A DNA stretch of 64,000 nt from Octopus bimaculoides (lineage: Eukaryota), in the NCBI RefSeq assembly GCF_001194135.2, contig NC_068989.1, positions 55,443,251-55,507,250 on the forward strand. Direction: 5' to 3'. The position numbers and the translations under genes are program-made. Shown piece after piece: positions 1-64,000 of the stretch. The notes under the pieces are model-generated. The model had not been told where the DNA came from, did no database searches, and saw only the letters and a program-made list of their open reading frames with translations. How positions within the stretch are numbered: the first letter of the stretch is position 1; each line of letters opens with the position of its first letter.

Positions 1-362
1 AGAAACTGAGCTACAACTGATATTTCATCAATTCCCTTAAAACAGCCACGAAAGACTATCATTAACATAAAACTCAACTGATGAGTTTTTCTTGCTTGGT
101 GCTTGAAACATTTGACTAATTTTAAGGCAAATGAAATAGAATCTGTAAATAATAAGCAACCATGAAATTTCACTGACTTTCATTGTTAATCAGAAGACAC
201 TAATTGATAACTAAATCAAATATGACACAACTAAATGACTAATCCAGCAGGTACAATCTTTACAGGAGTTAAAGGAAAAACTTATGTAAATAATCTCAGA
301 ATCAGGAGTGAAAGTAATATGTTAAAAACTGTGTAACTGGAGTCATTGATAGGCTGCAGAAA

Positions 363-426
363 TCAAGGCACATGCACTGTGGACTTTTCACAAATTGGTA
401 TTAATGTTCCAATACTGGCTATCAAG
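363..426 (-). CDS. Candidate short terminal or poison exon directly after the PAI exon (phase 2): SLIASIGTLIPICEKSTVHVP*
   Basis: cttaac followed by a long pyrimidine tract (cctattttttcctttttgtttgttccacag|; AG 428-427) defines a 79-nt intron from the 505 donor. 64 bp = 1 + 21 codons. Confidence 0.38.
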
Positions 427-505
427 CTGTGGAACAAACAAAAAGGAAAAAATAGGTTAAGGGTCATTGTGGAAAGAAGGTTATAATGGTATGCAATGCC
501 TTTAC

Positions 506-671
506 CTGTTAAGTATTTTGCTAACACAGCCATGCGACACTTGTAGTTGTCGGCTGATTTCACATGGACGGACACCTTGAAGAGCAAGCTGCAGAATCTG
601 AACTCTCAAATGGTCAGGTAGAGGGCGCCCATTAGTGAATTCACGACCATACTGATTGATGTTTCGACCAC
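506..671 (-). CDS. Pax-beta: Paired-box (Pax) transcription factor, internal exon encoding the PAI subdomain; most likely Pax-beta class
   Basis: Manual translation: G|[54 protein letters not shown]|R, with the paired-domain motifs NGRPLP and [18 protein letters not shown]. Acceptor tttttttctttctattgctaattaacag|GT (AG 673-672), donor AACAG|gtaaag (GT 505-504). 166 bp, phase 1 in, phase 2 out, the usual Pax intron position at KILxR|Y. Paired-domain call is near certain; the Pax-beta assignment rests on recalled diagnostic residues ([15 protein letters not shown]). Confidence 0.93.
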
Positions 672-1071
672 CTGTTAATTAGCAATAGAAAGAAAAAAAG
701 ATGCACATTTTAAATCAGCTGCTTCATTCAGGGATTATGAAAAAAAAGTAAAGAAAAAATGTTTAACATCATCATTAATTTGAAGGTAGTTAGTTAATTA
801 CTTAAAGATGGTCAACACACAAAGAAACAACAGCAAGTTATGTTATTAAATGACCAATCATGGAAGATGGCTTAGGTGATTAGATGCTTCAAGAGGTTTC
901 AGATGTGTCTATCTGAAATCTTTAGATCAGTTGTTATCTATGAGAAATAGGCATTGTTGATGGTTAAGTAAACTGCACATAGTAAGTCAGTAACAAAATA
1001 ATATTAGAAGAGAGAGAAATTGGATAGAATTGAAGAGGTAAAGATAAAGACTAAAAGATGACAGAGACCGA

Positions 1072-1312
1072 TAGAACCCTTGAGTATTCAGATTACTATC
1101 AAATATAATGCTTGTTTAATCACACTGTTTTTAATTAATCATGCATTATGTTGTAGCTTTGAGAGATATTTGATGATGTGATTGCTTATTTTTAAAATGA
1201 CATTGTAGGATAGAAATGAGAGACTGGATCTGGCTGGTGTGAACATAAAACAGGTAGAATATCTGGGCCAGATACGACTGGTTTAAATGTTAAAGGGCTA
1301 AAATAGCTGTAA
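1072..1312. mobile_element. piggyBac-like MITE, copy 1
   Basis: aaccctt...aaagggcta ends; body alignable by eye to 39436-39664. Confidence 0.6.
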
Positions 1313-1540
1313 GCCTAAAACTCTTGCCTTGGTGTTGGTTGAGATTATCAAATATTTAAAAAAAGTTCCATGGTCATTGTCAAGTGTTTAACTTGCTATA
1401 TTCATAGTTAGGCGAGTTAGACAAGGTAGGTAAATCAACTTAACCATCCCACCAACACAGGCAAATACATAGATATGTATGAGTGCATATATTTGCATGA
1501 TCTTGGAATTTAGGTTTGGAATTTTTTGCCTAAGAATAAG

Positions 1541-1721
1541 NNNNNNNNNNNNNNNNNNNNNNNNNNNNNNNNNNNNNNNNNNNNNNNNNNNNNNNNNNNN
1601 NNNNNNNNNNNNNNNNNNNNNNNNNNNNNNNNNNNNNNNNNNNNNNNNNNNNNNNNNNNNNNNNNNNNNNNNNNNNNNNNNNNNNNNNNNNNNNNNNNNN
1701 NNNNNNNNNNNNNNNNNNNNN
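1541..1721. other. Assembly gap (others at 2694-2818, 31456-31465, 37466-37475)
   Basis: N runs, mostly abutting microsatellites. Confidence 1.
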
Positions 1722-2818
1722 ATATATATATATATATATATATATAAAAGCAGACTGACAAGCAGATGAACAAACAAAACTTTTAACATTGTCTTAATGC
1801 TCCTTGTCTCTGTCTGTCTGTCTCTCTGTGACTGAGCAAGTGAATAGACATGTAACTCTCACAATAACAAAGACATACAAAAGAGAATTAGCAAAGAGGA
1901 GTGGCTATGAGAAGAGAAATGTGTTGCCAAAAATATGTAAGGAAAACTATAAAAATAAAAGAAAGGTCAGAGAAAGTTAGAATAGAAAAAGACAGTAAAG
2001 AGTAGATAGTTTTAAAATGAAGCAGAAAGATATAAAAACTGCTGCCAATAACATACATCATAAAATGGTAAATAACAGTTTTACATCAAAATTGAAATAG
2101 TTAAGATGATTGACATATACCAATTTAAAAAGGAGCTGGAATAATTAGTAGATCGAAGAATAATTGAAGCAATGAGTGGTCAAAGGAATAGTCTTAAGTG
2201 AGGTAAGGCTAAAAAAAAAACCCAGTTATATTCTGACATATAACATTTCAAATAATAATAATAATATTCAATATTTCTTTAAAATATATTGCTCTTTATT
2301 TTATTTTGTTTTGTTCTCCTCTTTTTTATGAGCATATTATTATAAAGTGAAAATTTTGGCAAATTTCCACCCTGCTGATGTCAAAGAGATTTCTATCAGG
2401 GTAGAAAGTTGAGCAATGTCATCAGGCTGTGGTAGATTTCAGAGTTTTCAACATGGGAAGTTTAAGAAATGTATTCTCTCTATTGTTATAATTCAGTGTT
2501 TTACCAATGTGGTCAGGTTTCAATATATAATGCAGGGTAATGATTGGAAGGTATGATCAGATGGTGTTAAAAGTGATTATAAAGGGTAGAAAGTCTGGAA
2601 ATGTGATTAGGCTTTGATAGACTTTTGAGTATTAAAAGTAGCAGATTATGTAATAGTAAAGCTGTCACAGACAGCAAAGTGTGACCAAGCTGTNNNNNNN
2701 NNNNNNNNNNNNNNNNNNNNNNNNNNNNNNNNNNNNNNNNNNNNNNNNNNNNNNNNNNNNNNNNNNNNNNNNNNNNNNNNNNNNNNNNNNNNNNNNNNNN
2801 NNNNNNNNNNNNNNNNNN

Positions 2819-2849
<31 letters not shown>

Positions 2850-3589
2850 GTATTTCTTATTGAAAAGAAAACTTAAAAATAAAAATATATCAGACATTAG
2901 AGAATTAAGGTATAAATCAAATTAGCAACTGATTTAGGTGTTAGCAAGCAAAATGTAAGGTAGTGAGAAATGAATCCCTGCATACACTTCACTGATGTAA
3001 TATCTCTCTGGAGACTAATAAACTTCTGGATGTTCAAGCAATATGTTTGACAGTAGTAAATGTAACAGAGAAAAGATACTATATGCTATACACAAGAAGA
3101 CCAATTAACACTGAAGGATCATTCTATTACATTCAATTGGGCCTATCATTTAAGTTAGGTACTTAGATTACACCAAGAATCTGACCATGTACACACAGAC
3201 CCTATTCTAATCTGAGTATAGAAATTATATAATAACAAGGATAAAATGTCTCGGGAAAAGAAAAAAAAATTTAAATAATTGTTATAATTATTAATAAACA
3301 AATTAATAAATAAATAGGAAAGTAAAAACAAAATATGAAACAAGTAAGAAAAGCTAGAATGATAGAGGTTTCTGCTGAATGTTAGACTTAATGGATATTC
3401 ATAACAGAAAGTAACATAACAGAATAAGCATATTCAGATATATGAGTAACCCATTTTGAAATCAGTATTATTTTCCAGATGACACAATCATCATCATTAG
3501 TATAATGCTGCACAAAGTCACAGAAATGTATCTGCCAGCACTCAACCACGCAGAGAACTTCTGTTTCATATATTCTCTTGACTCTATAT

Positions 3590-3940
3590 ATCTTTTATCA
3601 TGTTTCAGTCACTAGACTGCAGCCATGCTGGGGCACTGCTTTGCAAAATTTTAGTTGAACAAATCAGCTCCACTAGTTATTTTTTTAAACCTGGCACTTA
3701 TTCTGTTGGTCTTTTTGACAAAACCACTAAGTTATGGGGATGTAAGCACACCAACACTTGTTGTCAAGTGGTGCTGGGAAACAAGCAAACACACACACAC
3801 AACGGGCTTCTTTCATTCAATCTACCAAATCCACTCACAAGATTTTGGTCAGTTCGGGGCTATAGAAGAAGACACCTGTGCAAGTTGCCATGCAATGGTA
3901 CTCTAATCCAGAACCATGTGATTGGAAAACAAACTTCTTG
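3590..3940 (-). mobile_element. Full bipartite SINE (head + internal microsatellite + 3' module)
   Basis: Same head/(CA)n/3' module order recurs at about 50130-50500 and 55110-55520. Confidence 0.72.
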
Positions 3941-4410
3941 TTGATTTTGAAGCTTTGGGCTGCTAACTTTAATCAGACAATTAAAACACGACATAAAAGT
4001 AAGCGTTATTACACACACACAGAGTATGTACTTATCCACCTATCATGAGTACAAGATCTGCAAAGTTAGCATCATCACAATTATATGTCTGCTTTTCCAT
4101 GCTGGCATGGATCATTATCAGTCTGAATGAGACATTATTTGGACTTACTTTTCTCCTAGATGAGCTGGGGACTACATCACACCTTTTCATTATATACCAA
4201 TACTATTTTTGTTACTCAGTTATCATACGTGATATCTCTACTGTTACAAAGGCAACAAATAGATTCAACATTCACATATATCATAGGGCTGTGCAACAAT
4301 TCCATTCTACATAAGATTCTCTTTCCTGATTCCATAGAAATTATTTCACTTTGACCATGTCAATACACAAATCAATTTGAAACCAAATAACTCAGTTTTT
4401 AATCAGATAC

Positions 4411-4416
4411 TTTATT
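4411..4416 (-). terminator. Candidate polyadenylation signal for the 5880 terminal exon
   Basis: AATAAA on the minus strand at the end of ~1.2 kb of U-rich DNA, followed by GU/U-rich sequence. Confidence 0.4.
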
Positions 4417-5626
4417 AAACATAATCTCATCACCCCAAAATAAACATTCATTATATCATTTTGCTTTCATCATAGAAGAATTCAATCTTCATTTATATGC
4501 TTTCAAAAAATTTTGTAAATTGTTAGAAAAAATTTACGCATAAAAGCACTTTCAATTTTTAAATCCTAAGACATAGTTTTTTTGTTTTTAATTTTCAATT
4601 TTTTTTTTCTCTTACTAATTAAAAATCTTCAAATATTGTAGAAAATATTTTTCCCCACCTATTTTAGGTTAAACATGTCAGTCTTAAAACATACTGTCTT
4701 GCTTGATGAAAATTCAAATATATACATATAATCATTTAGATGTCACCTAAACAATTTTTTCTTTAAATTATATTTTATTAAATTAGAGATAAACTGATTC
4801 AGTTCAGTTATCAATATTACAAATAAATTTACTGAAATTTCACCACAAACTAACATAAGTTTAACAACTACAACGTCAGCCTCTGGCATAAACTTTTAGT
4901 AAAACAAAATTTGATATGTAAATACGAGTAGGAGTGAGAGAGAGATTCATGCTTTGTTCCTTGTTTTCCCTTCCAGTCCACCACAAGAAGGGGGTATTTT
5001 CTTATATCTACTTATTGTAATTTTTTTTTTTCTTTTTAAAGACAGCCAAGTATTTTTTGAATAATAGAATATAAATTCATTGGATTCAGCAGTGCAAGAA
5101 AATTTAGAATTTAAAGATATGAAACAATATTTCAAATGTTTGTAAGTTAAGGTTGTTATTTAAGCAGTCAATATTCTGGGAAATTAAGAGAATCTGGAAA
5201 AAGTACTAAAAAAGTAAATTTATTTCAACTAATTTCTGTTTATGAAACTAAAAAAAACTAATTCTAATTTTTTTAAAACAAAAAAAATTCACTAGATTTT
5301 TCTAAAATTTCAGATTAATAGTTAGTAAATTATTTTGTGATTGAATATCCTTTAATTACATCCATAAGTTTGCACACAAATTGATTAGTGAAATGTTTCA
5401 GCTTTATATTATTAATTAATGATAATCTAATTAGACAGTTAAAATGATAGAGATCAATAAAGTTATGTAATGTTACAGTGGGGAAGAAAAGAAGAGAAAT
5501 TAAAAATAAAGTCAACAACAATTTTAAAAAAATATTATAAGGTTTCAATATCTAAGAGGCTAAACAAAATGAATAAAAAAAAAACAAAATAAAAAAAACA
5601 TAAAAAATGGATTCCCCAGGGGATTT

Positions 5627-5880
5627 TCATGTACCTTCGTCATTTGAGAAATCAACTGAGTTGTTGTTAGGACGGCCAGCATCTAGAAAGCCATGTGCTG
5701 CCACAAGGGTGGCATCATCCCTGGCCACATCCAAGGCAATACGTCTACCTGAGGGGGTCCAGTAGCTGGAGGCTGGTGAGGAGCTTGATGATGATGTAGT
5801 GGTGGTGGTGGTAGTGGTGGTAGTGGTGGAACAGGAAGGTTTCACAGCAGTCACACTTCTTTGTCTGGAGGGGCGGCCTG
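5627..5880 (-). CDS. Candidate alternative last exon (phase 1): AGRPSRQRSVTAVKPSCS(T)n(S)nPASSYWTPSGRRIALDVARDD...NDEGT*
   Basis: Branch-like ccctaac about 32 nt upstream; acceptor attattttag|cag| (NAGNAG, exon start 5880 or 5877, both phase 1). 254 bp = 2 + 84 codons. GC/CpG-richer than the flanks and followed by U-rich UTR-like DNA with AATAAA at 4416-4411. Confidence 0.62.
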
Positions 5881-6235
5881 CTAAAATAATTGATTACAGT
5901 AACTAAGTGGTTAGGGCTATAGTAGCTGGTTTCACAGTGAGAGGACATAGGAAACCTACTACTAAGGACAACAGTTTTAAAACAATTTATTAGGATCTAG
6001 TCAAATTACTATAATCATTATTGTTGTTGTTGTTATCATTAGCATTATTATTATTATTAAACTACCCTTCATACTAATAGCATTGTTATCAAACCTTTGT
6101 AAATCTTACTTTGAGAATAATTTTTAAAATATCTTTTCGCAAGCTTTAAATGCAACTTAATAACTAAAGAAATAATAAAATAAATAAAATAAAATAAAAA
6201 TGGTTAAGAGTAAGGATTTAAAAGGTGAGAGGGTA

Positions 6236-6241
6236 TTTATT
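6236..6241 (-). terminator. Candidate polyadenylation signal for the 8010 terminal exon
   Basis: AATAAA on the minus strand followed by a U-rich downstream element (ttttttattttattttattt). Confidence 0.33.
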
Positions 6242-6486
6242 TTGATATCACAATTCTAGTACACAACACTCTTTCAAAACAACAACTGTACACAATGTTT
6301 GTGCTCTGTACAACAAAATCTGTCTGCATATATAAACAGCATGAATTTCGCAGGGAGTCATGTGTACATAAATTTATCTAGCAGTAACACACTAAGGAAT
6401 TCAATCAGAGTGTAATAATACAATAAGAAAAACAAAACAAATTACCAATTGTCATTAAAAGTTAAGCTAAAACATAGAGCTCCAGC

Positions 6487-6527
<41 letters not shown>

Positions 6528-7930
6528 TTTCATAGCAATGCAAAGATAGTTGTATCACTTTGATTACACAATGGTAGAACATTCTCTTTAGTTTGCTTCA
6601 AAAATATCTCAAAGGAATATACAGTGCCATGGAAATTCATAGCAAAGTAATGATATTTTTGTTAAAGAATGAAAACCAGGTATTAGAAATAGTAGTTCAC
6701 AAAGTACTAGTTTTCTGGCTTAAATTTTAGTCTTAACCAGTTTATGACAGACTGCCAAAAGTTCTGAGAAGGTTACAAAATGTGGGAGCATTTCAATCCT
6801 ATTTGTAATTAGTCATATAAGATAACTGTATACCAATAACCAGATGATTGGATGTTTTTCTTTTTTTTTTTTAACTTTCACTCATAGAAAGGAGAGAAAT
6901 TGTCACTGAAGCAGGAAACCTTGGTTGAAGAGGGTTTGAAATTAGAGATTGAACAAATGTTATACAGAATTGGAATGATGTTGGGATCTAGAACTTGAAC
7001 CAGCCTTCTTGATGATGGAAGTTTTCTGATATACCAGCTAGACAAACAATGTATTCTCAGCACAGTAAACAATTATTTGAAATACTTTATCACAGCTAAG
7101 AACTGAAAATTCAGAAGTATTTCCAAATGTTTTCTGAGTCAATTTAAACACACACACACACACACATGCGAAGTTTCAGTACATTCAGTGTCTTTATTTC
7201 ATTTATTTCAATCCACCACATAATTTTTTATTTAGTGGCTAAAAGTTGTATTTGGAATTATTTTATTAACTAAATTACAAGGAATAGTATTGAATACCAA
7301 GTTTTTAGTTGTTTAGAAATAAGAACGTGTTTCATGAGATATACAGTAAATAGGATTATGGACGCTCTGCCAAATAATATATTCAGCATTTATACCCCTT
7401 TGTCATTCTCATATTTAAATTTTTTTTTTCTTTCTAGATTTCTAATTAAATTTCCTCAACGAACAGTCCAGAGAAAAAGAAGAAAAAAAAAAGAAAAAAT
7501 AACAACAAAAAAGATAATATTAAAACTGTAAAAAAAAATCAACAAAACAACAACAATCAACATAAAACTAATTCTTTAGTAAATTCAAGCATTTTAAAAA
7601 ACATAATCATGGTTTTTTTAATTCATGTGGTTTCAATTATTTGTCAGTACAGTTCCCACTTGCTAACTACATACTTCAAAAAAAGTACAAAACAAAAACA
7701 AACAAAAAAACTGATAAAAGATACAAACAAAAGAACAACAAACAACAACTATTGAATGAAACATCAACACAAGTTTCACCATTACAAAAATAATTATGGT
7801 ATGTTATATGACAAATAAGAGAACTAGTATGTTAGTATGGATTCCTTTAGGAGTTGGGTTCTTAGTAAATAACTAACATAAATCCAAGCTGGTTTTATAT
7901 ATTCTTATTTTATTTACAATTTTTTTTTTC

Positions 7931-8010
7931 TTAGATACAGGTGTGGATTTTACAACTGGAAGTTCTCTTTTCTATTTGTAAGACTGCCATCTTTTTTCCA
8001 ATCTTATTCT
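7931..8010 (-). CDS. Candidate alternative last exon (phase 1): ENKIGKKMAVLQIEKRTSSCKIHTCI*
   Basis: tgctaac branch point plus atgtctcctgcacag| acceptor (AG 8012-8011). 80 bp = 2 + 26 codons. Followed by up to ~1.7 kb of U-rich sequence with AATAAA at 7198-7193 and 6241-6236. Confidence 0.5.
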
Positions 8011-8870
8011 CTGTGCAGGAGACATGTTAGCACATTGTGTACACATTTGCAGCTTCCATCAGATTAATCAGTGACTGATCACATGTCAACATGTCGGGAA
8101 TAAAAGAATTAAAAAACATTTCTGATCTTAATGATGCAAGAAAAAAAAAACAAAAAAAAAACATGGTCTTCAATTCAATTCAACTTTTGTAGTGAGGCTT
8201 GGATAACTTAGTAATATTTAACAACACTTTAACTTAAAAATCCATACCCATCATCACTATACTTACACACACGCACACACACATATATATATATATACAC
8301 ACACGTGTATACAATTAGACATAGAAATACTGCTGCTGAGTTTAGTGCTCCACACAGATTATCATAACAGAGTCTGCTTCCAGTATAATGGTTTGGTTAC
8401 TACTGTACTCAGTAGTAGTACCAGTTATGATATACAGAGAAATTGTAGTATAAATTACGATAAACAGAAGTTTATATCATATGTTCTTATATACATGTCA
8501 CTGCTGTGGTAGCTTGGAACTCTGCACATATGATTTCTGTAACAAAACATTTATAAAGTGTTTCCTTAATGATCCGTTGGGGTTAAGCATCCAATGTACA
8601 CAGTTCCAAACAATCACAATAGTGAAATGCATTTAGTAACAAATTATATAAACTTGCATTTGTCATAATTTCTCATATATACATATGATCTTACTCGCTG
8701 TGGGGGCAGTTAGCTCCCCTGTTAGTACAGGGATTTGTGCTTCTTTACAGCCGAGAAGGATTTTTACCTCTTATTTCTAGCAATGTAGGTGCTACTCTGA
8801 ACTGTCAGTCACAATTAGTGACAACTGAATTCTTCCTTTTTGGTTTTATATTGCTTATAGTTATCTTCAT

Positions 8871-8936
<66 letters not shown>

Positions 8937-10339
8937 GAGCCTGGTGTTGCCATCCGGTTTCACCAGTCCTCAGTCAAATTGTCCAACCCATGCTAGCATG
9001 GAAAGTGGACATTAAACGAAGATGATGATGATGATATATGCAATCAAATATCGAACAGTGAGAATGAGTGCTCAACACTACATTGGTGGATATCAATATT
9101 CTTCATTTGTAGCAAACAATGGTTTCATGTAGAAGGAATTTATTAACAGTTATTGAGCATGCCACACAGAAACATTGGTACTCATCTCCCATTTGGATAA
9201 GAATGGATACATAGAGCTTGACATCGCCTTCTAGCTTGCCAGCTCTTGTCAAACCATCCAACCGATGACAGCATAGAAAGAGGACATTAAATAATGATAA
9301 TATATTATATATAAGACATTAAATATATAAGACATTAAAACTGCACCACTATATTCATGATAAAGAAGTAGAGAGGTATCAGCACATTTTATGCATAAAG
9401 CATTATAATATGCTAGAATAGAACAAAATATGTAGTGTCAAAAACCCTATTAGTTGATGGGCTAATATTTTTCCATATATCTAACAATTACAGAAGATAT
9501 CTCACACATGGTTCTGCTTCATTGAACACCATCATCATAGGTATATGCTAACTGTAACATTCCAGATTTGGAACAAATGGATGCCCAAGTATATACACAA
9601 AAATGTGTATGCAGACAAAGAGAACTGCTTAGATATACAAATTAACAATTAAAGCCGCTTCAAATTCACAAGAAATGGTTTGGTTATATATATACATACC
9701 TACATGAATGTGTGTATGCATGTGCTCTTATACACTATAAGCTCCAGTGCAGGGAGATATACATTTTGCTTCAGTAAACAAGAAGCATTGTCAAGTTTCA
9801 CTGAAGCAGTGGAAAAATATTGCTTCAAATATATAACATTCGAGTACTATAAAGACACAAGATTGCTCAAAGCATAGTGATTATGTATAAAACATATATT
9901 TAGTGACTGTTAAGTGACATGAAAGTGTTTTGAATTATCAATCCTCTTTCTTCTACTGGTATCACTGATACAATGACTATAAGCTACATTAACATCTTAT
10001 ACACATAAAACATCATAGGCGCACACACAAACCAAGTATTTACGTGCATGCTTATATGCATGTGTGTGTGTGTATACACAAAACTGCTGAATCACTAGAG
10101 GTGATAAATTACAGGATTCAATACAAATGTGGACTATTCTTTGGTACATTAAAACTGAAAGACAACAACTTCCAATACTCAGATAACATTAAGACAAGCA
10201 GTTTCTTCAAAGTATCATTTCATATTTCAAAACATATTCAAACAGTGAGTGTTTCAAAAGAAATGTTGGCTCAGTTTAACAGCTGATGACCAGAAACAAG
10301 TAACTCTGAGTACTGGATAATGGAGGCTTTCAGTTATAA

Positions 10340-10373
<34 letters not shown>

Positions 10374-10430
10374 CACATATATACATACATATATATATAC
10401 ATACATATACATATATATATGCATATATAT

Positions 10431-10431
10431 A

Positions 10432-10465
<34 letters not shown>

Positions 10466-10908
10466 GTTTAACATCCATTTTTCATGCTGGCATGGGTTGG
10501 ACGGTTCGACTGGAGTCTGGGAAGCCAGGAGACTGCACCAAGCCCCATCTGATCTGGCACCGTTTCTACAGCTGGATGCCGTTCCAAACGCCAACCACTC
10601 CAAGAGTGTAGTGGGTGCTTTTCACATGCCACTGGCACAGGGGCCAGAGGGGCTGGCATTGGCCACAATTGGATGGTGCTCTTTACGCGCAACCAGCACG
10701 GGGGTCACAACTACAATTTCTATTTGGTTGTAATTTGATTTGATTTTGATATTGATGTACTTGACTCAATAGGTCTCCTCAAACACGGCATGTCACCCGA
10801 CAATCTAAGGTACTTTTGAGTGGGCTGGTTATGCAACACTGGGGTAGGTTACAGCTGTGAACTCACTTTATTTGTCGGGTCTTCCCAGTCACAGCATACC
10901 TCCAGAGA
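10431..10908 (-). mobile_element. Long SINE with (GAT)n tail; near full-length copy
   Basis: (CAT)n then catgctggcatgggttggacgg.... Partial plus-strand copies at about 8938-9035, 41470-41655, 46150-46375, 54950-55100 and 60130-60440. Confidence 0.8.
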
Positions 10909-10994
10909 TATACATACATACATATACATGCATACATACACATACATATATATACATATTTATACATACATATATATATACACAAACACACACG

Positions 10995-11048
<54 letters not shown>

Positions 11049-11050
11049 TG

Positions 11051-11212
11051 AGAGTGTGGCTGCATGGTAAGAAGTTTGCTTTCCAACCACATGGCTCTGG
11101 ATTCAGTCCCACTGGATGGCACCATGGGAAAGTGTCTTCAACTATAGCCTGAGCCAACCAAAGCCTTGTGAATGGATTTGGTAGACAGAAACTGAAAGAA
11201 GCCTACTCTGTG

Positions 11213-11247
<35 letters not shown>

Positions 11248-11250
11248 AAG
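11051..11250 (+). mobile_element. tRNA-derived SINE head ending in (GT)n
   Basis: gtggctgcatggtaagaagtttgctttccaaccacatgg...ggattcagtcccactg. Related copies at about 23090-23290 (+), 46378-46530 (+), 37272-37450 (-) and 56585-56740 (-). Confidence 0.82.
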
Positions 11251-11766
11251 CACACACACACACACATAAATACATACACACAAAGACAAGGGCAGGTTTT
11301 CCAATCAAAAATGATGTATAAACATCAACTGAATGACCTACACATTGAATCAGCATGCAAACTGGCTGAATATTCCACAGACTCAGGTACCCTTAACTTA
11401 ATTCACTGGTAGAATCAGCATGACACTATGTCAAAGTTGCTAAACCTTTGAATTAGAAGTACAGTCCATCCTCTGAGCTTCAGCACCATTTCTGTACACA
11501 GAAATTTGCTCACAAGATTTGGACTGATTCGATGTTAAGATAAAAAGATATTTGTCCAAGATGCCATGCAATGGAATTGAACTCAGAGCTTTATTGTTTT
11601 GAAGCAAGTGTTTTAACCATTCCACCATGTATATGAAAATGCACTTGTGCATATCTATTAAAACAGTGAGTCTAACACTAGACATTTTGTTTCAGCTACA
11701 GACAAGCTAGTAAAACATCTTGTTCCTTGTATAGTGGAAGATGGGCAAAAATATAGCTGGACATAC

Positions 11767-11814
11767 CAATAAAGCAAGGAGTAAGTATGGCGGTTTTGGT
11801 GTTGGTGGTGACGG
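11767..11814 (-). CDS. Candidate 48-nt symmetric (phase 1-1) cassette exon: AVTTNTKTAILTPCFI(G)
   Basis: Acceptor ctctatctctgtgtacag|cc and donor TTTATTG|gtatgt. Length divisible by 3, stop-free in the host frame, retains CpGs. Confidence 0.38.
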
Positions 11815-12335
11815 CTGTACACAGAGATAGAGTATGGGTGGTGGTGGTGGTGGTGAAGATACTAACAACCGGAGGTTTCTTATGGCTTTGAAATGGAGGC
11901 AGGTAGGGGATGAGGCAGTAAAATGGTATCAAAGCCCCACCCAGTACACACACACACAATAACATGAAGGTAGACACATACATTTATTCATGTAGACAAT
12001 ACAAACATATGCACATACACAAACACACACACGCAAGCATACAGCTTGTATTGGATATGAATAAACAAGCAGAAATAATAAACCAGCAAAAGCACAACCC
12101 TCCATGCAGCTTTCTGTTAGCTTATGTAATACACACACACACACATACACACACACACACACACACAAAGAGGATTAGATTGCCAATCTTCAATCCACTG
12201 CAAGACAAAGGCCTCAGCATGTTGTCTTCACCAACCACTATATAATATGGAGGCTGTGAATCTGAGCTTGAGATCATACTGGTTTGATGAGCCTACTTTG
12301 TCACAGTGGCCCAACATGGCTTGGCAGAGGGGGCA

Positions 12336-12371
<36 letters not shown>

Positions 12372-14879
12372 TATACTTGTCATATTAAATGCAGAGCAGA
12401 CTCCCTGCTATTCTACTAAAAGAAAAAAAACACAAAACAGAAAGCATAACCATTTGTGTTTATTCATACACTCGTTAGATAAATATTTTCATCAACATGC
12501 ACAAACCAAGGGGACTAAAACAGAAGAAATGACTAAACAATGATAAGAAATGGGTTAACCATGTGTAAAGGTAATTTTTATGCAGTCATTGAAGCTAATG
12601 TGTGAAATCATATGACAGTTCTTGAAACTTTCATAATCAAAAGAAGAACTGATAGTGAAGTTAAGATATGGCAATACAGTTTGTTTTTATAGATTAATAA
12701 GCTAATGATATACTACATGTTAACAACAAGGATAAATACAACTAACATAAATCAACCATCTGTTCATTTAACCATAACTGTACACAAAATGGTGAAAAAT
12801 ATATTAGGAAATTTACCCCCCCCCCCCACTCTTTTAAAATATTATTAAAGGGCTGTGACATTGGGAATTTAGGTGCTATTTTTGGCTTTCATTTTCTTTT
12901 TTTCTTTTTTTTTTGCATTTTGTTGTTATTGTTTAATCAAGAATTAAAATTAAATAGAAGTGAGAAAATGCTTTTGATTGTAAATGAATTCTTTGTGCTA
13001 CGATACATTCTTTAAAGATTGAGTCATTCAAGAAAACAACTTACCAAGCGGAAAAGATCGAAAGAAATTACAGAAGAAGACACCTTACTGACTAAGTCAC
13101 TAATCAAGACATTAGTTACATATATTATAAGCAAAGGTTAACAAAGCAAAAAAGAATGAACTAAATCTTGCAAAAGAACAAAATCAAACAAAATGGTACC
13201 AACATAGGAATTAGTCTATCTTCATTAGTATGCTGGAATTGTCAAATTAATCAGTGATTATAACTTGGAGAAGAACCTATTAAACTATCTTACTAAATTA
13301 AAGTTACACACTCTGTAGTTAAGTTTGCAAAATTGTCCAAGACATAAGACTCGCAGAAATCTTTGCTGTACAATCAGAAATTGGTCTTTCAATAAAAAGA
13401 CACAAAATGCAATCTAACCGACAGCTTTAAAGTTAATGCCAGCTTTGTGCTACATTAAGTCATTAGACAAACACTAATACAAAATTAATTTTCAGGTGAG
13501 AAGGAATTTAATTTAAACTTCACTTGGTTATTATCTTTATTTTTATTACATTCAGTTTATTCTCTGTTTAACCCTGAAAAAAGTTATAAAGTTAAACTTG
13601 AAGGTGAATTCACCTGGAAAAAAAAGGTTCACACATAACTTTTCAGTTGAAGCAAGCAATGACAATCTGAGTTGGATATTTGTTTATATGAGATTTTTAG
13701 CAGAGGTTGAGAACAAGACAATATAATAAAACAGACATGAAATCTGAGAATTTTATGAGTTGTTGCAGGAAGCTCATAGAATCAGTATCACCAAATGGTT
13801 GAGAAGTTTATTTCTCCATCTTGAGGTCAGCTTGATTCTACAAAGTGGCATCTTTGGCAAATGCCTTTTACCATAGCTTTAAGTCAACTCATATCTTGTG
13901 AGAGAAAATGGGTAGTCAGAAATTGTATGGAAGCCCATTGAAGGGATTGTAGCTGTAATTCAAAGAGCTAACCACGTCACACTATTATGATTTTTGGCTG
14001 AGAATTACATTAAAAGTACATATGTGCATGTGATATGCAGCCACCTTATATGCTAATCTAGTGAGCTTGGAAGTTTCATTTGATTGAACAACCAAAAACT
14101 TATGGTCAGAAATTCTGACTCTGGTCCATTTAGTGAGAAGATGACATTCACATGTGGCAAAAGTACTTGCAACGTGAGAGGGATAATTCCAGTTGGTATT
14201 CAAAGCAGGGCCTCAAGGCTGATGACTAAGGACCAAAACAATATAAGGATTTCTTACACAGGAACAAAGTTTCTAGTAGAAACAAGAAAGGAAGTGAGAG
14301 TACAAGGCATTCATGCTTTCCTCTCAAAATTTAATGATGTAAGATAGATAACTAGAACCAGGAGCTGAAACTGTGTGGCGGATTCTATCTCAACTTTGTG
14401 GCACTTCACTCAATTGAGATAACATAATGTAAGTAAAACTTATCTGAAGTAATGAAATCCAAAAGTGTATGGTGAATACATGCCAGAAGTGATGACACAG
14501 GGAGTGTTTTATTGTTGCTGATTAATGATTTTAAGATAAACAATCTGTAGAGCAGTAGTGAAATAGTTTGGTAAACCAATCTTATATACAGCTAGACAGT
14601 ATTAAGTTAATTCAGAAAACCAAATATGGCCTTAAGTATTTATTGTACGACTTGCTTTATTAAGTAAACCAAATAGACTGGATTAAAGAACTGACTTTGT
14701 TAGATTACTCTGATAATATCTGATTTCAAATATACACAATGTTGAATCGTTATAGCAGTCACAAAATCTTAAACACAACAATTTCATTGATCAGAGCAAC
14801 TCTATTCAAAGGGCAAACTGTACAAATGGAACAGATATAAGGAGTATGACGATGCATGCTAGTGAGACATAGATCACTA

Positions 14880-15150
14880 TAAAAAGGACTTGAGATAATA
14901 ACTGGGGGGATCACAAGTAAGTTGAGAAAGTTGCTGGGCATTAGATAATAATGTGTGCAGGAGAGGTAGCTGCTCTGTTATAGATATGTGATGAAAATGA
15001 ATGGTATGTGTTGGGTGAGAAAATGCTACGAAGTTAACAGTTGAAGGCATCTTTGATAAAGGAACCACAAGGAAAGTATGGAACAAATGTTGAGGCCAGA
15101 TTTAAGTATATTTAATTTCACACCACAGATAATAGGCGGATTGAGAAAGA
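14880..15150 (+). mobile_element. RTE LINE 3' end remnant
   Basis: EKLLGIR..CVQER.L...HVM.MNE...GRPRK.W-like residues across frames. Confidence 0.55.
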
Positions 15151-15221
15151 AAAAAATATCATAGCAAAACTTGTCAACCCATAGCAAGATTAAAAAACAG
15201 ACCATTATTATTATCATTGAA

Positions 15222-15435
15222 GGCGGTAAGCTAGCAGAATCATTCACATGCAGGGCTAAATGCTTAGCAGCTTTTTGTCCAGGTTTACATTCTGAGTTCA
15301 AATTCTACCAAAGTTGACTCTGTCTTTTATCCTTACAGGGTTGATAAAATAAGTACCTGTTGAACACTAGGGTCAATGTAATTGGCTCATCCCCTCCCCG
15401 AAATTGCTGGCCTTGTACCAAAATTTGAAACCATT
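15222..15435 (+). mobile_element. Older copy of the 53739 SINE family
   Basis: ggcggtaagctagcagaat...ctgagttcaaattc...aaataagtacc. Confidence 0.8.
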
Positions 15436-17969
15436 ATTATATTACTACTACTACTACAATATGAGAGTAATGTAACTAGAACATCATAAATTATACAAAA
15501 GAGAAAGATATAATGAGAACCAGATTATGCAACAGCAGTAAAAGATATATAGTAAAATGCCCTTTAAGAGATTTTGTCATTCTTGATTATAAATCCATGT
15601 TGAACCAAGATCATAACAATTGCTGTCCCATTGTTCCCTTTTGCCTAGAATATGATTTGTTCAAAGATATATCTGATAACAGTTGTTGCCTTTTCAAATG
15701 TTATAACTGGAGTTATACACCTAGAATTCTTTTCTGAACTTTCAAAGATATTATTTTCTTTATAAAATCATAATCAAGACTGGTCAAAGATCTTTTCAAG
15801 TAGGGAAACTACTTAAGAAAATTTTCTCTACTTTGAAAAGATATATTTCATATACATTTCATTTGTACACTCATTGAATATAAATAAACATCATAAAGTG
15901 AAGAAACTAGTTGCCTATTATGAAGCAACAGAACACAATTCTTAAGTTACTTATAATATTCATTTTGTACTTGCATTAATCATCTGTCATCTTACACAGA
16001 TGCACTTAGAAATTCAAGGATAAAACTAATGAAGTCAAATTCATTTTGTTTTGAATTCAAGTGTTGTAATGTTATGTCCCCCAAATACACAAGAAATTTT
16101 ACTATAATTAAGATGATCAAATTTATAGTTGCAATATTTCTGCACCAGAGAATGATGAATTTGAGGACTATTCTTCAGTTTGATTATGACCTATTTCTCC
16201 ATGGACATCTTGGTCTCCAATATTTCAAGCACCATATTAACAGTATCTTTGTTCTTCTGGCATTTCTAATACAAAAGTGTCTCTACAGCCCAAATAAAAA
16301 TTTACAACAATTTTTCTTTTTAAATAAGCTATACATTACAACAATAAAATGTTTTGTAACAATGAAATTTGCTTTGATGACATGGCTGAAGTAGTAATGG
16401 TAGTAGGTAGCAGATATTAAGATGTGATGTTAATTTTTCTTCAATAGAGAAACATTTCTTCAGTCTAAGAAGTTGGTAATTTCCAACAAACATGGCAGTC
16501 AATGAAATATGAAAAATAAGGACCCATATGAAGCAAACCACAGCTAAGAAAATTAATGGAAAAGTTTTAGGCTTTGCATAATAACATCAAGAAAATTTTT
16601 TTTCCATATACAGGAACATACGTCATTCCTTAATTGAAATGTAATAGATTAAACCTGGCTTCATTATGTAAAGAGTAAATAATCAAGAACTTGATAGGGA
16701 CCCATGCTGGTTTGAGGACTGAATTTGATAATAAAAATAGGTCAACAATTGAAGAATTCTTCCTTAGTGAAACAGAGGGCATAACATTGAAATATTAATA
16801 TAAAATCAGATAAATATTTTTAGTAAACATACATATTTAGCTTGTACTTGTCTAGTAGGTGACTTGATTTAAGACTATTGAAACCAGAGCAATTAAATCA
16901 TGGAAGAGCCTTTCTTGTCTTTAATAATGCACAAAATAATTAAATTCACTTTAAATTTATTTCATAAGAGGCCAACATTTTCATCATACAACTGTGACCT
17001 AGTCACCAACACAGTTGCATTGCAACTACGTAAAGATGATAATGAGGTTAAATGACATGTTTTTCTTTCTTAGTCTAGGAAAACAGAGCTAAACCTGGCC
17101 TGTCTCAATGTTTTTTACAGTTTCATTGGAAATTCTTTGCTCTACTTTTTACAGCAGGGTCAAAAATGTGTGTTTACTAAAAACTTCCCCCCACTCCCAC
17201 ACTCTCTCTCTCTCTCCCCTTTCTATCAGCACTGCCACCAAGTTAGCCAGGTGGAGAGAGTTGCTAAAACATCAGTGTAACAAAGCAAAACTTGTCAAAG
17301 GATGCTTGAACTCAATGTCACAACAGTACACAAGGACAAGCACGCTGCAAGTCCATTGAATGATAGGTATATCTGTGCTTTTAAACCATAATGAAGGCAG
17401 CCACTCTAAGAGACTATTCAGATAAAAAACTTAATGGTAAAGCCAATATAATTTTTGTTCTGTAACCATTTATAAAACCCAATGATCTTAGCATGGAGTG
17501 TTTCAAACAAGGTAGCTAGGTGTTGTGAAAACTAAATTTTCCATTTATTATGCACAGGTATTGCATTTTCAATGCAGAAGGTCCCCTTGTGTTGAGTTAT
17601 CTTCAAGTTATATATAATATCTTAGAGATCATATTCTCATATATTTTTTGTAGTCTTCAAAATTTTCTAAAGAATGTGTGTATGGGTGCATGCATTTTAA
17701 GGCAACCACCGGCCATATAATACCTAAAGGTGATAGATTTTAGGTAATACATGGCTGGTGGTGATAGATTTTGGATAAAACATAGCTGGTGGTTACCTAA
17801 AAATGCATGCACACACATATGCAAAACACATTATCAACTTTATGAATGTAAACCTGCAAAATAATGGAAATAGAAAAAAGAGCTTGTGAGACTTAATTTC
17901 GCAGGTTTGGCCAGGTAAAAGTTGCAAGGGAAGGGAGCAGAGTTCAAGCCATCATCAAATCGCTGCTAA

Positions 17970-19315
17970 AGGGGATGTATCTAATTGGCTGTTGGAACAT
18001 AAAAAACTTGATTGACAATGAAGTATCTGCTGAAAAAAAAAACTTATTTACTTTCCATGGAACTTGCTATAAGTACACAACAGATACTGTTGCCTTATTT
18101 GAAACCCATTTTGCTGGCAAGGGTCAATATTCTGAAACAAGAGGTGACAACACTATTTTTTGATATGGAAAAGATAATTAGGAGAGAGTGTTTAGAGTTA
18201 GTTTTACAGTTAAGAAAATATTAATCCAATATTTTACTGAATAACTACCTGGCTTAAATTATGGATGTATGTCTATACTTCTGTCTTTTGGTCACTCAGT
18301 AACATTGATCAGTGTCAATGCACCAATATAGTATGATTGTGATGATGATAAAAATCTTTTTTATGAGCAACTAAAAAGCATTATTGAGAAAATTTCAGCT
18401 GGAGATAAAGTAATAAATTTCGAGAGACAATAATGCAGAAATTGGTAAAAATTTTGAAATATGAATGGTGTTTAGGGCATCATGAAACAAAACAATCAAA
18501 GTTAAACTTCAATGGTTTACTTATGCCACAAGTGTGCTCAGAATTGAATTTCACTGTAGCATTTTCTTTGGCCAGAAACAGATTTACAAAGGGAACTCAG
18601 ATTCCAAGAAATGACAATGATTGATTATGTTCAAACTAGAAGAGATTTGAATGATGTGAGAGGATGTCTTGGTTTTAAGAAGTACAGTATTCAAAGAGAT
18701 CACAATTTTGCATAACCTAAACACAAGTTCAAAATTAGAAAGAATATTCAATGTTTCAAGAGGCTTGATGTTGAAAAGCTAAAGAAAAATATGTCAGGCA
18801 AGGGGATTAAAACAAGGATTTAATTTATTGGTAGATACCACTAAATGGGATGATTTCAAAGACCAACGTAAACCAAATTTCAAAAGCAGTAACAGAGCTG
18901 CAAAATCTAAAAACCCATAGCTGTCACACTTGCAAAATAGCAGACTGAGGTGGGTCAATATATTACTCATATGAAAGACAAAGGAAATACAAAGTGCCTA
19001 CTCTATAGAGAAGAACTATGTTCTAAGACAATGCAAACCTCAGTAAAGACTGCCTTAAATTTGTTTTGGAAAAAAAAATGCGAACTTCATCTGGAAAGTT
19101 AGGAAATACTAGCAACTGATAGGATGTCTGAAGAAAAAGCACACTCAAAACGTCCATCCATACATTTTGAAAAGAACTGCATTAAACATGCAAAGCTAAA
19201 ATGAAATGCAAGGAACAGCAACCGCATTGATATCAATCATAACATCAAATGTTCAACTTGCAACTAATTTTCTCTATCTAAAGCCGATCTTGTTAATCAC
19301 TTGAGGCTATATGAA
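17970..19315 (+). mobile_element. Degenerate, internally deleted RTE-clade LINE (APE endonuclease start plus C-terminal Cys/His tail)
   Basis: IGCWNIKNLIDN...DTVALFETHFAGKGQYSE resembles the RTE APE N-terminus (GxWNVRTL...DIAALSETR..GQ). YEQLKSIIEKISAGDKVI and CSTCN..SKADLVNHLR follow. Many stops and frameshifts. Confidence 0.8.
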
Positions 19316-19739
19316 TGAAAGCTATCAAATAATAAATCTTTGCTACCTGAAAGTATGAAAATCATATAATAAAATGTCTTTTTACCAGGAGTCAAAAAAA
19401 ACACATGTCTGTAGAGAATGCCAAACATCATGATTCTGCATGGTATTTAACTGAAAACAGCTGTTTATGTGATGGTTGTAGCAAACAGCAGATCATCAGC
19501 TAAGCTAAAAAGACATCTTTGCTTTGCAGCTTATCAACATGTAATGGTCATACTCATTTTGGGGTCAACTGCCATCAGTTGCGTGTGTGTGAGTGTGAGA
19601 GAGAGAGAGAGAGTGTGTGTGTGTATGTGTGTGTGTGTGTGTGTTAACAGTCCCATTTGTAATGGGAAAAACCACAATAAAGATAAAATTAGGTCAAGTG
19701 CCCAGACATTGGTTTCCCAAGACCTGGGGTGGCACTTAA

Positions 19740-21130
19740 AATGAATGGCTCTTGACTGTGTGGATTCATGACAAGAATGGATGTAATGTACTGATAAATC
19801 CAATTCCCATTCAAATCAAAGTTTGTATAAAATGCAGAAAGTGAAAGGTGCACATCTGATGCAAAAACCTGTTCTTGCTGGTAAAGACTGGTTTGAGAGG
19901 GTTAAGAGGCACCTGAATTGACACAACATTAAAATGGCCAGTCAAATGCCAGTGCTGCAACTAATTATCAAGGAGGAACTGAAGAAAATCTTCAGTGATG
20001 GAGGTTATGTATAAGAAAAAAAGAGTACAACACTGATAAAAACCAGGATTTTCTCAAAGAAAATACCTTCCAGGAATTTTATTTCTACTGAAATAAAATC
20101 AGCACCAGATTTAAAGGTTTCCAAAAGTCAGTTGATACTTCTTGTGCAAGGAAATGCTACAGGTGATATGAAACGAAAGACCCTGCTTGTGTATCACTTC
20201 ATAAATCCAAGAGCTTTCAAGGGTTATAGTAAATTTGATTTAATTGTCATTCAGCATTCAAATAAGGATTGGCAAGAAATCTTTTTCAAGACAAGTTAAC
20301 GAGCCTTTTTTGCCTCTAGTAGAAAGGTACAATATCAGGTACAATATTGCCAATGAAGCATTCATCTTTCTAGACAATGCACCCACTGAACACAAAATAA
20401 TTTTTCTTAGTTGTTGGCTGCTATTTCTAACTTTCGGTGTGTGGTGAAGCAATACTTGCTGAATCCTAAATTTTAAATTGTGTCTATACATTTACTGATA
20501 ATGGTTTTTTAACACACCGAATTACTAATTATCAATTAATTATTAATTTTTACCCTATATCTGTTTGTGTGAAATATATTTCCAAGAACATAACATTGCT
20601 CCAGTCAACAGGTCAAAGCGTGATAGCTAACTACAAGGCATATTATCTGAAAATAACTTCGAAACAACTGACGAGGAGGATAAGTCTACAGTTAAAGATT
20701 TCTGGAAGAAGTCCATCATAGATGCAGTGAATAACACAGACAAGTTATGAGGTTAAAAGAAATCCTAAGCTACAGTGAAAAATATAGTAGCCAGACTATA
20801 TCCATGATTCAACTGTATTGTCATCACCAGTAAGTCTAAAACAAGTTCAGCAAGTCATGCTGACACTGGCATATGACAGTTTGAAGAAGTGATCAATAAC
20901 AAGCAATGGAGTTGCTAGGTTCTCACTGAGAAAGTTTGCCTAATGAGGTGTCAATAATGCCAGAACCAGAGCAGGCCAAGAAGAGAATACAAAAGCTACA
21001 AAGCTACACTCATTCCACTTCAAGCTGACAGTAAAGAATAAACGACTGGAACTTACAGAAGAAAGTTTGCTAGTCTCTGCAGATAATGACTCTGGTTATG
21101 AACATAACAGAAAAATTACAAAAGGAGTTA
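19740..21130 (+). mobile_element. Tigger/pogo (Tc1-mariner) transposase remnant
   Basis: Frame-shifted translation gives AGKDWFERVKRH..HNIKM, KKIPSRNFISTEIKSAP..K.SKSQLILLVQGNATGD.K.K.LLVYH..NPRAFKGYSK, FIFLDNAP, and PKNITLLQ..GQSVIANYKAYYL, matching CENP-B/DDE_1 Tigger transposases. Confidence 0.85.
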
Positions 21131-21739
21131 ATAAAAAGCTCAGTTCTTAGATTGAATTTTGCAAAGACATAGTATGTTTGAAGCCAATACTCCACAGTCT
21201 TTCTTCTAGCAGGCACCTCTTCATGCACCAGTTCCCATCACATGGCCATCAACACCATTTATGGTGAATATATACTATATGTACTACAGATGTATTACTG
21301 CAATGTTACTATATTATTTATTTCTCTTCAAATGCTTTTACATATACATACTATACGCAGCATGTATTTAAAAATTGATATTTTCAGCAGAATGCATATC
21401 AATTCCTGATATGGAAACCAATAGCAAAATATACTTTATATGACAAAATCTCATGTTATGGAGGATATTCCAGAGTGAGGAATGCCTCTTTTGCTTTCCC
21501 TCTCTCTCTGAGAGAGAGAGAGAGACAGAAAGTGTGTGTGTGTGTGTGTACCACGAAAAGTGCTCAGGAGAATCCTCCTCTGCAGAATAAAACTTTAAAA
21601 TGAAGAAATGGTGGGAGAGGGTAAGTTTTATTTCAGACCTGAGAGAAGAAGTCTATGCCGCACTACTTTTATAGTCAGATAAATAATTACAAAAGCAAAA
21701 CATCAAGTTTATTACTCTTCCACTTTATTGATTCAGAAG

Positions 21740-22720
21740 CTGCTTCTGACACGATCTGGTAGAAGGTCCCATGGAAATTGATGACAGTTATAAGTATAGA
21801 CATCAAGACAGAGCAAATTATAGAGGGGAAACAGCAGATGTGCAATGATCATTGACAGCTGAATGGATTGTTTTGAAGTACTGTGTACATCTAAGACAAG
21901 AATTGCCAGCTGTCCCCCCAGCCATTCTAAAATCTTCTGGAAAGTTCTCACTAAAGAACTGAATGACTCAAATGAAAGTCTGGCACTCACTGAATCCTCT
22001 CTCTCCATAGTGAGGTTGGTGAAACAAACCTAATACCCATGATATTTGACAAATTGAAGATGTCCACTAAATAGAGACAAAATGGGAAGAATAAAGAAGC
22101 ATGAAAATAAATGGCACCAGTTGCAAGATTCTTTGACTTATTGGAGAAATTATCAGGATGTATGGTTCAACAGTAGAACACATTACGGTGTTAGCTTTCT
22201 GTGAGTATCATACCAAATGGATTAGAAGACATGAAGAAATGGATCTCATTAATAAATCTACTGCTTACAACATTAAGAAAGGCTTCTGGAAAGAGAGTGA
22301 AGAGATATCAGCTAGGAAAACAAAAACTTTGATTATATTTCCTCAATTGCAACCTACGGCTCAGAGATATGCACTGTAAAAATCTGAAGGAACAGGGAGA
22401 AATTTTTGAAATATGGTAATTTTGGTCTATGCTAGGGATATCAATGAAACCGACATGAGAATACTTTCATATAAAAGAGCGTTTCACATGACATGCATCA
22501 TTACTAAGATAAATAGGAGGAAACTGTAATTGTTCAACCATGTAATAAGAAAGCTATCCAATAACAATATAGTGCAGGCATTCAGCCAAGACATTCCAAA
22601 CACAAGACTAATGGCGTTAAGAGTCCTAAAAAGTGGATTACTCCAGATTCCTGAAGATACAGAGTGGCCAGTCACACCGGAAAGCCTTGCATTCATTCTA
22701 CAAGTTCAATGTGTTCATTC
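21740..22720 (+). mobile_element. Degenerate RTE-type LINE 3' fragment (RT C-terminal region)
   Basis: SIATYGSE.CT.K and TKINRRKL.LFNHVIRK motifs resemble RTE (IATYGSETWT; RRKLxYFGHVxR). Confidence 0.65.
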
Positions 22721-23820
22721 ACTCAGAGACTACATGGATGAAGAGGTGAACAGATGAGACAGTGATGACAGAAGAACCAGAATGTATGAGAAAAGTGTGG
22801 AAGAGTGTAATGTTAGGTAAAAGAGGTGAGAAAATGGTGGCTTCTAATAGAGGAGGAGAAATGTTAGAGGAGAATGATGGATCTAAATAACAGGTGGCAC
22901 AGTAACATGGAGGAGTATAGAAGGAGTAATGCTAGATAGAGAGTAAGCACTACATGATGATCTCTTAAACACATGCTTTGACAGGGAAAGGAGCAAAGAT
23001 TATAAACTGAGGGAGAGAAGTATTGAGTGTATCTATCTATTTATATATAAATAAATAGAGAGAGATAGACAGACAGACAGGCATAATGGTTGTGTCATTA
23101 AGAATTTTGCTTAAGAACTACATGGTCAGGTGTTTGGTTCAACTGTATGGACACTGCCAACTGGTATCTTCTACAAGAGTTCCAGGCTGACCAATATCAT
23201 GAGAGTGAAATTGATAGACGTAAACTCAAGAATCTCATCATGTGCATGTGTGAGTGTGTTGGTTCATGTTTACCTTCATATTCACATGCATTTGCTGACA
23301 GCAAACAAAAGCCTCACCTTTCATATGGACAGTGTCATTAGCTTGCAGTCCATGTTGAATGCATGTCTGGCTTCTCAACTAGTTGCACAGTTTCGTAACA
23401 AAACACTCTCCATTCATACAAATGGTTGTTTGTTTCCAGATCTCCCACGTAAACATGGCTGTTCATTGTTTCATAATATTCTGATTAATATATGTAAATT
23501 TATATCGCGGGCTCCTCAGTATATTGAGGGTTTCTGTGGCCAATAGGTATTTATATTTATTTAGGTTTTAATTATTTCTGTGGGAGGTTTTGGAACATAA
23601 CACCTGCAATAGTTGAGGGATTACTGTATGTATATATGTGTGTGTGTGTGTGTGTGTGTATACACATACACCACACACACATATATATACACATGTATGT
23701 ATCTCAATCTTGATCTTATTTCATGAAGGATACAGTAACACAAGCATTACACAGAATTAGATTACAGTGCTGGGACATGTAATGATCTTAATTAATTGTC
23801 AATTTAAATAGAATAATTCC

Positions 23821-24013
23821 TTAACCCATTTGACCAACCCTAGTTTTAAAGTGATCTAAATTAAAACAGTTCATCAGATTTTGATGCTAATCTATATTCC
23901 AAACACCAGCCTAACAATAACAAAGGCGTTTTACAAAATTTTTCTTTCTTTCTAAAAATTAATTGAAACAAAAGTAGCGAATTTCAACCAAAATATAGTA
24001 ACGAAAGTGTTAA
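23821..24013. mobile_element. piggyBac-like MITE, second family
   Basis: TTAA-ccc...gtaacgaaagtg-TTAA termini. Confidence 0.5.
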
Positions 24014-25974
24014 GGTAATAAAGTAGAAGGAAACTTGACTAGACACTGTAGACTTGTAAAATAAATGATTAATGCGATAGAAAGGAAACCAAGTTCAACA
24101 GACATTGTCAAGAATTATCTTATGGTGATTTAAAGAATTTCGTCATGCATCAAAACAAACTTATATGTTGCTATGTCATTTTATGAATAATATGTCACAG
24201 CAATACGCAGAAACAAAGATGGACTCACATCAGTGAATACATCTTTCTACTTTTACCAAACTACAAGTTGGTAGCAATTTGTTTGAACACAGTTTAACCC
24301 TTGCTTTAAAACAAACAACATTATACAACCAAAGCTGGAATGGAAGGCTTAAAATAAGGTCTTATAAAATTCAACACATTAGGTCAACATGAAAGTGATA
24401 TTCATCATCAATTTATGAGATCAGATTAAAACAGCAAAAAAAGCAAACTAACTGAAACTGGAAGCTCTGGTAATGAAAAATAGAATTGTAAAATAAAACA
24501 TTAACATTTTTACAAGTAATGATAATTCCTGGTGCTAATGCGTCTCCTAAGAGCCAAGCAATATAGTAAAATGAGCTCAACCTCTTGCACAAGATGCTCA
24601 TTGTATGCTGGGTTCATATTTCTTAAACAGCTTTCTTTTTATTTAGTTAATGGGTCTAAAGGCAATTCCATGACCAGTGAAGTTGTTGCCAGTAATGTTT
24701 CATTTAAACTGTTGCAAGGACTTATATTCTGTGGAGAAAAGACTGTGCATAGTGGTTGATGTGTGGTTAGGTGTTGGATACAACAAGGGAGAGATGAGTG
24801 AATCAAGAGTGCCTGAGTGTTGAAGGTATGAGACTAGATAGCTCCAAGGATCTGAGGCCATAACAGTTGTGACAGAAAAGACAGAAGAATAAACAGCATA
24901 CCTGTAAAACCCATATTAATCGTTTACATAAAAGAAACCATTTGAGTTCATGAAAAGAATGGAATCCTCTGTAGGATATCCACTATCATAATCCAAGTTA
25001 CCTATAGATTAAAAACTTTGTTTCTCAGGGTAGATTATCAAGTTAATGACACATGCTATACATTCACTATTACTTAAAATTGTTGCAAAGAGATTACAAC
25101 GAAGCAGCAACACTTTCATGAAATGTTCTTTCTCCCAAACCAGTTTATGTTTGCCAAGTACAACCACGATTTCTGTTCCCTTACCAAATGTATAACCCTG
25201 AACTTTAAGCAGTTCCTGTTTTATTTTTATCTATTCTATTCAATCCAGATGCTCTGCAACCAGTAACTTAAGGATCAAGGATAAGAATATTGTCATAAGT
25301 TTTGTATTTAGCTCAAATTAATTCAGCCAAATTAATTTTACTTGTCTTGGCTTTTTCTATTTTCTTCAGCAAATATCTTAGCCAAATCTTTGGCTACAGC
25401 AATTACTTTCAGAAAATGAGCTGAACTATGGGAGGCAAAGAAAATGACATTATAAGATTCTGCTATCTACTAAAACCAGATTCTAAATACTGGCAAATTA
25501 TGCATTGATACAACTAATTATTATATCAACTCCTAACTACAATGGCATGACAACTACAAAAACAAACACAACCCCAATTCTCTCCAACATTTTTATCAGT
25601 CTTCTTCATGTCTTACATATGCAGGATGTCTGGGAACTTAAGTGGTGAAGGAGAAATGAGAATCTGTAACTAAGTTGTAATGATTGATTTGTAAGTGGAG
25701 CATAATAGCTTCAACTGGAATGAAAACGGAGTTACAAATGCTATTTGCTCAAGAGCAGAGCTTACCATTAAATGCATTATATAGTATGCAACAGTTGAAT
25801 GAAAACAATGATAGTGACACAACAGGACAGTTATTAAAGCCCAACTTTTTATCCAGCATACTCTTACCTTCCCAGCTCAAAGAATGACACCAGAATTATC
25901 TAAACAAATATTAAACTATAGAGCTGTTGTTCAGCTTACAAATGTCTTTTGTTGATATGCAGTATATGCAGAAT

Positions 25975-26019
25975 ACACACACACGCGCAGGCATGTGTGT
26001 GTGTGCGTGTGTGTGTAAG

Positions 26020-26070
<51 letters not shown>

Positions 26071-26071
26071 T

Positions 26072-26157
<86 letters not shown>

Positions 26158-26165
26158 CAGACACA
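25975..26165. repeat. Compound (GT)n/(AT)n microsatellite, representative of many (about 8875, 10340, 10910, 26935, 27760, 27960, 30080, 46730, 57375)
   Basis: Directly visible; source of the [12 protein letters not shown] pseudo-ORFs. Confidence 0.97.
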
Positions 26166-26930
26166 CTCATACTCTAGACTGCCAACAGTAACAAGGAATG
26201 CCATGGTATATCATAAAGCTTTCAACTAAAATTCTGCATTTGCTTTTACTTGTTGATTGGTAAGCTACGATGAAATCAAGTCAGAGTAGCAGCAACATGC
26301 TACATCTTACTGTCCATTTCCTTAACATTTCCAGACAGAAACTAGTTTAGAACACAAGCAGTTTGTCTTAGAGGTAGTTTTGCATTGTGAAAGAGAATTA
26401 CCATAATCATAGCCACAAGGCTGACAATCCATATCCTTCGTTTCGCTGATAGTATTATCAAAATACTGAACATAAACGAAATATTCAATGACACCAGGAA
26501 TTTAAATTGTTCCTATATTTAGTGAATATAGAGAACATCCAGCACACTAACATCTCACACCAAGAATCTATGGAGCAGCTGAACTTACAGATTAATCCAT
26601 AGATGTGTTTCCAAACAGACAGACGAGATAGATAAACAAGAAGCTGAAAGGACATTACTGCAACTGATAAAATTCAATAACAAGTCCAGACATACAAAGC
26701 ATTTGTGTATATCTGTCTGTGTGTTGAGAGAGCACATGTATGTGTGCATGTATTAATATTACAGTCAAATGTAAAAACTGTATCAAACATTAATTAAAGG
26801 ATCACTCAATATACATTTATTTTTATAAAAAAAAGAATAACATTGAGAGTAACTTTGAATTTTTACTGGTCATTGGCTTTGCAAGATACTGATAAAGCTA
26901 ATGATAAGCAAATCATTGATGCTATTTTTG

Positions 26931-26981
<51 letters not shown>

Positions 26982-27009
26982 ATGTGTGTGCGCACGTGTG
27001 TGTGTGTAT

Positions 27010-27040
<31 letters not shown>

Positions 27041-27758
27041 CATACATGTATGTATATAAAAGGATAAAAATACCAATGTTTTCTGTTTCTGATTATATGT
27101 ATGAGAGAGAGAGAGAGAGACTGCTGACACACACACACATCAATAAGTATGAACACACACACACACACACACACGTGTTTGCGTGTGTGTGTGTGTGTTT
27201 ATATACATATAGTGGGTAGGGGGTATCATACACAAAGAGCAAATTCTTGTAACCGAAAACCTGTTATAGAAGTGCATAAGACCAGTAAGTTAATTATTCC
27301 TTTGTGACCAAGAAACAATGAACAAAAACAATCATAACAACAGTTAACAGTTATTGGGCACCAGAAGCATGATGTAATCAATTGATATGCATATTCTTTC
27401 AAGATAACAACACTACACAAAGTCTGTTGGTTCCTTAAGGAATCTACAGAAATTGGATGCGGAGATAATAAAGATTTAATGTCTAGTGTTATAGAGTATT
27501 ACTTAAACGTTGATTAAGGAAACAGTGTTTTATGAGTGATTGTCATTGGTATTCCAGTTTCTCTCAGCTATTGATGTTTGTGTTTAGTCAAAAAGCTGAT
27601 TTGATAAATACACCTTGAGATGTTTTTAAAATGCCACAGTTTAGTAGAATGAATACTGGAAGAGAGAAGCTGATTCTCAAGCGATAGGAAGCCAAACATA
27701 AAAACATTCTAAGTTGGGGAGTCGCATGTACATCTTTATGTAAATGTGGTGTGGTGTG

Positions 27759-27798
<40 letters not shown>

Positions 27799-27965
27799 GA
27801 GAGTGAGAGAAGGAGGGAGGACATGAATTATAATATGTAAATGTCTGATGTGGGCGGTATATTTGAACAGTAAAGTGTATACAAACTACATGTGTGTATG
27901 TATATATGTGTGTATATTTTATGTCACTAATGTGTATGTTAAAGTGTGTGACTGAGTGTGTGTAC

Positions 27966-28016
<51 letters not shown>

Positions 28017-30078
28017 TATATATATATAAATACTATGGGTATGAGTGTGGATTTGTATATACAAAAGAAGAGTATTTCAGTGCAATCCTCCACCCATCTC
28101 TTTTGTTGCTGTTGGCCACATCTCTGGGACATCTGAATTGATGATAACAATAGCTGGATAAGCTTTGACAATACACTCAATTATTCTAGACTATTAGGCA
28201 CACAAAAATAAATTAAATAAATAAATAAATAAAGACAAATCAACATCAATAAAGGATGTTTTAGTTAATACTGCTGTTGTTATTGTTAATGTTGTTGTCA
28301 CTGTTGTCATACAGTGCTGGGGGAGATTGCAGGGGAGGAGGGTACATTCAGAGTAAATGTGGATGAAATGTTGGTAATTTATTTTAAAATAAACAAACAT
28401 ATAAAGAAATAAATTAGGATAAAAGGATTCTAGAACTGTACTAGAAATGAAAGTTTGCATAAACTTTGTTGGCCACTCTAAAAAACAATAGGTGAAGCAG
28501 GAGAAGCATGGAGTTGAGATTAAATGGAAATACTTCTCATGAGAAGTATTATACACAACAATAGGGCAATTAGGTCTAGAAAGGAGGAGAGGCTGGAAAA
28601 AACAACATACTGGTATGTACTGATAGTGTGTAGTGTTGTTTTGGTTATTGTAGAGAATGGTTGTGATGCTGTAGACTGTGTTGTTGGTGAAGGTAGAGCT
28701 ATGAAGACAGCAGCTATGGTGGTCGTGGATAAACAAATTAATGGTAGTACCGATTGATATTGGAGGGTAGAATCAGTGCTAGTAGACACGTTGTTTAGTC
28801 AAAGATCAGTTTGAATCAAGCAAATTTACGATCAAAGGAAACCCACCCATGGCCCACCTTTTCCTTTTCTAGAGCTATGTTGGACTATATCCACCAATGC
28901 AATCTTTCCTTAAGACAGTCGGGTATAATTTGAAAGAATTGGCTGTTATTTCTAGTAGGTTAGGTTTGGTGAGTATAGAGGTTTCCTCATGGATCATGTG
29001 GATTGCAATAGTGGTGGTAGGTTGACTCCGGCTGTGCTGGAAAGCATTTAATACCTAAAAACAAAGAAACTCCCAATGCTTGTTGTTTTTAGATTTCAAA
29101 CACCAACAGAAGGAGAATTTGTTGACTGACTGCATGGATAATCTCAGTTTATCAAAGTTCTTCCAAGTTGCTACATTACACATGAGAAACTCCACCATAT
29201 GCAAAACACAACCCTTAAGGTATTTTCCTTCATCCACACAACTGTGCTGGTGTGATGTTACAATTAACATTAGTATTGGTAGTGTTAGCAGTAATAGGGA
29301 ATGAAAGTGATGGTGTTGGTGATAAAGGCAGTGGCTGAATGATGATGTGTACTTATTTATAGCTCTCAAACAGATAAACCATTAAAGAGAAAGTTGAAGA
29401 GACTGCTGGAGTAGTTTCATTCTAATTACACCAGGACAGGAGAGAAAAAGACAAAATAGTTTGCTTCCTATATAATGATAAAAAATAAAAGGTTGTGGAG
29501 GGAAGTCTTTGATCCATCAAAAGTAACTAACAATGGTTGGTAATAGATGAATTTGGGAAAATTGTGATGAAAAATATAAACAGAATTACAACTAGAGGAA
29601 AAATACCAGAAATCTTTTGAAAGAAAAGCGACAGAATGGTTGAATGGAAGGACAATTCAAAATCGAAATTCTCTTCATGGTTGGTTATGTAGAACAATAT
29701 ACTAAAAACTGTAGCAGAGTCTCTGTCACTGAAACATTACAATTTGAAAATTACAGAATTAATTGTAACCATAGTCCAAAATATTTCTAACACAAGGCTA
29801 GAAGTTTGGGTGGGAGGAAGGAATTCTAAATTAAAAAGACCAAATTACATAATCGGTACATAATTTTATCAAACCTAGAGGGGTGAGAAGGAAAGCTGAT
29901 CTCAGCAGGATTCAGTTTCAGAATGTAGAGCCATAAATGTTGCAAGACATTTTGTACAAAGCTCTAACAATTCTGCCAATTCACCATTCTCAATATGAAT
30001 ATGGCACAGATAAGTTAGTAAAAGTGCAGTTGTTTACACTGAAATCAAATGAAATGAAAAAAAGTAATGGTATATACA

Positions 30079-30131
<53 letters not shown>

Positions 30132-30289
30132 GAACTCCCAAGAAGACCAAAGAACTATACTAACTAAGGATTATAGTGACTACCAATTGTAACTGCTCTC
30201 TTTAAGGTATCATAGACCATCCTACAGGTGAGTACTGAATGTAGGACCATTCACTCAGGTTGTGCTTGTCACTCTCCCCACCTTGCATC

Positions 30290-30800
30290 AAAATTACAGG
30301 AGGCATCACTTCTCCCTCTATTCTCACATTTACCTCAGATGGAAATTGAACAGATCAATGAGAGCTTTCCTAAAGAGAAAGACATCTATCCATAATCCTT
30401 TTGGTCACATACACCAAGAAATCTCTTTTGCCACAACTCACAGAACAAAACTGCTGGCCCTTCTTGGCCAAATGAAGTCAGCAAAGCCATCATCAGGATG
30501 GACTTGGCTAATAAGCCAGATCCATTTTCTACACAATAGCTCGCTGATAAGACCCTCACACACCAACAACACATGGTCATTGAATGTTTGTTTGAAGAAG
30601 GATTTTGGTGCATTATGCATATCTTGGACAGCCAGCTGGTGGAACCTTCATGCCTGTACTTTACTTCAAACCAACACACTCCCTTTGGCATCACTGTCAG
30701 ATGAAGAATTACCTACAATGATTGGGCTGAAAGTATTCCAAACCTGACCAGCTGGCTGATTCTTGACAATGCCCAGCATTTGTACAAGAACACTGTCACC
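30290..30800 (+). mobile_element. I/Jockey/CR1-group LINE 3' remnant (post-RT region)
   Basis: Mixed-frame LTFTSD..W, ALL..M.SKAI.R, TL.HQ..V..CLF, HTPFGITV.R and SIP..TS.L resemble the post-RT tail of this LINE group. Confidence 0.45.
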
Positions 30801-31549
30801 CTACATCAGTTATCCATGGAAAGTTTATTTGGTTGTTCCAGACAGTATGGTCAACTCCAAGAGCTTCCAGCTGTTCCAAACTCATTAGTCTAACCAAAAC
30901 CACATGTTGTGGAGACTGTTGCAGAGAGATTTGTCTGGAATTTCACAGGCCAACACATTCTCAACTACATGTACAACAAGTGCCAAACTTTGTGCTCTGA
31001 GGAGTTAAGGACAGAAATGATCAATAATGTCTCTTGTCCATATCCTTCTTCAACATCACTATTACTTCCTGGTCTTTACAACTCAGAATTCTCCAGTCCT
31101 GCCAACAATCACAGTAACTTACCATCAAACTGAAAAGCAGAGTGCTACTCTTTGCTAAGTCCTATCAGTCCTACTCCACTCACCTGCTTCAAAGTAATCC
31201 ACAATCAATAATGACAATCACCCTCATCAACTGCTGTTAAAGTTTCTCTCTATTTTTCTTTTGGTGCGTGTGTGTGTCTGAGAGGAGAGAGAGAGAGATT
31301 GTTGTTATTACTGCTGGTGTTCCTTTGTTTTTTTAATGTCTTTTGTTTTTGCTGTGGTGGTTGTAGTCTTTGTTTGTTTTCCCACTATTGTATTTGTTGA
31401 TGTGATATGGCTCTATCTGTTGTTGAGGTAATGGTGATAGTATTGCATATGGTTCNNNNNNNNNNGACCAAAAGGCTTTCAACTTTTTTGTTTATTTCTT
31501 TTGTTGTTGTCTTTTAAATCTTTATTTTACAGTTTTTCTTTTTCTCCTG

Positions 31550-31788
31550 TTAAAGACCTCTTGCAATAAGTCTTTTGTTTTGACCTTGTTGCACAATGAG
31601 GTCTTCTAATTGTAGAGATCTGGAAGAGAAGGTAACACTGTGCATGTGAGTATGTTTGAGCTTTCTCGATAAAGGTGACATTGCTAGAAGGTTTCCTTTG
31701 GTCGTGGTAGTGGGATCTGTTGGTGCTTTTGATGTGATTGGAGTTGCAGGAATTGTAGCAATGTAGACCTTCCTTCTTTCGCCTATTA
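31550..31788 (-). CDS. Candidate alternative last exon (phase 1): VIGERRKVYIATIPATPITSKAPTDPTTTT...RLIARGL*
   Basis: Acceptor tactttctgctcacag|ta (AG 31790-31789) enters the ORF-track frame 31550..31891 in phase 1. 239 bp = 2 + 79 codons. AATAAA at 31526-31521. Confidence 0.4.
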
Positions 31789-32157
31789 CTGTGAGCAGAA
31801 AGTACTTAAGGTGGTTGGTGGTACCACATATGTCATACATAATCCTTCTCCTATCTACTGCCACAACTAGTTGTGAGCAGTTTGGTAGCAATCATCTAAG
31901 GGATATTTTCAATCCTTTCCTGACTTATTTGGATTGCAAGCTCCATTCCTATCTTTCACCAGTCCCCAGGTACACACTACCACCAAGATAGTCATTTCAT
32001 CCACTTCAGCTATCAATAGTTCATTTCTGTCAGAAGAAACCCCTTAACCTTCACCAGTTGCCAGCCCAAATCTGACAGAATGAGGTGTGAACTACTAAAT
32101 CTTAACTGAGCCGGAGAGTGGTTCCTCACCTCATCTTCAGAGAGGAACCTATCTTAC

Positions 32158-32179
32158 CTCCAATGCTCCATATCTTCAG
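32158..32179 (-). CDS. Candidate 22-nt microexon (phase 1 to phase 2): AEDMEHW(R)
   Basis: ccttccttgctcacag|ctgaagatatggagcattggag|gtaagat. Strong donor, moderate acceptor (other AGs lie close upstream). Confidence 0.25.
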
Positions 32180-33160
32180 CTGTGAGCAAGGAAGGCTTTT
32201 TTTGTCCTATATTATTTTCAAATACTTTTTTACTTGGATGTGTGTCAGCTTTTCTATCTGCTGATTTTTCATGCCTGTGCACTGGCATATCACAATAATC
32301 TTTTCTTTTTTTTTAATTTCAAATTTTCCATCACCATTGAGATACAGCCAAGGTAATATTTCTTCTCTCATTCTGAATGAGGCCTATGGTTTTTCTAAAC
32401 TGTTCTTATCTTGTAACTCTAGTTATTCCAAGGCTTTTTGCTGTACAGGCAAATGAGCCCAATCTGAGAAACCACTTTACCAGAGCCTGTTATTGTTCTC
32501 TGCCTCTTTTACCATTGGATCTGAAAGCACTTGCTTGCCAAAGAGGAAGTGGTGATGTTACTTGGTACAGTGATATTCAGCTCAGTTCAGTTAAAAGGTT
32601 GGTTGGGGTGGTAATGTTGTTGATTTTGCCACTAGGTATGCTGTTGCTGTTGCTACAGCCTACTGCCTCTTCTCTGTGTCTATGACTGCAGTGGCTGTTG
32701 TGGTGCTGAATCAAAGAGAAGAGCATGTCCTTCTCAGTGAAGGGAGAGAATGGGAGAACCTTCCATTCGAAACCTCTTCTTCTTCCCTATGTGTATTCCC
32801 ACCCCTTCTCTCATTAATTGGTTATCACATATGATGTCATGTTTAAACTGTTTAATTTTTTTCAAATTAAATGTTTTTCTATCTGAGGATTATGTCTCCA
32901 GATAAAGCAAAAAACAAAGGAATTAACCAATCCTTTGTAGTCATAGTCAGTTCCTCGACAAGACAAAGCATAAACATTAATGAAAACAAACCCCTAAATT
33001 AAGAAAATATTAAACTTTTTTTCTTCAACTTCTGGGGCATTAGAAATATGTGGTACACAGCCCAGAAGAAGCAGTGGTATTAGCAATGATGATGATGGTA
33101 ACAACAACAACAACAATAATCGTTCAATATTATTAAATGGTGCAAAAGTCATTTGCTTAC

Positions 33161-33791
33161 CTGAATGTCGTATTCGACCATCTGTTTTACGTCTCATCAA
33201 ATCCTCAATTTCTTGCTCCATAAACAAATTATCATCAAAATCCATACTGTCATCAGATGTAAGTTCAGCCTGCATATCAGCATTAGTTCGGTGCCGATCT
33301 TTATAACCAGCAAGCTCTTTTCCATTTTCATTCAAAACAAATTTGTTAGAAAGATCCAGAGCACTGAGAAGTCCAGGCTGGTTTAGAATTTGTCCTTGAA
33401 TCATATGAGGAGTCAACATTCTCAAAGCATTCCTTGATGGTGAAAGGGCAAGTGTCATCTGTGCCTCAGTTTTAGAGGGTGCCAAAACACCATCGCTGCT
33501 TTCATACCCAACCCGTTCGTCAGGCGGCTCAGTTTTGCTGACTTCGCGCAGATGTTCTTTATCTGAAGGAGAATTAATTTCTTCTTTTGGAGTTTGGGTC
33601 GGGGAGTGCTGAGGAGACTTTGATGTGTTATTGGCATCATCTCCTGCTGCACTGGCACCATTGTCAATGTCTGTAATACTAGCATCAGCAGATGAGTTGG
33701 CACTTGTAGTGGTTCTTTTAAACTCTGAGTTACTGGTTGGCTGACTCTGCTCTTCATAATTAGAATCTAAAACTTCCTGCTTAATTTGCAT
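33161..33791 (-). CDS. Pax-beta: Large N-terminal coding exon of the same Pax gene (210 aa, low complexity, MQIKQE...RRKTDGRIRHS)
   Basis: Longest non-repetitive ORF in the window. Donor CATTCAG|gtaagc at 33160 (phase 1) matches the phase-1 acceptor at 671, giving ...[15 protein letters not shown]... in frame. ATG at 33791 has a purine at -3; an in-frame TGA at 33854-33852 bounds it upstream. The true start could differ if an internal acceptor is used. Confidence 0.82.
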
Positions 33792-33857
33792 TTCTAGCAC
33801 TACTCCCACTGGTGTGTGTGTGACAGCTAATGTACTCAGTCGGCACACTGCTCACAT

Positions 33858-33895
33858 CTGTGGCAGTGATTGAAATAATAAGGAAAGGAATCAAC
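33858..33895 (-). promoter_or_regulatory. 3' splice site upstream of the N-terminal exon
   Basis: ttcctttccttattatttcaatcactgccacag|ATGTGA, AG at 33859-33858. Confidence 0.55.
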
Positions 33896-34087
33896 AAAAC
33901 GGAGATTCCACACAAACAAGTGTGGACAGATGAACATTATGGTGAAAGTAGAAAATTGTCATTTCTATAATAATAATAATATTCCAAATGTGTTAGCAAA
34001 TTTGAAAAAAAAGAAATATCCAGTTCTGTGAGGAGCTTCATCAGGGTATTGGTTTCCCCAGGAAGTAGTAACAACTTCATTTCACAC

Positions 34088-34115
34088 CTGGAAAAAAACA
34101 AAGAACAGGAACACT
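34088..34115 (-). promoter_or_regulatory. Strong 3' splice site 230 bp further upstream (alternative acceptor or 5'UTR exon start)
   Basis: tgttcctgttctttgttttttttccag|gtgtga, AG at 34089-34088. Confidence 0.45.
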
Positions 34116-34720
34116 TTTAATTAATTTAGTCTATGAAAAAAATCTAATTTGCTTAATATACATATGCAAATATTGTCTAATTAACTAAAAACTATACTGA
34201 ACTGTTAACTTAAAATGCAAAAATAATCTCTTTTACTTAGTTTTTACATTTAACAATATCAAAGTCCTTCATTGATTACTCATACTCTCTGATGTATTTG
34301 TATATGAAATGCTAGTTAGTAAATTAACAAATTTTAAAAAGAAAATGTAAAAACAAAATCACAAAAAACATTTGATGAAAGCCCAAACCAGATATAACAA
34401 TTTATAAGTGATTTTAACTAACCATTAATATCAGCAATTAATCAGTAAAAAGGCTTTGAGTAACAGAGCATGCCAATATCACAAAATATTTTTTTATATA
34501 GATTTTTAAAAAGCAGACTTTGAATATGCAACATTTAATGAGTATCATACTATTAAAAATGATATAAATAACATGTTTATGTTTTTGTGAGTTGCAACAT
34601 GATATGAAGAGAATTATTAATATGAAAATGTGAGATTTGATTTAAAACCAAGCAACATGATCTGTATATGAGTGTGTGCCTGTTAAGAGCTTTGTTGTAG
34701 CAATAATTTATGTTAGTGGT

Positions 34721-34930
34721 AGAAATGTAGCATAGCAACTAGAGAACCAGAGAAATATATGTAGCATGATAACTGGGGAACCATAGAAATATATGTAGCA
34801 TGATAACTGGGGAACCATGGAAATGTATGTAGCATGATAACTGGGGAACCATGGAAATAAATGTAGCATGATAATAAGGGAACCAGATATTTATATGTAG
34901 CATGATCATTTGAGAACCATAGAAATATAT
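34721..34930. repeat. 34-bp minisatellite, about 6 copies
   Basis: Unit agaaatatatgtagcatgataactggggaaccat at 34751, 34785, 34819, 34853 and 34887, with degenerate edge copies. Confidence 0.95.
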
Positions 34931-36774
34931 CAAGCTCTCTATTACCACTTATTGAAATGATGACTTATCTACATTAGTGGGAGGGATTGCAGGCGAAATT
35001 TGAAACCACCTGCTAATGAAATCTCACAAAGTCTATCAATATGTGAAAAATGGTTTAATCCTGAAGGCCAGATCAGTAATTTAATATATATCACATACAT
35101 GCGAGTTTGTTAAATTAAAGATACATTATTTTTACTCAATAAAGTTGCACCGGCATAGCTTCTTTTGCACCTGCAACTCACCCCAATTATTGAAAACGTT
35201 TTGCATGTCTGATCTACAATCAGAATCATAAAAAGTACATGGTGCCAAACTTGTTGTTTATAGCAAATCCTAATTTTGCTGAGTAAATAAATACCCCAAA
35301 ATTCTTGCATGAATTATGCAATATAACCAGAATAAGGTGAGAGTTGCTCCACAGCATTGTAGAAAATTCAACTGCTTAATCGCATATAAATATTAAATTG
35401 GTTTAACTTGTATATCAAAACAATGGGTAATTTATAGAAATTTACCATTAAACAGATAGAAATAGGAGCAACAATTGTTTATGTAATTTGTACAAGTATT
35501 TATGTTTATAAATCATTCTGATAGAAGCTTGTAACAGCCTTGTACCAACTACTAATAGTGAATAATAGCCAGTTAAATTTTCAGTTGATTATAAATGAAG
35601 ATAAAGGTTAAATAAAGTATATACAATAAAGAAGCTTAACTTTCAAAATTTTCCACAAGTATATTATTACACTTCCTACGATACAATAAAGTTTTATGCT
35701 AAGAGTTGATTTGTAAAGATTATGAAAAAAGAAAGAAAGAAAAGACATCATACAATAGCAAAGGCATAGGTTAACGAAATGAAAACCAATACAAATGCAT
35801 CAGGTATTAAGCTGGACCCATTTCATTGCTTGTTCAAATACTAGGCATTGTATAGCACTGGTAATAAATAACTGGATTTAAATCTCTGTCTTTGCTGTTC
35901 ACCATTGGTATTATTTTATCCTGCATTCCTTTAAAACTATTGTAAATAGCCAAACCTTTTAACATCTGACACAAAATTTTATCAATAGACAAAGTGTTTG
36001 CCAATCACATCTAAGTAAAATCTTCTACTCTAATAATTAACAAGTTTATAATTTCTGGCTTCAATTTTACATTATTCCACATCATTGAGAATCATTAATA
36101 ATCATTTTTAGATTTCGAAGTAAAAATTCTCTGATGTATTACTAAATTATCTCTCACCTGTATCTCAAACAATCATAAACCACTACTACAACCTGATTTC
36201 TTTTCTCTTTTACATTCAATTTTCTATATGAATTAGGAGCTCATATGACAATGGCACTTCATAAAATAACTTTCTCTTGTTTAAAGAATTTTTTGATTTT
36301 CTCAGTAAAGTAAATTGAGGCAAATTAACGATAAAATATTAACAAATATTAATGAACAAATATTAATAAAGTGTATACTGAAAGTTAATAATAATGATAC
36401 ACAACTTTCTTATAGAAGTGGTGTGCATGCGTGCGTGTGTGTGTGTGTGTGTGTATGTGAGATCGTCTTAAAAGAGGGGATTAGATGTCTTAAAGGCACA
36501 CTAGAGAACTTAGAGATATCAATAATAGTAAAGTGGTAATCGTTTAGAGATAAATGCTGAGAACACTTCCACTAGAAAGTAATTAGGATGGATATGGAGA
36601 TGTCTTATACAAATCAATTCAAGTTAAGTGAATTACAAAATATTTACTTCTGATAAAATTTGATGTGATTCAATGAAATGTACAAATTTTTTCTTCTGGC
36701 AATAGTTTTCACTTGTTTGCACATAATGAAGAAACACAATTTACATGTAGCTTTGATAGGGTAGTAAGTATTTA

Positions 36775-36806
<32 letters not shown>

Positions 36807-37397
36807 CATCATCAATGATAGCAAATGTTTGACCCTACAGGACTTAATTTCATACTTTTATTTACATTAAGCATACCCATTGTGTACACCATGTCCATGA
36901 TTAACAAAGTATAATAGCAGCTTATAAAAATAAATTAATCAGGTACAGAGAAAATATTTATAAATAAATGCAGGCAGAAACACATGATAGTTAATGTAAA
37001 ACAGTTAAACTATTACTCACAGAGAGCAAGTAAAAGAAATAGAACATGACAGGGATTGGTCAGCACACACCAGAGAACTAACCAACTTAGGATGGAAATA
37101 TGAGAATTGATAGCAAAAGCCAAGGAAATAAATACGTCAAACTGATAAAGCAGGCTAGAGACTATTTAGAAAAAATAATCATCATCATTTTAACATTCGT
37201 TTTTCCATGCTGGCATGTGTTGGTTGGAATTTGTTGAGGAAGATTTTCTACAGCTGTATGGTTACATTTGCTTCTCAATCACATAGTTTCAGGTTTAGTC
37301 TTATGGTGTGGTATTTTAGGCAAGTGTTTCCTACTATGATGGCCCCCAGGCCAACCAAAGCCTTGTGAGTAGATTTGGTAGATGGAAAACTGAATGA

Positions 37398-37453
<56 letters not shown>

Positions 37454-37496
37454 CTCTCTCTCTCTNNNNNNNNNNTGTGTGTGTGTGTGTGTGTGC

Positions 37497-37541
<45 letters not shown>

Positions 37542-39029
37542 CTCTTGTCTTGACATTGCATGGTAATTGTAAATGAATATCATTCATTCCCAAAATGTTA
37601 CACAAACATGTCTGGCCATAGAAAAATCTGCCTCAATAAATTCCTTCTGACCCATTTTAATGGGTCAAAATTATCACAAACTCTTTTTGACCCATTTTAA
37701 CGGGTGAAAATTATCATGCATGCAAAATTATCAACATTATTATTTAACGTCCACTTTTAATTCACTGCTGGCATGGATTGGATGGTTTGACAAGAACCAG
37801 TAAGTCACAAAGCTGCAGCAAGCACAAAACAATAATGATGAACATATACATGTATATTTATATTTATATGTATATATATATAGATTTGTTCATTTGTTTT
37901 ACATCCATTTTTTCCATGCTAGCATGAGTTGGATGAATATGATTACTGAGGCATTATTTTACAGTCAGATATTCTTTCTTGTTTTTCAAGAGGTTTCTTA
38001 TTCTTTTTTTATATTCCACTTGCCTTTGAAAGTGCAGAAGCTAGAAAAGACAATTTTCTTGACAAAGAAGATCAACAAACAACACCATTTTCAGCTCAAT
38101 ACTTTCATGTGAAAGTGCAGAGTGTTAGCATTAACCAGGACAAACCCAGACACACAGGCATATGAATTAGGAGTCATTAACAGTGTTTTGTTTCAATGCT
38201 ATACTATACTAAATACTATATCAACAGATTTTAGCCAATATTGTATGTAACAAACAGATATAACTTTACATGAAATATCTGTGTAGGCAGAAAAAAGGGG
38301 ATCTGCCAAGCAAGTTTCAATCCTGTGATGGGATTCTGTCAGCAACTGAGTAGTACTACTTTTAACTGTCCATGAAGACACTGCTTGTAAATCCACTACT
38401 ACTAAAATCACTGATGAAGTACCAACACAGGATTAAAACTAGTCCAGCTGCCTTGAAGAGTGTAGTCAAAGAAATCAAACCCAGGCTACACTATGCAGTG
38501 AGACTGAACACTGAACTATATGGCAGTAAAGTGATCGCCTTAATCACACAGTCATACTTATGTCTATGTCCTAACTGTAGCCAGACATTTGTATGTGCTA
38601 AATTCATGTGCACATGCATGTGCATGTGTGTACATGCACATACATCTTGGACAAATCTATTTGGTCAGTATATGAAAAAAACATTAGATCAATGTTGATG
38701 ATGATAACAACAATGACGAGTAGAACAAAACATACTCTATTTTGTTTGTATTGAAGCTGAAAATAGTATAGGATTAGAGACTATATTCGAATATATTCAA
38801 CAATAAAACTTTTTCTTTGTATAGCCTATAGTATATATAACCCAGGAGAATACACATTACGAGGTGAGAGATATGAAGTAACAAAGTGAATAAGTGTTCA
38901 TTAGAAGAGAGAAGTAAGAAGGAGCCTCAAGACAGAGAGTGTACAATATAATAGAAAGAAAAATATGCTTCGAGTAATTGATCAGTAAAGTGAAAAATGT
39001 AAACAAAAGGTAAATAATCCTTTCTGTTA

Positions 39030-39215
39030 TAGGTACAAGGCCTGAAATCTGGGGGAGGGAGATAGTTGATTGCATCAACCCCAGTACTTGACTGGTACTT
39101 TTATCATCAACCCCGAAAGGATGAAAGGCAAAGTCAACGCCGATGGAATTTGAACTAAGAATGTGAAGACAGATAAAATGCCTGGCGTGCTAAGGATTCT
39201 GCTCGATTGCTGCCT
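39030..39215 (-). mobile_element. Copy of the 53739 SINE family (reverse)
   Basis: Reverse complement of the same head and body. Confidence 0.78.
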
Positions 39216-39435
39216 TTGACCAAAAATATTAAAAAAAAAAAAAAAAAGGTAAATAATATGAAGTAAAATGCTAGGTGCCAAAGAGAGGGAGGAGTGATTC
39301 TCAAAACCAGGATGTGAGAGGAGACAGGGTGATAATATATAAGGTTTCAAAATGGATTAGTATGGAAGAGTAACTTTTGAAATAATAGCACAGACAAACA
39401 TACACACATGGATGTAACTATGACAGGAATAGCAT

Positions 39436-39664
39436 TCATCCTTTAACATTCAGATTATTCTGTCAAATATAATGTTTATTTATGCACATTGTTTTGAATT
39501 TATCATGCATTATCTAGTAGCTTCAAGATTTCAACGACGTGTCAGTTTATTTTATAAATGACATGGTAGGATAAGCATGAGAAGCCAGATCTGGCCAGTT
39601 TAAACATAAAACAGGTAGAATATTTGGGGTTGGATATGGCCAGTTTAAATGCTAAAGAGTTAAA
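39436..39664. mobile_element. piggyBac-like MITE, copy 2
   Basis: cctttaacattcagatt...tttaaatgctaaagagttaa, same family as 1072-1312, TTAA at the right end. Confidence 0.62.
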
Positions 39665-40391
39665 CTGATTATTTACGTAACTATTAAGTTGTTCAGATTA
39701 TTTAGAAAACCTGTTTTTGTCTATGGGAGAACAACAATTGCTACTCTGAAATAAACTACACAACAAAATGAAAATTTTATTGGAAAAAGAATTAAAAATT
39801 ATGAATGAATAGATTATGAAAGAATCAAGAAAAATAACAAGTTCCAACATAAGTACAAAGTCACTTAGCTGAGAAGATGGAAGTTGATTAAAACAAACCC
39901 AGTACTGGGTTGCTGACAAAAGAGCTGTCACTAAATAAGCACAAGTCATTTTATTTGTAGCTCTACCAATTCAGCAACCTACATGTATTAATGGAGAGAT
40001 GTAATATTGCTCCATTTAATTACCAATTTCACAACAACCAACAGCTGACTGAAGAAGGGGTGGGGTGGTGAGTGTGTGGCAAACAAGTAGGCTAAATTGC
40101 TTAATTAATTTTAGCAGTCAAGTTGGTGCTTCACAGCTTCAGATTTAAAACTCTGACAAGGTTCACTTCATTTTGCTTTGCTTTGGGAATTGATAAAATA
40201 AATAGCAGAAGCATTCATAGCTATATAGCTTATAAGGTTTCATTGGTTGCTGCTGTTGTTGTTGTTGTTGTTTAGCCCCAGGTTATCTCTGGCTGAGTAG
40301 ACCTATGATCAAATGTGTCCAGATGTCCCAACACTGGTTATCCTACATTATTTACAATTGACGGATATTTGTCCTCATCTTGTATGTTGTT

Positions 40392-40437
40392 AACACAATG
40401 TTTCGGCTGATATACCCTCCAGCCTTCATCAGGTGTC
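40392..40437 (-). ncRNA. Minimal hammerhead ribozyme motif (Penelope type), sense to the Pax pre-mRNA
   Basis: GACAC-CTGATGA-A-GGCTG-GAGGGTATAT-CAGCC-GAAA-C-ATT-GTGTT. Perfect stem II and stem I GACAC/GTGTT; stem III carries ACAT instead of the palindromic ACGT. Confidence 0.6.
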
Positions 40438-40495
40438 TTAGAGAAATTTCGAACCTGGGTTCTCATTCCTTAGGTATTTTTCGAAATTTCCCCAA

Positions 40496-40538
40496 GACAC
40501 CTGATGAAGGCTGGGGGGTATATCAGTCGAAACGTGTT
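40496..40538 (+). ncRNA. Minimal hammerhead ribozyme motif (Penelope type), probably inactivated
   Basis: GACAC-CTGATGA-A-GGCTG-(10 nt)-CAGTC-GAAA-C-GT-GTT. Core and stem II intact; a 3-nt deletion relative to the other arm disturbs the NUH site and stem I. Confidence 0.6.
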
Positions 40539-42107
40539 AACAACAAACAAGATGAGGGCAAATATCTGTCTAATGTAAATAATGTACATAATTCCTCATC
40601 TCTTAAATATAGAACTGTACTGGTTATCTTATTTCTTCCTTCCTAGATGCAGTATACCTGTGACTACATTACTTAATGTACCTGGCATTACATAATACTG
40701 GCTTCACCACTGGAGGTTAACTCCATTGGCCTTACAAGTTTTCTTAAATAGAGCCATTAGAATCCATCCAATATTATCAAAATATAGTATACCAACAGCA
40801 AGAATAGTAACAAGGAGAAAGATAAATAAAAAAAAACTAAAATACAAGCATCAACATATTACATAAGTGTTGTATTCTGGAAAATTTTACTGAAATATGG
40901 AATTTCCAACCATGAAATTTATTATTTCCCATTGACTCCCATTACTCAGAGGTCATGAAAAAATAAAAAGTTCATGATATGAAATTCCACTTTACAAGAT
41001 ATAAAGTAATGCAATGCTTCTGTCATGCAGCAGGGAGATAGGGATTGAATATCAAAAATAAAATTAATGGTTGGTCAGGATAGGTTAGGACAGACAGGGC
41101 TAGAGAGTGAATTTAACTCAAATATCAATAGGACAAGCAAATGTAGGTAGAGAGAAACAGAGTTGTTACATGAGTGAGTTAACGCTTACATGAAAACATA
41201 GTAAACACAGACAGACATTAGTTGTTTACAAATAAGGATATTTTCATTATAATTTGATATTTGGATTTTCAAATTCGTTGCAATGCACCAAGGAAAAGAT
41301 TTTCAGTATCACCTCCACAACTTTAGAGTGAAAAATTAAATGCAATACAGCTAAAACCTAAGGAGTGCATCACAGATATAAACTCAGATATAGTGTTGTT
41401 ATGGGTTATAGTTCTGGAAGCAAGCAAACATAGAAAATAGCTATGTTAATTTAAAAATGAAGATGACACATAAAAGGCACCCACTGCACTCTTGGAGTGG
41501 TTAGCATTACAAAAGGCATCCAGCCGTAGAAACCATGCCAAATCAGACTGGAGCCTGGTACAGCTCTCCAAACTGTCTAACCCATGCCGGCATGGGAAAT
41601 GGATGCTGTGATGATAATGATGATGGTGATGATGATGATGGTGATGATGATGAGTATGGGCATATGGCCTGGCTCTCCATTCGTTATGATAAATGTTCCA
41701 GTTGATCCAATTAACAGAACAGCCTGCTCATGAAGTTAACATGCAAGTGGCAGAGTGCTCCATAGATACGCATACCCTCAATGTAGTTTTCAAGGAAATT
41801 CAGCATGGCATAGAATGTGATAAGGGTAGACATTTAAATTGCAGGTATAATTCATTTTTGTCAGCTGAGTGAACTGGAGCAACATGAAATAAAGTGTCTA
41901 GCCCAATGAGACAATGTGTTGCCAAGCATCAAACTCACAATCTTATGATCATGTGCTGAATGCCCTAACCACTAAGACACACACCTTCCTGATAAGCATA
42001 TAAGCCATCTATTAAACAATCAAATCTTATTAGGAAATGTATTTATATCTTGTGAAGAATCCTCTTTACACAGCAGTAACACATATGCCTATGTAGAACT
42101 GGGAATA

Positions 42108-42214
<107 letters not shown>

Positions 42215-42519
42215 ATATGGTGAAAAATTAAAAAAATCTAGATGATAAGTTCAAAGTGGCGTGTGTGTGTGTGTGTATGCACACACACACACAAGAGACA
42301 TACACAAAGTAACATATATTTTGTGTCTCGAAATATATGAGTATATAAGTATAAGTATACACATATATGTTTATGTCTAGGTACATATGTATATGCATCT
42401 ATAAATACATGTTGAGAAAACTGTTGCAAATCAGATGGGCTTTCTACATCACTCAACAATTCTTAAATGAACAAACCTAAGTACCAAATAACAACATCAA
42501 TAACAACACCAACAACAAC

Positions 42520-42562
<43 letters not shown>

Positions 42563-42614
42563 TCCCTTCTACATTTATTTTGATAAGTGTGCTGACCAAT
42601 TACACCAAAGGTTT

Positions 42615-43260
42615 CTAATTTAGGCACAAGGCCAGTAATTTCAGTGGGAGGGGTTTAGTTGATTTCATCAACCCTAGTACTTGACTGGTACTTTATTTTA
42701 TGAATCCCAGAAGGAATGAAAAGCAAAGGTGACTTTGGTATTATTTGAACTCTGAATTTGAAGGGTCATAATTAAATAAATAAATGCAACACATTTTTTT
42801 CTGATCATTCTAAGGACTCTGCCAGTTTACCACCTTTGATAACCTTTTCCTATCATAGGTATAAAGTAAAACAGTCAATTATACTGACCCCGTGCCTGAC
42901 CGACCCTTTACTATATCCACCCCAGAGGGATGAAAGGCAAAGTTGACCTGGCCAGGATTTGAACTCAGAATGGAAGGTATCAGAATACTACAAAGCATGT
43001 TTTCTGACATAGATTCTGCCAACCTGCCACCCTAATAATAACAATAAAAATATTACTCTCTATTATAGGCACAACGCCTGAAATTTTGGAGGAGCAGGCT
43101 AATCAGTTACTTCTACCCCAGTGCTCAACTGGAACTTATTTTATTGGCCCCAGACAGATGAAAGGCTAAGTTAACCTTATTAGAATTTGAACTCAGAACA
43201 CAAAGACATGAAATGCCACTAAGCATTTTGCCTGGCATACTAATGATTCTGCTAGCTCAA
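42615..43260 (-). mobile_element. Cluster of three tandem copies of the 53739 SINE family (about 42615-42830, 42860-43030, 43065-43260)
   Basis: Three occurrences of gatgaaaggc/agcaaag...atttgaactc(a/t)gaa. Confidence 0.78.
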
Positions 43261-44088
43261 TAATAATAGCAAAAACTTCTTAGAATACAAGAACTTAATT
43301 ATTGGTGAGTTTGATGTTTGTTGTCCATTCCACTCAAGCATAGATTCTAATAACAACTTTTTCAATTTGTAGTAGAAAAGAATTTGTCATATTCATAGCT
43401 TTCTTAAAAGTACTCGCAAATATCAATAAAGTGATTTCTGCAAGGAACTGAAGCTATTCTTCTATTCTATAGCACTCCCTAAACAGGTGATGTACAGGGT
43501 GAGGGGAAAACAGATACGTAACTCAGTTAAACAGTACAAAACAGAGTATGAAATTATAACTTTGAAGCACTAAACAAAGGACAGCCTAGATAACTATTGT
43601 CTTAGCCATAAAAATTTTAAGTCTCTCAGCAGTTAATTAGCATTATATATATAAATATATAAAAAAAAAAAAAACAGCAGTTACCTAAAAAAATTCCTCT
43701 GATTACATGTAAAAATTCTTTCAGCTGAGAAGTTAGTGACAAAAAACATCAAAAGTTGAAATAGCTAACCTTGAGTGAATTTGGATGAAGAATCACAACA
43801 GAAGGAGGCCAGCCGCAGATACAGAGTACAACCACACCAAAGTTTGGAAAAACGGTATAAGAGGTAGGCAAAGGGTTATATCAATGTATGAATTCTAAAA
43901 TCCCTTCTAATGAAATCACCAAAAACTTTACACCAAATCATTTTAATATGGGGTGGGGGGAACTATGCAAACAGGTCAGGTGATAGAGTGACAATTCATA
44001 ACTGAAAGCATACCATATAGTCATACATGCACATGCAAATTATGCATCTGTGTAATATCTTTCCATTGCATACACATTCATAGCTGCA

Positions 44089-44089
<1 letters not shown>

Positions 44090-44168
<79 letters not shown>
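44090..44168. repeat. (AT)n microsatellite
   Basis: Directly visible. Confidence 0.98.
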
Positions 44169-44172
<4 letters not shown>

Positions 44173-46587
44173 CATTATATATATAATACATATATAAAGC
44201 TTCTATTTATAATGCATTTATATAATCAAAAGAAATTGGAGAACTGCAAAGCATTACAATTGTCAAGAAGAATTGATATTGGTGCTATATGGAACAGCAG
44301 TAGCACCGCCTCTTCATGAAGTTTGATAACTTTTTTTTGTTTGAAGTAGAGCACAAAAGTATGCTCAATATAGGCTCATGCAAGAGCAAAACTAAACATT
44401 AGAAAATGTTTTAAACTCAATGAAAGACACACTAAAGTTGGTATTGAAAAACAAAAAAAACACAAAAAATTGCAATAATAATAATAATAAATAATGTATT
44501 CTTCCCTTTCTGTCTCTCAATGTATCTCACCAGAACAACTTCCAATCCCCAATGAAAGAACAACAAGATAAGAATTGCTAAGCTAACAGTCATTTGTCAC
44601 GAGTGCAGGAAGTGGGAGTACGACAAGCAGATCAGCCAGTCTGATGTAAGCCACAATAGCTTCACCTCTTTATTATATTCGCAACACTCTTCATGGAAAT
44701 CTACACTCAATATAGACATTATGGAAACTAACACAAGGCAGAACTTGAGAGGAAAAGACCTCAAGAATAAGCAAGGCAAGGAAAAAAAATATATAACAAG
44801 CTATTGGTAAATGTGGACAAATAGAGAGTAATGTTAGAGATCATGCCAGTATTTTGGCAAGAAAGGAATTCTTTTAAGTGGTTAATGTAAAATGTCTTAG
44901 AAAATGATTTTAAATAAAATAAGAATAATAATTAAAAAAAAAAAAGGCATGAAGAGAAATGACAAGTGAATAGCTGCAATTGAAATAGGAATAATTCAAC
45001 TTATACAGAATATCTCTTTATTCATGCTATCAATAAGGACTGCTATATAGCTATGTCACTGATAAACGCCTTTACTAGGTAGTGAGCGGAAAATTCTAGA
45101 GAATTGTAGTAAAACATCAAATGAAAAATCTTTTATAAAAACACAAAAAAAAAAGCAATATCTTACACACATATAAAAGGTAAGGGGGGGGGGAGCAAAA
45201 AGAGCTAATAAGAATTTTCAAAGTAAAGCAGTATTTTGATGGATAATCAGTCATAGTTAAGAATAATATTAATATATAGAGGATTTTTCAGTGGTAAACA
45301 CACAAGGTAGGGTCGGTTGTTAGAATTCTGAGATAAAAAGTCTTTATTAATGCGTATACATATATTATTCTGGTACCGGAACACAAATTGTAAGCAACCA
45401 ATAGAATTGCAACAATCTGAGGCAGGTTTCTGTTAGCACACAATGATAAATCTTGGAAACTTTGCTGTCAAAAGCTATCAGGTGAAAAGTATTGAAAATA
45501 AAACTAATAATAAAAATGTTCACTAAACATACCATTGACACAAAAGTAGATTTGTTAGAGAATAAGATGTTATTTGAGAAAGTTAAAAGATGTTAGTAGC
45601 CACAGGCAATAGTTAGTTACACCTCGTGTATTAAGTTGGTTGGTTATTATTTCTTTGTTGTTGTTTTTTTTTGCACACGCACACATATATATACATGGCA
45701 CATTTGGTTATCATTCCTTTTCATCTTACATCATAATTAACTTGAGAGCAATAAAAGACCAAAATAAAATTATCAATAAATAAGTAAGCATAAAAGATTA
45801 CAAGGAAAGAGAGAGAGGGGGGAGAAAAGTAAAATAAAATGTACAAGATAAAATGCCAGTTTAGAAAAAAAAAATCCAAACTGAGAAATTTGCACAGAAT
45901 GAACCCAGCAACAACTAAAAGTTATTTCTGCATTCTGATATAATTCAGGTAAATATGGTAGGGGCATGCACATGTAATATAGCAAGGTGAAAACTTTCTA
46001 TTAAGATTATCCAAGCAATTAGTAGATAAAAACTCCCTCCACAGGGTGTTTAAACCTTAAAAACAACAAGTCAGATAAATCTATATTGTTGATATTCATA
46101 ATCACTGTTACTACATTGCCTCCACTCCTGTATGTATGAGTGATGATGTGTATTGTATACACATTCCAGTGCCACATAAAAGAGCACTCATACCGGTGCC
46201 ACATAAAGAGCACCCAACACACACTGTAAAGTGGTTGGTGTTAGGAAGGACATCCAGCCATAGAAAGCAAGCCAAATCAAATTGGAACCTGGTGCAACCC
46301 TCCTACTTGCCAGCTCCAGTCAAACCATCCAACCCATGCCAGCATGGAAAACAGATGTTAAAGGATGACGATGATGTGTATATAAGTGTGGCTGGGTGGT
46401 TAAGAAGCTTGCTTCCCAACTATACTGCATTGGGTTCAGTCCCACTGTGTAGCACTTTGGGTAAGTGTCATCAACTACAGCCCTGGACCAACCAAAACCT
46501 TGAGAATGGACTTGGACAGAAACTAAAACAAAACAATGATATGAAACACACATGTCACTCTGAGATTAATGATTCTGCTGCTGCTGC

Positions 46588-46636
<49 letters not shown>
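46588..46636. repeat. (AAT)n microsatellite (another at about 42520-42560)
   Basis: Directly visible. Confidence 0.97.
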
Positions 46637-46726
46637 TGCAGCATATAAAAGTAGCTTGACAGTAGCCTTTTATAATAAGACATTGCACCAGTTATATTGA
46701 TCTTTATATATCTGTTTGAAAATGAA

Positions 46727-46765
<39 letters not shown>

Positions 46766-49700
46766 TGTGTTTGTGTGCGCGTGCACATGTGTGTATGTTT
46801 GTGTGTGTGTGCACATGGTTGATAGTGGATATGTGCACAAATGTAAGCAAATACCCATGCAAATTTCTGTGAAGATTCATGCATGGACATGCATTCTTTC
46901 ATGCACACACATACACACAATCACATACCTGCAAATGTCTATGGAGCTGATATAAGAATATGAGTGAAGTACGATTATCAGTCAGTAGTAGTAGAGAATG
47001 AGTGTGCAGAATTCCATTTGTATATGAAGAGAAAGAGAGTTATCAATGAAACAGACCAACACATAAGGAAAAAATAAAACAGAAAAAAAAAACAGTTGGA
47101 TGTGTGAGTGTGAGTATTTGTGAATTTATAATGGATAGCAAGAGATAGGGTACCAAGCCACAGAAATTATGTATACTAATAATATACAAATTTGCAACAC
47201 CAACCAACTATAACACATTATGTAAAAATGAATAGATGTGTTTGTGTATTGAGAGAGAAAAGGAGAAGAGGAAAGAGAAAGGCAGATATAACATATTCCC
47301 ATGTAAGAGAATGTTGGTTTGATGTTAAAACTCTGTAACATTGTGAATCTGTGAGCGCTCTAACTGATAAAAGAAAAAGAAAAAACACAGAGAGAGAGAG
47401 AGATCAGAACAAATATCACAGTTGGTGGGAAACATGAGATGCATTGCTGGACATGGTTTGTTGCATCACTGAGAGGTCCTGAAGATTAAAGTTAGAAGGA
47501 AGTTTGCAAATAAATGCTGCTGGAATCTGGTTTCTTGTCAAGCTGTAATGTTTGGGGATGCTGTTTCTGAGCGCACTGAGTGTTTGAGATCAACATTGAT
47601 TAGGCAGCTGAGTGTGGAAGGTAGCAAGCAGCAAGTCCAGTAGTGCACAAAAGTCCATTAATAAAAGTGATGCAAATAGTTTCTGCTAGTCTGTAAAGAA
47701 ACTACACAGTCCACTAAACAATTGTATCTCTCTGCTCCAGTGATCAACAAACAAACATTGCTAGTTGAGAAGATAGTTGAACAGTGGTGAAACCGTAGAG
47801 AAATCAATAATGTACCGTCAGGCAAAGTGACATAATAATAAAAAAAAAACATCAAGTCATTGCAGAATAGAAAAAAAAATATTAACTGAAAATAAGTATC
47901 CCAATTATAATCTTCCAACATCATGCACACATGCTCTTGAATAAGCATAATGAGAGCTTGTGGCAAATATAGCAGGTGGATATATATATAAAAAAAAAAA
48001 GGATGTCGATCTCTAAGAAAGAAGGGAAACTTTAAACACAATGGCAATCTCAGTAGGAACTTGTTTTCCACAGCTTTCAAGACAAGTTTCATGGGATGTT
48101 GCATTGAACCGAGCTGGGTAACATGCCCTGGATACCTGTTAATATGATATAGAAAAACCTGGCAGTTTTATAAAAAGTGCCCTGCGTAAGATACAAAATC
48201 TACCTTGGCAAAATAGAAACACTCCAGAAAATTTCACAGGGTCTGGAAACACTTGTTGAAACATGATTATTGGCTAAAGTCTGTGGCCAATTTAGTCTCA
48301 ATAAAAAAATTCTTCAAATCATTTCAGTTAAGTGATTTTATAAGAGTTTTCTTTTTGGTGTCTTCAATTCTAAAAGTCACTAAAGAAAGCCTATGTCTAC
48401 AAATTTCATGGATAATATCAAAGATTGCAGCTCACTATATTATATATGTGAAACTCCACTGAGGTATTTTAACCTCAGCTATATTGCAGATACACCAAAG
48501 CATATTAGTGACATAATAAATAAGACTTAATGTCTCATTCCATGTTGAGTCACAGAAATTGCTCTCTTCCCCTACCAAGGAAGAGTCTTGTACAAACACA
48601 GACAACTGCATGATGACCAAGAAGTCATTCCTGTCTTTGTAACTATTAGAGTTGATATGTAATTGAGAACAGCAGAGAATTGAACCTAAGCAAAATGCTG
48701 AACATTAAAAACCATGTCTACACCAACAAGAAGGTTTCCAACAACATTGTTTATACAAGATCTTGTGTGGAACGAGGACATTTAGGAAAAGACTGCTTAC
48801 TTCTATACTGAAAAAACATTGTCAAAAGGTATCAATTCAAGTGATTAAAATGAGAAATATGACACCAGTTTTATAAATAAGAGTTGTGTGAGGAACTGGA
48901 ACAGGTTGGATGAGGTGATAGAAGTTCAAGGATGATGCAACATGACAAAAGCTTCTCTATCAACCATTCTCTTTAGGGAAAGTAAACTCTTGATTATGTA
49001 TTAGAGAAGAGAACTTTTCATCTCAGTTTAACATTTGAACTAAAATGAAAGAAAATTCAGGAGTATGAACTCATAATGAATTCTATAGCATTAAGACAAC
49101 CGGATCTAAGTATTTTTCCAGAATAGTCCATTGTTGTAGATAAGATTAAACTTGAAAATGTATTGCAATCAAGTTTCCTAGAAAAACACATATTTATTGA
49201 TAAATGTACACAAAATGTTACACAGCATGTTTTGTGCAGAGCGATAAGTTACAAGCACTGATCTAAACTAAATTACATATAAATTATGTCATGTAAATAA
49301 ATATGCATTCAAATATTAAAGAACAAAGTTTGTATGATCAAAATATAAGCAGAGTCCTATCAACAGACATAATTATTTTTAAACTTGAAAGAGTTTATAG
49401 TTCTAAACATTATTTACACTACACACTCAAAAGTTTATGTGTCTACCTACACTGGTTACATATAAATTTTCACTTCAAATAGAGTAGTACTGAAGAATGT
49501 TTTTTGTGTTCTTTTAAGCTTTGGTGATTTTCTCAAAGTAATATTTTTATCAGTATATGTAGGTGCCATATTGACACATTGTCTGAGTATTGGATAGAAT
49601 GACTTGCAGTATTTGTTTCAAATTCTGTGCTCCAAGTTCAAATCCAGCTGAAATCAACTTTGTCTTCATCCTTTTCAAACTGACACAAAGATTCTAATTA

Positions 49701-50129
49701 CAATGTGGTAGACTAGCAGAACTGGATGGGAGGCCTTGCAATATCGATTCAAGCCATTTGCATCCTGACAGCAACACCTACAAATGACATAACATCAGCT
49801 TGAAAGTGATGGCCTTGCTCTTGAGTAACATCAAAGGCTAGAAGAGATAGGGAGACCTGTTTGCAAGGGCAACTGCCAATCATAAAATAAACTTGCCCAG
49901 GCTTGTGCAAACAAATGCAGATATAAGGTCAAACCTGAACAGCAGAGCTCTCCTTTCTCTCTATGTATATCTGCATGTGCACAAGCAATTACAATAGTCT
50001 GCTGCTGTGGTTCTGTACCAATATACCACATATTTGAAGAAAAAAAAACTATAATTTAAGGTTGCAGAATATCAATACTAATGTTTAAGCATCTCGAAAA
50101 CATGTTATACATAATTTCGTTATGTATTT

Positions 50130-50500
50130 TCCTTTTACTTTTCTCAGTCATTGGACTGCGATCATACTGGGACACCACCTTCAAGGGTTTTAGTCAAACA
50201 AATCAACCCTAGTGCTTGAGGTTTTTTTTTGTTCTTTTTGTAAGTCTGGTAGTTATTTTATTACCTTCTTTTGCTGAACAACTAAGTTATCAGGACATAA
50301 ACAAACCAACATCAGCTAGCAAGTGGTTGAACACACATACACTCACATCCAATGAGCTTCCAAACAGTCCAATCTACAAAATTTACTCACAAGGCATTGG
50401 TCAGCCTAGGGCTATATAGTAGAAGACATTTGCCCAAGGTACCATACAGTGGGACTGAACAACAAACTACATGGTTACAAAGTGAGCATAACCACATAGC
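50130..50500 (-). mobile_element. Full bipartite SINE, old copy
   Basis: Same architecture as 3590-3940. Confidence 0.68.
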
Positions 50501-51768
50501 CATGTTAGTACCTATATATGATGAACAAAACAAGATAAACAATAACTTTTTATATGTTTTTTCTAAATTTCTAACTTTTAAACAACTTTTTATCTTTTGC
50601 TAAATTTTCTCTGCAAAGCAAATAGCTATCTTGTCTTCAGTTTGATCTCCAGTGCATCATGAAGTTAAAAGAATGAGAACGACTGCACTATAAAGACAAA
50701 CATGTAAATACCGCATTATAAATACAGAAAGAGGTCAGTAAATGATATATTGATGGGAACACTATTGTGAAGTATGACATGACAAAACTAAAAACAATGG
50801 GCATTGAGAGATATGTTAGAAGGCCATAGTTCTGTAAGTAGTAAGCATGAGTCATGGGGGCACAAGTTTATTACTCTATGATAAAACTAAATGCGCAAAA
50901 AAATCCTGGGATTGGTTAGAGATCCACTGATGAGACTATACTTGTTTGCATATTTCTTCAACATGCACTGCTCTCATATTAAAAGATAACAGATTATCAC
51001 ATGACTAAATAACCTAAAATAACTGGCCTCAAATTTGAAGATATAGAGTTAGCTAAAACACTGCTGTGGAAAATTACCCATTTTAGAGTAAATGTGATCA
51101 AATGATGCCAACAGATTGCCTGAATCTGTATACACATCACTGCAACAAGGTTCAAAACAACAGATTGTCACAATGCCTAAACTATCTACACATGAGCTAA
51201 CAATGGAGCCTCCATAACCATTTGACCAGCTTGAAATAACAGCTAAATTGCCTGTGAAAAAAGAGGATACACAGGATAATGGTAGTTGTATAGAAACACA
51301 AAATGGTCCTAAGTTTGCTTGACAAGGGCCAACTACAACTTGCCCATATACTGGTCAGCAGGTAGTGAGAAATAGTACTTTTCACTTCACAGTTCAGTGT
51401 TTGTGATAGGCAGCAATATAATTTACATTAGACAGCAAGCTGGCAGATTCAATAGTATGTTGAGCGACATTTCATCTCTCTTTACGTTCTGGGTTCAAAT
51501 GCCACTAGGGTTGATAAAATAAGTACCAGTTAAGCATTGGCATTGATTTAATCACCTTAGCTCTGGCTCTGAAATTTCTGACCTGGTACCAAAAATTTGA
51601 AACTAACATAATTTAGATTGAAAGATCTGTGCAGTTTATGATATAAACATGAAAGAATCAAAATGAAACAACTAAACAGAAAAGAAAAACACACGCAATC
51701 CTCAGTTGTGCTGTAGATTCAGTAACATATACATTAATTTTAGATTATTAGGAATTACTCTGTACAAG

Positions 51769-51811
<43 letters not shown>

Positions 51812-53738
51812 TTCTGTGTTAGTGCAATGGAAATCTCCACTCTGCATATGGTCAAACGATTGGTGAACATGCAGAGGTAAAGTAAGCTTGGGTTGTCCTT
51901 TAGCATTGTCTCACTGAAGACTTGAAAACTTCTCTGATGCTGACACCATGAAAAATACACCTAGTACAGAGTGTAAAGTTGATGGTAAGTCAATGGGGAA
52001 AGCATAAGGTTGCAAGGTGTCTTTAGTTTAGTCTCACTGAAGATTCATCAACAACTTCTAGTGATGACGCCATGAGTAATGCAACTAGTAAACTCTGTGA
52101 AGTGGTTGTCAATAGGAAAGGCAACCAAAAACCAAACTAAAGGAACACATATGAGCACCAGCCTATGACAGCGGTGACTCCCAATAAGAAATGACTGGGG
52201 TTGTGACCTGCCCAAAAGATGCAGGTATCATGGAAAGCGGATGTAAAAATGATGATGTTGATGGTGACACATTAGAATCTAGATTAGTTTATTTTTATTA
52301 ATAAATTCAATGTCATGACAGTTATAAATTATTAGCACTGTTGTAACCCTGAAGACTATTCCTTTGGATTCGTTTGCGTAGTGTTTCTGACAACAATATC
52401 TGCTAACTTGAAGCATTTTCCTTTAACTTCAGTTTGGCTTTACAGAGCAAAAAGAAAGAATTCTGAGCTGATGCCAGAATATGACAAATATCTTGTGAGT
52501 TTGAAGTGTCAACTGTCTAAATCAACAATGTTACAGAATTAACTTTACTAACAGCCTATATTATAATTACCGACAGCCTAAATTATAATTACTAGCTGTA
52601 GAGTAAAATGATACATAAGTAAGAAAATAATGGAAAGTGTACATTCACATGAGTTACACAGAGTGAAATTTGTTTCAAAGAAATTACTGCTACCTAATGA
52701 TTATTATGTTTTTGAAATAACAAGTATTATTTTGCACACAATTTTCTTCCAGTATATTTACATTGAACACCTAACAATTCATATAGACTAATGACAGAAC
52801 CCTCCCATCAACTGCCACTTGACCTACTGAAAAGAGCACCCAAAATCAAACCCTACTATATATAAAAAGGAAGGATACATTAGATATATTTGTGGTGAGG
52901 AACTTTCGTAGCTGGAACACTTTTGCCCTGGAACTAAATAACAAGTTTGCTATTTCTAGTTTGTTCTACTAATTCACCCTCAACAGCAACATAATCCCCA
53001 AAGTCTCCATATATCACTTGTACAATGGTTCTCAAACTAGCAAACACCAATGTTCCACTGCAAGAAAATTAGTATATTCTTCAACTTACTTCAGTTTATT
53101 TTAATATCATTCGTCTTTCTTTGCCATGGAGTTTAACAGGTTTAACCATATAAAACCACTATATTTCTAATAAATAGAGCAATTTTGTCTTCCCCCACCT
53201 CCTCACCACTTTCAATCCCCGCAACTAAGCCCCTAGTGCTGTTAGACATATGTAAATTGTACATTAATAAAAAGTAGATACCAAAAATATATATTTGAAA
53301 GAGCATGCCCAGTTATATTTCTGATGTATACTACTAAAAGGTGGTGGCGATTTAGCAGAGTAGTTAGGAATTTGGGAGAGAATACCGAGTGGTACTTGAT
53401 CTGGTCACCTGCAATCCAGAGGCTACATCCTGCCAAGGCCGACTTCCCTTTAATCTTTTCACAGTAAAATAAAAATGTGCTAATTCAGAATAGGGTATTA
53501 GAAGAACTGTTAAAGGATCAGATGAAATGTCTTATGGTATCAGTTCCAAGCTCTTTCTTTACATTCTGACAGCAAAGCTTGTGTCATCACTGGTGCCAAG
53601 CTGTCCCAACCCATGTGAGTAGCCTTTCCTCTGGATAAACATTGGGGTTGAGAAGAGGGAAGACTTACAGGTATGGGTGAATGCTAGACTAACTCAAAGA
53701 AATATACATAGATGAAATATACATATACAAATATAAAA

Positions 53739-53975
53739 GGCGGTGAGCTGGCAGAAACGTTAGCACGCCAGGTGAAATGCTTAGCGGTATTTCGTCTGCC
53801 GTTACGTTCCGAGTTCAAATTCTGCCGAGGTCGACTTTTCCTTTCATCCTTTCGGGGTCGATAAATTAAGTTCCAGTTACGCACTGGCGTTGATGTAATC
53901 GACTTAATCCCTTTGTCTGTCCTTGTTTGTCCCCTCTGTGTTTAGCCCCTTGTGGGCAATAAAGAAATAAGAAAT
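53739..53975 (+). mobile_element. Young full-length tRNA-derived SINE
   Basis: A box tggcagaaacgttag, B box gagttcaaattc (53811-53822), A-rich tail, about 15 intact CpGs. Confidence 0.9.
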
Positions 53976-55109
53976 ATACATAGGTCTACACATACATGTA
54001 CAGATACAAGATCAACATTCACTGCTGGAAGCCTTGCATAGCTAACTATACTGCTGATGATGTGTCTTCTTTCATCCATCATGTCTCTGAAGATGACCAA
54101 ATTACCAGCTTTACTCCTTCTGAGTCCTGAAGTGACTTATTAGATCAATATAAGCATAAAATCTATGGTTACAGTAGGGGGCACATTTTAACAGAATAAG
54201 GACCCAGTGCGATTCTTGTTTTCTGTGTAGCCCTCCTGTCTTTAGTTTCTCCGGTACTGCTAATATTTAGTTTAATGAGCTCAGGATAATCATAATCAGA
54301 CCAAGTGGAACATAAAAAAAGTAAGGTAACAAAGTTTTCACAACAAATCATTCAATCCTGCAATACTATCTCCAACCATATTTTATAAACAAATGAGAAA
54401 GTATAAAAAATATATTATTTCAGTATAAGGAGTTAATAGTACAATAAGAGAATACTGGCTGGAATCAAGATCAAGGTCAGCAACAAGTCTATTAATCTCT
54501 TAAGATCTAAGGAAATTCCAAAAGTTTAGAAGAGATAAGTTGATACAACAGATTTGACCAAGGCATCAAATATCCAAATGTATTGAAACAATGTAGTAGA
54601 TGAAGGTATTAAGAAATATAAAGAGTAGATGCATATTAAACGAAGTTATAAATGAAGGAAATTAAAATATTTCTCAATGCCATACAGGATGTGAATTAAC
54701 TGAAACTTCACAATAATTGGTGTGAAATTACTCAATGGTATCACAGCAAATATATAACAGGTATGATGTGTCATTATAATGCTTACAGCTGTTAGGTGTC
54801 TCATATGTGGTCTGCTCACTAACATATGACAATAAGCAGAAGCATCTAATAAGGCACAGTGTTATTACACACTCACACAGCAATATCACTAGTGGTGGTA
54901 GCATGAAAAAGAAAAAGACACTCAATACACTCTGTAAATTGGTTGTCATGGTTTCTACATCCAGGTGTCCTTCCTAACTGAAGGGCAGCCAGCTGTAGAA
55001 ACCATGCCAAAGATGACATTCGAGGCTGATGCAGTCCTGAAGCTCACCAATTCCCTGTCAAACCATTCTATCCCAGCCAGCATGGAAAGTGGATGTTTTC
55101 TTTTACTTG

Positions 55110-55292
55110 CTTCAGTCAACTATGACCATACTGGAGCAGCACTTTGAAGAATTTTTAGTCAAACAAATCAACCCCAGCACTTATTTTTTAAGCCTGATAC
55201 TTATTCTATCAGTCTCTTTTGCCAAACCTTTAATTTACGAGGATATAAACAGACCAAGACCGATTGTCAGGTGGTGTGAGGGACAAACGCAG

Positions 55293-55365
<73 letters not shown>

Positions 55366-55520
55366 CACAATAGGCCAATAGGCTTCTTTCAGTTTCCATC
55401 TACCAAATCCACTAACAAGACTTTGGTCAGTTCGGGGTTTTAGCAAAAGATACTTGCCCAAGATGCCACACAGTGTACCATGTGGTTGGGAAGCAAACTT
55501 TCACAGCCATGCCTGCACCT
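55110..55520 (-). mobile_element. Full bipartite SINE with expanded internal (CA)n(TA)n
   Basis: Same architecture as 3590-3940. Confidence 0.72.
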
Positions 55521-57099
55521 ATATACACACACACATGCAAGCTAGAAACATTTATACCCCTTAATATATTTGGTTATAACCCTTTACATTCTGAATTAAA
55601 GCTCCACCATGGTCCACTTTGTTTTATATCCTTCCAAGGCTGATGAAATAAGTACTAGGATTAATGTTATTGACTACAGAGTCAACAACGTTAATCATAT
55701 ACTCGAAAATGGAGACACAGTATGTCTACTGTCTAATGACTAAACATCTGTGTATGTGTGGGCATGTACCTCCGCCTTTAAGTAGGTGTATGTATGAAGC
55801 ATAAACATAGGAAAAATTCCATTGATGACTGTCAAAGAAACTTTAAAAGCAGTTTCATTTTGTAAAGAAAAACATGAAAATCAAAACATTCATTTTGAAA
55901 ACTGTGACACAGTACTATCTGTAGAATGTAGGACTGTGTCTGCTTTGAAATCAATAAATTATATCCACAAATCAAAACCTTGAACGATGATCAAAAAAAA
56001 TAACACCATGTTTGAAAAGATGATAGTGAAAAGATGAAGAAACAAACCAGAGCAAAGTTATAAGCTAGTGGAGAAGAGTGAGAGAGGAAAGTACTGACAT
56101 ATAGAACTGCAAGTTGATAACATAAGAAGTTATAAGGATGAGACATATAACAACTAATTTTGAATGAAATTCGGCCTCTGTTTTGTGAGACAAGAAGATA
56201 GAATATAACAGAGGATCAAAGACTGAAAGTTTTCAGTAAGATATCGGTCTTCTGAATTCAGTCTAAAATGTTAATACTACAGTGAAGATGCATGTCTCTG
56301 GTTTAGAGTAGCATCAGGCTTACAATCATGAAGGTGTGTCTGACTTCCAGACCAGGCTCTGTGTTGTGTTCTTGAGCAAGACACTTTATTTCACGTTGCT
56401 CCAGTTCACTCAGGTATAGAAATGGGTTGTGACATCACTGGTCAGATGCCCATTTTTGTTGCCAAGCTTCACCTGTTTCCAACCAAGGTAATATTTCCCC
56501 ATGGCTAGACAAGTGTTCATAGAAGACTGGAAACAAGGGACACTACTTGCATAATAGCAATGTCAAGGCAAGGAAACATAAATGCACACACACACACACA
56601 TGAGGCTACTTTCAGTTTCCATCAACCAAATCCACTCACAAGGCTTTGGTCAGCTTCTGACACTTGCCAAAGGTGACATGCAGTGGGGTTGAACCAGAAA
56701 CCATGAAGTTACAAAGCAAACTTCTTCACCACACAGCCATACAATGGTCTAGAAAAAGGTAGCCAGTGCAGTGGTAAAAAATACTTTTTAACAAAATCAA
56801 ACCACATATGTAATATTTTGTGAAAGACTCTTTTGATATCATTATATATAAAAACAAGACATTCACTTGTCTGATTTCTGTATACTATTTAAGACTTCGT
56901 CACAACGGCCTTGTAATAATGAAGACCGTAGGGCTAAAAAGGTGTTGTACAAGACCAGTCGTTTCTATAAAACACAAACTATATCATCTTTTCCTGAAAG
57001 GTACAATCTGAAGAAAATACTGACTTCAATCAAAGTTATATTATTATGCATCTCTTTGCCACACTGGACACAGATATCCTTCCAATATCTAAGACAGCA

Positions 57100-57310
57100 A
57101 GCTGGCAGAATGGTTAGTATGTTGGACAAAATGATTAGGAGCATTTCCTCTGTCTTTACATTCTGAGTTCAAATTTTGCCAAGGCCAACTTTGCCTTTCA
57201 TCCTTTCAGGGTCGATAAAATAAGTATCAATCGAGTACTGGGACTGATGTAATCAACAACCCACCTCTCCTGATATTGCTGGCCTTCTATCAAAATTTAG
57301 AACCAATATC
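57100..57310 (+). mobile_element. Copy of the 53739 SINE family
   Basis: gctggcagaat...ctgagttcaaattttgccaaggccaactttgcctttcatcctttcagggtcgataaaataag. Confidence 0.8.
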
Positions 57311-57370
57311 AACAAGCACAATAATCATTAATTTGACCTCAGTTCACCACTCAAGTGATGTCTTCATATA

Positions 57371-57418
<48 letters not shown>

Positions 57419-60400
57419 CACATACACTTTGAAACGTTTCTATGTGATACTCATAAGTAAACTACATATATTCAATGAAGTGCTGTTGATTCCCTCCAAA
57501 AGCTCAATAATGAACATTATATCAACCCTTCCTAAATTGAGCTGCAGTCCATTGCAACTCATTCACAGCTATTTAATAATAACTTTAAACAAGTTCAAAA
57601 GAAACATTAGCTACTCTAAATATTGTTTTACAAGAGGATGGCATCTCAGAGTAATTAACCACAGCATGGTTTCTTTCCTCTCTCTATATCTCCTGCTGTC
57701 TGAGAGGCCTTGCAAAGTTCTTGGATGCTGCCTTTTCCCACTTTAACTAAACCATCAGTAACAAAGAGCAATAAAGATAGGTTAGTCATAAAAACCACAT
57801 AGGCAAAAATCAAAGTGAAAACAGAGACCTATCCATATAACTGATAATCAGTGACATCAGTTTTATTACAGAATATTCACAATAATTAATTATATGACTA
57901 AATGTCTAAGATGATTTGTTACTAAGGTTATAATTTTCTAGTCTATCAACCTCATCTTTGGAATATATATATGCAATCGTGATATTTACATCTACACTAA
58001 ATTTTAATAACTTTGATTTCCAATTGTACTTGGTTTGGAGACCAGTTTCAGTGACAAAAAGGGATCAAACAGATTGAAACAGTGTAAGTCTAAAAATTAT
58101 AGTAAATGTACACTTATTGTTAAGTATTGTAAATATTCACTTTAAAGATAAGGTTAATAGTGAGAAAGATTATAATCTTATTTCAATATCAATCAGAGAG
58201 TGTCTTATTCCTCAACATTAGAACACTTTTTAAAAAATAGCTTTCATGTTTTGAAAACTTGATTAAGATAAGATGGACAACACAAGTTGTAGTTTAATGA
58301 CTTAGTATATATCACAGTCAACAGAGTATGAAGTGATATTATTATGCAAATATGCATGTAAAGACTTTAAAAATTATTTTGGTTAAACAACACACACACA
58401 CAAACAAAATATATTTGATGGTTTACTGGACAATGCTCAGAGAGAATGTAAAATTAACCTTTATTCTTTTTCCTTTAAACAAACACTAAATTCTGCATGT
58501 CAAAAATTTTTATGAGGGACATGTCTACACCTGAAAGAGACAGATAAACAGACAGACTGACTGACAGAGAAGGGGAGAAAGGGAGAGAGAGGGAATATGA
58601 CTCAATTCTATTGATTTGGGGGAATATTCTAAATGAGAAGAAAAATTCTAAGTGTCAAGTCACTTAGGTCACTCACTGGTCATGTATTCTCCTTAACTTG
58701 GAATTCACTTAAGTCTTCCTAAGTATTCCCAGAAAGACAAAAACTGTTTACATATACAAGACAGATGACTTTTAGCAGTATGCTGTTGAGTCATGAATTG
58801 AAGGAACCAAAGCCAGACAAACAATTGGCTCCATGACAGAACAAACTCTGTAGAATCTGACGTGTTCTTTGCTGATTTATACTGAAATTCTCAAATGAAA
58901 GCCAAAATTTTATTTTGGAAAATAAATACTATTGGTGGTATTGTTATCATGTTTCAATTAAAATTTAAAAATAAAACTCCATTAAGCAACAGGCAGTTGA
59001 TATCAACTATTCAGACTAGATACTTGACCATTTTTGTCAAAGTGGAAAAATCTTTAAGAATAAGCCAAAATAAACTAAAATAACCAGTTGTATGGAGGTG
59101 GTTGGCAGTGAAGACACTTCAGTTATACTATGTACTATATGCAATCTGAAATCATTAACTTAAAATATATTGCTCTTTATAAAAGTATCTGCTCAGACAA
59201 GGAAATAGAAAAAAAACTGACCAATTAATTATGTTCTATCCATTTTCCTAAATTCAAAAATGTTTTCCAGACTACAAAAACAAAACAACAATAATAATAA
59301 TAATATACAAAAAATTAAAAAGTCTGTATCAGTATAAGTATTTCTTGAAAGACTAACTACTTTCTTAAACATAAAGGTTAAATAGTGGAAGAGACTGACA
59401 TTACATTCATATGTTTTTGATGTGAAATACTACAACCAGCAGGAAATCAAAACCAGGTTTAAGTAGTCAACAAAGCAACATTACAGCACAGCACACAATA
59501 ACAATATGCTACACACTTGTACTCACAAACATATATCCAGTATTATATTATTCTCTAATATGTGCAATATACATATATGTAAAACAACAGCAATAATAAT
59601 ACTTTTAGTTTTTAGTACAAAAATGCTTATTAAAAACAAAAAAACTAAATCAATTAATGTACTGTTTCTCTAAAGTGCAAAACTAACTATTTTATGTTTC
59701 CATGGCAGTGGTATTGAGGAAGAAAACAATGCCAATGAGATCGGCTTTCCATGACCGCTTGATGTGCAAGAAACAACTGTCAAGCCTCCCTTAAATCACA
59801 CCCTACCATCAGTTTAGTGGTACATTATTGTAAACCAATGAGTACAATTTTTCCAGAATAAATCATATTATGAAATTAGTAAATTTAATATAGAAATAAC
59901 TGAATTTGTTTATTAACCCCTCCCCCCACCACCACCACCACCGAAAAACAGAGAGATTGGCTAGAACCTTCCTCAGCCTTACTCTTTTTCTATCACTCTT
60001 TCATTGCGTGTGTGCTTGCACTTTCTCTCTCTTTCTCTCTCTCTCTTATACAGTAGTTGGTGAACAAGTCGAGACAATTTAGAGCCAAGAGGACTCTTTT
60101 TAACCTTTCTGAGGGCAAGAGAACCTCACTAATGTTGATACCATGATAAAATGCATCCAGTATGCTTGGTAAAGTGGTTGGTGTTAGGAAGGGAAGCTGG
60201 CCACAAAACTACACCAAAATAAAATGTACAAGTGTGACATGGTCCTCCAGCCTATTTACAAGGACAGTAACTCTGAATGAGACTTGGTTTGGACATTAAC
60301 AACTTGCCCAATACATACCAGTATGGAAACCAGAAATAATATGATGATGATGACTCTTAAGTGTTCGAGAGGCATTATCTTTGAAAAGATGGTGGTTGTG

Positions 60401-60713
60401 GTGATGATGATGATGGTGAGGATGAAGAGAATGATAGTGATGATGATGAGGACGATGATTAGTACCAGTCAGTACTTCAGCTCTGTTTGACTGAACCTAA
60501 TACTAGTTTCAAGAGTGTGAGGTTTAGCTGCTGCAATGAACAGGTGGACCAGTTACTTTATATATACTCTGCTTGCTCACCCTAAAAGCATGATATTCTA
60601 AAAGAGCCCCACGGTATGGTAAGTTTGGCACAACCAAGTGTGATAAAGAAGAACAGCTCAAAGACACTGGGTGAACTTAGCAGGTCCCACAGATACATCT
60701 ACTTTTGTTAGAT

Positions 60714-60898
60714 CAGTGCTCTGCAACCTTTTTTTACTTGGGGTACACTTACATTCTTTTAAAAGTTTAGCGACACAGCTGAACTAAAAATATAACTAAA
60801 AGTATAGGGAGAAAATTATATTCAGATTACACTGCAGCACGCCTAGCATCGTCTCATGGCACACTAGTGTGCCACGGCATACTGGTTGCAGAGCACTG
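60714..60898. mobile_element. hAT-type MITE
   Basis: Perfect 15-bp TIRs cagtgctctgcaacc / ggttgcagagcactg; 8-bp TSD tgttagat / tgatagat (7/8); subterminal palindrome ggcacactagtgtgcc. Confidence 0.85.
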
Positions 60899-63800
60899 TG
60901 ATAGATCAGGTGCCAGAACAAACTTGATTGTGATAGAGCAGGTATCTGTCTTGGCCAAGTACTGTATAGGAGTGCCTACAGTTACATGCCAATGGGATAA
61001 GGCAGAGCTACACATCAAGGAAAGCCAGTGTAACACACCTACAGCTGCAGGTGTTTCAGGTAAAATTTACAGGTAAAAGTAGCTCATTTTGATACCTACA
61101 TTTGTGGTAGCGTTAATTTCACTAATATGCAAGACTTCCTAAAGAAAGTTGAAATGTCATCTTGTTTCAACGTAAATCACTTTGTCTAACAATAGCAGAC
61201 AAGTATCTTTCTCAAATAAAGATACCTCTATTAGCTTATGAGGTGGCCTGTCTTTCCCAAGCTCAAACCAAACATCCCTACCAACTTATCGACTGGTCCA
61301 TCCAGCTCAACCTCTAATCAAACACAGTCTGGATAAGCAAAACAATAAAATCAGATCTAAACTAAACCCAGGATACTGAGGATAATGATGGTGACTTAGT
61401 GTACAATAACAGACAATAATTTAAAGAAAGAACAGCCATAGTCAATTTAGATTTTCAGCCTATTAAGTTGTCTTTTTTTAAAAAATAAATGTAGAACTGG
61501 GGAATCACTATTAAATATCCAGTTGTTATTCCTAATACAAACTTGTACTTGTTAAGCTGCTTGGAGATTATTCAACAAAAAACACCAACATCTGCAATCA
61601 AGAGTTAAGTATAAACAGAAATATAAGAAACTATCACAGAGGAATCTTTCATAGATTCATATTAACAAGATTATATTAACAAGGAATCACTGAGCTGCAG
61701 ATGTAAAAAGAGCAGTTAGCAGTCAGAGAACCAATAAAATAAATTTTTTGCAATACTCAGGAAGATCTATAGTAGTTGATAGCTTCTGTTACCTAGGTGA
61801 CCTAATCAACAGTAGATAAGAGTGTTTGGAAAGCATAGTAGCCTGACTGAGAATACAGAGGGAAAATTCAGGTAGCTTATTACCACTGCTGGCTAGAAGA
61901 GGATTCTTTTGAGTCAAGAGTGGATTGTACAGTGCTTGTGCACAAACTGTTTGGCTGTAAGGTAGCACTGAATGCAAAGCATGCGTTGGTTGGAGGGAAA
62001 TGAAGCATGAACCACTGGATGTGTAATGCTAGCGGACATGAACAATGAGGCGCATATTAGTTGAGAGAAGAAAGTTAGGTACAAGAGGAATCAGATAGGT
62101 AAAGAAGTGCCAGAAGATTCATGTAGAAGGAACAAGTGGAAGAGCTGGACAGGAAATAATGAAAGCTGCTTTCAGGAGGCTAAACTTCATGAAAATGATA
62201 AAGGAATGCAACAAGTGATGGATGCCGTGTTGAAGAAAACCCCTCCAACCATGCAAACATAGAAAAACAGACGTAAATTGATGATGATGATGATGAAGAA
62301 AACACAATCTGTGTACTTATGAGAATTGCAGCTAGCTAAACCAAAGTTGATGCCACCTACCTTCTATTACGAGTCAATGGTTCATATGTCACCACTGGGG
62401 TAGCAATGTGTCTTAGCAAAGACATTTAACTCTCAACATGTTATCCTATCTAACTACATTATAGGAAGGTTGTAAACATCAAGGTAACTAAGTACTTGTC
62501 AATTTATATGCTGACTTGCAAGCAGTACAAAGCATAAATCTTTCGATGAGCCAGATGGAAACAACACTGAAATTTCATTATATAAAGACGAAGGAGTGTT
62601 ACCAAATATTATAAATCTCGCTTTGTTTAGTATGGGGCCCATCGATGAACGTTTTCTTCCCAACCCAGTTTGTAGATAGCGGGTTATACTGCGAGATTTC
62701 CAAAAGGAAAATGTCACGTTCAAAATATCGAGGGTAAAGCTGAGTAGCTAACGTATCAAAAATAAAGGCGCATCAGTAAAGCTGTGGTTATATCGTGTTA
62801 ATTATTTTATTATTATTATTGAAGGACAAATTAAAAGTTCGGTAAAATGAATTAAGGGAACAGAGATTTATTCAGTTGACTGAGTCCAAAATGACATTAC
62901 ACCATTCAAAGAATTAAGAAAGAATGTTAATGTAATTAATTCATTAGCAAAGAGGTGAAAAATCCTTTCACTATTGTCTTAGCAAAAAGCCTAATGAGAA
63001 ATGTTACATTATGAGACAGAAGCTTAACTATCATCAATATAGTAAACAAAAGATGAGAAACGTAATGGTCTTTGTATATATCAACAATGTGCAATGTAAA
63101 AAACATTAGCTGATTATGATCTGACAGCAGCATATTTAGACGAGTTTGCAGAATTTATTGATGATACCAAAGTTAACTGGAGCAAGTGTATCATATTGAC
63201 AAGGCTGTTCAATCAATACTAGAAGTATAATCGAAGCACAAATTCTAGGTGTTACGAATTAAGAATCGACAACAGAGACTTAAAATGTTGAAGAGAAATG
63301 GTAAAAAGCAGTAGGTCGCAATGTCAACACAGCGGGGTTAAACGAAACTAATTATCTTGCTGTCGGTAAAATTCAAATATAAGATATTTTCATAGGAAAA
63401 GGCAAATAAATATGGAATCTCAGACCAATTTTCTCTAATTGGATGGAGAACTACTTTAAAGCAGAAATCAATGCTACCTCTTTAGGTATATAGAGATAAT
63501 TGTGTAATATATACTCTGTTGTACAGCTTTGTATCATGTTTATGCATTCTTGTTTAGGTCATTGTTGTCAACAAACGAGAAATGCGTGTATACATTGCCT
63601 AGAGAATTTTAAGAAAGTTGTTGAAGCAACGATACATTTCAATATAATTCTATCTTTGATATAATGTAGATTGCAGTAAAGGACACAAACGAAGTTGATG
63701 AAAGAAAAAGAAAAAATATATATATATTTGTTCCTAACGATACAAAACGCTGTTAGATGAAGATTCAATGGAAAATCGTTAAATGAAGAAGTAGTGTGGT

Positions 63801-64000
63801 GACTATCTGACGGTATCAAAAAGAATACTAAAAAAAAAAACATCATAGCTGACAGAATGGGAGAAGTAAGAGAAAAATTAATGGAATAAGATCAGAAAAG
63901 ACTGAACTTTGACACAAAAATCAACGTTTAAATTCCAGAATTGTTTATAAAAGTTGGCTAATATAATATATATATACGTATATATATATATATATATATA

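Follow-up and report, generated by a model that had tools for sequence, protein, structure and literature searches.

The solved paired domains (PDB 1pdn, 6pax and 1k78) place their beta-hairpin and turn on the DNA backbone and in the minor groove, and the third helix of their PAI subdomain is the DNA-recognition helix, which reads the major groove. In the Pax2/5/8 class, the paired domain lies near the N-terminus of the protein and an octapeptide is present. A further Pax family, Pax-beta, is said to have been defined by Schmerer et al. in 2009. Its members are without an octapeptide (PMC5356317, PMC5333810), and Pax-alpha has been proposed as its sister clade (PMC5356317). [quoted passage not shown] In the survey of Navet et al. 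(PLoS One 2017, PMC5333810; S1 Table), the protein Ocbimv22000807m.p of Octopus bimaculoides (Scaffold10474:604998-663118, 1046 aa) was given the proposed name Pax-beta and placed in that family, and three C-terminal motifs were given for mollusc Pax-beta.

Here we analysed a 64,000-nucleotide stretch of O. bimaculoides DNA (hereafter the window; GC content 34%), near the left edge of which an exon encoding part of a paired domain had been annotated. With a probability of about 96%, positions 506-671 are the second coding exon of O. bimaculoides Pax-beta (Ocbimv22000807m), which encodes the PAI subdomain and is spliced on one side to the exon for an N-terminal arm and on the other to later exons located to the left of the window. 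Octopus Pax-beta is already known, having been identified and classified in 2017, and the present result is an annotation, not a discovery.

The PAI-encoding exon

The exon lies on the minus strand at 506-671 (166 nt), is entered in phase 1 and left in phase 2, and encodes the beta-hairpin and the three-helix helix-turn-helix of the PAI subdomain. Read 5' to 3' on that strand, the region takes the form ctttttttctttctattgctaattaacag^GTGGTCGAAAC ... AATACTTAACAG^gtaaaggc, where ^ marks an exon boundary. A pyrimidine-rich tract ending in ttaacag, with the acceptor AG at 673-672, precedes an exon body that begins GTGGTCGAAAC and ends CTTAACAG, and the donor GT follows at 505-504 (gtaaag, 505-500). 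From 669 downward, the exon reads as 54 residues followed by a split AG^ codon (Arg). This frame is open for 58 codons only, and the stops that bound it sit in the splice signals themselves: the TAA of ttaacag at the acceptor and AG^GTAA at the donor. The GC content is 0.46 in the exon versus 0.32-0.33 in its flanks.

As the initial annotation had pointed out, the open-reading-frame track misses this exon. At the default threshold of 60 aa, the only entry over it is an out-of-frame ORF of 74 aa (363..587), and an in-frame fragment started by TTG (502..609) is listed when the threshold is set at 30 aa; prokaryote-style ORF tracks miss internal eukaryotic exons of this kind.

The 55-residue exon peptide matched the Pfam PAX profile (PF00292) with E = 3.8e-23 and 82 bits (cut-off 22) over profile positions 4-56 of 125, and the solved paired domains of Pax5, Prd, Pax8 and Pax6 matched it at E = 1e-19 to 5e-17, the recognition helix SHGCVSKIL being the same in the exon and in all four. 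These matches bear out the annotation of an intact PAI exon, and the unusual residues on which that annotation had remarked, NQYGREF and ILQLALQG, are both carried by the exon as described. In the AlphaFold2 model, the PAI part has a pLDDT above 90, with helices at residues 230-241, 246-253 and 257-264.

Paired domains are believed to descend from the helix-turn-helix fold of Tc1/mariner-type transposases, and the exon could in principle represent such a transposase domain in a repeat-rich intron. The surrounding DNA is indeed repeat-rich, and the peptide gave a weak match to the Pfam model HTH_Tnp_Tc3_1 (E = 0.0042, below its cut-off). However, the match to the PAX model is better by 19 orders of magnitude and exceeds the curated cut-off of that model, no transposase ORF or inverted-repeat context was found, and the sequence is identical to that of a published Pax protein. 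The score gap between the PAX and Tc3 models, together with this identity, refutes a transposase origin, the probability of which is vanishingly small, and leaves a Pax exon as the preferred reading.

Gene structure and the N-terminal arm

A six-frame stop-to-stop scan revealed one outstanding open frame on the minus strand, at 32997-33851, which contains an ATG at 33791. The coding part of the first coding exon (33161..33791, minus strand) runs from this ATG (33791-33789) to the donor CATTCAG^gtaagc after 33161; it opens with MQIKQE and comprises 631 nt, that is, 210 codons plus one base. This extra G and the GT at 671-670 together form a Gly codon, so both exons splice in phase, giving the reading ...DGRIRHSG-GRNINQ and a total of 265 open codons. 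At the nucleotide level, the junction reads ...CGACATTCAG^GTGGTCGAAACATC... (also CATTCAG^GTGGTCGAAAC), and on its other side exon 2 contributes ...ATACTTAACAG^G (also CTTAACAG^G-TAY) to the junction with the next exon. The 210-residue N-terminal arm that had been proposed to precede the paired domain is borne out by this exon and its in-phase splice. The junction between exons 1 and 2 is predicted from phase compatibility, the published gene model and a transcript-like contig of a relative. In the latter (L001, a 1481-nt Logan contig from run SRR7949667), the arm and the whole paired domain lie in one uninterrupted ORF, indicating that the two are on one mRNA in at least one relative. In addition, both intron positions, the first after RIRHSG and the second two bases into the Arg codon that follows KILN, are found again in genomic ORF calls of other species: P0001 and P0098 lose similarity directly behind DGRIRHSG, and the homology of P0004, P0008, P0009 and P0018 breaks off or resumes at ...GG^RNVNQ and KILNR^Y.

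The 265 spliced residues are identical (100%) to residues 1-265 of Ocbimv22000807m.p, of which exon 2 encodes residues 211-265. The identity extends through the arm, which evolves fast: P0001, the closest of the other sequences found, matches it at only 53%. The published gene model spans 58.1 kb, of which 33.3 kb, from the ATG to the end of exon 2, is inside the window. When the full 1046-aa protein was used in a tblastn search of the window, only the two exons were recovered (residues 1-211 at 33791-33159, 100% identity, and the PAI exon at 675-499), with no homeobox-like exon among the matches; searches with the RED sequence and with residues 267-1046 gave no match anywhere in the window. 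To the left of the PAI exon, the next intron starts with the donor gtaaag at 505-500 and fills the remaining bases (1..505, minus strand), and these 505 bases hold no RED exon. Because the gene runs from right to left, the RED exon and all later exons lie beyond the left edge of the window. The initial annotation had anticipated a RED exon to the left, starting with G TAx and encoding Y-x-x-TGS. Consistent with this, the published protein continues with YRKTGSINPG (YRKTGSINPGQIGGSKPKVTT), a RED start that is absent from the window, which again places the RED exon to the left.

In the published full-length protein, PAX is the sole Pfam domain (residues 214-335; PF00292 positions 4-125, E = 1e-58) and no homeobox was matched by Pfam. 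The protein also carries YDYSLPDRGL, PLDLS and YERNYLIFGDSELEIISVGKNKWIVRNELEL, the three C-terminal motifs given for mollusc Pax-beta by Navet et al., all outside the window. From the downstream exons would come the RED subdomain, followed by a long C-terminal region (about 700 residues) without an octapeptide or homeodomain.

A dead pseudo-exon, a decaying paired-box relic spliced into no mRNA, was considered as an alternative, since the PAI exon is isolated, its closest coding neighbour in the window being 32.5 kb away, and is read here from genomic sequence. Its frame is nevertheless intact, both of its splice sites are canonical and its phase matches that of exon 1, and downstream of it the published model includes an entire RED half and the full set of three conserved C-terminal motifs of Pax-beta. 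Moreover, only 1 of 51 residues differs from the orthologues of oyster, pearl oyster and sea hare, a degree of conservation that neutral decay would hardly leave. We therefore regard a pseudo-exon as very improbable and retain the reading of 506-671 as a coding exon of Pax-beta.

No Pfam match was found on the 210-residue arm, and AlphaFold2 models it as disordered: the pLDDT stays below 50 for the greater part of residues 1-180, and a weak helix is predicted at 192-202. Arms of about 150-215 residues are also present in Lottia, Crassostrea, Pinctada, Bulinus, the Logan transcript and two arm-only ORFs, and short islands are shared among them: M..[IV]K[QK]E at the extreme N-terminus, LL[NS]A[LIV]D, SDDSxEFDDNLF..E.IED and, just before the paired domain, DGRIRHSG. 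Two papers of 2017 include mollusc Pax-beta arms in their alignments without comment on the arms, and the conserved short motifs are a small addition to the published account.

A cephalopod-like locus (L002; ENA ERZ21867824) showed DNA similarity to the window only at 33796-33742 and 33278-33158. The confinement of this similarity to the two ends of exon 1 supports the ATG and the donor as the true coding limits; the L002 sequence, taken with 10 kb on each side, stops short of its own PAI exon. Beyond the two coding-exon ends, the comparison with L002 revealed no conservation of the non-coding DNA that surrounds exon 1. L002 also carries a 498-codon ORF (5157-6653, plus strand), some 3.3 kb upstream of its Pax-beta first coding exon, with no recorded Pfam match and no DNA-level counterpart in the window, possibly an ORF of a mobile element.

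The intron between the two coding exons (672..33160, minus strand; 32,489 nt) is AT-rich, with microsatellites, SINE-like repeats and N runs. The four N runs of the window, at 1541-1721 (181), 2694-2818 (125), 31456-31465 (10) and 37466-37475 (10), are assembly gaps inside simple repeats, not biology; at least three of the four are surrounded by simple repeats, either (TA)n/(CA)n or of the GA type. Dinucleotide microsatellites, (CA)n and (TA)n, occur at very high density across the window, for example at 10290-11400, 25914-27216, 27680-28133 and 41976-42242, and give rise to many spurious long 'ORFs' (YIYIYI, THTHTH, CVCVCV) in the six-frame track. We also observed a relatively GC-rich interspersed repeat, about 180-300 bp long, with copies 73-87% identical on both strands: 8963-9035, 10440-10740 (the reference copy), 37175-37223, 41473-41638, 46193-46376, 54980-55097 and 62241-62299. 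Several copies, including the reference copy, adjoin a microsatellite. The repeat looks like a SINE family, and ARAGORN found no tRNA-like head on it. Relics of a LINE endonuclease or pogo transposase had been suspected at 17.9-18.6 kb and 20.0-20.3 kb. This impression is unsupported, since a Pfam search at E <= 0.01 with nine stop-to-stop frames, among the longest of the intron and of the DNA upstream of exon 1, returned no match. The roughly 30 kb upstream of the start codon (33792-64000) contain no recognisable coding exon, the longest open frames tested there being without a Pfam match, and no GC-rich island at 1-kb resolution.

Class assignment

A protein search with the spliced product returned lophotrochozoan sequences on top, with identities in the paired-domain part of 94-98% for Pinctada, Bulinus, Capitella and Lottia and 86% for Helobdella; it also returned the two arm-only ORFs from genomic contigs, P0001 (53% identity) and P0098. 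We aligned the paired domains of 28 sequences, for which the window product was extended with the published RED half. Ten of these were other Pax-beta sequences, from Crassostrea (K1R3J2), Aplysia (XP_005090697), Lottia (D5SHI0), Capitella (R7TWR1/P0007), Helobdella (beta1 and beta2), Schmidtea (beta1), Pinctada, Bulinus and the Logan transcript. The remaining 17 represented other classes, namely Pax2/5/8, Pax6, Pax1/9, PoxN and Pax3/7 of Octopus or Sepia, and outgroups from insects, an echinoderm, cnidarians, a nematode, a rotifer, a mussel and a macaque. In the Octopus Pax2/5/8 model Ocbimv22007526m.p, the first ~60 residues (MVLGVTTSDGDVMSPFIF...ERHYVWQHDSVPCHTS) resemble a mariner-type transposase fragment, which the gene predictor may have fused to the paired domain.

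Over the 51 alignment columns of the PAI half that the window encodes, the exon is 98% identical to Crassostrea, Aplysia, Pinctada and Bulinus, 96% to Capitella, 94% to Lottia and 78-90% to the Pax-beta sequences of the leech Helobdella and the planarian Schmidtea. The corresponding values are 67-73% for Octopus Pax2/5/8, Pax6, Pax1/9 and PoxN, Sepia Pax3/7 and all outgroups. Three features, NQYGR in place of NQLGG, ILxL/MAL/M in helix 1 and EISRxLQVSHG, are shared by all 11 Pax-beta sequences, the window exon included, and the 17 sequences from other classes have none of them, in agreement with the earlier suggestion that residues of the NQYGREF/ILQLALQG type are typical of Pax-beta.

A paired-domain phylogeny, which had been proposed along with that suggestion, gave the same placement. 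Neighbour-joining trees were built from Kimura distances for 28 or 26 taxa with our own implementation and 1000 bootstraps; among the classes sampled, which did not include Pax-alpha, the bipartition between Pax-beta and the rest was recovered in 951 of 1000 replicates on the PAI columns and in 1000 of 1000 on the whole domain. In these trees, the window exon groups with the founding Pax-beta members from Lottia, Capitella, Helobdella and Schmidtea. The host is likewise lophotrochozoan, as is evident from the exact identity to an O. bimaculoides protein, and its nearest relatives in the comparison are molluscs and annelids. Every feature tested therefore points to membership, and on these sequence comparisons the product of 506-671 is assigned to the Pax-beta subfamily of Pax transcription factors.

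Membership of another class, Pax2/5/8 or Pox-neuro, was weighed against this assignment, as the best-scoring solved structures are those of Pax5 and Pax8 and a weakly supported proximity of Pax-beta to Pax2/5/8 was given by Navet et al. (PMC5333810). However, Octopus possesses separate Pax2/5/8 and PoxN genes, each of them only 73% identical to the exon in the PAI half; with Pax-beta of molluscs and Capitella, this identity reaches 94-98%. The published protein contains neither a Pfam-recognised octapeptide nor a partial homeodomain. The PAI identities and the bootstrap values for Pax-beta (951/1000 and 1000/1000) refute this alternative, which we consider extremely improbable. The identification of the host gene as Pax-beta, as originally annotated, is thus upheld both by the class tests and by the identity to the published octopus protein.

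Probable function and comparison with known systems

By homology with the solved paired domains, the exon would supply the beta-hairpin and turn and a helix-turn-helix with a major-groove recognition helix, and contact with the adjoining half-site would be made by the RED half, encoded in one or more of the exons that follow. Most likely, the product acts as a transcription factor with sequence-specific DNA binding. As Pax-beta has neither an octapeptide nor a homeodomain, its specificity should rest on the paired domain alone, and the long disordered arms on both sides of this domain are likely sites of regulation and partner binding. The literature searched contained no demonstration of DNA binding by the Pax-beta paired domain, in which Y and R replace L and G in the beta-hairpin.

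The conserved islands of the arm suggest roles of their own. The N-terminal M..[IV]K[QK]E fits the psi-K-x-E consensus of SUMO acceptors and may serve as one; SDDSxEFDDNLF..E.IED is acidic-hydrophobic, as in acidic activation domains, with casein-kinase-2-like serines, and may act accordingly; and the basic DGRIRHSG abuts the DNA-contacting beta-hairpin and may form a putative basic extension of it. We tentatively raise the possibility, without favouring it, that the arm of mollusc Pax-beta is a conserved regulatory module and not a mere spacer, and that together with the L-to-Y and G-to-R changes in the hairpin it could give distinct DNA contact or regulation. By analogy with other lophotrochozoans, in which Pax-beta is expressed mainly in the developing central nervous system, the octopus gene would be expected to be expressed there; a search of the literature returned no account of octopus Pax-beta expression.

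Beyond correct annotation, by which the window is marked as the 5' part of the octopus Pax-beta locus, the importance of this result is small. Pax-beta is nonetheless poorly understood, with expression data for a leech and two aculiferan molluscs only and no biochemical data in the literature searched, so that a defined first exon, a 32.5-kb first intron and the arm motifs could help in the design of probes, junction primers and deletion constructs in cephalopods.

In comparison with the Pax2/5/8 class (human PAX5, PDB 1k78; Octopus Ocbimv22007526m), the exon encodes the same fold with an identical recognition helix, SHGCVSKIL. The two are 73% identical over the PAI half, and the NQLGGVF, IVELAHQG and RYYETGS of Pax2/5/8 stand against NQYGREF, ILQLALQG and RYRKTGS in Pax-beta. 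The vertebrate PAX2/5/8 exon for the PAI part is also 166 nt long and has the same boundaries. With other lophotrochozoan Pax-beta proteins, the octopus protein has in common the beta-hairpin, the helix 1 stretch, one further stretch and RYRKTGSINPGQ at the RED start, and with those of other molluscs it also shares an arm containing M..IKQE, SDDSxEFDDNLF and DGRIRHSG. The middle of the cephalopod arm differs in that the glutamine-rich LVIPQPYLHFLQQQMLQ stretch of gastropods and bivalves is mostly lost, and leech Pax-beta has asparagine-rich regions instead (Navet et al. 2017, PMC5333810). From the published octopus model, Ocbimv22000807m, the locus shows no detectable difference: it is the same gene, of compatible size, of which the window contains the first two coding exons only.
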